Shown here: piece by piece, positions 1 through 32,000 of the stretch
How positions within the stretch are numbered: the first letter of the stretch is position 1
How the letters are laid out: each line of letters starts with the position of its first letter
Source of the DNA: an uncultured archaeon
GTDB lineage: Archaea > Asgardarchaeota > Thorarchaeia > Thorarchaeales > Thorarchaeaceae
Direction of reading: 5' to 3'
Length of the DNA stretch: 32,000 nt
Assembly: GCA_964648855.1 (NCBI GenBank)
Contig: CAZYLT010000002.1
Coordinates: forward strand, 30,001-62,000
The notes under the pieces: generated by a model
What the model was told of the DNA's origin: nothing
What the model saw: the letters and a program-made list of their open reading frames with translations, nothing else
The model's database searches: none
Translations under genes and position numbers: made by a program

Positions 1-234
1 ATCAATTGGTCGATGAGAATAGGAAAACAACAAAGCTTCTACTGTGATGCATGTACTCTGGTAAACTCAACATGTTCCTGATGATATTGCAGAGGTTGCA
101 TAATTATCTGGCACACCTGTTTCTATAAGAAAACCCTCATTCACAGGAGCTACCCACTCAGCCTGCGGTTGACATGTTGACCCTTTTTATGCCCGTCCTA
201 ATGGACAAACTGCCGGTTTCATTAAGAATGCGGT

Positions 235-480
235 TCCTCTATCTGCACATGCGTCAGAATCCAGCTATCCAAAAACGGCAAGCAGGTGACCGCTTTTATC
301 CCAGGCGACGGCGGCCTCAAGTATATTGACGAACACGACGAGGTCATCATCGAGGGAATCGGTGGAGCCACAGGCGGAGCAATGGGTGATCTGCCGGGTG
401 TCCGGTTCAAAGTGGTGAAGGTAAACGGTGTGGGCTTAGACTCGCTCATCTACGGACGGGCTGAAAAGCCAATCAGGTAG
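235..480 (+). pseudogene. rps12: 5'-truncated 3' part of ribosomal protein uS12 (relic 1)
   Basis: In frame from 250: [76 protein letters not shown], the archaeal uS12 C-terminal half. 235-249 reads SSICT, a degenerate SAIRK. No uS12 N-terminal half upstream within the window. Confidence 0.92.
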
Positions 481-653
481 CCTGGTTATCAATTCAAGTA
501 TTTCATGGCCAGAACAATATGTATGAGCATAAATTCTGTTGTCCGACTATCAGTGTATGAAAAAGTTTCTTGACTGCTTGATAATAGGAGAGTCTCTCTC
601 GCTTCAATATACGAGGAAGTTTAGTTCCCTTAGTAGTTGACATGCATTTGATT

Positions 654-1145
654 TTAACGAGATGTGATGCGTTCTATGATTTTGTGCCCATGGAGTATCA
701 AGCCTAGAAGCGATAGAATACCCCCTGCTATAGTTAAACGGGTATTGAAACCAGTCTTGTCTATTACAATATCCAGCTCGAGATAGTCATCGGTCTTGGC
801 TGTAAAAACAAATGCATAGATATCGGGGGCAGAAATGTCTATCACCTCATTGAAGGATGTCAAATTCTCCTGGACAAGAATCGGTTCAATGATGGAGAGG
901 GACTGGTTCTGCCCCACCGTCTTGTTTGCATCTTCGCCGTAAACAAAGTACAGTGTAAAGCTACCATTTCCGCGCCCGATCTCAAGCTTCACATGAATAT
1001 CCCTATCTGTTGCAAAAATGACTCCGGCCGGGTTTCCCTCTTCCACATGCAGAGTTCTGCTCTCTATGTTCCTTCCGGCAACAATAGATGACAAAAGCGC
1101 AACCAGTCCAATGGTGAGGAGTATTTTTCCAAGTCTTGTGGACAC
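654..1145 (-). CDS. Membrane-anchored hypothetical protein (N- and C-terminal hydrophobic helices), last gene of the ABC operon
   Basis: ORF 654..1187. Likely start GTG at 1145 after a GGAGGTG SD that overlaps the permease end. Two TM segments flank a beta-rich domain. Confidence 0.7.
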   Translation of the reverse strand: MSTRLGKILLTIGLVALLSSIVAGRNIESRTLHVEEGNPAGVIFATDRDIHVKLEIGRGNGSFTLYFVYGEDANKTVGQNQSLSIIEPILVQENLTSFNEVIDISAPDIYAFVFTAKTDDYLELDIVIDKTGFNTRLTIAGGILSLLGLILHGHKIIERITSR

Positions 1146-1149
1146 CCTT

Positions 1150-1929
1150 TCACACCTCCGCTCTTTTGAAGAGATACAGGCTTGCAATGAACAGAGATAT
1201 TGAGAACCCTAATGCTGTAACCAGCCCCAGAAATACATCTCCTGAAGATGCTGCGCCAGGCAGATCCCGGAGGTGTTCTGTCGCCGCCCGTAGTGGATTC
1301 ATAACTGAGAGTAATAGCGGTGACACATCTGGGCTCCCGAGAAAGAGATTCACTATCAACCAAAAACCGATGCCAAAGAGAGATGCAATCGAGAGGCGTT
1401 TGAAGAAGACAGCTATTACTGCACATACTGCCGCCTGAAGTGCAACCGTCACCCACAGGGAAACAAGTGTAAGACTCAACTCGTAAACAGAAGGAAATCC
1501 GGGATATACGGAAACCACGGCAAACAGAAATGCACCTGAGAGCGTCCCAGCTGGTATTAGAATCGCAAACAAAGTTTTGTTCAATAATACTGACGTTCGT
1601 CTGATAGGATAGGTGATTAATGACCTCATGTATCCGTCTTCGAAGGGTTTTGCAATGGAGAGAGCAGCTAGTAAGGGCACTAAGATTGCCAGCCATGATG
1701 AAAAGACTCCCACCCCATAGAAGATTCTACTAGGAATCAATCCATCCAAGATGATGTTGATTCTGTCAATTTGTCCAACCCCAAATGGCATTGCGGTCCA
1801 ACCACCCGTTGTGTTCCAAACGATTACAAAGAAGAAGATGGCAACAAGTCCCTCAAGCATGGGAAACCGATAGGTGATATTGAGTTCAATGCGTGCCAGA
1901 CGAATGACGTTACTCAGTCTGTTCTTCAT
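1150..1929 (-). CDS. ABC-2 type transporter permease
   Basis: About 6 TM helices and motif FEDGYMRSLITYPIRRTSVLLNK typical of ABC-2 permeases. ATGA overlap with the ATPase. Confidence 0.88.
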   Translation of the reverse strand: MKNRLSNVIRLARIELNITYRFPMLEGLVAIFFFVIVWNTTGGWTAMPFGVGQIDRINIILDGLIPSRIFYGVGVFSSWLAILVPLLAALSIAKPFEDGYMRSLITYPIRRTSVLLNKTLFAILIPAGTLSGAFLFAVVSVYPGFPSVYELSLTLVSLWVTVALQAAVCAVIAVFFKRLSIASLFGIGFWLIVNLFLGSPDVSPLLLSVMNPLRAATEHLRDLPGAASSGDVFLGLVTALGFSISLFIASLYLFKRAEV

Positions 1930-2894
1930 GTGATCACATCCCAGAAGGCGTCCTCCAGAGTTGCAGCCCGCTCCATGCTGTATAATTCTACGCTCAACGA
2001 CTGTGCTGTTGCCTGTATCTTGCCACGGACCTTTGTTGAATCACCCGTGACTGTGATTGAGACTGTATTAGGGCCTTGACTTCTCACACTGGTTACGCCT
2101 GTAATCTCCCGTAACTTAGATACTATCTTACTTGAGTCAGAGCACAAGATACGATATCGATTGCCGGTGTGCTTCCTAATGACTTCTAGTGTTTTGCCTT
2201 GCTCGACTATCTTTCCACGATGTATGAAGGCAACATGGGTGCAGGCCTTTTCCAGTTCTGAGAGAATGTGTGATGATATCATAAATGAAACCCCTGATTC
2301 TCTATGCAACTGCACAATCTGGTTCAGAATCTCCTCCCGCCCCGGTACATCCAAATTAGCCGTTGGCTCATCCAAGAAAACCAGTTCTCCATCAGCCGCG
2401 AGGGCGAGAGCAATGCCCATTCGTTGTCGCATCCCTGCTGAGAAGTCACCTATCTTGCGATGGGCAGCATGGCCTAGCCCCACCATGGAGAGCAACCGAT
2501 TAGGATCCTTGTCACTCTCATAGATTCCAATAACTTCAGATAGGTATTGGTGCGCACTCATATGAACAGGTAGGGAAAGATTCTCGTGCAATACGCCGAC
2601 CCGTTTCCGTATCTCCAATGACTTTTTTTGAGCATCAAGGCCGAATACATGAGCCGAGCCAGCAGTTGGTTGGATTAGCCCGAGGAGAATACTGATCAAA
2701 GTGGTTTTTCCTGCTCCATTCGGCCCTATCAATCCAAAGATGCCAGGTTCAATCGCTAGATCCAATCCATCAAGAGCTCTAATGGAACCGAAGTTTTTGA
2801 CAATTCCGTGAATATCTATGAGAATAGTCCCAACCAATGAAGGGTTTTCCTCCTGTTTATCAGTACAAATGAAATCAGTGTCACTCAAATCCAT
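1926..2894 (-). CDS. ABC exporter ATP-binding subunit
   Basis: Walker A GPNGAGKTT, signature FSAGMRQR, Walker B VFLDEPT, H-loop SSH. Confidence 0.95.
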   Translation of the reverse strand: MDLSDTDFICTDKQEENPSLVGTILIDIHGIVKNFGSIRALDGLDLAIEPGIFGLIGPNGAGKTTLISILLGLIQPTAGSAHVFGLDAQKKSLEIRKRVGVLHENLSLPVHMSAHQYLSEVIGIYESDKDPNRLLSMVGLGHAAHRKIGDFSAGMRQRMGIALALAADGELVFLDEPTANLDVPGREEILNQIVQLHRESGVSFMISSHILSELEKACTHVAFIHRGKIVEQGKTLEVIRKHTGNRYRILCSDSSKIVSKLREITGVTSVRSQGPNTVSITVTGDSTKVRGKIQATAQSLSVELYSMERAATLEDAFWDVIT

Positions 2895-2912
2895 GTTACT
2901 TACTCCACGACC

Positions 2913-3467
2913 TCACGGACCTGTTATATGTGCTTCCAAAGTTACATCTCCTACATACCATCCCAAGTAGTAAACAGATACCCTGTACTTTGTATAGACG
3001 TCGTTGTATATATCGTAGTAATAACGATATGTTCCAAGGGACGTCTTTATTTCATCGTATCTAGAATCACCTTGACATCGGAGAGATACAGAGCCCAAAG
3101 TATGACCGGCTATAAGGTCAACATATCCATAGTGTTTCTCTTGATGGAAATAGTTACTGCCTGTTGTATAATATCCCGTCACACTACAATAGAAATACCC
3201 ACTCATTCCACTTGCATCATCGGAATCGAATTTGTTGTCGGCTAATGAGAACTCTTGTGCTGGAATGAACTCAGCATTTATTTCATACAAGAAACTACTG
3301 GGGCCAATGTAATGAGTTTGCGTTATTAGCGATCCATTTACAAGCTGAGCTTCAATAGAAAGCTCAAATTGGTTGTCCTCAGTAATTCTTGTTGAGCCAC
3401 TTAAGTATACAGGAAACACAAATATCGTTAATATGAGAAATGAAAATAGTAGTATTTTGAACCTCAA
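2913..3467 (-). CDS. Secreted Tyr-rich hypothetical protein (paralog of 3616..4182)
   Basis: N-terminal signal/TM peptide. Shares A.F.P..EF...D...D.D..SG.SG.F...VTGYY..G..YF..E.H with the neighbouring gene. Confidence 0.78.
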   Translation of the reverse strand: MRFKILLFSFLILTIFVFPVYLSGSTRITEDNQFELSIEAQLVNGSLITQTHYIGPSSFLYEINAEFIPAQEFSLADNKFDSDDASGMSGYFYCSVTGYYTTGSNYFHQEKHYGYVDLIAGHTLGSVSLRCQGDSRYDEIKTSLGTYRYYYDIYNDVYTKYRVSVYYLGWYVGDVTLEAHITGP

Positions 3468-3615
3468 CTTACTTTCCTCCCAGCATTCTAATTAATGCCT
3501 TAAAAAGGCGTATAGTTGTTTCGCTATATAAATTCACCGAGAGTTTTTGGCTAGACGACAATCAGTAATAGATAAGAAGGGTCATATTGAATGACCCTGT
3601 CCTGTTCGATAGATT

Positions 3616-4182
3616 TCAAGGAGGTTCTACATATGCCAGCAGAAAAATATCTCCAACATAGATGAATCCATAATAGATGTCAGCGCTCATAGTTGTTCGT
3701 GCATAGTCGGTTACTGCGTCATAATAAGTCCAACTGCCCACTTCGTCATATGTATCATCATATTTTCCACTCCTACATCCGACAACGAGATTTGTTGCAC
3801 TATGGCCCGGTGCCAACGACATAACGGCCTCGTGGTATTCCTTGTAAAAGTAATGGTAACCATTTCTATAATAGCCTGTTACAATTACATTGAAGGAACC
3901 TGATGAACCACTTTCTGGATCTTCGTCAGAAGTTGAATCACTAACTATGAATTCTTTATTTGGAGTGAATAGCGCATCCACATAAACTTTGGAAGACTCA
4001 ACTCCCACTGTTTTCAAATTATAATGCATCTTGCCATCATCTATTTTGCAAGAGATAATTATAGAAACTTTCTCAATATGATTATTGCTTTGTACAAAAG
4101 GAAAGACCAAAGATGGCATGATAAAAAAGACAAATACTAGAAGAACTGATTGTTTTTTGGTTAACAGCATCTCTCCCATCAC
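3616..4182 (-). CDS. Secreted Tyr-rich hypothetical protein (paralog of 2913..3467)
   Basis: Signal-like N-terminus, collinear similarity to 2913..3467, AT-rich. Confidence 0.78.
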   Translation of the reverse strand: MMGEMLLTKKQSVLLVFVFFIMPSLVFPFVQSNNHIEKVSIIISCKIDDGKMHYNLKTVGVESSKVYVDALFTPNKEFIVSDSTSDEDPESGSSGSFNVIVTGYYRNGYHYFYKEYHEAVMSLAPGHSATNLVVGCRSGKYDDTYDEVGSWTYYDAVTDYARTTMSADIYYGFIYVGDIFLLAYVEPP

Positions 4183-4848
4183 CTAAACGTGGTTGAAAAC
4201 CACATCACAGTATTCTCCCCCATTATATTTAAACATTTATAGAAATACATTTCCAAATAAAAATTTGATGTAACCTAGATGTGCCGTACAATTGATTAGC
4301 CTTTTTGCATTGTAACAAGACGACATATTCCGACTTTCTTCCAATCTTTATGCTATTAAGAACAAGAGATTGTTAGCAGGTTTTGCTGAATAGCTATGAG
4401 ATAAAATCTCTCAACACCTCTTGACAAGTAATTATATCATAAATATCTCTCATTCTTGGTGGACCTTTATCTTCTGCTCATCAAAAGCAAATCTATTTTC
4501 ATTATACGGTTGATGGTATGACAAAAGGAGAACTCGAATACTTTGAGATACTATCCCTCAATTTACCAACTATGATATCCCTTTGTATCTGGATTATTTT
4601 TTCAATGCATCATAATCTAGGTACTCCAAAGCATATCTATTGACTCAACCTAACTATGCATTTCAGACGTTGAGTTCAATTCCTTTAGAGCTGATATCAA
4701 AGGGGATGATATTCATCGAGTGCATGGGCCCTCGCATCTTGACGATTCTCAACCGCCGTTCTACTGAGCCTTCAATTCTCTCGTACAATAGTTTGATAAT
4801 TTCATGACAGGCACGTTCAAGCTCAGAGGGACTATGCGATGAGATGCG

Positions 4849-5046
4849 AAAAACGGCAAGCAGGTGACTGCTTTCATCCCAGGCGACGGTGGACTAAAGT
4901 ACATAGATGGGCATGATGAAGTCATCATCGAGGGAATCGGTGGAGCAATGGGTGACCTGCCAGGCGTGCGTTTCAAAGTGGTGAAGGTGAACGGCGTCGG
5001 CCTTGAGTCTCTTATCTACGCTAGAGCGGAGAAGCCAATCAGGTAG
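4849..5046 (+). pseudogene. rps12: 5'-truncated 3' part of uS12 (relic 2) with a 12-nt in-frame deletion
   Basis: [65 protein letters not shown]. Homology starts abruptly at 4849. The deletion lies between GGAGC microrepeats. Confidence 0.92.
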
Positions 5047-5073
5047 AAGACCAGATGAATCACAGTTCACCGA

Positions 5074-5379
5074 CTATAGCCTGTCGTAATCTGTTGCGTC
5101 GATGATGATTGCCCGGACAGTGGTTGGCAGGGATTCCTCTGAATCTGGTTGTTGGTACATCATGGAACGTCTTGCCCCACGAGACAGGTAGTCCTCCAGT
5201 TCCTCCTCATTGAATAGGCCCACTTTTACGGCCCGCTTTGTACTACTCTCCTTCAATTTAAGAACCACATTTTCGCCATTCTTTCGCATCTCTTCGACCC
5301 GTCTGACTGCTTCCCGGATCTCTTCCCAGGTTGTATACTCCTTTCCATCAATCGCCTCTTCCACTTTCACTTTGACCAT
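5074..5379 (-). CDS. Small hypothetical protein, TTWEEIRE family (homolog of 14800..15111)
   Basis: 101 aa, aligns over most of its length with 14800..15111. AT-rich TATA-like element about 25-30 nt upstream of the ATG. Confidence 0.82.
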   Translation of the reverse strand: MVKVKVEEAIDGKEYTTWEEIREAVRRVEEMRKNGENVVLKLKESSTKRAVKVGLFNEEELEDYLSRGARRSMMYQQPDSEESLPTTVRAIIIDATDYDRL

Positions 5380-5638
5380 CCTAATCGAGAGTATGAGAAA
5401 GATAATAACTCTCTTTCCCTTTAGTAATCAATTCGCTGGTCCCACAGAAAAAGACCCTGCTAACTAGAGCACATTGAGATCGTATTCTAAAATAATCTGT
5501 AGAAGATACTAAAGCGCGTCGAAAGAATTATTGGTCCCGAAAATTATATCTTATTATCGTTATGAGGATGTGGAATTGGGCGTGATTAAAGATGGCACTC
5601 AGAACGGGCAATGCTCGCTCATTGATGGAGTTGATTGA

Positions 5639-6070
5639 ATGAAGCGAAAAGTGGAAATCTCTGCTGAAGAAATGGAAAAAAGAGCATACGGGTGGCTAGA
5701 GATTTCAGACCTCGGCAAAATACGTCTTCCATCAGAACTCATTCATGACTACAAATTGGAGGTCGGAGAATGGTTTCAAATACAAACAATAAATCAACCC
5801 ATAGGTAAAGCAATCGTTTTGCTTTGGAAAGTCCCAGAAACTGGACCGGGGTCAGAGGTTTATCCATGGGGTGGTTTCCTTTTTCCGGACGAAACTGTGA
5901 TGATACTCCTTCCTTTTATGCTATCACTGAACCTATTTCCGGGCGATAAGCTGCTCGTGATGAAGAAAACTCAAATTGCCGCGATTGATATCATACCGTT
6001 TTGGGCAAGCGGAGTATTCTATGATATTGCCAAAAAATCATCGAATATACCAACGTTTACCTGCCAATGA
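5639..6070 (+). CDS. AbrB/MraZ-like swapped-hairpin DNA-binding protein, probably two repeats
   Basis: YGWLEISDLGKIRLPSELIHDYKLEVGE and a second repeat ..LNLFPGDKLLVMK match the AbrB pattern. Confidence 0.65.
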   Translation: MKRKVEISAEEMEKRAYGWLEISDLGKIRLPSELIHDYKLEVGEWFQIQTINQPIGKAIVLLWKVPETGPGSEVYPWGGFLFPDETVMILLPFMLSLNLFPGDKLLVMKKTQIAAIDIIPFWASGVFYDIAKKSSNIPTFTCQ

Positions 6071-6205
6071 ACGCAGAATACGTGGATGCTAGCACCTTTG
6101 ACAAATTTTCGTTTCCAGTTCATTCCAAAAGCTTTAAACAATGATAGCACCGTGCCGAATTGATACGCTTTGAAATTTAGTACCGAGCTTAACAGTACAT
6201 ATGCG

Positions 6206-6274
6206 GTCGTCAAAACAAACGGCACCACATTAGACTTGTTGATATGCGGCAGAGCCGAGAAGCCAATCAGATAG
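6206..6274 (+). pseudogene. rps12: Degenerate extreme 3' end of uS12 (relic 3), directly abutting rps7
   Basis: [22 protein letters not shown] versus [22 protein letters not shown]. The stop TAG at 6272-6274 overlaps the AGGTG SD of rps7, as in the canonical rps12-rps7 junction. Confidence 0.85.
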
Positions 6275-6283
6275 GTGTTAGAG

Positions 6284-6973
6284 ATGTCAGAAGACGAGAA
6301 GACAGAGGCAGAAACCGAGGTTCCTGAGGAAGAGGATGCCGTTGAGGAAGAGAAAGAACCTGAGAAGCCACATATTCTCCCTGATTTACTATTATTCAAC
6401 AAATGGGACTCTACCGCAGTGGAGTTGAAAGACCCCGGGCTTGTGAGATATATCTCCTTAAAACCCGTGATTATTCCACACACTTCTGGTAGACATGCCC
6501 GAAAACGGTTCCATAAGAGCGATGTTCCCATCGTGGAGCGATTCGTTAACAAACTGTTGAATGCCGGTACTCGGAAAGAGAAGAGGAATCGTGCCGGACG
6601 TAATGCTGGTAAGAAGACAATGATCATCGGTACGTTGAAGCGAGCCTTTGAGATGATTGATTACCGAACAGGACTCAATCCTATCCAAGTACTCGTCACT
6701 GCTATCGAGAATGCTGCTCCAGCAGAGGAGACCACTAGGATATCCTATGGTGGTATGGCTTATCCGCGTTCGGTGGATGTTGCACCGCAGCGAAGGATAG
6801 ACCTAGCACTGAAGTATCTGTCAGTGGCAGCAGCACGAAACTCTCACAAGAGCGCCAAGACTTTTGAGGAGTGCATTGTAGACGAACTACTGCTCGCTTA
6901 CAAGAATGACTCAGGTAGTTTCGCTATCTCCAGAAAGGAAGAGCGCGAGAGAGTGGCACGCTCAGCACGATAA
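6284..6973 (+). CDS. rps7: 30S ribosomal protein uS7, with an acidic N-terminal extension
   Basis: PHTSGRH..RFHKSDVPIVER, NPIQVLVTAIENAAP.EETTRI, VDVAPQRRID, KEERERVARSAR. ATG 6284 is preferred over GTG 6275 by SD spacing. Confidence 0.97.
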   Translation: MSEDEKTEAETEVPEEEDAVEEEKEPEKPHILPDLLLFNKWDSTAVELKDPGLVRYISLKPVIIPHTSGRHARKRFHKSDVPIVERFVNKLLNAGTRKEKRNRAGRNAGKKTMIIGTLKRAFEMIDYRTGLNPIQVLVTAIENAAPAEETTRISYGGMAYPRSVDVAPQRRIDLALKYLSVAAARNSHKSAKTFEECIVDELLLAYKNDSGSFAISRKEERERVARSAR

Positions 6974-6983
6974 TCACAGTTGA

Positions 6984-7002
6984 GCACGGGTATTTCCCGT
7001 GC
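6984..7002 (+). terminator. Hairpin after rps7
   Basis: GCACGGG-tattt-CCCGTGC about 10 nt after the stop. Confidence 0.5.
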
Positions 7003-7119
7003 AATCATAATCTGATTTCTAGTCTATTATCTTAACATACTTTCGATTGTTTATCATAGGGCAAGACGGAGGCAAAAGACGAATAACTATGAACAACTCC
7101 ACGCAGAGCTTGAACTACA

Positions 7120-7656
7120 ATGACTAAACAAGCTCTTATCGCCTATGGAACACGATACGGCTCCACTGCAGAAGTAGCAGAACGCATTGGGGAAGCTCTC
7201 TCCGAAAAAGGTCTGACTGTAACAGTACTCAATACTAAAGAAGAGAGTGCGCCGACAAATCTTATTGATTTTGATCTCGTGATTGTAGGCAGTGGGATCC
7301 TTGCCGGGAGATGGACCAAAGAACCCATTGAGTTTTTGAAAGAAAACAAGAGTGTTCTGGCAGACAAGGATGTTGCTCTCTTTGTAGTATGTGCATATGC
7401 GGCTAATCCAAAAACGCGTGATGACGCCTTCCAGAATTACCTTGTGGATGTTGGAAGGGACCTGGATTCTATTACACCAATCTCTCTAGGATTCTTTGGC
7501 GGAGTCATAGATTTTAGTAAGTACAATTTCGCTGTCAGAGCTCTGATGAAACGGATGGTCAAGTCCACTACGGGCGATGAAGAGGTCTCCGAATTTATGG
7601 ATTTGCGGGACTGGGAGAAAATAGAAAGCTGGGCCAAGTCACTTGTTACAGAATAG
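7120..7656 (+). CDS. Flavodoxin-domain protein (HemG-like)
   Basis: YGTRYGSTAEVAERI FMN-binding loop, DLVIVGSGI, DLRDWEKIESWA. Confidence 0.9.
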   Translation: MTKQALIAYGTRYGSTAEVAERIGEALSEKGLTVTVLNTKEESAPTNLIDFDLVIVGSGILAGRWTKEPIEFLKENKSVLADKDVALFVVCAYAANPKTRDDAFQNYLVDVGRDLDSITPISLGFFGGVIDFSKYNFAVRALMKRMVKSTTGDEEVSEFMDLRDWEKIESWAKSLVTE

Positions 7657-7663
7657 CCAGCCC

Positions 7664-8116
7664 ATGCGGCATTCCAAAGAAACTCTCTTGAAACAATTCA
7701 AGCACAACTCGGATATGCCTGATTATGATCGCCTTGAGCGGGATGCCAAGAAGGATGTGGAAACTGCACTTGATATCTGGTCTGATATTTTACAACATAG
7801 AATCGAGGTCAATGTGCAGTGTACCTAAGCCAAGGGCTCTTGTGTCAAACCATGGGACTCGCCGGCGCCAATTCGGCTCTTGAATCAAACCTCAGACAAT
7901 CCTATTGAAACATGGGCATGGAATCGATCAAGAATCATAGGCGAACTCGAAGCTCAAAATCATCATCAATTAGCCAATCTCTATACTAGGTTCTATATGT
8001 CGTCTTGGACCCTCTTTCTCACCAAGTTCTCGGATCTCCAAGCCTTCAGAGAAGTTGTGCGTAGCGGTTATTACTTGCTACAAAGGTGTATCCAAGAGAT
8101 GAAACAACCCTCTTAA
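7664..8116 (+). pseudogene. Disrupted gene, possibly of nucleotidyltransferase-like fold
   Basis: The frame continues past TAA 7826-7828 as AKGSCVKPWDSP, resembling the hG-S start of minimal nucleotidyltransferases. It then shifts into the helical ORF 7880..8116. Confidence 0.45.
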
Positions 8117-8155
8117 TACAGGAGATGGTGCATCCTCTAGGAACGGAATGGGCAA

Positions 8156-9085
8156 ATGAAAGTCAACAGGAGAGCTTTGGCTTGGCTAGCAATCTTATTT
8201 ACAACGATTGTATGGGCATCATCTTTGATTCTTGCAAAGATTATCTATCCTACAATCACACCTATTCTCTTTGTGGCTCTTCGATATACTCTGGCTCTTC
8301 CATTCCTCTTTCTTCTACTCATCTTCAAGAAAGATGATGTCAAGGTCCCCCAGTCCACCAAATGGAGCGTCATAATAATTGTTGGTCTAGCTGGGCCATT
8401 TCTTTCACAAGTTCTTCAATACATAGGATTGAGTCTGACTTCTGCATCAGAAACTCTGCTCCTCCTAAATCTAAGTCCGGTCTTTGCCGTTATCCTTGCA
8501 GCACCTCTAATTGGCGAAGAAATCACTCTTCAAAAACTGGTTGGGTTGATACTGGCAGTTTCTGGAGCGACTCTTATTGTGATTGGAAATCTTGATTTTC
8601 AGATTGTTAGCTATGGCAGAATACTTGGAGATTTCATTATCGTAGTATCTACTCTTCTTTTTGCTATCAATGGCATTGCTGGAAAGGTCGCAATCAAGAC
8701 CTCCGGTTCGTTATCAGTAACTTTCTACAGCACGCTAGTGGCCGTCCCATTTATCTGGCTGTCTGCATTCTTACTAGAAGACATCACAATCCTATTTTCT
8801 ACTCCCATTTATGTCTGGATTATCATCTTCTGGGTCGCAATTGTGAACACCGTCATCGCATTTCTGTTCTATTACGAGTCCATGAAATACATCGAGGCAT
8901 CAAGAGTCCAGATAGCGTTGAGCCTAATCGCCGTCTGGGGTGTTATCATGTCATCTATCTTTCTTGGAGAATCAATCACCTTTCCACAGATATTTGGAGG
9001 CATTGCAACTATTCTTGGCGTGATAGTAGTCCAGCGCAGAGGACGTCAAGAACAAACCATACGACCTGTCCAACCTCCCTCATGA
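8156..9085 (+). CDS. DMT/EamA family transporter
   Basis: 10 TM helices in two EamA repeats (TIVWAS, ALRY, NLSPVFAVILA..IGE, FLGE). Confidence 0.93.
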   Translation: MKVNRRALAWLAILFTTIVWASSLILAKIIYPTITPILFVALRYTLALPFLFLLLIFKKDDVKVPQSTKWSVIIIVGLAGPFLSQVLQYIGLSLTSASETLLLLNLSPVFAVILAAPLIGEEITLQKLVGLILAVSGATLIVIGNLDFQIVSYGRILGDFIIVVSTLLFAINGIAGKVAIKTSGSLSVTFYSTLVAVPFIWLSAFLLEDITILFSTPIYVWIIIFWVAIVNTVIAFLFYYESMKYIEASRVQIALSLIAVWGVIMSSIFLGESITFPQIFGGIATILGVIVVQRRGRQEQTIRPVQPPS

Positions 9086-9641
9086 GCCTGTTTTTTTCCC
9101 TCTCGGTGGTAACAATTTGTGACCTATTTGCGTGACCCTGAAACGTGGCTTTGCATTATATACTAACCTTGTTCACTATTTCTTAGAAACAAAATGGCTC
9201 TAACATCCAACAACAGAGTTGTACACGAGAAGAAGAACACCACAAGAAAGGTCCAGTCAATTGATGCGCTGACCTATGCATACCAATACACTGTGAGGTG
9301 AAAACAAAAATGGCACTGGCTAAGGAAACCAAAACTAAGTATCCCAAGAAATCCCAATCTACAGAGGCAATCACTCAAGCTTACTTCAGGAGATAGAATC
9401 CAATGATTCGTCACAAGATATTCGCTGATATATCTGAAGAGTTACTCTCTGAATTATCCCACAATGATGACGAATTAGCTGTCGAAGAAGTGCTTGCGTT
9501 GGAAGCAACGTGAGCACATTCCTCCTTTTTCCAACTATCTGTCTAATATCACATATCCAATTTCTTATTGCATAAGTATAATCTTTCTGTGGATATTCGA
9601 CATGCTTATTGAAGGAGTCTAGTAAGAACAGATCGAATCCA

Positions 9642-10388
9642 ATGAAAATTGAGTCAATTAGATGCCTCATCTTCGATATTGGAGGCACTATAAACGGTCC
9701 ACGTTTTGATGGAGTTGACTTTCTACGCTATTTCTTAAAAGAGGCTGACTTGAGAAAAGCAAGCAATCTGCCTGCACACAGACTTAGAGCGGCACAAGAG
9801 AAAGCATCGTCTTGGCTAAATGATTACATGATTGAGAATAATGTTCCCCCAAAGTGGGAGATGATATTCCCTAAAAAGATTCGTTATTCCGGTATCATTT
9901 TGGAATCGTTGCGGATTGAAGAGCCCCCTGAACGCCTTGCTAGCGCATATGATAGGAAGCTGGAGTTTGCAGTAGAGGAGATTGGGGCGGTCATGGCAGA
10001 GAACTGCAAGAGCGTATTAGAAACCCTCTCTACTCGTGGTTATCATCTTGGAATCGCCTCAAACAGATTTGGTGACCCGTCCGGCTATTTCAGACGCCAT
10101 AGCCTAGAATCGTTCTTTGAAGTTATTCAGTATTCCTTGGTACCTGGCTATCGAAAACCCTCACCCTATATGCTACTTGAAGTGGCTGAAGAACTGTCAA
10201 TCAATCCTTTGAAATGTGCTTATGTCGGCGACACAATCAAGTATGACATCAAAGCCACAAAACGGGCGGGAATGCTACCCATTCTTACCACTGAATTTCA
10301 GCAGTCTTCTGACGGCTTCTATTCTGATGAATGGTTGACGGTTTCAAACCTCTCTGATTTGATTACAATCTTCCAATCGGGAAAATAG
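9642..10388 (+). CDS. HAD-superfamily hydrolase
   Basis: Motif I FDIGGTI, motif II IASN, motif III KPSP, motif IV YVGDTIKYD. Confidence 0.88.
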   Translation: MKIESIRCLIFDIGGTINGPRFDGVDFLRYFLKEADLRKASNLPAHRLRAAQEKASSWLNDYMIENNVPPKWEMIFPKKIRYSGIILESLRIEEPPERLASAYDRKLEFAVEEIGAVMAENCKSVLETLSTRGYHLGIASNRFGDPSGYFRRHSLESFFEVIQYSLVPGYRKPSPYMLLEVAEELSINPLKCAYVGDTIKYDIKATKRAGMLPILTTEFQQSSDGFYSDEWLTVSNLSDLITIFQSGK

Positions 10389-10679
10389 AGGGCCCAATCA
10401 CGAAACCGACCGTGGTGGCTGTGCTCTACGTGTCGCCACGTAGACCATGTCAGAGTCAGTAATCAGGCCCAGTAGCATACTGCTTCTTGTTTGATAAATG
10501 TACGTTCTGGTCGAATTGAATCGTCTTTGCGCATTTTCTTCTGGAAGTGGGGGGGTGACAACACGCAATCTCCATTCATAACACCCGCAAAGAAGTGCTT
10601 GGCGGATACAGAAGCAATTCTTTTCCTCTAGTGCGCCTATGCCCCTCCTATAAGCCATTTGGCTAAACGAACCTGTCGA

Positions 10680-10742
10680 AATTATTAAAAGCATCGCACA
10701 ACGTGGCTTCAAAAAGCCTTGACCACTCCTAGTGGTCAGGCC
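10680..10742 (+). promoter_or_regulatory. Putative tuf promoter and 5'-UTR hairpin
   Basis: ATTATTAAAA at 10681, followed by stem GCCT-TGACCACT cct AGTGGTCA-GGC before the TTG start. Confidence 0.4.
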
Positions 10743-10766
10743 TTCATAAAAACGTGGTGAATTAGA

Positions 10767-12083
10767 TTGAGTAAGAAAGATAAAGAACACCTCAATCTGG
10801 TCGTCATAGGGCACGTCGACCACGGTAAAAGCACTATGACGGGCAGATTGTTGTACGAGACAGGTGCAGTAGACGAGAGGACATTCCAAGCACACAAGGC
10901 TGAAGCTGAGAAACTTGGTCGTCCATCCTGGGCTTGGGCGTTCGCCCTTGACAGGCTTAAAGAAGAACGAGAGCGCGGTCTAACCATTGACATTGCGTTC
11001 TTCAAATTCTTGACTGACAAGTACTACTACACCATTATTGACGCTCCTGGACACAAAGACTTCATTAAGAACATGATTACTGGAGCATCGCAGGCTGACG
11101 TAGCTCTGCTTGTTGTTTCAGCCAAGAAGGGAGAATTTGAGGCTGGAATCGGCCCTGGCGGCCAGACCAAAGAACATGCTTACCTTGCAAAGACACTCGG
11201 TGTCGATAACCTGATTGTGTGTATCAACAAGATGGACGACGAGAGCGTTGATTACAGTGAAGATCGTTACAAAGAGGTCAAGGAAGAGGTAATGGGCTTC
11301 CTGAAGAACATCGGATTCAAGACAGATCAAGTGGAATTCATTCCCACTTCAGCTCTATCCGCTGCTAACCTCAAAGAACAAACTCCTGACTTGACTCCAT
11401 GGTACGAAGGAATCAGCCTTCTTGAGGCCCTGGACACTGTTGAGCTTCCTCCGAAGCCCATCGACAAACCACTGCGAATACCCATCAATGACGTCTACTC
11501 TATCAAGGGCGTTGGTACTGTTCCAGTTGGTCGTGTCGAAACTGGTGTCTTGAAGCCTGGAATGAAAGTCACATTCATGCCTCCCAATAAGACCGGTGAG
11601 GTCAAGACGGTTGAGATGCATCACGAGATGCTCGATGAGGCTGTACCTGGTGACAACATAGGCTTCAATGTGCGCGGAGTTGAACGGAAAGATCTTGGTC
11701 GCGGAGACGTTGCCGGACCTACTGACCAACCACCCACAGTCGCAGCAGACTACACGGGTCAAATCATGGTCATTCAGCATCCGACCGCTATCACTGTTGG
11801 TTACACACCGGTCATTCACGCTCACACTGCCCAGATAGCATGCAGGTTCGACGAGCTCCTGCAGAAGCTGGACCAGAGAACCGGTCAAGTCACACAGGAG
11901 AACCCTGACTTCGTGAAGCGCGGAGAGAGCATGATAGCAAAGCTAGTCCCTCTCAAGCCGATGGTGATAGAGCCGTACAAGGAACTCCCACAGCTCGGAC
12001 GCTTTGCGGTCCGGGATATGGGTATGACCGTCGCAGTCGGTGTCGTGACAAAAGTTACACCTCGCGAACCAAGCAAGAAATAG
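10767..12083 (+). CDS. tuf: Translation elongation factor EF-1 alpha (intact)
   Basis: [55 protein letters not shown]. Confidence 0.99.
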   Translation: MSKKDKEHLNLVVIGHVDHGKSTMTGRLLYETGAVDERTFQAHKAEAEKLGRPSWAWAFALDRLKEERERGLTIDIAFFKFLTDKYYYTIIDAPGHKDFIKNMITGASQADVALLVVSAKKGEFEAGIGPGGQTKEHAYLAKTLGVDNLIVCINKMDDESVDYSEDRYKEVKEEVMGFLKNIGFKTDQVEFIPTSALSAANLKEQTPDLTPWYEGISLLEALDTVELPPKPIDKPLRIPINDVYSIKGVGTVPVGRVETGVLKPGMKVTFMPPNKTGEVKTVEMHHEMLDEAVPGDNIGFNVRGVERKDLGRGDVAGPTDQPPTVAADYTGQIMVIQHPTAITVGYTPVIHAHTAQIACRFDELLQKLDQRTGQVTQENPDFVKRGESMIAKLVPLKPMVIEPYKELPQLGRFAVRDMGMTVAVGVVTKVTPREPSKK

Positions 12084-12100
12084 TATAGTAGATGTAATTT

Positions 12101-12133
12101 GGGTCCATGAAGTGGACCCCTATCTATTTTTTT
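12101..12133 (+). terminator. tuf terminator (hairpin plus T-tract)
   Basis: GGGTCCA-tgaag-TGGACCC followed by TATCTATTTTTTT. Confidence 0.65.
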
Positions 12134-12552
12134 AATCATATTCCAGAAGTACAATGTTGAATCTACAAACTCAAAATGGATAGGAGAAATAGTTACTAGC
12201 TCGACAACTCGGAAATATGCCGACAAGGACACCTTGCTAAATTTCACTGAGAAGATTCTAGGACTTGAATTCCTTCTATAATATTTGTTAGCAATCCCTC
12301 TCAATAGTATTTCTACATTGTATTCCACATATAAGACATCTCTAGTAAACGGCTCTGTAGAAAAAGTCCGCGGGGTTGGAGTAGAGAAGACTGAAATAGC
12401 CATTGAATCGACACTCGAACCTCATATTCTGACATTTCAAGATTATGACAAGACCCGATTTAGCATGTCGATGTGAATTATTCTACAGAGCCCTAGTAAA
12501 CTACATATAGAAAGGGTTTCCAATGGACTATTGATTCTAAGACTAGTTGTGA

Positions 12553-13137
12553 TTGGAGGAAAAAAGGATGCTACTTCAAGAATCAGTTATTGGTCTTGGG
12601 CCTGGTATTGCAATCATACTTCTCATTGTAGTAATTTTCCTATTGATAGTGCATTCAAAGAAATCCAAGCCTTCATCTGACTATGATTTAAAATCTGAAC
12701 GTTGGCTCAAAGAGGAATCTCCACTCACAACATCACATAAGACTGAATTAATCGAAGCAGTGCATATTGCACTGATGTTTCTGTTAACAATCCCCTTCTA
12801 TCTGTATGGTGGGAACATCCTTTATGGTTATATTCTCTTCTTATTACCCGATGAGCTTGTAGCTCTTGTAGTGCGAGCTGCCCTTTCAGTCCTAATTGTC
12901 GAGTTCTTTTTCAATTGGATTCCGTATCTGGTTTTTCATTTCAAACGATGGAGAACAAAAGGATTGTATATTCTCTTTTCGGGGATTTCCTTTGCAAGTC
13001 TAACATACTTCGTTCTGTCTCCCCAATACTTCGAGGGAGAGGCATTCATCGGAATGGGATTTATTTGGATTATCTGTGGTATCATTATACATCTTCTTTT
13101 CAATAGGATAGGATGGTACAACAAGAAGTCTAAATAA
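12553..13137 (+). CDS. Hypothetical membrane protein, about 5 TM helices (cargo)
   Basis: Multiple hydrophobic helices, AT-rich. Start may be ATG 12568. Confidence 0.75.
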   Translation: MEEKRMLLQESVIGLGPGIAIILLIVVIFLLIVHSKKSKPSSDYDLKSERWLKEESPLTTSHKTELIEAVHIALMFLLTIPFYLYGGNILYGYILFLLPDELVALVVRAALSVLIVEFFFNWIPYLVFHFKRWRTKGLYILFSGISFASLTYFVLSPQYFEGEAFIGMGFIWIICGIIIHLLFNRIGWYNKKSK

Positions 13138-13275
13138 TAGGAGTGCCAAACCTTGCTTCTCAAGGTCCTCTCAAGATTCAAGCCGCTTTGACAGTCTGAT
13201 TATCAAATACGAGTTTAAATAGAAAACTCCAATCTATACGTTTGAAATCCATAATTCGTAGGAGATGATACACAA

Positions 13276-13791
13276 ATGACGGACTGTAACGATTGGGTTC
13301 CAACTGCGTGGTCAGTGAGTAGGACTAATGTCACAGACACCTCTTTAGTAGTCAGCCAGACTTTGTACTGGAGTTCCACAAAAATGGAAACCCTTCAGGA
13401 GATGGGCGGTTTCTATCTGTACGAAATCCGCAGAAATGCAGATTACTGGGATTTCCTTCAACCTGGAGCTCTTTGTATATATTGTTTTATAGAAATTTCC
13501 ACTAACTTCCCAAATCCAGACCCTATCACATTTACGGAGGAAGAAGGTGCTGCAATTTCTGCTTGCTGTCTTCGCCTGCCAGATGATGAAGAAGCACAAG
13601 TGAATGTGCCTATTGATCAAATGGAATCAGGATACTATTATGCAAGTTTGAAGATGATTCGTCTTGAAAAGGACAAGCAATTCACCCTGTGGAGTGAATC
13701 AGAGTGGTGTTGTTCGTGGCTTTGGTGCAACTTTGGATCTCCGGATTGTTTCCAATCATGTACCATGACTACACAGACATTCACATCATAG
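13276..13791 (+). CDS. Cys/Trp-rich hypothetical protein (cargo)
   Basis: SD GGAGATGA, TATA-like TTTAAAT upstream, 10 Cys including CC pairs and a C-terminal cluster. Confidence 0.78.
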   Translation: MTDCNDWVPTAWSVSRTNVTDTSLVVSQTLYWSSTKMETLQEMGGFYLYEIRRNADYWDFLQPGALCIYCFIEISTNFPNPDPITFTEEEGAAISACCLRLPDDEEAQVNVPIDQMESGYYYASLKMIRLEKDKQFTLWSESEWCCSWLWCNFGSPDCFQSCTMTTQTFTS

Positions 13792-13804
13792 GAGGAGATA
13801 ATTT

Positions 13805-14470
13805 ATGAATAAGAAGATAGGTTCAATAGAGAAGGTTACAGAGGATTTGCAAAGACACGGGCGAGCAGCAATGGAAACTGACAAGGAAATTCTGAGGTTT
13901 GCTCGTGCACGTGACAACTATGTCCAAGTGACTTCCCGGATATATCCCAAGTCTATTTCTGAGCTTGAACAATATAGAACAACCTCACTGAAGCGCCTCG
14001 CTTCCTTGCCAGGAGGGTATCGACGGCATCATGCAGCTATCACTCTGAAAAAGATGATGCCTATGACTCGTGTAGATGAAATACAATCTACGGCTGGATT
14101 GGACGTATTCGGGATAAAAATCCAAGGCACACACGGTTTTATCACTATGTCCAAGTATCCAATAGACGTTTCTTGGATTACTGAAGCCGAAGAGGTGACG
14201 AGGAAAAACATGATTGAAACAGAAACCCTTGAAGAAGGAGAACGATTTTCCCTTATAGAGGGAGTGGTCGCTGTATACGTCAATGCAACACATGATGCAT
14301 TAGAAAAACTACTAGATGAGGATGACATATATCTAATAGATGTAGGGCCTCAAGAACACATGGATAACCTGGCGGTAGTATCTGCAGGTACAGAACATGA
14401 ATGGAAACCAGTATTGGGGCCACTGTTGGATATAGCTCATTACATCAATAAGCATTCAAATACTGAATAA
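13805..14470 (+). CDS. Hypothetical protein co-transcribed with 13276..13791 (cargo)
   Basis: AGGAGGAG SD at the upstream stop. 221-aa globular-looking ORF. Confidence 0.78.
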   Translation: MNKKIGSIEKVTEDLQRHGRAAMETDKEILRFARARDNYVQVTSRIYPKSISELEQYRTTSLKRLASLPGGYRRHHAAITLKKMMPMTRVDEIQSTAGLDVFGIKIQGTHGFITMSKYPIDVSWITEAEEVTRKNMIETETLEEGERFSLIEGVVAVYVNATHDALEKLLDEDDIYLIDVGPQEHMDNLAVVSAGTEHEWKPVLGPLLDIAHYINKHSNTE

Positions 14471-14562
14471 TGAATCAAATTTCGGCAATTCCCTGCTATT
14501 TTCATACAGATGAAATCTAGAGTTTTGTGAATTGATAGGATATACCAAAATCATCACACATC

Positions 14563-14661
14563 CTCCCACAGTTGGGTCGCTTCGCAGTTCGTGACATGGG
14601 AATGACAGTAGCAGTTGGCGTTGTCACAAAGGTCACTCCTCGTGAGCCAGGCAAGAAATAA
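14563..14661 (+). pseudogene. tuf: EF-1alpha 3'-end relic A (last 32 codons)
   Basis: [32 protein letters not shown]. Not in the ORF track. Followed by hairpin GGGGC-cagagt-GCCCC and a T-rich tract. Confidence 0.93.
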
Positions 14662-14799
14662 ATCACATTGGGGCCAGAGTGCCCCTCTATCCTCTTTTCA
14701 TTTTCTGCATAATTCTGATTCAACAACTCATATGTATGTACTCACGGTAGGTACAGTCATCAGTGGCATGTGAGCACAATAGGGATTTCTCGACCTTGA

Positions 14800-15111
14800 T
14801 CACGGCTGTAAATCAAGAAACTTGGTACTGGCAATTCGTGCCTCGATTTCGGTGGGTAGTGGTGTTTCAGGGTCATCAGGATTGCGTTTCATACTTCTTC
14901 TGCTTATACCATTCAACCAATCCTGCAATTCCTTCTCATTCAGGATATTGGTGATAATTGCCCGTTTTGAGCTCTTCTCTCCCAACCTGAGCATTACTTC
15001 TTCTCCCTGCTCCCGCCTTTGCTCTACTTCAGCAAGCATCTCGCGTATCTCCTCCCATGTGGTAGCAGTTTCAGAGAAGAACCAGTCCTCATATTCAGGG
15101 TCGTTAAGCAT
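14800..15111 (-). CDS. Small hypothetical protein, TTWEEIRE family (homolog of 5074..5379)
   Basis: TTWEEIRE..VE..R..GE.V.L.L.E.S.KRA......NE.EL.D.L....RRSM....PD..E..LPT...A.I is shared with 5074..5379. Confidence 0.82.
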   Translation of the reverse strand: MLNDPEYEDWFFSETATTWEEIREMLAEVEQRREQGEEVMLRLGEKSSKRAIITNILNEKELQDWLNGISRRSMKRNPDDPETPLPTEIEARIASTKFLDLQP

Positions 15112-15160
15112 CTTGCTATATCATTCACGCTCCGGCTAGATAAACATAACCTATCCGATT

Positions 15161-15567
15161 GAGTCGAACGGAAAAATCTTGGTCGCGGAGACGTGGCTGG
15201 TCCGACCGATAAGCCGCCTACCGTCGCTGCTGATTACACGGGCCAGATCATGGTCATCCAGCATCCAACGGCAATAACCGTGGGATACACTCCCGTTATC
15301 CATGCTCATACAGCCCAGATTGCATGCAGGTTCGATGAGCTTCTACAAAAGCTTGACCAGCGGACTGGTCAGGTCACACAGGAGAACCCTGACTTCGTGA
15401 AGCGCGGAGAGAGCATGATAGCAAAGCTAGTCCCTCTCAAGCCGATGGTGATAGAGCCGTACAAGGAGCTCCCGCAGCTCGGGCGCTTTGCTGTCCGTGA
15501 CATGGGGATGACCGTCGCAGTCGGTGTTGTGACGAAAGTTACACCTCGCGAACCAAGCAAGAAATAG
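15161..15567 (+). pseudogene. tuf: EF-1alpha 3'-end relic B (407 nt, matches 11677-12083)
   Basis: Gap-free alignment with only two amino-acid changes (D>N, Q>K). Followed by its own hairpin and T-rich terminator at 15584-15623. Confidence 0.95.
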
Positions 15568-16185
15568 TTTAACTCATAGTACCAGAACCGGGTCCAAACG
15601 GCCCGCGTTCTATTCTTATTTTATATCACACATTGATTGCCTCACACTGAGAAATAGAAAATCCATAAGAAATCAGTTCCATGTATAACTTGAGAGAAGC
15701 AGGTAGTTGGGCATATATCTAGTGGTCCTATACGGTGGGGTTGTCTTATTGACGCTGTACTTGAGCCGTGATAAGAGAGTGAAGCACTCCACAGATCACT
15801 CATTTGAAATGGAACAAATGGGGCAAGATGCATTAGAAAAGAAGGCAAGTTATTTGTAGGAATATATTGATGCTACAAGAAAATTACACCATGACTAATT
15901 CTTGGTTAACCAGAAAGGCTCTGAACCTTACTCAGCAATCAATCTCTAAAATGTTGTATAATTCCGGTATCTGTTTATGACATGTCAACTCTACTACAAA
16001 TCTCTCTCAGCTACCTTTAGTTTATGTTCTCCCATCTCTAGACCACTAACTTGAAGAATATACTCGGATATAGGAACTCTACTAGTCTGCGATTTGCGGG
16101 ATTGTACGGTATTGTCCAATCCCGGTGTTCATAGTCAATTCGAAGGAATATTATTCGCATATCAGCATCCAATATGTGACCACTG

Positions 16186-16860
16186 ATGACGCATGAAGAA
16201 CACCCTAACAACAGACCAATCAATTCCCGTGGCCTCATACTCCTCTTTCTACTATTCCTGTTAGTATCTCATGGTGCCTTCATTATCTTCATCGGGCCTG
16301 AAAATTTAGCTCCGATGATTCTAATACTCTCAGTGCCTATATCACTATCAATCGTGTATTGGATAGTAAGAAGGAATACTTGACAGCTATATCAATCGGC
16401 AATCATAAAGCAACATCCGGTAAGATTTACGAACTAGAATCCCGTGTAACTCATGATTCATGAAGGAAAAGCTGATTATGACGATTTTCCCTCAAGAGGG
16501 GAGCCAAATTCTCTTCGTTGAGTTCTCTTTGGAGCACATCTATTATCGGCGGCAATTCTGTTCTTCCTAACTTTCTCTTACTTGCACCCCAAGTATTCTT
16601 TCCCATTTCTTTGGTCCCCATCCCAACGCTTGTCTTCTTGTTGTATATTGCATACCGGTGGGCATATGGAAGGCCGGTATTAGGCTATGACACGCATCGA
16701 GATCAAAGAATTCTTGACGACATGAGAAAACACGCTCTTCGCGCAGAGAGAGTTGGAGGCCTTGAAGTGTACAGATGCCCACAATGTCAAATGTCCTTTG
16801 AACTTGTTAATGCACCGTAATTAAAGATGGTTTAGTACTTTGTCCGCATTATGGAGTACA
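16186..16860 (+). pseudogene. Fragmented membrane protein gene with a C-terminal zinc ribbon
   Basis: Two TM-rich ORFs (16186..16383, 16518..16820). The second has CPQC, and VLCPHYG follows in another frame just after its stop. Confidence 0.5.
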
Positions 16861-16991
16861 CTAATAGTAGGATAACATATCCTAATAATTAAAAAAACTC
16901 GGGTGCCCAGGAGCTTCATAACTATGGTAACTTCTCATAAAAAGGAAAGTGAAGGTGGCTCAATTCAAGCCACCGTCTTCTATGTTGTTGA

Positions 16992-17669
16992 CTATTCTAT
17001 CTTGAGATTGTCTTCAATCTCAATGACGCCTGCAGTGAATTCAGCTGCATTAATCGTAGATCGATATGCAGACCAGCTGGGTACCGTGCCCGTTAGGGTC
17101 ACTTCCCCATTCTTAACCCTGACATTGACATCGTCAACATCAACATTGAGATTTCGATCTAATGCTGAGGTGATGTCTTCAGCAATCGCCTTATCGACAA
17201 TACTCTCTGTTGGAACAACAGCAATCTCGTTTTGAATATCTATGACTCCATCAACATCGCTTGCCAGTTGTTCAGCACGAATCTTCTTCCAATATGCGTC
17301 AACAGATCCTTCTAGCTCAACAAATCCAGCATTAACCTTGGTATCAACATCTGTTGAGTCTATGTACGTATTCCATAGGAGTCGGTTGTCGATTTTCGTT
17401 TTAATGGTGTCATCTGTCGGTACCTTGTAGGTTGTGGGGAATTCGACTTCAATCTCGTTTTCCACACCACTTACACCGTCAATGGTCCAAGCATCAAGGA
17501 CTGCATCCTCTCGTGCCCTATAACTGGGCACATTTCCGGATAGTTTCACGGTACTTCCATGTACTTCAACTTTGATGTCAGAAGCATTAACACGGTCATC
17601 CCAATAGAGTTGGTCAACAACGCGTTTCTTGAGTGATTCTTCTGTCTTAGTCATCTTGAAAACCTTCAT
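16992..17669 (-). CDS. Triple BON-domain protein (OsmY-like)
   Basis: Three repeats of I/V.V.V..G.V.L.G.V...A....GV..V.N.I. Confidence 0.92.
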   Translation of the reverse strand: MKVFKMTKTEESLKKRVVDQLYWDDRVNASDIKVEVHGSTVKLSGNVPSYRAREDAVLDAWTIDGVSGVENEIEVEFPTTYKVPTDDTIKTKIDNRLLWNTYIDSTDVDTKVNAGFVELEGSVDAYWKKIRAEQLASDVDGVIDIQNEIAVVPTESIVDKAIAEDITSALDRNLNVDVDDVNVRVKNGEVTLTGTVPSWSAYRSTINAAEFTAGVIEIEDNLKIE

Positions 17670-17861
17670 GCAAGGACACCCCTCGCATCATGTTCCTATT
17701 ATTTGCACAACTTTTAAAATTTTGCATATAATGCACACAAATATTGTACTTATGGTGCAAATTATTACAAGCGCCCTTTTCTAAACCAAGTCTTTCCTGA
17801 TTTCACCTTTCATACTATACATAAAGAAATTCACACTATAACTACACAGAGGAGAAACGAG

Positions 17862-19031
17862 ATGCCACAAACAAAAGTCATGGACATATACAAACAAGAC
17901 TATGCATCTGTGAAAGAAACTGATAATCTGTCTAAGGGGATCAATCTATTCGAGGAAAAACGAGTACCCACCCTTGTAGTAAGAAATGCAAACGGAAAGA
18001 TTGTCGGAATGTTGAGTAGGAGATGGATAAGGCGTTCAGCTCTTGATCCATCGACGACAAAGGTCAAGACGCTTACTCGTTCTCCACCATCAATTGGAAT
18101 TCATGATGATATCACCGAGGCAGCTCGATTAATGATTGAAAACCAAGTTATGAGATTACCAGCTTATGATGGCGAGAAACTAAAGGGCTTTGTCACAGAC
18201 GAGGACATATTCAATCATCTCACCCAAGAGGACTGGGGCAAAACCCCTATTGAACAAGTGATGACTCGAAACCCTGAAACTGTTAACCACGAAGACTCAT
18301 TAGCAAAAGTAATGACGCTATTTCGGGAGAATGGATTCTCCCACGCGCCTATTCTCAAGGAAGGCGTCCTTCAGGGAGTCGTCAGTATCCAAGACATAAT
18401 TGATGTAGCCTATGGCCCACGGAAAAGGCAAAGCCGTGGTGAACGGGCTGGAGAGAAGGTTGACCTATCCGGTATGGCAGTATCGAATGCTTGGTCAACT
18501 CCGGTTATAGAGGCCAAAAGGAATGAAAGACTATCCGATGCGTGGAATAGAATGAAACAGAACGAGGTTTCATGTCTAATCATAGCTGAAAATCGAGTTC
18601 CTATCGGCATCATAACAAAGAAAGATCTGCTAGAACCTATCGCACAGCGGTCAATGGAGTCCCGCCAGATGACATTGCAGTTCTCGGTCAAGCCAGACAT
18701 CAAAATATCAGAGGGTGCACGTCAGTCAATGCTCAAGGATTTTGACTCCTTCATTCGAAAGTACAAGAAACAACTAGGATTGGGTAAACTCTTTGTCTAC
18801 ATGAAGGGACACGGGTCCATGAAGAAGGGAGACCAACTAATTCACTGCAGGCTTCAATTTCATACAAGTGTTGCACAATTCTATAGCAAGGCAGAGGCGT
18901 GGAGTGCTCAAGAGGCATTCTCACTTGCCCTAGATAGACTTGAGCGCCGAGTAATTCAGAGCAAAGAAATGAAACTGGATCAAAAGCAACGGTGGAAGCA
19001 TTTTGACCGTTTCATGGAGTCAGAACTGTAA
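17862..19031 (+). CDS. 4xCBS domain protein with a C-terminal HPF/RaiA-like domain, candidate ribosome hibernation factor
   Basis: Four CBS motifs. C-terminal IHCRLQFHT...FYSKAEAWSAQEAFSLALDRLERRV resembles the HPF/RaiA (S30AE) last strands and helix. Confidence 0.78.
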   Translation: MPQTKVMDIYKQDYASVKETDNLSKGINLFEEKRVPTLVVRNANGKIVGMLSRRWIRRSALDPSTTKVKTLTRSPPSIGIHDDITEAARLMIENQVMRLPAYDGEKLKGFVTDEDIFNHLTQEDWGKTPIEQVMTRNPETVNHEDSLAKVMTLFRENGFSHAPILKEGVLQGVVSIQDIIDVAYGPRKRQSRGERAGEKVDLSGMAVSNAWSTPVIEAKRNERLSDAWNRMKQNEVSCLIIAENRVPIGIITKKDLLEPIAQRSMESRQMTLQFSVKPDIKISEGARQSMLKDFDSFIRKYKKQLGLGKLFVYMKGHGSMKKGDQLIHCRLQFHTSVAQFYSKAEAWSAQEAFSLALDRLERRVIQSKEMKLDQKQRWKHFDRFMESEL

Positions 19032-19059
19032 ATTCAGCAGTTTGCAGGGAACAGAGGAA

Positions 19060-19210
19060 TGGCGCTGAGGGAGGGATTTTCACGCCCATTGGAAGTCAAT
19101 GGGGCTTTCGAACCCTCGCGCGCTCACGGCGCACCAGCTGTCAGCCAGCCCAATCTATCGGCGTAGAGCTGATAGCAGGCTGGCTCCATACCAGGCTAGG
19201 AGACCTCAGC
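19060..19210 (-). tRNA. tRNA-Ser(GCT) with two BHB-type introns (37/38, 33 nt; 59/60, 30 nt) and encoded CCA
   Basis: Acceptor GCTGAGG/CCTCAGC-G-CCA, anticodon stem CCAGC/GCTGG, long variable arm GCGC/GCGC, T-stem GAGGG/CCCTC. Removing 19172-19140 and 19106-19077 gives an 88-nt tRNA with CT-GCT-AA and TTCGAAT loops. Confidence 0.92.
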
Positions 19211-19338
19211 TCGAATCAGAGCGGTCAATACTAGTCACTTAAACATTATCGTCTGAAACTGGGTATTCTTGGTTAGCCTTATAATTGGTCGGAGATTTGA
19301 TATTAGAAAGTCTTACAATATTATATCGGTGGTGAGTA

Positions 19339-19677
19339 ATGAGCGACTTCACGACTGAGAGTATGGTCAAACGATACTTAGGTTTTGCAGTGGCATATTG
19401 TATAACAACAGCAATGATTCTGCTTGGCCCAGTCTTCATACTAGAAACAAGACTAGTCACGTTGCTTTACTTTCAATTGAGTGGATATGACATCTTGGTA
19501 CTATATTTCCTAGTCCTTCCATTCCTCGTAGTATTTGCCCTTGATTTCTATTCATTTGGGATGACATTGGGAATCATGACGGAGAAGAAGTCCCGTGTTC
19601 TCTTGGTAATCCCCACCTGTTTCTTGATTCCTGCATTACCATGGGTCATTCAACATGCAGCTGCCCACGAAGCATGA
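19339..19677 (+). CDS. Small hypothetical membrane protein (3 TM helices)
   Basis: GGTGGTGA SD and a hydrophobic ORF. Confidence 0.65.
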   Translation: MSDFTTESMVKRYLGFAVAYCITTAMILLGPVFILETRLVTLLYFQLSGYDILVLYFLVLPFLVVFALDFYSFGMTLGIMTEKKSRVLLVIPTCFLIPALPWVIQHAAAHEA

Positions 19678-19697
19678 TATATTGGGTTAAAAGGAGG

Positions 19698-20012
19698 TGC
19701 GGCAGCCCCACCTCATCGTATGTCGGTAGGCGCTGGACTGAACAGTGCAGTTCTCAGAGCAGCTACCTCCGGGGCTCCACAACCCCCCGTTAGTGCTGTT
19801 CCCGCCAGGACCTGACACGGTTCCGAGGATTAAGCTACTCACAGCAATCCTACGATTGCTGCTGTAGCAGAAGCGGACTCCAGAGACCGCTCATCAACGT
19901 CCCGCAGCTGGGTCCAACGATTTTCCGGTTCATTCTCAGTGGTGGTTACTGGCTCCGGCTATTGCCATACCGGTTACAGGTCGCGGCAAACGACCCAGCC
20001 CTACCTGCCGCA
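19698..20012 (-). ncRNA. ffs: Archaeal SRP (7S) RNA
   Basis: About 315 nt, GC-rich, complementary ends TGCGGCAG/CTGCCGCA, Alu-domain TGTAA, helix 8 CCGTGTCAGGTCC-TGGC-GGGAACAGCACTAACGG. Confidence 0.9.
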
Positions 20013-20069
20013 ATTCAAGTTCAAGGCTGATAGCCCTAAAAACATTATCAATTGGATACAAATAGAGGC

Positions 20070-21851
20070 TCAAACAAACGCGCCAGCATCACGTCTTATC
20101 CTCACAATCTCTTCAAGTACTTCAAGCTCTGATGGTGTCAGGTCCTCTTTGAATTTTTTACGGATTGCAAGGATGTGCTTGTCCGGCATGAAGGTATAGA
20201 GCACCTCATCGCTTTTGACTTGGCGCCCAATTGTAGGGCCTCGTATTGAAACAGCAACCTCCATGCCTTCTGTAGCCTCGTCTATGTTAACACTGCGGTC
20301 TTGAATCTGGTTGATTATGCCGACTCTTTTACCCTCACTATTCATCAAAGCTACTTTAGGTCGTATGACGCCGTGAACTTTGACCCCTACAATTGCAGGT
20401 TTACTCTGCCTGAATACATAGTCTGGGATTAATTCAATCTTGCCTGGCCTGATAATGGAGCTCAATGATTCTGCCTTGGCTTGTTCCTTCTTCACAATAA
20501 GCCATGCATTGTAATCGTCATAAAGCCGGTAGATGACATCGCTAAGAAAGACCTCAACACCGAATTCTGCAGCCAATTCTTCAATGTCTGGTGCAAATTT
20601 TACATTAAACCCTAGAACTACTGCATTTAATGGGTCTGTGTCCCCTGCTGCACTTGCCTCGATGATGTCCCTCTTTACGATGGGTCCAACGTCGGCTAAT
20701 CGAACCGGTACATTCCGTTCTTGTAGGAATGTAGAAACCGCCTCCAAAGACCCAAGAGTATCCGTCTTCAGCACGACACCAGATTTGTCAGTTTCTATTC
20801 GAATCGAGCTTACCTCATCCCGAATTTTCTGTTTTATCGGCTCTAGATTCTCTTTGTCCCAGACAGCATAGACCGGTGCTCCTGCAACAGCCCCCTCCAA
20901 ATCCGGTGCCACAATCTTGACACCTGCTGCAGCATGAACCTCTGACACGTTGGTGAACCGTTCTTTTGGATCTCGAATCTCATCAAGTTCTCTGGGCTGC
21001 AAGAGAGCTCTAATCTTAGCCACCACAACGTCTTCGAGGCCTCCAACTACAATCGTGTCATTCTTACGAAGAACCCCATCATAGACGATAGTGTCCAATG
21101 TAAGCCCCAGTCCTGTTTCTTCACGCACTTCAAGAATGGCACCTTTTGCAGGACCCGAGGTGACATGCAACCGCTCTTTCAAGAACTGCTGAGTGAGACC
21201 AGACAATACCATCAGAAGTTCCGGAATCCCATCTCCTGTTATGGCGCTTGTTGGAACAATAGCTACGTTTTTCCTGAAGTCTCTCACACGGTCAAATCTT
21301 TCTGACATAATATCGTTTGCTGAGAGTGCTCCCACAATCTCGTATATTCTCTTATCAATCTCACTCTGAACAGTCTTTGACTGTGCTTTGATTGACTGTG
21401 TAAGAGTCATGTCCGGTTTTGATTTCCAACCCGGAATCTTATCCAGCTTGTTGGCAGCTATCAAAAAGGGAGTCTTCCCAGAACGGAGAATCTTGAGTGA
21501 CTCGTAGGTTTGGGTAAGTGGCCCCTCCGTGATGTCAACAACTAGGATAGCTATGTCTGCAATAGCTCCTCCTCTTCGTCGAAGATTCAAGTATGCCTCG
21601 TGACCTGGTGTATCGATAAAGAGTAGACCATCAATTGTAAGGTCTCTTGCCAAATTTTTCAATAGGCTACCGCAAATTGATTTGATAGTGTCTGTAGGGA
21701 AAAACGAGGCGCCAATATGCTGAGTAATTCCTGCCGCTTCCCGACTTTGTACTCCTGTACCACGCATTTTGTCAAGTAGTGATGTCTTCCCGTGGTCAAT
21801 GTGACCCAACACAGTAACTATAGGGGACCGTAATTTGGTATTCTCTGTCAA
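20070..21851 (-). CDS. infB: Translation initiation factor aIF5B (IF-2)
   Basis: RSPIVTVLGHIDHGKTSLLD, ITQHIGA, DTPGHE, NKLD, DTLGSLEA. TTG start at 21851 after GAGGTG. Confidence 0.98.
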   Translation of the reverse strand: MTENTKLRSPIVTVLGHIDHGKTSLLDKMRGTGVQSREAAGITQHIGASFFPTDTIKSICGSLLKNLARDLTIDGLLFIDTPGHEAYLNLRRRGGAIADIAILVVDITEGPLTQTYESLKILRSGKTPFLIAANKLDKIPGWKSKPDMTLTQSIKAQSKTVQSEIDKRIYEIVGALSANDIMSERFDRVRDFRKNVAIVPTSAITGDGIPELLMVLSGLTQQFLKERLHVTSGPAKGAILEVREETGLGLTLDTIVYDGVLRKNDTIVVGGLEDVVVAKIRALLQPRELDEIRDPKERFTNVSEVHAAAGVKIVAPDLEGAVAGAPVYAVWDKENLEPIKQKIRDEVSSIRIETDKSGVVLKTDTLGSLEAVSTFLQERNVPVRLADVGPIVKRDIIEASAAGDTDPLNAVVLGFNVKFAPDIEELAAEFGVEVFLSDVIYRLYDDYNAWLIVKKEQAKAESLSSIIRPGKIELIPDYVFRQSKPAIVGVKVHGVIRPKVALMNSEGKRVGIINQIQDRSVNIDEATEGMEVAVSIRGPTIGRQVKSDEVLYTFMPDKHILAIRKKFKEDLTPSELEVLEEIVRIRRDAGAFV

Positions 21852-22029
21852 TTCTTGGCACCTCACAGAAGACTATTTTCGCTGAAAATTCCTAATCTTA
21901 TGAAACTGTCGTTTATGTAATCCCCTCTAATTAGAAAAATACATTGTCATAACGCTAAAATAGAAACAGGCCGGCTGGCTGAATTGAAGCCAAGCACGCT
22001 TTGCTTGAAGCCCGTGCAAATAGAAATTA

Positions 22030-22698
22030 TTGGTGACAAAATTGGAACGATCGTTAGTAATCATAAAACCCGATGGAACAGTGCGTAGGAGAATAGGAGC
22101 TCTAGTTATCAAAGCTCTCATGAATCGTGATTTGAAGGTGATAGCTTTCAAAGAGATGAATGTCCCTGAATCTCTGGCGAAGTTACATTATGACGTCCAC
22201 AAAGACAAACCCTTCTTCCCTTGGCTTGTTGATTTCATATCCTCTGCCCCCGTTATTACTATGATTCTCGAGGGAGAAAATGCAATCGAATCTATTCGAG
22301 ATGCATTGGGAGCCACATTCGTGCAAAAGGCAGATCCCTCATCATTGAGGGGGAAATATGGTGTTTGGGCGGGAATCAATATTGCTCATGCTTCAGATGC
22401 GCCTGATACCGCTAAAAAAGAGATTTTGCTTTGGAAAAAGGAGGGCGGACTTGAAGAAAGGGAAGATGCTCAGCAAATGGCACTTGAATACGTCAAGAAA
22501 TATAGTACCAATGAGAATGATTACACAACGGAAATCCGAAACACTGTCAAAACGGCTATCGAAAAAGAAGACACCTCAAAGGATGTGTTGCAGCGCCTTA
22601 TTAATCTGTTAAGCAAAGATGCCGCAGATATCACAGAAGAGGAAATCAACAAACTAGCAAATGTCGTCTTTGATTACATCAAGGAGGAAGTTGAATAA
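22030..22698 (+). CDS. ndk: Nucleoside diphosphate kinase with a C-terminal helical extension
   Basis: ERSLVIIKPD, HY..H.DKPFF, SLRG, NIAHASD (catalytic His), plus about 85 extra residues. Confidence 0.92.
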   Translation: MVTKLERSLVIIKPDGTVRRRIGALVIKALMNRDLKVIAFKEMNVPESLAKLHYDVHKDKPFFPWLVDFISSAPVITMILEGENAIESIRDALGATFVQKADPSSLRGKYGVWAGINIAHASDAPDTAKKEILLWKKEGGLEEREDAQQMALEYVKKYSTNENDYTTEIRNTVKTAIEKEDTSKDVLQRLINLLSKDAADITEEEINKLANVVFDYIKEEVE

Positions 22699-22829
22699 TA
22701 AAAAAATTGGCAGGTTGGTCCCTTTAAGGCCACCCTTTGTATTGTTTCTAGTCGGGATAAGACCCCATGGAATTGGGTCTACTTCACTCGCTTTTCTAGC
22801 AGTCCGAATGGACCAATATTCAGATGAAC

Positions 22830-23018
22830 TTAGCTACCTTTCTCGAAATTTTCTGTCCATTTCGTATCCCGGGGCTTCATCCGACGTTTCAACATGGCGG
22901 TCTTACATTTGTTGGAACAGAACCAGTGCACTGTCCCATCCTTGGTACGGACGAAAGCGATACCCGTTCCTGGTTCGATGTCCTTCCCACAGAATGCACA
23001 CTGATTTGTACCTACCAT
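22830..23018 (-). CDS. rpl24e: 50S ribosomal protein eL24
   Basis: CAFCGKDIEPGTG...FCSNKC...PR..KWT. ATG at 23018. Confidence 0.96.
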   Translation of the reverse strand: MVGTNQCAFCGKDIEPGTGIAFVRTKDGTVHWFCSNKCKTAMLKRRMKPRDTKWTENFEKGS

Positions 23019-23259
23019 TGTGATAACCGAGTGGGCCACTTGCGGGTAGCTTAAAAACTTGACTCTAAAGACATCTGGAGTATGTTTAAGGATCTACAGA
23101 ATGTAAGAGTATGCGGATTCGTAGATAATCTTTCAATCAAACAGAATTGAACGCTTGACTCTACTCATTGAGGTAATCTTAGAGCAGAAATAAGAAACAA
23201 GACTGTATTCTCCTGTCTTTTAAATTAATCTAGTTACATCAAGATTTCAATAACTGAAT

Positions 23260-23718
23260 ATGATGACTACAGCTGCCAGAGTGAATGTACCACCAAGTGG
23301 TGATGCCAGATATCTGGTCCCTCTTGTGACGAGGGGCGACTATAGGGAACTTGAAGCCGTCTATGGGGACAAGGCATACCTCTCACAGCAGAGCGCCCAC
23401 TGCATTTATGACCTGGGAGCACACCCGGTATCGAACCAAAGAAGGGGCTCCAAGCTCGGTTTCAGGGAGATCGGGGATACAAGGAGTTGATTAGGGAGTA
23501 CCAATCAAACCATGAGAAATGGAAGCGGGTTCATGAGTATGGAAAGAGGGGTCTGGTGGAAACTGTTCTCGGCATGATGAAGGTGAGGACCACGGAGAGT
23601 CTGAAATCACGAGGATCAGAGAACAGTTCGATGAGCTGTTGTTCAAGGTGGGCCTTCACAACATTGAGCGACTCAACTTCCTTGAGTGTGATAGGAGGTG
23701 ACTTTTTTACACAGTGCC
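23260..23718 (+). mobile_element. Truncated, frameshifted IS5-family transposase remnant with its right end
   Basis: VYGDKAY motif, then WKRVHEYGKRGLVETVLGMMK (Y-R-E-K signature) in another frame. Ends in CTTTTTTACACAGTGCC, resembling a terminal inverted repeat. No left end seen. Confidence 0.8.
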
Positions 23719-23800
23719 TATTGTAGAAGAAGACATATATTCAACATGGACTTTTTCTATTTCGGGTTAAAATAATTCGTAATGGAGAGCAGTGTAGAAA

Positions 23801-24394
23801 ATGAAACTAAAGAAGAAAATGCCAATTTGCTTCTTGATGGTGTTATTCATGTTTCCCTCGTTTGCTTCAGCCTATAGTAATTCAGATTCACCCACTTATG
23901 CATATGGCGATGAAGGCACGTTGGGAACAGGAATAGCAAGTGCAGCAGCAGTCGAAAGCACAGGAGAATGTAAAGTCTATGCAGACTCGACTTGGCTTCA
24001 AACGGTCGCTGTTGCAGGAGTCTTTGGATCCGACGATGAAACAGGTACTCGCACATGGACAGTTTCCATAGATGCAGAACTTCAGGCATACATGACTAGA
24101 TTGTTTGGCTATGCAACTATTACAATTCAGGTTGTAATTCTTGACGAAGACTATGAAGAGATTGAATCCTTAACTGTTTGGGAACGGGATTGTGTTTCGG
24201 TCAATCCCCAAGAATTCGACGGAGCAGAAATAGACGAATCTGATACATTTGCAGCAACAAGTGATGCGAGGTATTTTGGTGTATGGTTCTATGCTTCTGT
24301 TTCATGGGGGGCCACAATTTGTCAAGATTCTGAACATACGGGATCAGGCTATCCTGCTGTACTCACAGTTAATTCAATAACATGGAGTTACTGA
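23801..24394 (+). CDS. Secreted acidic beta-rich hypothetical protein
   Basis: Signal peptide MKLKKK...FASA followed by an S/T/D-rich mature region. Confidence 0.8.
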   Translation: MKLKKKMPICFLMVLFMFPSFASAYSNSDSPTYAYGDEGTLGTGIASAAAVESTGECKVYADSTWLQTVAVAGVFGSDDETGTRTWTVSIDAELQAYMTRLFGYATITIQVVILDEDYEEIESLTVWERDCVSVNPQEFDGAEIDESDTFAATSDARYFGVWFYASVSWGATICQDSEHTGSGYPAVLTVNSITWSY

Positions 24395-24464
24395 GTCATA
24401 ATTTGAATCTGTGGTCTTTTTACAGATTCCATTTTTATATAATGGTAATCCGGCTCAACTATCT

Positions 24465-24959
24465 TTAATCATCCCAAGGTACAACTGCAGGTTCAATGCC
24501 CCAAAATTGGTCAATGATGAGCCCCAAAATCATGAAGAGTGGAATTGGGCCTGTAAGTCCACCTCCAGCTTGCATTGAAACACCAAAGAGGGAAAGGAAA
24601 AACAGAGGTAATAAGGGAATCAAAGTCAGAACTGCTGAAATTCTAGCTCTGTTTTGGGTTGTTTCAGCTCTGTGATGTCTAACAATCTGAATTGCGAAAA
24701 AATAATTAAAAAATGCAACTATGAGTGAGTTCAAGAAGGCGTATGGATCAGGAAAGCCAAAAAGGCTGGATGACTCACCTGAAGCATAACTCCAATCTCT
24801 CAATACCCAAACCGCTGCATATATTTGATAGTAATGCCAGCCTTCACCAATCTGGATAATGAAACCATATGGCAACATTAGTAGCATCATTAGTAAAAAT
24901 AGGATTATTGTAGTAGTATTATTCTCGGTTCGAAAGAAACTCCCTGAAGGCTTGATCAA
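24465..24959 (-). CDS. Hypothetical membrane protein (4 TM helices)
   Basis: Hydrophobic ORF convergent with the secreted protein gene. Confidence 0.72.
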   Translation of the reverse strand: MIKPSGSFFRTENNTTTIILFLLMMLLMLPYGFIIQIGEGWHYYQIYAAVWVLRDWSYASGESSSLFGFPDPYAFLNSLIVAFFNYFFAIQIVRHHRAETTQNRARISAVLTLIPLLPLFFLSLFGVSMQAGGGLTGPIPLFMILGLIIDQFWGIEPAVVPWDD

Positions 24960-25312
24960 AATCCACTCAAGTTTTCAGAAACTCTGCAAGACTTAAAACC
25001 CTTTACGCTGTTGTAGAGATTAGAAACTCTTCGGTTTTTCCAGCCCTAACTTATTTTCATCATATTGATGAAAAGCAGACTGAATAACCTTCCCACTAAT
25101 CTCATAGTAAAATCACAAGAATAAGTGAAAAACGAATCTAATACCATTACTTCTACTTCACCGATAGTTTACAAACTCATCATAGATTGGATACTCCACC
25201 ATAAAGAATGAAATCAAGTACACATGTGTCAAAATGGAGATAAAATAGGAGAAGAGCTTGTAGCTCTTCTATGGCTGTTCTCACAGGCCATCTGAGGAAG
25301 CTCCAACCACTT

Positions 25313-25534
25313 CTAGCGCCTCCTCATCTTACGGGCTTCTCGCTCTGTTTCACGAAGTATGAGTATGTCTCCTTGTCGGATGGGCCCTTTCACATTGCGA
25401 GTCAGGACTCGACCTTTGTCACGTCCTTCTAGGATTTTGACTCTAACCTGCGTGATTTCACCAGTAACTCCAGTTCTTCCCAGAAGCTGAATTACTTCAG
25501 CGGGGATTGCAGGTGTTGTGTCTGTATCACTCAT
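25313..25534 (-). CDS. rps28e: 30S ribosomal protein eS28
   Basis: [36 protein letters not shown]. Confidence 0.98.
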
Positions 25535-25553
25535 GGTTCTACTTCACCCGATA

Positions 25554-25925
25554 CTATTTCCTAAGTCCAGCAATTTTGTCGACGACATCATCAACTAGGT
25601 CTTTGGCTTTTCCTTCAACCACAATTGAAACTGCAGCAGTTGGCCTTTCTATGCCTACTGCACCACCCAAATCCTGCTTGCTGGGCACATAGATGTACGG
25701 TGCTTTCTTATCATCACATAATCCAGGCAGGAACATTGTGATCTCTGGAGGGTCTACATCCTCAGCTATCACAACGATTTTGGCGTTACCTCTTTCAATG
25801 CTTTTTGTTGTCTCGTTAATCCCTTTCTTGACTCTGCCTGTGTCTTTGGCAATTTCTAGGGCTTGGAGTGTTTTCTTTTGAAGCTCCTCAGGAGCTTCCC
25901 ATTCTACAAAACTTGGTTTTGGCAT
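25554..25925 (-). CDS. rpl7ae: Ribosomal protein L7Ae (eL8)
   Basis: KKGINETTKSIERG..VVIAEDVDPPEI..YVPSKQDLG.AVG. Confidence 0.98.
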   Translation of the reverse strand: MPKPSFVEWEAPEELQKKTLQALEIAKDTGRVKKGINETTKSIERGNAKIVVIAEDVDPPEITMFLPGLCDDKKAPYIYVPSKQDLGGAVGIERPTAAVSIVVEGKAKDLVDDVVDKIAGLRK

Positions 25926-25932
25926 CACTGTC

Positions 25933-25957
25933 TACCTCAGTTTCTACTTCATTGGTA
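25933..25957 (-). promoter_or_regulatory. K-turn in the rpl7ae 5' UTR overlapping the SD (autoregulatory site)
   Basis: mRNA UACC-AAU-GA-AG-UAGAAA-CU-GA-GGUA: C helix UACC/GGUA, 3-nt bulge, tandem G.A/A.G pairs. Contains GAGGU just upstream of the start. Confidence 0.8.
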
Positions 25958-26060
25958 CTCAGCATTCACCTGAATACGAACTTGTCGCAACCATTTGGGT
26001 TGCGTCTTTTTTCGCCTAGTCTAGAATTCTTTTAAAACTGTCGAACTGACAGAATAGATC

Positions 26061-27062
26061 CTAGTATCCTACACTTTCAATAGCTAAAAGTATGTCCTCT
26101 TCTTTTGCATGGACATGTTTGAGGACAGAGTATCTATTGCGCTTATTCATGATTCTAATTGCATGATTGATATCATCTAGAAATAACTTCATGGTCAAAT
26201 CCATTTGATCAAATGTAACGGGCATTCCTTCTTTATTCATGAATTGCAGAATTTCTGTAGAGGAATACTTTCCATAGTCAGCCTGCTCCAAAAAATGGAG
26301 ACTAAATGGAGTTGCGAATGCAACTTGTAAGCCGTGGAGATTATGATTACGTCTGTCCATGGCATGAGAGATTGCATGTTCGGTTCCAGAGCAAGGTCTC
26401 GAACTACCGAATTCACTCATTGCAATACCGGCATCAATAACGGACCTAACGAGCACCTCTAGCGAGCTGTTGGCTAATACTACCTCCAAAGCAGTTTCAA
26501 CGCTGGCATATACATCAGAATCATACTCTTCGTCAGCGTAATCTCTTGCAAGGCGCCACTCAGCAAGACTTGACGCCTTACTGATAATATCTCCCAATCC
26601 TGAGAGTCTAAGCTGGGAAGGAGCATCATCCATAACATCCAGGTCTGCAAGAATCAGCTTGGGTCGTTTACATTTCTCTGAATAGCGATATCCGTTATGC
26701 ATCACGGATGCCACTTCACTGGCTATTCCATCATGAGATGCTGCGGTGGGGATTGATATCCATTCGATGTCGGAATTCCTTGCTATAATCTTCGCTTGAT
26801 CAATACTTCTGCCCCCTCCAAACCCCAAAATAATGTCCGCGTTGACCACATTCTTGGTATTCTTGACGTTGTCATCATCAATGATTAGCCACTCAAGTTT
26901 TTCACCCACAACGGATGAAACTAATTCATTGTACTTTTCATAAAGTAATGTATCCGTTACACAAATTGGTTTACTATACCCTTCAAGTATTCCATCAAGT
27001 CTTTCTATTGCCTCCCTTGCGATGATTACTTCACTGGAACAATTGGAGGTCATGAGTTGCAA
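26061..27062 (-). CDS. egsA: sn-glycerol-1-phosphate dehydrogenase
   Basis: GFGGGRSID, IPTAASHDGIAS, SSRPCSGTEHAISHA, LHGLQV. Confidence 0.92.
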   Translation of the reverse strand: MQLMTSNCSSEVIIAREAIERLDGILEGYSKPICVTDTLLYEKYNELVSSVVGEKLEWLIIDDDNVKNTKNVVNADIILGFGGGRSIDQAKIIARNSDIEWISIPTAASHDGIASEVASVMHNGYRYSEKCKRPKLILADLDVMDDAPSQLRLSGLGDIISKASSLAEWRLARDYADEEYDSDVYASVETALEVVLANSSLEVLVRSVIDAGIAMSEFGSSRPCSGTEHAISHAMDRRNHNLHGLQVAFATPFSLHFLEQADYGKYSSTEILQFMNKEGMPVTFDQMDLTMKLFLDDINHAIRIMNKRNRYSVLKHVHAKEEDILLAIESVGY

Positions 27063-27250
27063 TCCTTCTAATGATTATCACTATACGCGACGAATTGTTA
27101 GCAGACGTGGTCATTATTAACATTGACCAAAAGAAATCTTCAGAAACAGATTGCTATGGCAGGGAACAAAGAGCGAGTGTTACCTCTGAAATACTCTAGC
27201 TGATATGTCTGGAATCTTCCATTTCCTATAGACGAGAGGAGTCAATACAT

Positions 27251-27748
27251 ATGACCCGTTATCTCAAGGTTGCGCTCATGGGTTCAGGATATGCAGGAAA
27301 ATCTACCCTCATACGTCTTCTGACCGATGAAACCACCAAGCTACAAACAAATTATACCCCTACTGCGGGGATGGACTGTGGAACCATTACACTGGACAGT
27401 TCTACCAAAGTCACTCTTGTTGAAATGGGCGGTCAAACGCACTTTGAGTTCATGTGGCCCGATTTGATGAGAGGAAGTAAAATGGTTGTTGTAGTTACAG
27501 AAAGCACACCAAAGGCTGTATTAAGAACTAGGCAGCTTCTTCAAAAATACAAGAAAGAACTTGAAGGGGTTCAAGTCATGGCCATCGCCAATAAACAAGA
27601 CCTCCCAGGTTCAATGAAACCGGCATCTGTACAGGATTTGCTGGGAATTCCCACCTATGGAATGATTGCTATAGACCCCAAACAGCGACTACATGGTTAC
27701 AAATTGCTAGTAAGCGGGCTCAGAGAGATGTGCGAAGTAGCGGCTTAG
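27251..27748 (+). CDS. Small Ras-superfamily (Arf/Rab-like) GTPase
   Basis: G1 GSGYAGKS, G2 YTPT, G3 variant EMGGQ, G4 NKQD. Confidence 0.88.
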   Translation: MTRYLKVALMGSGYAGKSTLIRLLTDETTKLQTNYTPTAGMDCGTITLDSSTKVTLVEMGGQTHFEFMWPDLMRGSKMVVVVTESTPKAVLRTRQLLQKYKKELEGVQVMAIANKQDLPGSMKPASVQDLLGIPTYGMIAIDPKQRLHGYKLLVSGLREMCEVAA

Positions 27749-27919
27749 ACTAGCTCTTAGATTCTATCAGTCTTATGATAACTCTTTTAAACAGACAAAG
27801 GTCTGGACGATTGCCCAGGACACGGGCGACAGAGCTGGTTGAAGTATACTCACCATCTAGCGAGTCCGTCCGGGACTAGTGTCTTTTGGGTGTAACTACC
27901 ACCACGATCAGGTGAGAAT

Positions 27920-28720
27920 ATGGAGATTACAATCCTTCACAAAGATGACAGAAAAGTCAATTTCCTCTTAGAAGGCGTAGACGTGGCCTTCGCGAATGCA
28001 CTTCGCAGAACCATGTTGACCCGCTTACCCTCAATGGCAATTGATGAGGTCCTCATACTCGAAAATACAAGTGTTATGTATGACGAGATGTTGGCACATC
28101 GACTTGGACTTATTCCACTGACAACAGTTCTAGAGGACTACAATCTTCCAGAAGAATGTGATTGCGAAGGAAAAGGATGCAGTCTCTGTCAGTGCACACT
28201 CACTCTGGAGATTGAAGCAAGCGATGAAGACAAAATCGTCTACTCTCGTGACTTATCTTCTCAGGATCCGGAGGTAGTTCCAGCCTCAGGCGACATACCT
28301 CTTGTAAAATTGGCACCACGTCAACGACTCATTATTGAAACATATGCAAAACTTGGCAAAGGTGTTGATAATGCGAAGTTCCAACCGGTTTCCACAGTTG
28401 CATACAAGTATGTACCAGTTGTGACCGTTGACAAATCAAAGTGTGACCAATGCGGAGACTGTGTAGAGGTCTGTGCGAAGAATATTCTGAAGCTTGAGGA
28501 TGATACAATAGCCACACAAAACACGCTAGATTGTAGTCTTTGTGAGGCATGTGTAGAAGAATGCGAATCCGGGGCCATAACAATCGATACCAAGAAGAAC
28601 AGCTTTCTATTCAAAGTAGAGTCTACAGGTGCACTTCCTCCAGAAGAAATAGTGGAGAAGGCCGCAGAGCTGTTGATGGAACGAATTCAAGTGGCGCTAG
28701 ACTTTGCTAATTCACTCTGA
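27920..28720 (+). CDS. rpoD: RNA polymerase subunit Rpo3 (D) with a 2x[4Fe-4S] ferredoxin-like insert
   Basis: FANALRR, NTSVMYDEMLAHRLGLIPL, CDQCGDCVEVC and CSLCEACVEEC, VESTGALPP. Confidence 0.97.
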   Translation: MEITILHKDDRKVNFLLEGVDVAFANALRRTMLTRLPSMAIDEVLILENTSVMYDEMLAHRLGLIPLTTVLEDYNLPEECDCEGKGCSLCQCTLTLEIEASDEDKIVYSRDLSSQDPEVVPASGDIPLVKLAPRQRLIIETYAKLGKGVDNAKFQPVSTVAYKYVPVVTVDKSKCDQCGDCVEVCAKNILKLEDDTIATQNTLDCSLCEACVEECESGAITIDTKKNSFLFKVESTGALPPEEIVEKAAELLMERIQVALDFANSL

Positions 28721-28730
28721 GGGAGCAAAA

Positions 28731-29093
28731 ATGGTAAGGACTGGACCAACTGACCCTAATACGCGCGCGTTAATTAATGTGCTAAGAAAGACTTCAACGG
28801 AACATGATACTGGAATTTGGAAACGAGTGGCTGAGCTGTTATCTGCACCAACAAGAAAACGTGCCACAGTCAATGTCAGCAAGATCCAACGACATACAAA
28901 CGATGGTGACACCATCGTAGTACCCGGAAAGGTACTCGGCTCAGGAGTTCTAACGAACAAAGTTACAGTTGCCGCATTGAATGCGTCAACATCTGCTAGA
29001 TCGATGATTATTGATGCTGGCGGTTCTCTGATTTCAATCCACGAGTTATTGAATCAAGCTCCCAGCGGAAAAGGAGTAACGATAATTACATAG
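28731..29093 (+). CDS. rpl18e: 50S ribosomal protein eL18
   Basis: IWKRVAELL..R.R..VNVSKI..VVPGKVLGSG. Confidence 0.96.
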   Translation: MVRTGPTDPNTRALINVLRKTSTEHDTGIWKRVAELLSAPTRKRATVNVSKIQRHTNDGDTIVVPGKVLGSGVLTNKVTVAALNASTSARSMIIDAGGSLISIHELLNQAPSGKGVTIIT

Positions 29094-29102
29094 GTGATTG
29101 AG

Positions 29103-29555
29103 ATGAGCGACGATAGCATAATAGTCTATGATGCCAACAATATGGTTGCAGGCCGTTTGGCATCGAAAGTTGCAAAGGCAGCATTACTCGGAAAAAACGT
29201 GGTTGTTGCTAATGCCGAAAAGGCCATCATCACAGGTGATAGAGATACTGTGGTAAGGGCATACAAAGAGAAATTCAATATCCGGACTTCATACAATCCC
29301 CGGAAGGGCCCATTTCATAATAGACGGCCAGACAAAATGCTGCGCCGGATAATCCGGGGAATGCTACCTTATCCCAAGCCTCGTGGAAAGAAAGCATTCA
29401 AACGGATTCAAGTATACATGGGCATGCCTCATGAATATGAAGAAGAAGATAAAGTAGTTCTTGAAGGTTCTAAGTACAGAAGTCTGACAATGAAATACAT
29501 CACCATTTCCGACCTTTGTCATGAACTAGGTTGGAGAAATCCGGAGGTAGCATAG
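29103..29555 (+). CDS. rpl13: 50S ribosomal protein uL13
   Basis: GRLASKVAK..NAEKAIITG..RRPD..RRIIRGMLP. Confidence 0.97.
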   Translation: MSDDSIIVYDANNMVAGRLASKVAKAALLGKNVVVANAEKAIITGDRDTVVRAYKEKFNIRTSYNPRKGPFHNRRPDKMLRRIIRGMLPYPKPRGKKAFKRIQVYMGMPHEYEEEDKVVLEGSKYRSLTMKYITISDLCHELGWRNPEVA

Positions 29556-29556
29556 A

Positions 29557-29955
29557 ATGCGTGTAGTAGTATCAACGGGAAAGAGAAAGACATCAATTGC
29601 AAAGGCCACAGTAAAGGATGGCAGGGGACAAGCTCGCATAAATGGAAAGCCTCTGGAGATAATACAACCTGAGGTTGCAAGAATGCGAATGATGGAGCCT
29701 CTTATGTTGTTTGGAGATGCATGGAAGAATTACGACATCAAAGTCAGAGTAAGCGGTGGTGGATTCATGAGTCAGGCTGATGCTGTCAGAATGGCAATTG
29801 CTACAGGTCTAGTAAGGATGAGCCAAGACTTTGAGGCACGATCTAAGATGCTTGAACATGATAGAACCATGATTGTTGGCGACCCCAGACGAACCGAGTC
29901 AAAGAAGTTTGGAGGACCATCAGCACGGTCCAGATATCAGAAGTCTTACAGGTGA
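29557..29955 (+). CDS. rps9: 30S ribosomal protein uS9
   Basis: [39 protein letters not shown]. Confidence 0.98.
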
Positions 29956-29968
29956 GGAGAAAAAAAGG

Positions 29969-30196
29969 ATGATTATTCCAGTTCGGTGCTTTACTTGCGG
30001 CAAAGTTGTTGCCGACAAGTATGAGCAATTCAAACGTGAAGTGCGACAGGGAGAGGACCCAGCAGATGTACTTGACAAGCTAGGCCTCGAGCGTTATTGT
30101 TGTCGTCGGATGCTGTTGTCTCATATAGATATTATTGACAGCTTCATAGCTTTTGCAACCACTGAAGCTCGTGCGGAGGTAAAAGATTTTGATTAG
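29969..30196 (+). CDS. rpoN: RNA polymerase subunit Rpo10 (N)
   Basis: [12 protein letters not shown]...[11 protein letters not shown]. The true start is ATG 29969. Confidence 0.97.
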
Positions 30197-30827
30197 TGAG
30201 AGTGATTTGGGAGAAGTTGACCTTCTAACTCCGATGGACAAATACCTAGCAGCTGGTTGTCATATCGGCACACAGGTCAAAACTCAGGACATGGAACCTT
30301 TTGTGTATAGACAGCGCCCTATAGGCCTGTATGTTTTGGATGTGAGAGAAACTGATGAGAGAATTCGTACAGCTGCAAAGTTCATCTCTCGATTTGACCC
30401 AGATAAGGTTGTTGTGGTTTCCGGACGTGTCTACGGAAAGCGACCGGTAGAGAGCTTTGCCAAGTTTATTGGTGCACATGCTTTTACCGACCGATTTGTT
30501 CCTGGTACGTTAACCAATCCGAATATTGCGGGTCCCCGAATTTACATTGAGCCTGAACTTGTTATCTTGACGGATCCTCGAACCGACGAGCAAGCTCTAT
30601 CAGAGGCTGCCAAAATTGGGATACCTGTAATAGCTCTTTGCGACACGGATAATAATACTACTAATGTTGACCTCGTGATACCTTCGAATAATCGTGGTCG
30701 CAAGGCACTTGCACTGGTGTATTTCCTATTGGCTAGAGAGGTTCTAAGAGAAAGGGGCGATATCCCTGTAGATGCAGAAGTTGCATTCAGTACTGAAGAC
30801 TTTGAACCGCAACTACAAAGGATATAG
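30189..30827 (+). CDS. rps2: 30S ribosomal protein uS2
   Basis: [43 protein letters not shown]. Confidence 0.97.
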
Positions 30828-30834
30828 CTTTAGC

Positions 30835-31221
30835 CTAATTAGCGATGGAGATGACGCCATCGGCGGCGTCAACCTCTACTTTTTGTCCGGTTTTCAATTT
30901 CCCAATATCCACTTGATCAACAGCAGGAATTTCTGATATTATACAACCAACAGCCACAACGGGATCTGTTGCCTCATTTATGATTGCCAATGGGGCCTTA
31001 CCTGCCTTACTGAGGGCATAGAGCACATAAGAGCCCACAGTTGACCCTTTGCCTGTCGGGAACACTAAGATTTTGCCCGACACGGATTTCCCTTCCAGCT
31101 CATGACCTTTTTCAACAATCACGCCTGTTTCAGGGTCACAACCTCCATAGAAGGAAATATCTTCCGAAGTCATCAAGACTTCTCCTTTGGCTTTTCCTTT
31201 GAATATCGTTCTACCCTTCAT
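30835..31221 (-). CDS. AcnX small (swiveling, DUF126) subunit, probable phosphomevalonate dehydratase small subunit
   Basis: ISFYGGCDPETG, GKILVFPTGKGSTVGSY. Confidence 0.9.
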   Translation of the reverse strand: MKGRTIFKGKAKGEVLMTSEDISFYGGCDPETGVIVEKGHELEGKSVSGKILVFPTGKGSTVGSYVLYALSKAGKAPLAIINEATDPVVAVGCIISEIPAVDQVDIGKLKTGQKVEVDAADGVISIAN

Positions 31222-32000
31222 CTAACTGCCTCCTCTAGGCATTCTTTAACAGTTCGTATTCTAGTACGAAAGTCATTCTTGCCTCGCGCATAGAAACAAG
31301 CTTTTGCAGAGTCGGTCATTAGGCCTGTGAAACGTCCTTTCAATGGGGCGACGGCACAACATGCATCACTAACGAGATATGCTCCTGCTTTTTCTATAGT
31401 ATCATAATATCCCATTTTTCTTGCAAGGTCCTTAGTTGGGCGCGCAGTAGTAATCCAGACTGTTTTGCCTTCCGCTACTTTCCTGCCCTCAAGCATTTTT
31501 GCCACTTGAGCAATCTCCTTGATGCTCGCATGGGGACAACCGATGCTGATGAAGTCGACATCTGCATCCTCATCATCAAGCTTTACTCTTGCTGAATCTA
31601 TGTCATCTTGCGTCACAATCTCCGTTTCTTCAGGAATGGTAGTTCTATTGGGCGTGATGCCCTCCATATGATAGATGGCCACCCCTCCGAATGTGGCCAC
31701 AGATGCACCAAATGATTTCAGTTCCTCAGTCGTTGCATGTTCTATTCCTGTGATATAGGGTATCTCATTTCCCGTTCGATCACCGATAACTTGTCCTAAT
31801 AGCCCAAAATCATCTGTGTTATCAATATTCGCCTCGATTGAATAAGTAATCTCCGCGTTTCGATTCTTATCTAAATGAAGACCATATTCGGCAGTTCGCC
31901 CAGTAAGGGCTGCTGCCAGAGCACTAGGTCCACCCTCTCTATTGGTCCGTGCCCCTATGATTGAATTCGCAAAGCATACGGCTGATGACTCTGCCCATGC
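31218..32000 (-). CDS. AcnX large (DUF521) subunit, probable phosphomevalonate dehydratase large subunit; 5' part lies beyond the window
   Basis: WAESSAVCFANSIIGARTNREGGPSAL, IGCPHAS, DACCAVAP, TDSAK. Confidence 0.92.
   Translation of the reverse strand, partial: AWAESSAVCFANSIIGARTNREGGPSALAAALTGRTAEYGLHLDKNRNAEITYSIEANIDNTDDFGLLGQVIGDRTGNEIPYITGIEHATTEELKSFGASVATFGGVAIYHMEGITPNRTTIPEETEIVTQDDIDSARVKLDDEDADVDFISIGCPHASIKEIAQVAKMLEGRKVAEGKTVWITTARPTKDLARKMGYYDTIEKAGAYLVSDACCAVAPLKGRFTGLMTDSAKACFYARGKNDFRTRIRTVKECLEEAVR

Follow-up and report, generated by a model that had tools for sequence, protein, structure and literature searches.

Two essential translation genes of a Thorarchaeota genome, rps12 and tuf, are each followed by a row of displaced 3' ends of the same gene, with accessory genes lying between the ends. 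Here, we describe these arrays, the origin of the displaced ends and the possible mechanisms by which they form. The arrays act like rhs C-terminal displacement and like insertion with long target duplication; they do not act like an integron. The cell's own recombination probably captures the cargo, because no integrase was found in the genome: host homologous recombination would anchor incoming DNA, the far end would join illegitimately, and modules would later be swapped between the repeats. Such arrays are a concrete route by which Asgard archaea may gain and exchange accessory genes, with conserved translation genes as cross-species anchors and with surface, secreted and export proteins as cargo.

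The genome analysed (G000) is metagenome-assembled, in 62 contigs, with a completeness of 94.6% and a contamination of 4.75%. The window is the whole stretch of 32,000 nt that was analysed, C2:30001-62000; positions marked C2 follow the numbering of the contig. We refer to rps12 ends as r and to tuf ends as t. The other genomes compared keep their labels (G001, G075, G012, G095, G096, L002, L044, L046, L069 and L072).

Structure of the arrays

The rps12 array consists of one live and four displaced 3' ends across 19.6 kb, and the tuf array of the live gene and two displaced 3' ends (Table 1). All copies listed in the original prediction are present, as direct repeats on the + strand, and the arrays are larger than it had claimed. 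The full-length rps12 that it expected upstream is the sole one in the genome, at C2 16705-17148, 13 kb upstream of the window; the first relic, which it had placed at 235, begins at ~250. The rps12 relics start at gene nt ~187, 214, 233-235 and ~376, and the tuf relics at gene nt 1219 and 911. The repeats are 69–407 nt long and ~78–87% identical, and the inserts between them measure 0.5–6.5 kb. Chance matches are excluded, because blastn E-values are low (1e-55 to 1e-142 for the long relics; 6e-16 for the 99-nt t2) and because the 69-nt r5, weak alone at an E-value of 0.002, was found again in four other assemblies. For both genes, the most distal relic occupies the ancestral position.

Table 1. 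Parts of the two arrays, by position in the window unless marked C2.
Feature	Position	Strand	Remarks
rps12 relic r2	C2 23537-23794		upstream of window
rps12 relic r3	250..480	+	third of five ends; gene nt 214 to stop
87-nt non-coding element	520..606	+	96.6% identical to C2 17188-17274; gene X, normally downstream, lost here
cargo block 3	654..4182	-	177-aa membrane protein, ABC-2 permease, ABC ATPase, two secreted proteins
45-nt piece of cargo-2-type ABC ATPase gene	4802..4846	-	95.6% identical to C2 28722-28766
rps12 relic r4	4847..5046	+	gene nt 233 to stop; 12-nt deletion
gene X copy c	5074..5379	-	101 aa
orphan cargo gene	5639..6070	+	143 aa; 99.3% identical to L044 copy
94-nt block preceding r5	6112..6205	+	kept in all alleles, 95.7-98.7% conserved
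rps12 relic r5	6206..6274	+	ancestral 3' end, decayed; abuts rps7
rps7	6275..6973	+
live tuf (EF-1alpha)	10767..12083	+	followed by hairpin 12101-12119
tuf cargo	12553..14470	+	194-, 171- and 221-aa genes
tuf relic t2	14563..14661	+	gene nt 1219 to stop; own hairpin 14670-14685
gene X copy d	14800..15111	-	103 aa
tuf relic t3	15161..15567	+	ancestral end; gene nt 911 to stop

The cargo consists of secreted proteins, ABC-2 exporters and orphans; no restriction-modification gene was seen. It had been described as AT-richer, and this holds in part: three of the six blocks fall below the 5th percentile of the genome (cargo GC 39.7–45.1%; genome mean 44.7%, sd 1.3, in 5-kb windows). The cargo proteins tested had no PHROG or NCBIfam match, and the AbrB-like regulator proposed among them gained no support from Pfam, PHROG or NCBIfam. 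The two secreted proteins of cargo block 3 (184 and 188 aa) are paralogues.

Several junctions are informative. The 45-nt ABC ATPase piece joins r4 directly, bluntly, within coding sequence and with no microhomology seen; it is an illegitimate joint, though it may stem from a secondary deletion. The r4 region is collinear with the live 3' end, gene X, the 143-aa gene and rps7 of L044. Upstream of the 94-nt block, the cargo varies among alleles. The block itself contains a BRE/TATA-like stretch and is a putative substitute promoter for rps7; rps12 abuts rps7 at the other loci examined, G075 excepted. At the far end of the tuf array, t3 is followed by the native trailer, which matches the live-tuf trailers of other genera, and by a hairpin (15589-15605).

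Origin of the displaced ends

By their codon changes, the relic ends are foreign orthologous alleles rather than decayed local duplicates, because these changes are nearly all synonymous (synonymous/non-synonymous counts of 32/4, 30/2 for r3, 21/3, 20/1 for t2, and 48/2). Local tandem duplication of a gene end, followed by decay and by unrelated insertions between the copies, is very improbable and is largely refuted by the synonymous excess. It would fit r5, which is decayed (eight synonymous and seven non-synonymous changes), and the short identical tracts between live gene and relic; genome-specific tracts of this kind measure 95 nt in G000 (t3 and live tuf) and 92 nt in G001. However, relics are closer to live alleles of other species than to their own gene: compared with the live ends of G001 and of their own genome, r2 reaches 97.8% and 84.9% identity, respectively, and t2 95% and 78%. 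The identity of r3 to live rps12 is 85%.

Between G001 and L044, live tuf diverges by 3.4% before nt 911 and by 16.7% after it (permutation p 0.002). Live rps12 alleles switch after nt 101, 131, 155, 158, 167 or 269, several of these positions lying upstream of every relic start. Judged from these comparisons, live rps12 and tuf are mosaics with replaced 3' parts. At its core, the original proposal holds, with the qualifications given below: 3' alleles of foreign origin take the place of the live end and displace old ends and cargo downstream, with no detectable integrase or fixed att core.

Comparison of cargo among relatives, which had been suggested as a check, showed that same-genus genomes carry different cargo or an empty site. 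Empty-site and alternative alleles were found in L044, G001, L069 and L072; modules 1–3 are absent from L044, which is an empty-site allele. Cargo 2 genes are 95.4–99.8% identical between G000 and G001, which are different species, against 83–90% for most neighbouring core genes. The tuf cargo trio is missing from G001 and L044 and is present at an unrelated site in GCA_964631415.1. The junction between gene X and t3 is common to G000, G001 and L044, and the 5' junction of r3 is identical in another strain, L069.

These recurrences bear on the possibility that the arrays are an assembly chimera, several strains having been joined via conserved gene ends. The genome is metagenome-assembled and contaminated to the extent given above, a G001-like strain co-occurs, unitigs break inside relics, such that module order rests on the assembler, and depth is uneven in run X4. 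Nonetheless, we give a chimera very little credence. Cargo-relic junctions lie within single unitigs, and those of r3, r5 and t3 were found again in independent assemblies. Read depth over modules 1–3 equals that of the flank upstream of them in each of three runs at 20x–200x (from one study, possibly of the source samples, and covering neither the tuf array nor r5). Moreover, joining intact strains cannot yield truncated ends with foreign 5' flanks. None of the four outcomes that the original prediction had named against itself appeared in the assemblies and read depths compared.

Related arrays at other genes

A tail array of this type also follows the 23S rRNA gene of G000, and its cargo belongs to the same families: homologues of the membrane protein, permease and ATPase of cargo block 3 are found in 23S-tail arrays. 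Such arrays are frequent across the family. In eight relatives, 50 23S tails begin at 39 start positions, with at most three tails per position. The same layout is seen in G000 at a pair of accessory genes encoding an amidinotransferase and TauE, a locus with no counterpart in G001. Translation genes had been proposed as the anchors, but the 23S rRNA and the two accessory genes show that the process is not confined to genes for translation proteins. The connection with the 23S-tail arrays suggests a single process at work throughout the family and not an accident at one locus.

Arrays at protein genes are narrowly distributed, in one genus and one further genome (400 Asgard genomes were searched for rps12). 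That further genome, G075, has an independent rps12 relic whose start, at nt 379, lies about 3 nt from that of r5; its opening 14-nt stretch matches the live rps12 of G075 exactly. Second rps12 matches in G041 proved to be two full genes, and those in G379, G381 and G382 short inserts; none are relics. Our literature searches, in which most subscription journals were outside coverage, returned no paper that describes arrays of this kind in Asgard archaea, whether at rps12, at tuf or at the tails of 23S.

Searches for recombinases

The original prediction of no integrase or recombinase in the window was borne out, and extends to the genome: searches for tyrosine and serine recombinases (PF00589, PF16795, PF00239 and PF07508) gave no match in G000, at its completeness of 94.6%, and positive controls matched. 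G001 likewise has no recombinase family match. A helper element may still have been present in the past. Across the family, 29 of 86 genomes have a tyrosine recombinase of some kind, and none was detectable in the other 57.

The arrays might nevertheless be decayed site-specific elements, i.e., integrase-bearing plasmids or viruses that entered at att sites in rps12 and tuf and accreted in the manner of CIMEs. Such elements would have brought long replacement ends and lost their mobility genes, and later deletions would have trimmed the relics to varied lengths. There is precedent: e14 leaves icdC (PMC13626634), and ICEs, IMEs and CIMEs stack in tandem at rpsI, rpmG, rplL and fda (PMC7563491). 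Moreover, the r5 and G075 relic starts nearly coincide, the G075 relic and t2 begin with 14 and 9 identical nt, respectively, the rps12 relics shorten with distance, as erosion would give, the tuf allele switch coincides with the t3 start, and recombinases do occur in the family. We consider this origin unlikely all the same. Neither G000 nor G001 has a recombinase match, the cargo tested has no match in PHROG or NCBIfam, and no intact element was seen in any allele. The rps12 switches are scattered, and some lie further upstream than any relic start; the 23S tails begin at 39 positions, and the genomes with the largest 23S arrays (G012, G095 and G096) have no PF00589 match. Finally, the elements preceding r5 and the G075 relic show no significant similarity to each other, since 209 of 2,000 shuffles score as high.

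Gene X and small elements

Gene X is specific to Thorarchaeota and has four copies in G000, all beside rps12 or tuf ends. It belongs to no Pfam, PHROG or NCBIfam family. Its predicted structure (pLDDT 74; best VIA-align Z 5.2) had no Foldseek match at E<=0.001, and an ESM Atlas feature search was blank. A role as recombinase or excisionase is thus unsupported by the family searches, and the model gives no fold assignment either way. Further X loci were sought in metagenomes and none were found, in a search from which near-identical records may have been withheld; candidate P0023 was rejected as a repeat artefact. Homologues of the 87-nt element sit upstream of X in L002 and L046. As structured RNAs, this element and the block upstream of r5 scored z-values of −0.3 to +1.5 with no Rfam match, nor did Rfam match anything else in the arrays. 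A sigma-70 promoter scan was set aside as unsuited to archaea.

An alternative that we think improbable is a dedicated, integrase-free Asgard cassette system whose enzyme, of host or mobile origin, is of no known recombinase family. Such a system would make cassette circles and integrate them at the tails of 23S rRNA, rps12 and tuf, any of which could receive modules from a common pool of secreted proteins and exporters; gene X or the 87-nt element might be part of it. The arrays are indeed co-oriented, share one cargo pool between rps12 and 23S, are frequent family-wide at 23S, and account for all four X copies. However, X homologues in another genus lie at ordinary chromosomal sites (e.g., adjoining TFB), neither the 23S arrays of G000 nor the module of G075 contains X, the junctions have no common motif, and the 87-nt element has no stable structure.

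Relation to known systems

In integrons and integrase-less attC clusters, too, gene modules stand in a row, can be swapped and are added at one end. The arrays described here differ in that neither G000 nor G001 has a match to IntI (PF00589), the joints are variable-length gene tails rather than attC hairpins, and the modules hold several genes on either strand. The label "integron-like" was overstated: the folding and Rfam searches gave no attC-type site, a dedicated enzyme was likewise not found, and other precedents exist for the layout (PMC2935791; PMC5361080; PMC2853133).

The first is rhs C-terminal displacement (Jackson et al. 2009, PMC2935791), together with the T6SS effector-immunity arrays of Vibrio cholerae (Kirchberger et al. 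2017, PMC5361080). There too, displaced 3' ends of differing lengths line up behind an intact gene, the newest nearest to it, and no integrase is present; the layout is explained by single crossover of a circle or by homology-facilitated illegitimate recombination and subsequent spread by homologous recombination. In those arrays, however, a polymorphic toxin gene with a variable tip and an immunity gene serves as the anchor, and the novelty under selection is the new tip. Here, the anchors are essential translation genes with conserved tips and nearly unchanged proteins, the novelty is unrelated downstream cargo whose pool also uses 23S rRNA, and the host is an archaeon.

The second is insertion with long target duplication (Nobusato et al. 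2000), as far as it is summarized by Furuta et al. (2010, PMC2853133). By that summary, an insert of <20 kb lies between long, variable direct repeats (>30 bp), often spanning the stop codon, with no mobility genes and with an empty-site allele in relatives. The inserts described there are restriction-modification genes between near-identical repeats (e.g., 44–47 of 46–47 bp); those of the present arrays lie between longer repeats that are foreign alleles, stacked up to four deep.

Third, site-specific elements with replacement gene ends, such as e14/icdC (PMC13626634) and ICE/IME/CIME tandems (PMC7563491), also restore a coding gene with the incoming 3' end, displace the old end, stack in tandem and include cargo-only members. 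They depend on an integrase of the tyrosine or serine type and on a fixed att site, and here neither was found; the starts within one target gene vary, although erosion could explain part of this variation.

Possible mechanism

We favor capture by host homologous recombination. DNA of a related Thorarchaeote, comprising the conserved gene, its 3' end, a terminator and accessory genes, would pair with the resident gene, and a crossover inside that gene would be made by RadA, which is present in G000. The allele switches at variable positions inside live genes are consistent with such a homologous anchor on one side. The far, non-homologous end would then join illegitimately. A joint in the resident gene tail would leave the old tail downstream as a relic of arbitrary length; a joint further down would delete older cargo and leave no relic. 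Among the far-side joints, one is resolved, the blunt and possibly secondary one at r4. Alternatively, an illegitimately circularised fragment could enter by one crossover and give the same product. No joint of the kind that an excised circle would leave was found in the contigs, from which rare variants are lost; the one joint listed there was the 45-nt ABC repeat. Either way, the live gene ends up with a foreign, functional 3' allele, as the comparison of genomes shows, and once tails flank the modules, homologous recombination between tails would very probably swap, remove and refresh them within and between species. The genome-specific identical tracts of live gene and relic also fit this reading. 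Site choice would presumably be set by survival: tuf and 23S each have a terminator behind their end, and rps12 may have become usable once a first insert had supplied a promoter for rps7.

Several observations weaken this reading. DprA, the one uptake protein searched for, has no match in G000 or G001, which counts against it as regards the route of DNA entry. No donor-recipient pair was found for a single primary event. Relics begin at distinct codons, as originally claimed, but this alone does not prove separate primary events, since later deletion can spread the starts, possibly at r4. The near-coincident G075 and r5 starts and the 14- and 9-nt identities resemble att cores. Lastly, relics are limited to very few genes, though many others are equally conserved.

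The arrays also matter for phylogenomics. The essential markers rps12 and tuf exchange their 3' parts with alleles that are 17–23% divergent, and truncated marker copies can inflate marker counts in genome bins.

Layout and soundness of the arrays

Every displaced 3' end ("relic") of rps12 and tuf named in the original prediction was found again in the sequence, and the upstream flank holds, as anticipated, a full-length rps12 ahead of the array, together with one additional rps12 relic. The rps12 relics (r2-r5) start at gene nt ~187, 214, 233-235 and ~376, and the tuf relics at nt 1219 (t2) and 911 (t3), with a separate hairpin behind every tuf end. The intervening cargo, described as AT-richer, is AT-rich, but only mildly so.

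Coordinates and make-up of the arrays and other features in the source genome (C2 is the contig holding the window, at 30001-62000; X is a ~100-aa Thorarchaeota protein)
Feature	Position	Content
Live rps12	C2 16705-17148	sole full rps12
rps12 array		live rps12, X, cargo 1, r2, X, cargo 2, r3, cargo 3, r4, X, 143-aa orphan, r5, rps7
Cargo 1	between live rps12/X and r2	S8 peptidase, beta-propeller protein
Cargo 2	between r2/X and r3	beta-propeller protein, ABC-2 exporter, membrane and secreted proteins
110-nt repeat	window 4673-4783	just upstream of r4 junction; also on C11 and twice on C21
r4	window 4847-5046	
r5	window 6206-6274	adjoins rps7
rps7 to tuf	window 6974-10766	variable accessory genes (flavodoxin, just 67% identical to relatives; EamA; HAD); EF-2 gene absent; part also at C19
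tuf array		live tuf, three orphans, t2, X, t3
t3	window 15161-15567	
SRP RNA gene, archaeal	window 19700-20010, minus strand	
Amidinotransferase/TauE relics (L084)	C1 412118-423026	amidinotransferase-family and TauE genes whose nested 3' relics lie 7-10 kb downstream, with WD40 and bactofilin-like genes enclosed
Spare 23S rRNA tails	C40 1-7202 (L088); C24 27236-27369; C47 6624-6761	ABC-exporter and secreted-protein cargo
220-aa ORF	C40 277-939	lies in the 23S rRNA gene region and may be intron-encoded
rpoA2 5' duplication (L083)	C2 9018-14797	first ~88 codons in two copies flanking a 1418-aa ORF
tRNA-Gly 3' end	C21 12238-12284, 22141-22187	duplicated around a 1538-aa ORF
tRNA-Asn 5' region	C2 128715-128791, 132325-132401	duplicated

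The source genome is a 3.11-Mb bin of 62 contigs (94.6% complete), and the order of the modules (gene blocks between successive rps12 ends) depends on short-read assembly. In three read runs from one study, which may be the source samples, modules 1-3 have depth similar to that of the upstream flank (20x to 200x), and cargo-to-relic junctions fall within single unitigs; depth in a fourth run is uneven, as expected of a different strain mix. The r3, r5 and t3 junctions recur in other assemblies, an independent support. The observation is real, and the arrays are not an assembly artefact.

Displaced ends and replaced ends

Judged by their sequences, the relics were the ends of working genes before being displaced. 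Relative to the live gene, their synonymous/non-synonymous codon changes number 32/4, 30/2, 21/3, 20/1 and 48/2, r5 being the sole decayed relic (8/7). The r2 relic is 97.8% identical to the live rps12 end of another species of the genus (genome G001), versus 84.9% to the gene of its own genome; t2 is 95% identical to the live tuf end of G001, versus 78% to its own. In both arrays, the most distal relic is evidently the ancestral end, since r5 occupies exactly the place beside rps7 where rps12 lies in the other Thorarchaeota loci examined, and the t3 trailer matches those of live tuf in other genera.

The live genes carry foreign 3' alleles. Between the tuf genes of G001 and of a same-genus relative (locus L044), divergence rises from 3.4% to 16.7% at nt 911 (range 898-918; permutation p 0.002), which is where t3 starts. 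For pairs of rps12 genes, divergence jumps from 0-6% to 17-23% after nt 101, 131, 155, 158, 167 or 269. Because several of these switches precede all the relic starts, the donors in those cases contained a longer part of the gene than is left in any relic; we infer that they were chromosomal DNA, not a mini-element with one att site. Exchange also runs from repeat to repeat: live tuf and t3 share a long identical tract that is each genome's own (95 nt in the source genome, 92 nt in G001), a sign that the repeats are still recombining with one another.

Cargo among relatives

Cargo at rps12 and tuf varies among relatives, as expected. L044 (live rps12, X, 143-aa gene, r5, rps7) is an empty site for modules 1-3, and in G001 the order is live rps12, X, cargo 2, r5, rps7. 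Cross-species transfer has been recent; cargo-2 genes are 95.4-99.8% identical between the source genome and G001, and most nearby core genes 83-90%. At L069, another same-genus locus, an r3-type relic has the identical junction but different cargo. Junctions and modules travel together. The tuf cargo is not alike in the source genome, G001 and L044; a further genome has the gene trio of the source genome at a site unrelated to tuf.

All four copies of X in the source genome adjoin an rps12 or tuf end. X is confined to Thorarchaeota in the searches run, and distant homologues are located at ordinary sites. We read it as early cargo hitchhiking beside the tail; a part in capture is conceivable.

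Recombinases and the r4 joint

As in the window, no integrase was found across the genome: profiles of four recombinase families (PF00589, PF16795, PF00239, PF07508) gave no match in the source genome (controls positive), nor did PF00589 and PF07508 in G001. RadA was found in the source genome. The cargo proteins tested had no PHROG or NCBIfam match. Of the 86 Thorarchaeota genomes searched, 57, some near-complete, lack a PF00589 match and so a recognisable XerA.

At the one junction resolved, r4 is joined without microhomology to 45 nt from the interior of a cargo-2-type ABC gene, and this joint is illegitimate. It could nonetheless have formed later, when an r3-type junction suffered a deletion; relic starts do differ, as claimed, but are therefore weaker evidence than assumed, that of r4 being possibly secondary.

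Distribution

Among 400 Asgard genomes, an rps12 C-terminus search, which overlooks relics as short and decayed as the r5 of G001, found rps12 relics in this genus and in just one other genome, G075. There, rps12 is separated from a 23-codon relic, which adjoins rps7, by genes for a methyltransferase and a glycosyltransferase (L047/L048, on C86 and C237 of G075), an independent module. The main rival explanation, that the arrays are decayed site-specific elements, is improbable, and keeps some weight because the r5 and G075 relics start only about 3 nt apart and the G075 relic has a 14-nt identical start.

Among 86 genomes of the family, tuf relics were found only in this genus. Across the source genome, coding 3' relics are found only at rps12, tuf and the nested amidinotransferase/TauE pair, all co-oriented and downstream. 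The same scan found spare 23S rRNA tails on three contigs. Such tail arrays, with ABC-exporter and secreted-protein cargo, are common in the family and present in many Thorarchaeota genera; 50 tails in 8 genomes have 39 start positions from -193 to +54 relative to each genome's own live gene (at most 3 per position; read from the ends of blast alignments, the starts may be off by a few bases). Families of rps12 cargo reappear in 23S-tail arrays, and three have homologues within the source genome only in rps12 and 23S arrays. Because of this sharing, the protein-gene arrays seem to be one offshoot of a broader process in Thorarchaeota.

Possible mechanism and known systems

The first joint would be illegitimate, formed on a linear fragment or as a fragment circularises; the sequence would fit both alike. 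Few genes would tolerate such insertion. All alleles retain a 94-nt block upstream of r5 that includes a BRE/TATA-like stretch, although whatever precedes this block varies, consistent with a putative substitute rps7 promoter that would have freed the rps12 end.

The arrays work like rhs C-terminal displacement (PMC2935791), Vibrio T6SS arrays (PMC5361080) and insertion with long target duplication (PMC2853133). On the features tested, they do not belong with integrons, integrase-driven e14/icdC (PMC13626634) or integrase-driven streptococcal CIME tandems (PMC7563491). Literature searches, with subscription journals mostly outside their reach, found no paper on such Asgard arrays at rps12, tuf or 23S tails; new here are essential archaeal translation genes as anchors, the stacking depth and a cargo pool common to rRNA-tail arrays.

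Other duplications and inserts

The rpoA2 locus, in the same operon, is a mirror image (5' duplication); its 1418-aa ORF has no Pfam, PHROG or NCBIfam match, and rpoA2 is uninterrupted in G001 and L044. The tRNA-Gly and tRNA-Asn duplications sit in a genome without an integrase match. In three genomes of another Asgard family (G381, G379, G382; loci L074, L075, L076), rps12 contains, near codon 118, a self-complementary insert of 26-33 nt with a stop or frameshift, a possible tRNA-type mini-intron.

Follow-up and report, generated by a model that had tools for sequence, protein, structure and literature searches.

Serially displaced rps12 3' ends and accompanying gene units between rps12 and rps7 in a Thorarchaeote

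In the WHO/FBA1 clusters of Torulaspora and Lachancea yeasts, as described by Coughlan et al. [quoted passage not shown] The same account reports a sharp 5'/3' jump in the divergence of FBA1 at the cut site (99% versus 85%), and WHO units that encode a recognisable endonuclease of the LAGLIDADG/intein type, with allele-specific cutting demonstrated (PMC7282813). The rps12 locus of the archaeon studied here, a Thorarchaeote of the Asgard archaea (genome G000), resembles these clusters in that the old 3' end and the older units have been displaced downstream, the newest unit is next to the full gene, the fragments decay, divergence breaks at a single position, and no integrase was found in the genome. 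It differs from them in that the constant gene encodes a 101-aa protein without nuclease features, the units include several kilobases' worth of cargo genes, the organism is an archaeon without known meiosis, and several anchor genes are affected in one genome.

Tandem arrays also arise where integrated elements occupy the 3' ends of tRNA or protein genes, as with archaeal iMGEs and, by accretion, streptococcal ICE/CIME elements. Among archaeal iMGEs the att sites span 29-69 bp or less (PMC6563490). Shared by such arrays and the present locus are an element-borne 3' end that restores the target, a direct repeat of the target end that closes the element, the stacking of elements by re-use of the site, and the existence of integrase-less members. 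In contrast, no integrase was found in G000 or in its sister species of the same genus g1 (G001), the repeats here are 200-410 nt of diverged coding sequence, and relic edges and element ends vary, whereas iMGE repeats are short, identical att sites. In the C-terminal displacement arrays of polymorphic toxin loci (the orphan tip-immunity modules of Rhs/CDI), recombination in the conserved part of the gene installs a new 3' end with a small gene, and the old 3' ends stack downstream without an integrase; each new tip is a different toxin, which varies the protein. The rps12 locus similarly has stacked tails and a small adjacent gene with a weak Imm1 signal, but every one of its tails specifies the same ribosomal protein sequence, with differences at synonymous sites alone. 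Homology-facilitated illegitimate recombination in transformable bacteria uses one homologous anchor, joins the other end illegitimately and involves no element enzyme; its known setting is laboratory transformation, and it was not described as producing ordered arrays. It is matched by two junctions described below, one with gene fragments before a relic and one in G001 that lacks a relic, while the fixed exchange points in rps12 and tuf depart from the scattered points that it predicts. Integrons have also been reported in Archaea (PMC9668308). As in integrons, ordered, promoter-poor cassettes occupy one site, with the newest beside the entry point; unlike them, the locus has no IntI, and its separators are coding ends of genes devoid of hairpin potential (DNA fold z-scores of -1.1 to +0.5) rather than attC sites.

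The original prediction was of three successive rps12 3' ends in the window, the whole stretch of 32,000 nucleotides analysed. The displaced ends are confirmed, and the array is larger than first described. The live, full-length rps12 is on contig C2 (C2:16705-17148), 12.9 kb upstream of where the window begins. Behind it are four inserts, E1 to E4 (6.4, 6.4, 4.4 and 1.2 kb), which end in the displaced rps12 3' ends rA, rB, rC and rD, respectively; the live gene and the four nested relics are all on one strand. Relics rB, rC and rD are the three ends first noted, and repeat search and alignment independently recovered them at the places given; the younger rA (C2:23537-23797) lies outside the window. 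Relic rB (250..480, plus strand), displaced by E2, covers residues 72-147 in an intact frame, as had been noted, and has no change at the columns that are invariant in 20 live rps12 genes. Its homology to the live gene is clear from position 250, with 235-249 weakly alike, and its identity to the live 3' end is 83% (pS 0.49, dN/dS 0.03). Relic rC (4849..5046, plus strand), displaced by E3, starts exactly with a 33-nt conserved block; it carries the 12-nt deletion described earlier, which is exact and in frame (GGAGCCACAGGC), and is altered at two of the invariant columns (E99G and G140A). The oldest tail, rD (6206..6274, plus strand), has decayed save for its last ~30 nt: in fixed register, it matches the live gene at 25 of these 30 positions (p=5e-10) and at 23 of 42 between -69 and -28 (p=2e-4), with no similarity detectable upstream of -69. 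Its TAG stop directly precedes the rps7 frame (GTG at 6275; rps7, 6275..6973, plus strand, Ribosomal_S7, E=1e-36), the same abutment that joins rps12 to rps7 in genus g6, which upholds the view of rD as marking the ancestral rps12-rps7 junction. The decay had been called polarized; its gradient is real in outline but not strictly monotonic, the invariant-column changes amounting to 2 in rA, 0 in rB, 2 plus the deletion in rC, and 4/16 in rD. Open frames are kept in rA and rB, and proline or glycine changes at invariant columns occur in rA and rC. Relic rD is also found in G001, and its decay between the two genomes has proceeded at the neutral rate.

Differences among the rps12 copies are almost all synonymous, with pairwise pS of 0.49-0.60 and dN/dS of 0.014-0.029; the tails are as diverged as, or more diverged than, the neighbouring genes of G000 and G001 (pS 0.35-0.50). 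For rB and rC, an early manual tally had given about 25 synonymous and 3 non-synonymous differences over 65 codons; the Nei-Gojobori method gives 28.0 versus 4.0, and under neutrality a replacement count this low has a probability of 6e-14. Because they differ almost only at synonymous sites, the tails diverged as working genes, under purifying selection as had been proposed, in different congeneric lineages. In the tree, all copies fall with the resident gene into one genus-level clade that also holds the live gene of G001 (100/99 support), with dN/dS of 0.01-0.03 rather than near 1. Every copy bears the genus-specific residues QVT / GATGG / VRF, and all tail donors were therefore congeneric.

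The order of acquisition is visible in G001, which lacks E1 and has the E2 block directly behind its live rps12. That live gene has a 3' end of the rA type, with 96.8% identity to rA and 9 synonymous against 0 replacement changes, and the two are sisters in the tree (98/94). In genus g6 the site is empty, with rps12 abutting rps7. Serial insertion with the newest unit nearest the live gene is thus supported, as predicted; of the "at least three" sequential insertions first proposed, the succession stands and the number rises to four with rA. The rps12-rps7 junction was opened four times, and each event exchanged the 3' third of the gene, from a fixed point at about codon 89, for a synonymously different congeneric tail and added behind it a unit made of a 101-aa gene module followed by cargo (secreted proteins, a subtilase and ABC-2 exporters). 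Older tails and units were pushed toward rps7, the youngest standing beside the live gene and the oldest, rD, fused to rps7. Arrays at rps12 and tuf were found in genus g1 only, among 41 genomes for rps12 (40 relatives and G000) and 86 family genomes for tuf (G000 included).

The 101-aa gene module starts every unit in either orientation, including in the tuf array, except that E3 keeps an upstream remnant only. This remnant (520..606, plus strand), at the left end of E3, corresponds to 87 bp of the region upstream (promoter) of the gene, which is itself gone there. It is 96.5% identical to C2:17188-17274, behind the live rps12, the two being the sole copies in the genome, and is homologous to the sequence upstream of the 101-aa gene of G001; it gave no RNA fold signal. 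The cargo of E3 (654..4182, minus strand) comprises a 177-aa membrane protein, an ABC-2 permease (1150-1929, 28% identical to that of E2), an ABC ATPase (1926-2894, 47% identical to that of E2) and two paralogous secreted proteins (2913-3467 and 3616-4182). The right end of E3 consists of gene fragments (4663..4846): a KaiC-type C-terminal stub (4663-4788, minus strand; KaiC match, E=1e-7) and, abutting rC, 45 nt from an ABC ATPase gene (4802-4846) that match the interior of the E2-type ATPase gene of G001 at 91%. In E4, the 101-aa "TTWEEIRE" gene (5074..5379, minus strand; 78% identical to the E1 copy), which has no assigned family, is convergent with rC, 27 nt past the rC stop, and is accompanied by a 143-aa ORF (5639..6070, plus strand), in which a profile search recognised no family. 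Cargo is paralogous across units (ABC modules, SBBP proteins, 101-aa genes), at 28-47% protein identity, and further copies of the ABC module occur behind a 23S relic on contig C40 and behind tuf in G001. A foreign origin of the units is supported by the E2 core, which is 98.3% identical between G000 and G001 over 4,997 nt versus 82-91% in the flanking core DNA. The E2 copy of G001 stops 860 nt short of the G000 end, with ~25 nt of unmatched sequence and no relic.

A second array of this kind is anchored on the live tuf (EF-1alpha; 10767..12083, plus strand). The identity of this gene to tuf of G001 falls from 95.3% before nt 911 to 83.0% after, and maximum likelihood places the change at nt 905, within 6 nt of the relic edge (p=3e-12). 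Relic A (14563..14661, plus strand; 98 nt) has 96% identity to the final 98 nt of the live tuf of G001. Relic B (15161..15567, plus strand; 411 nt) differs from the live tail over 134 codons by 50 synonymous and 2 replacement changes (pS 0.515, pN 0.007) and occurs with the same 5' edge in G001. Between them, a 103-aa paralogue of the 101-aa gene (14800..15111, minus strand), 46-49% identical to the copies of the rps12 array and with an orthologue at the same site in G001, makes up a minimal unit of 0.5 kb. Live and relic tuf copies share patches of complete identity, one of them a block of 90 nt, a pattern expected from continuing recombination between them; no core is invariant across all four copies. 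The same architecture recurs at the 23S rRNA 3' end (C40), an ADI-family gene and a TauE gene.

In the live rps12 genes of G000 and G001, identity drops from 91.4% to 82.5% at a change point at nt 269, 2 nt past the 33-nt block. The block, AAAAACGGCAAGCAGGTGACTGCTTT(T/C)ATCCCA, barely varies among copies, and its core is present in the live gene, rA, rB and rC; its codons 0-10 are nearly invariant, while the 13 codons that follow are all variable. The relic 5' edges, at nt 187, 214 and 235, all lie inside 48 nt. The significance of the block was estimated at ~3e-4 per window, uncorrected for ~60 windows, and has moderate weight; a second conserved run, at codons 45-51, indicates uneven synonymous rates in the gene.

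The reading tentatively favoured here is serial tail replacement in which the cell's own homologous recombination, rather than an element-encoded integrase, would do the joining, anchored on the conserved gene. A relative's DNA carrying an rps12 tail and a unit, whether a linear fragment or a circle that had looped out of a different array between two of its tails, would pair with the resident gene, and the exchange would resolve in the 33-nt block, the sole long stretch of identity. The far side might be closed in a tail copy, with a relic as the result, or illegitimately, in which case gene fragments would remain or, as in G001, a relic would be missing. The highly conserved genes rps12, tuf and 23S rRNA would act as anchors, being the only ones to retain sufficient identity between diverged relatives. 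Consistent with this reading, the recombinase searches given below were negative, Pfam matches among insert ORFs are limited to cargo families (subtilase, SBBP/TSP3, ABC permease, ATPase), with no recombinase among them, and a repeat search found no terminal inverted repeats at the insert bounds. The illegitimate far ends (the KaiC and ABC-ATPase fragments at rC, the relic-less E2 end of G001), the fixed exchange points in rps12 and tuf, the recurrence of one architecture at several anchors and the identity patches in tuf also argue for it. On the other hand, no circle, excision product or recombination step was observed, and a fixed point with a conserved core is equally expected from a site-specific recombinase or a homing nuclease. 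The moderate weight of the block and the uneven synonymous rates noted above also count against this reading. Nor does passive recombination predict the constant 101-aa module, which would require common descent from one founding unit, and the restriction of the arrays to genus g1 is more readily explained by an agent peculiar to that lineage than by a host process common to all. Since G000 and G001 are both metagenome bins, an enzyme-bearing mobile element could be unbinned.

A homing mechanism of the WHO type is a less probable alternative. A nuclease, either the 101-aa protein or an unlinked enzyme, would cut rps12 and tuf alleles at a fixed point; repair would copy a recoded, cut-resistant tail and unit from a relative's chromosome, and the recipient's old tail, pairing with the donor's downstream relic, would land behind the unit. 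As published (PMC7282813), the model predicts every structural feature seen here. It would account for the divergence jumps in rps12 and tuf, for the 13 consecutive recoded codons behind the conserved block, and for one small gene opening every unit, down to the minimal tuf unit, from a tiny, lineage-restricted family that co-occurs with the arrays in genus g1 only. However, the 101-aa protein bears no nuclease signature: Pfam yielded just a sub-threshold match to Imm1 (immunity protein) in 5 of 7 members, its AlphaFold model (pLDDT 83) had no fold match above Z 5.4, and motif inspection found no conserved His/Cys and no placeable GIY-YIG or PD-(D/E)xK motif. In genus g5, distant homologues occupy a fixed chromosomal place beside TFB, the 101-aa gene is missing from the arrays at 23S rRNA, ADI and TauE, and G000 has no HNH gene, its GIY-YIG and TnpB genes being located elsewhere.

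Site-specific integration is less probable again and is considered unlikely. A tyrosine or other integrase of related elements would have used the 33-nt block as an att core, the elements bringing the remainder of rps12 and so restoring the gene, and repeated use of attL would have given the tandem array; the integrases would since have been lost, or the units would be integrase-less passengers moved in trans or in cis by CIME-like accretion. Archaeal elements are documented at 3'-distal sites of protein genes, and re-use of the same site gives tandem arrays (PMC6563490). The conserved core at the fixed exchange point in the live gene, rA, rB and rC would suit such an enzyme, and, among 15 other genomes of the family, 8 have tyrosine recombinases. 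Yet PF00589, PF00239 and PF16795 had no match in the six frames of G000 (94.6% complete), in which no gene or pseudogene of these three families, and hence no tyrosine or serine recombinase, was found; G001 had no match to PF00589 and no tyrosine recombinase. Neither the tail nor the 101-aa gene was found on any virus contig. The lack of an invariant core in tuf, the differing relic 5' edges in rps12 and the differing right ends of E2 between species count against a fixed att site, and the use of at least five different anchor genes by a single genome would call for several integrases or for one with very relaxed specificity.

In-situ tandem duplication of the rps12 tail and downstream genes followed by divergence, or its variant in which expressed relics are kept by selection, might draw on the paralogous cargo and the open frames of rA and rB, but is very improbable, being contradicted by dN/dS of 0.01-0.03 at pS ~0.55 where free duplicates predict values near 1, by cargo paralogues of low identity beside an E2 nearly identical across species, by the rA-type tail on the live gene of G001 and by the neutral decay of rD and the proline/glycine changes in rA and rC.

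The last ~30 nt of rD hold the ribosome-binding region of rps7. The 94 nt upstream of rD (6112..6205, plus strand) are nearly unchanged in G001, with ~4 differences per 94 nt versus 9 per 48 nt within rD; since its conservation exceeds that of the middle of rD, this segment probably holds the present rps7 promoter.

In G000, the Thorarchaeote bin under study (3.1 Mb, 94.6% complete, Candidatus Thorarchaeota; it contains the window at C2:30001-62000), the 3' end of rps12 has been serially replaced at a fixed point by congeneric sequence, and the old ends are stacked. A whole-genome search with the first relic described earlier and with the S12 Pfam model located four rps12-like places, all on the same strand of contig C2, and a fifth, very short copy was recognised by sequence reading. 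The original prediction placed the newest insertion nearest to a live gene upstream; a full-length rps12 was looked for there and found at C2:16705-17148, following rpoA'', L30e and a NusA-like gene. It encodes 147 aa, is colinear with 19 orthologues and carries a 3' part of foreign type. Behind it come four accessory-gene inserts, E1 to E4, each closed by a displaced rps12 3' end: E1 (6.4 kb) by rA (C2:23537-23797), E2 (6.4 kb) by rB (window 250-480), E3 (4.4 kb) by rC (window 4849-5046) and E4 (1.2 kb) by rD (window 6206-6274), after which rps7 follows. The empty site is represented by genus g6, where rps12 and rps7 lie directly against each other.

A repeat search independently recovered the three 3' copies reported before (rB, rC and rD). 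These are real relics, but they are the older three of a five-copy series. The 12-nt in-frame deletion attributed to rC is present. The identification of rD as an rps12 tail stands with a qualification, as its matches (25 of the last 30 nt, and, with p=2e-4, 23 of the preceding 42 nt) are significant only in a fixed register, and no rps12 similarity was detectable beyond them in the upstream direction. An assembly artefact is ruled out, since the independent bin G001 (TEKIR_14), a sister species and the sole close relative of G000 in public collections, has rD and the tuf relic B described below with identical edges; moreover, the copies are merely 79-85% identical, and non-rps12 sequence directly abuts each relic.

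The live 3' end, rA, rB and rC differ in all pairs by pS values of 0.49-0.60, with dN/dS of 0.014-0.029, whereas neighbouring genes differ between G000 and G001 by pS values of 0.35-0.50. The tails are therefore as diverged as congeneric species, or more so. The excess of synonymous changes between rB and rC that was originally counted by hand holds, with 28.0 synonymous and 4.0 replacement changes over 65 codons (probability 6e-14 under neutrality). With dN/dS far from 1 at such divergence, the tails diverged as working genes under purifying selection, as had been proposed, and all of them encode the same S12 sequence. Every rps12 copy has the residues QVT, GATGG and VRF, which are restricted to the genus (18 other Thor genomes have QIT, GAMGG and VRW), and in a maximum-likelihood tree the copies form one clade with G001 (100/99 support). 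The donors were thus relatives within the genus. Duplication in situ is ruled out, given the dN/dS values and the arrangement in G001.

At the columns that do not vary among 20 live genes, the relics have accumulated 2 changes in rA, none in rB, 2 in rC in addition to its deletion, and 4 of 16 in rD. So few changes after displacement indicate that the three younger displacements are recent. The oldest relic, rD, is common to G000 and G001 and is the most decayed; it is older than the split between them, and its middle part differs at 9 of 48 nt between the two species, approximately the neutral rate. G001 lacks E1, and the core of E2, together with a small gene of 101 aa, lies immediately behind its live rps12. 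The 3' end of that live gene shares 96.8% identity with rA, from which it differs by 9 synonymous changes and no replacements, and it is sister to rA in the tree (98/94). The G001 arrangement is the state expected just before E1 entered the G000 lineage. The predicted polarity of the array, with the newest unit nearest to the live gene, is borne out by the absence of E1 from G001, by the rA-type tail of its live gene, and by the presence of rD, the most decayed relic, in both species. The number of informative sites is too small for the exchange point of E1 inside rps12 to be resolved.

The E2 core (C2:24380-29375) is 98.3% identical to G001:C33:141905-146901 over 4,997 nt, whereas flanking core DNA is 82-91% identical, which indicates recent movement of a 5-kb accessory block between lineages within the genus. 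In G001, the right end of E2 lies 860 nt earlier than in G000, and approximately 25 unmatched bases connect it to a point that precedes rD by 94 nt; this junction contains no relic. The genus sample consists of two readable genomes, both of them bins.

Comparison of the live rps12 genes of G000 and G001 placed the maximum-likelihood change point at nt 269, with 91.4% identity before it and 82.5% after it. This point is 2 nt behind a 33-nt block, AAAAACGGCAAGCAGGTGACTGCTTT(T/C)ATCCCA, which varies at just two positions across the five copies of genus g1 (live gene, rA, rB, rC and G001), and at whose synonymous sites other genera vary. The thirteen codons that directly follow the block all vary. 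The block is missing from rD, and no core is shared by all four copies of tuf. Relics start at rps12 nt 187, 214 and 235, the start of rC falling exactly at the block.

A second array of the same kind is found at tuf (window 10767-15567). The live gene (window 10767-12083) is followed by 2.5 kb of membrane and secreted genes of no recognised kind, a relic A of 98 nt, a 103-aa paralogue of the 101-aa 'TTWEEIRE' gene, and a relic B of 411 nt; between relic B and the live tail there are 50 synonymous changes and 2 replacements. Between G000 and G001, tuf identity falls from 95.3% in the part up to nt 910 to 83.0% in the remainder (p=3e-12), and the change point, nt 905, lies within 6 nt of the relic B edge. 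A stretch of 90 nt is completely identical in the live and relic copies of tuf, which is a sign of continuing exchange between them. At its tuf locus, G001 shares relic B and the small gene with G000, lacks relic A, and carries a different cargo of 4.7 kb (secreted proteins and an ABC-2 module). Comparison of the genome with itself revealed the layout of full gene, cargo and 3' relic at tuf, at the 3' end of the 23S rRNA gene (two relics), and at ADI-family and TauE genes. Duplicates of rps12 (among 40 relatives) and of tuf (among 86 genomes of the family, G000 included) occur in genus g1 only.

By Pfam, the cargo of the rps12 inserts comprises a subtilase, SBBP/TSP3 surface proteins, pairs of ABC-2 permease and ATPase, and small secreted proteins. 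The ABC module occurs in both E2 and E3, and it recurs behind tuf in G001 and, on contig C40, behind a 23S rRNA relic; its copies share only 28-47% protein identity. A module of the 101-aa gene stands at the start of every unit. In E2, E4 and G001 the gene lies on the minus strand, 7-31 nt behind the tail, and in E1 it lies on the plus strand; all that remains of it in E3 is an 87-bp piece of its upstream region. This 87-bp element was considered as a structured RNA and rejected, with fold z-scores of -0.4 to +0.9. In the interior of E2, a 112-bp direct repeat (C2:24083-24194 and 26851-26962, 93% identical) is made up of the beginning of the 101-aa gene and the sequence upstream of it. Its second copy is a stub behind the SBBP gene, which suggests that E2 is composite itself.

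An exhaustive profile search among 1.84 billion proteins yielded 7 representatives of the 101-aa family. Strong matches are confined to genus g1; genus g5 has distant relatives, which are fixed genes of the chromosome adjoining TFB. The AlphaFold model has a pLDDT of 83.4, and no solved fold scored above Z 5.4. Five of the 7 members match Imm1, all below threshold (best E=0.0011). The protein showed no recognisable nuclease family, motif or fold, and Foldseek, VIA-align, ESM Atlas and PDB profile searches gave no usable result as to its function. The profile had no match in metagenome contigs, an exact 20-mer search gave 32 matches, none of g1 type, GTDB genomes contributed only G001, and virus contigs matched neither the gene nor the rps12 tail. 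A 450-aa public metagenome protein, P0007, consists of six tandem repeats of approximately 65 aa that begin with 'THLTWEEL(K/R)EAILEYN' and match only the first helix of the family.

Of three readings of how the ends were replaced, homologous recombination by the host, anchored on the conserved gene, is ranked first, and we infer it tentatively. The exchange would resolve in the only long block of identity, the 33-nt block. This reading alone calls for no unseen gene, and the many anchors, the gene fragments that precede rC, the junction without a relic in G001 and the patches of identity all accord with it. Homology-facilitated illegitimate recombination would be expected to leave a homologous exchange at one end and a microhomology or filler junction at the other; gene fragments abut rC, and G001 has a filler junction that lacks a relic. 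If the favoured reading holds, Asgard archaea gain accessory genes by a route on which no integrase is needed: essential, slowly evolving genes would serve as landing sites, every arrival would leave a scar that can be dated, and the chronology of gene acquisition would become readable. It would also explain why core markers are chimeric, with a 3' third in both rps12 and tuf whose history is unlike that of the remainder, which matters for phylogenies based on these genes. There is a parallel with WHO/HO in yeast, to our knowledge the one eukaryotic system of the kind that has been studied well.

A homing nuclease like WHO is ranked second and appears rather unlikely. The published FBA1 model matches the architecture point for point (PMC7282813): displaced 3' ends are arrayed with the newest nearest to the full gene, as in G000, and allele divergence breaks sharply at one position of the target, as it does here at rps12 nt 269 and tuf nt 905. 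Such a nuclease would also account for the constant 101-aa gene and for the restriction to one genus. WHO-type units, however, encode a site-specific endonuclease, whereas every unit here starts with the 101-aa gene and none contains a recognisable nuclease. No HNH gene was found in G000, and GIY-YIG and TnpB genes are on other G000 contigs than that of the array. The Thorarchaeota of genus g1 might even carry a prokaryotic counterpart of yeast WHO/HO, a proposal that we regard as improbable. The selfish unit would then consist of a synonymously recoded, cut-resistant tail of an essential gene and of the novel 101-aa gene, whose product would act as nuclease or as specificity or antidote subunit. 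It would home into the rps12 and tuf genes of relatives through break-and-copy repair, dragging the cargo along.

A site-specific integrase that acts in trans or has since been lost, ranked third, is more doubtful than a homing nuclease. It is the textbook cause of such arrays (PMC6563490), and integrative elements of tyrosine recombinases, including CIME-type arrays, likewise insert into gene 3' ends and supply a functional replacement end. Their att sites would recur at each junction as a conserved core, and the 33-nt block recurs in rA, rB and rC but not in rD. Such elements should nevertheless encode an integrase themselves or lie beside an array member that does, and the reading is contradicted by the absence of any integrase as well as by the variable edges. 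A six-frame search of G000 (E<=0.01) with models of tyrosine recombinases (PF00589), SSV-type integrases (PF16795) and serine recombinases (PF00239) found nothing, PF00589 was also without a match in G001, and Pfam assigned the ORFs of the inserts to cargo families only, none to a recombinase family. Tyrosine recombinases are present in 8 of 15 other genomes of the family, and neither g1 genome has any match, Xer-type included. No inverted terminal repeats, tRNA genes or Rfam families were found at the junctions. Known systems of other kinds were rejected: an integron, since no IntI lies beside the array and there is no attC (the separators are rps12 coding copies whose single-stranded DNA folds no better than shuffles, and cassette ends have no inverted repeats); a casposon, since Cas1 genes are on contigs C32 and C42 only, terminal inverted repeats are lacking and the repeats are gene ends of 70-260 nt; and a C-terminal displacement array of polymorphic toxins, since the tails all encode S12 and not alternative toxins, and the Imm1 match of the small adjacent gene is below threshold.

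Among the other loci, the 3' end of the 23S rRNA gene on contig C40 (locus L062, 1-7250), with a LAGLIDADG-type ORF inside the gene, is followed by two copies of the last 60-170 nt or so of 23S and its trailer (3354-3455 and 7030-7202). The cargo between these relics includes a third copy of the secreted/ABC-2 module, and a TnpB-like pseudogene with one stop (6719-6946) lies just before the second relic. On contig C1 (locus L058, 412106-423026), relic pairs are nested: an ADI-family gene has a frameshifted 3' copy, 82% identical, 9.6 kb downstream, and within this span lies a TauE exporter gene accompanied by a 3' copy of its own, 88% identical. Upstream of the rps12 array, rpoA'' is interrupted in frame after '...GEPGTQMTLRT' (locus L009, 4534-5745, and C2:9057-14797); the piece preceding the interruption recurs 5.3 kb upstream as a diverged copy of 231 nt, and the pair flanks an ORF of more than 1,400 aa with no Pfam family.

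Follow-up and report, generated by a model that had tools for sequence, protein, structure and literature searches.

The TTW genes (named, like their product, from a TTWEEIRE motif) that follow displaced 3' ends of rps12 and tuf in a Thorarchaeaceae genome look more like the first passenger of incoming DNA, and part of the homology arm that admits it, than like the engine or recombinase of gene stacking. The explanation that we favor, at about even odds (a probability of roughly 0.5), is that the arrays behind these two genes grow by homology-anchored insertion of segments of related strains that start in the conserved gene end, with the donor TTW allele riding along. The window analyzed here is the whole stretch of 32,000 nucleotides (positions 30,001 to 62,000 of contig CAZYLT010000002.1, assembly GCA_964648855.1), and its two TTW copies are located at 5074-5379 and 14800-15111, both on the minus strand. 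Even if TTW is a passenger, it defines an unnamed, lineage-restricted protein family and offers a clean marker for the integrase-free stacking of foreign genes behind essential Asgard translation genes; if TTW were active, it would be the first protein assigned to a gene-capture system that works without an integrase.

The TTW gene pair and its product

The rps12-type gene (5074-5379; 101 aa) is the innermost copy of the rps12 array and the ortholog of the gene found between rps12 and rps7 in a related strain (the JGI strain), and the tuf-type gene (14800-15111; 103 aa) is the sole gene of a minimal cassette between two tuf relics. The two proteins are identical at 38 of 77 residues (49%; BLASTP E-value 3e-23) and both contain the motifs TTWEEIRE, GE.V.L.L.E.S.KRA, NE.EL.D.L, RRSM, and LPT, i.e., they are clear, diverged homologs, as an earlier note on this DNA had claimed. 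The arrangement described in that note also holds based on the ORF and relic coordinates: both genes are on the minus strand and convergent with the relic; the stop of the rps12-type gene lies 27 nt past the stop of the rps12 relic at 4849-5046; the stop of the tuf-type gene lies 139 nt (about 140 nt in the note) past the stop of the tuf relic at 14563-14660; and 14800-15111 is the only credible gene between this relic and the next one at 15161-15567. The dN/dS ratio between TTW alleles ranges from 0.10 to 0.27, i.e., purifying selection, and every one of the stacked alleles is intact, while the gene-end relics decay. Given these ratios and a confident AF2 model of the protein (pLDDT 83, pTM 0.74), TTW is a genuine, selected gene.

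The model represents a beta-alpha-beta-beta-alpha-beta sandwich, without a helix-turn-helix (HTH), and neither Pfam nor NCBIfam gave an HTH match. Searches of Pfam, PDB, and known folds returned no significant family or fold match; the top structural hits had Z scores of at most 5.2, to a designed binder, with GIY-YIG domains at noise level (Z 3.2-3.3), and the Pfam Imm1 score was not significant (E-value 0.052; 14.7 bits vs. a cut-off of 22.4). No nuclease, recombinase, or DNA-binding signature was found in TTW. Across the family alignment, only W18, G35, L61, and R70 are invariant and E19, R22, V28, E29, E60, and I92 nearly so, conserved Cys, His or Tyr residues are absent, and nine of ten members are acidic (pI 4.4-5.1). 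That is, TTW is an unnamed family of ~100-residue, acidic alpha/beta proteins that is confined to one family of Thorarchaeota (Asgard archaea), and we infer from charge, size, and fold that its product acts as a module for protein binding and not in DNA binding or catalysis. The earlier note had recognized no catalytic motif, which agrees with the lack of conserved Cys, His, and Tyr and of a Pfam match. Its suggestion of a recombination or directionality factor or a DNA-binding protein is not supported, given the acidity of the protein, the absence of conserved Cys or His, and the lack of family and fold matches, and the structure prediction and fold search that it proposed gave a confident fold on the one hand and no known counterpart on the other.

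Specific candidate functions were also considered. Xis-type excisionases and directionality factors are small, basic proteins with a winged helix or HTH that are encoded with a cognate integrase; TTW has a pI of 4.4-5.1 and no HTH, and neither PF00589 nor PF00239 was found in this 94.6%-complete genome or in the islands examined. TTW does not have the position of a polymorphic-toxin immunity gene either, as the displaced ends encode the same S12 or EF-1alpha and TTW is convergent with them in three of four copies, and the Imm1 score is below the cut-off for membership in an Imm family.

Displaced gene ends and the growth of the arrays

In the tuf array, the live gene (EF-1alpha, 438 aa; 10767-12083, plus strand) is followed immediately by an island (island A, 12084-14562) that is absent from both relatives and carries three genes without an assigned family and no TTW gene. 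The island is followed by a 98-nt tuf 3' relic (14563-14660, plus strand), which is 96% identical to the end of the live tuf of the relative G076 vs. 79% identical to the live tuf of its own genome, and subsequently by the tuf-type TTW gene. A 49-nt, AT-rich spacer (15112-15160, minus strand), a putative TTW promoter, extends from the TTW start codon to a second tuf 3' relic of 407 nt (15161-15567, plus strand), and G076, the JGI strain, and locus L066 all share this TTW-to-relic junction. The longer relic corresponds to tuf nt 911-1317 (the shorter one begins at nt 1219), shows 87% nucleotide identity to live tuf, and has one of 124 residues changed. TTW is the only gene of the resulting ~0.9-kb cassette ("tuf end + TTW"), and another strain carries this unit as a tandem TTW-relic-TTW stack (L066/L067).

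The rps12 array is bordered by rps7 (6275-6973, plus strand), the original downstream neighbor of rps12, whose start is abutted by the oldest rps12 3' relic (45 nt; 6230-6274, plus strand); since both relatives have this relic too, it marks the ancestral rps12-rps7 junction. Between the relic and the rps12-type TTW gene lies a 143-aa gene with no Pfam family (5639-6070, plus strand), divergent from TTW, which is kept beside TTW in the JGI strain and absent in G076. The displaced rps12 3' end on the other side of TTW (4849-5046, plus strand) is 198 nt long and has a 12-nt deletion. Another displaced end, relic r2 (250-480, plus strand), is followed not by TTW but by a non-coding element of 87 bp (520-606, plus strand); the element occurs twice in the genome, both times 40 nt past an rps12 stop, and part of it precedes TTW in locus L068. 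The intervening cargo island (island 3, 481-4848) encodes an ABC ATPase, an ABC-2 permease, and secreted paralogs, and has no TTW gene.

Evidence on the source of the inserted DNA comes from outside the window, from unit 2 of the rps12 array. Its relic r1 (contig C2, 23567-23766) matches the live rps12 end of G076 at 195 of 200 positions (97.5%), and its cargo, from 24403 onward, is 98-99% identical to G076 vs. 85.6% for the core flanks. Judged from these identities, unit 2 corresponds to one uninterrupted segment of a G076-like chromosome, with its start inside rps12. The one recently transferred block, 5 kb of cargo with 98.3% identity to a relative vs. 86% for the core, excludes TTW. Further, a deeply diverged TTW allele (TTW2) lies between flanks that are 97-99% identical to the relative; its identity to G076 is 88% over the first ~100 nt and 52-70% over the remainder. 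Because crossovers fall inside TTW, as the mosaic identity of TTW2 reveals, we count TTW as part of the homology arm.

Neither tyrosine nor serine recombinases (PF00589, PF00239) were detected in the 94.6%-complete genome, while control genomes gave matches, and none was detected in the islands examined. The gene-end relics vary in length from 35 to 407 nt and are diverged along their whole length, with no shared identical core, and since their left borders differ in both rps12 (about 0, +12, +58, and +215 nt) and tuf, a single fixed crossover site does not fit. The differences between displaced and live ends are almost all synonymous, which, together with the similarity of the 98-nt relic to the live tuf of G076, indicates that the displaced ends diverged while in functional use in other lineages. 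No circular or excised form was seen in the assembled contigs of the source samples, and the joints seen in these contigs are accounted for by paralogous copies.

Under the favored explanation, one TTW paralog would have become fixed directly behind rps12 and another behind tuf in this genus, each founding insertion duplicating the 3' end of the host gene, and the "gene 3' end + TTW" block would have served as the repeat unit of the arrays ever since. Growth of the arrays would not require a site-specific recombinase. That is, related-strain DNA that starts inside the conserved 3' end of rps12 or tuf would enter by homologous pairing, either through a single crossover with a circle (Campbell type, which presumes a circular intermediate) or through homology at one end and an illegitimate join at the other. 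The incoming 3' end would rebuild the live gene, and the resident 3' end, plus what follows it, would shift downstream. Since rps12 or tuf is followed directly by TTW in donor genomes of the genus, the incoming segment would bring its own TTW allele, which would explain why TTW sits behind almost every displaced end.

Distribution of TTW and alternative roles

The four TTW copies of this genome are all on one contig, each 8-190 nt from a 3' copy of rps12 or tuf; three are convergent with the gene end (8-27 nt away at rps12) and one is inverted, 170 nt from rps12. The TTW copies found in three related strains are likewise all at most 190 nt away from a 3'-end copy of rps12 or tuf, so the association is stronger than the earlier note stated. 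The copies are not independent: block duplications that followed about two founding events, at rps12 and tuf, account for them. A survey of 87 genomes of the class showed duplicated 3' ends of rps12 and tuf in this genus only. The genus has kept separate TTW paralogs behind rps12 and behind tuf throughout, and in 16 of the 17 genera rps12 and tuf have no adjoining TTW (three of these genera carry TTW homologs elsewhere). Most homologs of the sister genus (g12) are found in conserved synteny, either p190-TTW-TFB-PSTK or following an LRR gene, and not near any duplicated gene end. Two of the three matches in a more distant genus (g13) are located directly behind tRNA 3'-end relics. Duplication of one end of the gene itself around a neighboring island is seen in 3/32 TTW-family genes outside this genus vs. 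3/500 random ORFs of the present genome (Fisher p = 0.0035; the control genome differs from the genomes that carry these TTW genes), and one distant homolog lies 83 nt from the edge of a 2.9-kb block that two contexts share at 99.7%.

The view of TTW as the hallmark gene of a mobile unit, put forward in the earlier note, survives in part: "gene end + TTW" is the repeat unit of both arrays, with the tandem 0.9-kb cassette, the genus-limited duplications, and the g13 tRNA relics in line with it. A role as a universal hallmark is not supported. The islands at 481-4848 and 12084-14562, the tuf island of G076, and the other displaced-end arrays of this genome, at mvhD and rpoA'', lack TTW, and the 98.3% identical block excludes it. 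Stable contexts with no link to duplicated gene ends, which the note had named as evidence against its view, are what most sister-genus homologs have.

The passenger reading draws on the same phenomenon occurring without TTW at mvhD and rpoA'' and in TTW-free units of the rps12 and tuf arrays, and on the synteny of most sister-genus homologs away from duplicated ends. Against it, two separate founding insertions have TTW as their sole (tuf) or first (rps12) cargo, identically placed and oriented, and a random passenger does not predict such placement to recur behind two translation genes; the tandem unit, the intact alleles vs. decaying relics, the g13 tRNA relics, the 3/32 vs. 3/500 duplicated ends, and the homolog next to the 2.9-kb block, with no circular or excised form seen, are of the same kind. 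Alternatively, and somewhat less than half as likely in our view, TTW might be an active or selfish gene, the signature of a minimal cassette that has no integrase and consists of a recoded 3' gene end and TTW itself. Its product would promote insertion or retention, e.g., as a recombination-directing accessory, a new homing factor, or an addiction/immunity-type protein, and the cassette would seed cargo-collecting hot spots. Such activity would account for TTW as the only gene of the tuf cassette and the first of the ancestral rps12 insert, the L066/L067 tandem, end duplications limited to the genus that has TTW there, g13 copies behind tRNA relics, the enrichment of duplicated TTW gene ends at island junctions, intact alleles under purifying selection, and a diverged TTW2 between nearly identical flanks. 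However, it is difficult to reconcile with an acidic protein without nuclease, recombinase, or DNA-binding signature or fold match, units and whole arrays without TTW, a moved 5-kb block that excludes it, mostly syntenic and stable g12 homologs, just about two founding events, and one inverted copy, by which orientation is not essential. The broadest version, i.e., that "recoded gene end + TTW" is a new minimal integrase-free mobile Asgard cassette that parasitizes rps12, tuf, and tRNAs, with TTW (a new fold class) as the sole product that drives insertion or retention and makes the target a cargo hot spot, is slightly less likely still.

It is improbable that TTW instead acts on its neighbors, as a binder or chaperone of S12/EF-1alpha or through convergent transcription that modulates the rps12 and tuf 3' ends, with its position kept by selection. 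The genus-wide retention of separate paralogs, the tight convergent spacing (8-27 nt) at rps12, an acidic protein beside a very basic ribosomal protein, and the location of the sister-genus group A homologs beside an information-processing gene (TFB) would be consistent with such a role, but one copy is inverted and 170 nt away, most sister-genus homologs are away from translation genes, 16 of 17 genera have rps12 and tuf without TTW alongside, convergent genes are not co-transcribed, and TTW has no sequence or fold likeness to known factors. Least probable of all, if by a small step, are site-specific integrative elements mobilized in trans by an integrase elsewhere (an unassembled contig or virus), with TTW excisionase-like beside attL: tandem accretion at a gene 3' end with a small junction gene recalls ICE/CIME arrays, g13 copies adjoin tRNA 3'-end repeats (usual att sites), and an integrase could be absent from a 94.6%-complete assembly, but no tyrosine or serine recombinase was found in the genome or any island examined, relic borders and lengths (35-407 nt) vary, relics diverge over their full length without a shared identical core, and TTW is acidic with no HTH or winged helix.

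Relation to known systems

Integrative and cis-mobilizable elements accrete in tandem at the 3' ends of protein and tRNA genes (e.g., streptococcal ICEs at fda, rpsI, and rpmG), and such arrays rely on a tyrosine or serine integrase, short att cores, and a fixed crossover point. The arrays described here similarly have elements separated by 3' copies of the target gene and a small accessory gene at the junction, but no integrase was found and the borders vary. Integron gene cassettes do not match either, as no tyrosine recombinase was found in the genome and the units are bounded by 35-407-nt gene ends rather than attC-type sites. Free-standing homing-endonuclease inserts, as in the fungal mitochondrial atp6 and cox genes, supply their target with a new 3' end, and the original end persists as a relic. 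The minimal tuf cassette shares this order of gene, foreign recoded 3' end, single mobile ORF, and displaced native end; however, TTW is acidic, ~100 residues long, and without a GIY-YIG, HNH, LAGLIDADG, or PD-(D/E)xK motif. With no conserved His, Cys, or Tyr and no Pfam match, TTW lacks the conserved catalytic motif of a homing endonuclease.

[quoted passage not shown] 2017, PMC5361080, citing Jackson et al. 2009 on rhs). There as here, a conserved upstream anchor is the entry point for new modules, and the former 3' end moves downstream together with a small companion gene. The outcome, with no integrase, is a series of orphan 3' ends with a small gene behind each, and complex arrays are then swapped by ordinary homologous recombination. 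In those systems, however, the ends code for differing toxin domains, and the small gene confers immunity and is co-oriented with them, whereas here the ends encode the same housekeeping protein with synonymous changes only, the small gene is convergent with no toxin, and the host genes, rps12 and tuf, are essential and belong to an Asgard archaeon.

Homology-anchored insertion, the reading that we favor, has one of its closest parallels in Campbell-type single-crossover integration and homology-facilitated illegitimate recombination (PMC3240628, PMC5361080). These are known mainly from laboratory constructs and bacterial transformation, whereas the present case represents natural stacking behind archaeal translation genes; such stacking with a recurrent small ORF, and integrase-free stacking as a route of gene flow, are not described in the Asgard mobile-element papers PMC8813620 and PMC11529989. 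In both cases, a gene-end anchor yields an intact gene and a displaced partial copy that flank the insert, with variable borders and mosaic identity of the two copies. Consistent with such arrays, we observed a diverged donor anchor contiguous with cargo (relic r1 and its cargo vs. G076, and the 98-nt tuf relic), and variable borders without a dedicated recombinase. Finally, among the TTW-free arrays of this genome, the live and relic mvhD ends on contig C4 share 77% nucleotide and 93% amino acid identity, an older mvhD relic on the same contig has lost its Cys residues, and the rpoA'' duplication involves the 5' end of the gene.

TTW genes behind displaced rps12 and tuf ends

The earlier note had reported two related genes of about 100 codons, each immediately behind a displaced 3' end, and the annotation bore this out. 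The two ORFs, members of an acidic protein family that we call TTW after its TTWEEIRE motif, lie at 5074-5379 and 14800-15111, both on the minus strand; their products (101 and 103 residues) share 49% identity across 77 residues (E 3e-23). Repeat analysis placed 3' copies of rps12 with ends at window positions 480, 5046 and 6274, the last abutting rps7, and, downstream of the live (intact) tuf at 10767-12083, two tuf 3' copies of 98 nt (14563-14660) and 407 nt (15161-15567). The stop of the first TTW gene is 27 nt past the relic (displaced copy) that ends at 5046; that of the second is 139 nt past the relic end at 14660, with its start 49 nt before the 407-nt relic. The latter gene is the sole credible one within the 500-bp unit between the tuf relics; a plus-strand ORF at 14822-15139 was rejected as the true gene, the minus frame being the one that fits conservation and dN/dS.

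The window spans positions 30001-62000 of contig C2, and the live rps12 lies upstream of it on the same contig (C2:16705-17148) and is followed by an 87-bp element, TTW1 (plus strand) and cargo 1, cargo and islands being the gene blocks between successive gene-end copies. The array continues with relic r1, TTW2 (minus strand), cargo 2, relic r2, the 87-bp element again and cargo 3, and ends with relic r3, TTW3 (minus strand), a 143-aa gene, relic r4 and rps7. The genome holds exactly four TTW copies, all of them with a 3' copy of rps12 or tuf at a distance of 8-190 nt. Units that lack TTW include the islands at 481-4848 and 12084-14562 and the tuf island of a related strain, G076. The 87-bp element is non-coding, lies 40 nt past two rps12 stops (window 520-606 and C2:17188-17274) and has only these two copies in the genome, which are 96.6% identical, above the adjoining coding copies; part of it also precedes the TTW gene at locus L068. 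Contigs of four sequencing runs were placed on positions 1-16000, and their joints are accounted for by paralogous copies upstream of the window. In the 2021 sample (X4), the summed contig depth over the same 16 kb reached 25-46 on the rps7-tuf core genes but about 8-11 on the TTW-tuf cassette and the islands, a weak hint, from contig depths only, of co-existing strains without islands or with different ones.

Layering and growth of the arrays

Related strains show simpler states. The JGI strain reads rps12, TTW, 143-aa gene, 35-nt relic and rps7 at one locus, and tuf, TTW and a 52-nt tuf fragment at the other; G076 reads rps12, TTW, cargo 2, relic and rps7, and tuf, a 4.8-kb island, TTW and a 407-nt relic; and a fourth strain has tuf, an island, TTW_b, a 406-nt relic and TTW_a. 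From these states we infer that the oldest layer at both rps12 and tuf is "gene end, TTW, old gene end", and later islands were inserted between the live gene and TTW.

The displaced ends differ from the live ones almost exclusively at synonymous sites (e.g., tuf relic and live tuf are 87% identical in nucleotides with 1 of 124 residues changed), which argues that their divergence took place in other lineages, where they were functional genes. Relic r1 matches the live rps12 end of G076 at 195 of 200 positions, and its adjoining cargo agrees with G076 at 98-99% over 5 kb while neighboring core genes are at 85.6%; hence, unit 2 is a recently acquired, contiguous segment of a G076-like chromosome that begins inside rps12. 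The block in question (C2:24380-29372, 6 kb upstream of the window, against L065:14606-19598) encodes a 675-aa SBBP/TSP3-like protein and an ABC exporter, and its overall identity of 98.3%, set against the 85.6% of the flanking core genes, indicates a recent transfer between species-level lineages. A second match of this kind, at 96% identity, links the 98-nt tuf relic to the live tuf end of G076.

The left borders vary among relics, and searches of the genome, which is 94.6% complete, and of the islands detected no tyrosine or serine recombinase; Phage_integrase (PF00589) and Resolvase (PF00239) had no match anywhere in the genome, so that even a Xer-type recombinase went undetected. The same displaced-end pattern recurs outside the window in an mvhD/flpD array (C4:172778-179141) that has three copies with polarized decay: the live gene (178731-179141, minus strand) and near-full 3' copies at 174583-174957 and 172778-173149. 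The first relic is 77% identical to the live gene in nucleotides and 93% in amino acids, the second has lost Cys residues, and the islands include a PIN/antitoxin-like pair and a GNAT gene, among others; neither TTW nor an integrase was found in this array. An rpoA'' array shows the pattern at the 5' end of the gene, again without TTW.

Taken together, the synonymous divergence, the G076 donor match, the variable borders, the lack of a detected recombinase and the mvhD and rpoA'' arrays lead us to favor growth by homology-anchored insertion, in which either a circle integrates by a single crossover or one end joins by homology and the other illegitimately. An insertion of this kind would be viable only if the homology anchor included the gene end. 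C-terminal displacement in Rhs and T6SS loci (PMC5361080) is the nearest described counterpart, and the Asgard mobile elements covered in PMC8813620 and PMC11529989 are integrase- or tRNA-linked rather than stacked by homology. The process marked by TTW is a variant, itself new, of known displacement arrays.

TTW as a resident gene and the case for an active role

Between the TTW2 start codon and the beginning of the 98% cargo block lie 270 nt, and TTW2 is mosaic: its identity to G076 is 88% over the initial ~100 nt and 52-70% over the remainder. TTW is therefore no part of the block that moved recently, and crossovers occur inside the TTW gene. A 112-nt direct repeat (C2:24083-24194 and 26851-26962, 93% identical), which comprises the first 25 nt of TTW2 and 87 nt upstream, flanks the 675-aa cargo gene, with the same pair present in G076, and is a displaced 5' end of TTW. 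On the simplest reading, the first gene after rps12 and after tuf in this genus is a resident TTW, which is copied with each incoming segment and serves as part of the homology arm.

Four points are not explained by TTW being such a passenger: it is the sole or first cargo in both founding events, the duplications of rps12 and tuf ends are limited to this genus among 87 genomes, the stacked alleles all remain intact, and TTW-like genes occur in tRNA-relic contexts in another genus, g13. On account of these points we retain an active or selfish role for TTW, which we nonetheless consider rather unlikely. Every TTW copy is an open reading frame, and pairwise dN/dS is 0.10-0.27 among eight alleles where dS is unsaturated. 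The earlier note had suggested that TTW is the hallmark gene of the mobile unit; it does mark the unit, but the recombination or DNA-binding function proposed with it is unsupported and, given the acidic pI, the lack of fold or family matches and the lack of conserved Cys or His, unlikely.

Specifically, nine of ten members have a pI of 4.4-5.1, and W18, G35, L61 and R70 do not vary across the family, which has no conserved Cys or His. A confident AlphaFold model built on 14 sequences (pLDDT 83, pTM 0.74) predicts a beta-alpha-beta-beta-alpha(-alpha)-beta sandwich. Sequence searches of Pfam, PHROGs, PADLOC, NCBIfam and PDB gave nothing significant, the sub-threshold matches (Imm1, RUN, CARD8, Csa5 and RpoF) having E-values of 0.001 or weaker and scores under the curated cut-offs where set. 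Fold searches (PDB Foldseek, VIA-wide, ESM Atlas, BFVD) gave nothing over noise, and a protein-atlas feature search yielded no usable match. A recurrent weak likeness to the little-finger domain of Y-family polymerases was set aside as reflecting the common beta-alpha-beta-beta-alpha-beta topology only. Complex prediction of S12 with TTW scored 0.00, which is no verdict and counts neither way. Nothing in these properties points to DNA binding or catalysis, and the family is new and unnamed.

Distribution and contexts of TTW-like genes in other genera

A search of 5.8 billion clusters returned 12 TTW proteins, all Thorarchaeota-like, and three further homologs, small and distant, came from an exhaustive HMM search. 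Six-frame searches found TTW in 28 of 400 Asgard genomes, all in one taxonomic family and four of its genera: the genus studied here (2/2), its sister genus g12 (23/28), g13 (2/17) and g16 (1/7). No member beyond this family was found in the whole-phylum search, nor any relative in pattern scans of viral and metagenome contigs. P0015, a metagenomic protein of 450 aa with six tandem ~65-residue repeats, each opening with a THLTWEELREAILEY helix akin to the TTW N-terminal helix, was set aside as a homolog; only the repeated TWEELREA helix is in common, and a resemblance confined to ~30 residues is probably not homology.

The link to duplicated gene ends expected in the earlier note does not hold for the bulk of the family, which sits in unrelated, stable contexts, while junction signals still recur at some loci. 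No g12 match lies near rps12 or tuf, and most g12 members of the family are in conserved synteny, one group between a 190-aa gene and TFB-PSTK-tRNA(Sec) and another behind an LRR protein. No TTW remnant was found in the gap between the 190-aa gene and TFB of the genome studied here, so the family shifts position between genera. At the syntenic g12 loci (e.g., L046:8477-10353), TFB, a KTI12/PSTK-like kinase and tRNA-Sec cluster beside the group A TTW-like gene; the corresponding place in our genome (C6:52157-54323) has two tandem TFB paralogs.

As for junction signals, two loci (L045 and L055) carry an inserted island flanked on both sides by copies of 34-36 nt from the 3' end of the TTW-like gene itself. 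In g13, tRNA-Phe is followed by two islands (L100:8208-12861; one SBP-like, the other with TPR and CN-hydrolase genes), each ending in 29-77 nt copied from the 3' end of the tRNA. No integrase is present there, and the TTW-like gene comes directly after the last relic; at a second g13 locus (L104), a degenerate TTW-like gene is the first gene past a tRNA-type 3' relic. By one fixed criterion, direct repeats span the end of the TTW gene at 3 of 32 loci outside the genus vs. 3 of 500 random ORFs of the genome studied here (Fisher p 0.0035), an enrichment that is only indicative because the controls come from a different genome than the TTW loci. A distant homolog, P0017, is the first gene of a 2.9-kb block (L011:9918-12853 and L012:1754-4689), 83 nt from its edge. 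Two otherwise unrelated contigs share this block at 99.7% identity; it lies behind a NurA-HerA-Mre11-Rad50 operon in one and behind a metallo-beta-lactamase-fold gene in the other. Finally, a TTW-like gene of g12 (L098:7998-9668) is interrupted by an inserted 408-aa ORF that, judged from its N-terminal sequence alone, looks like an IS200/IS605-type TnpB/OrfB.
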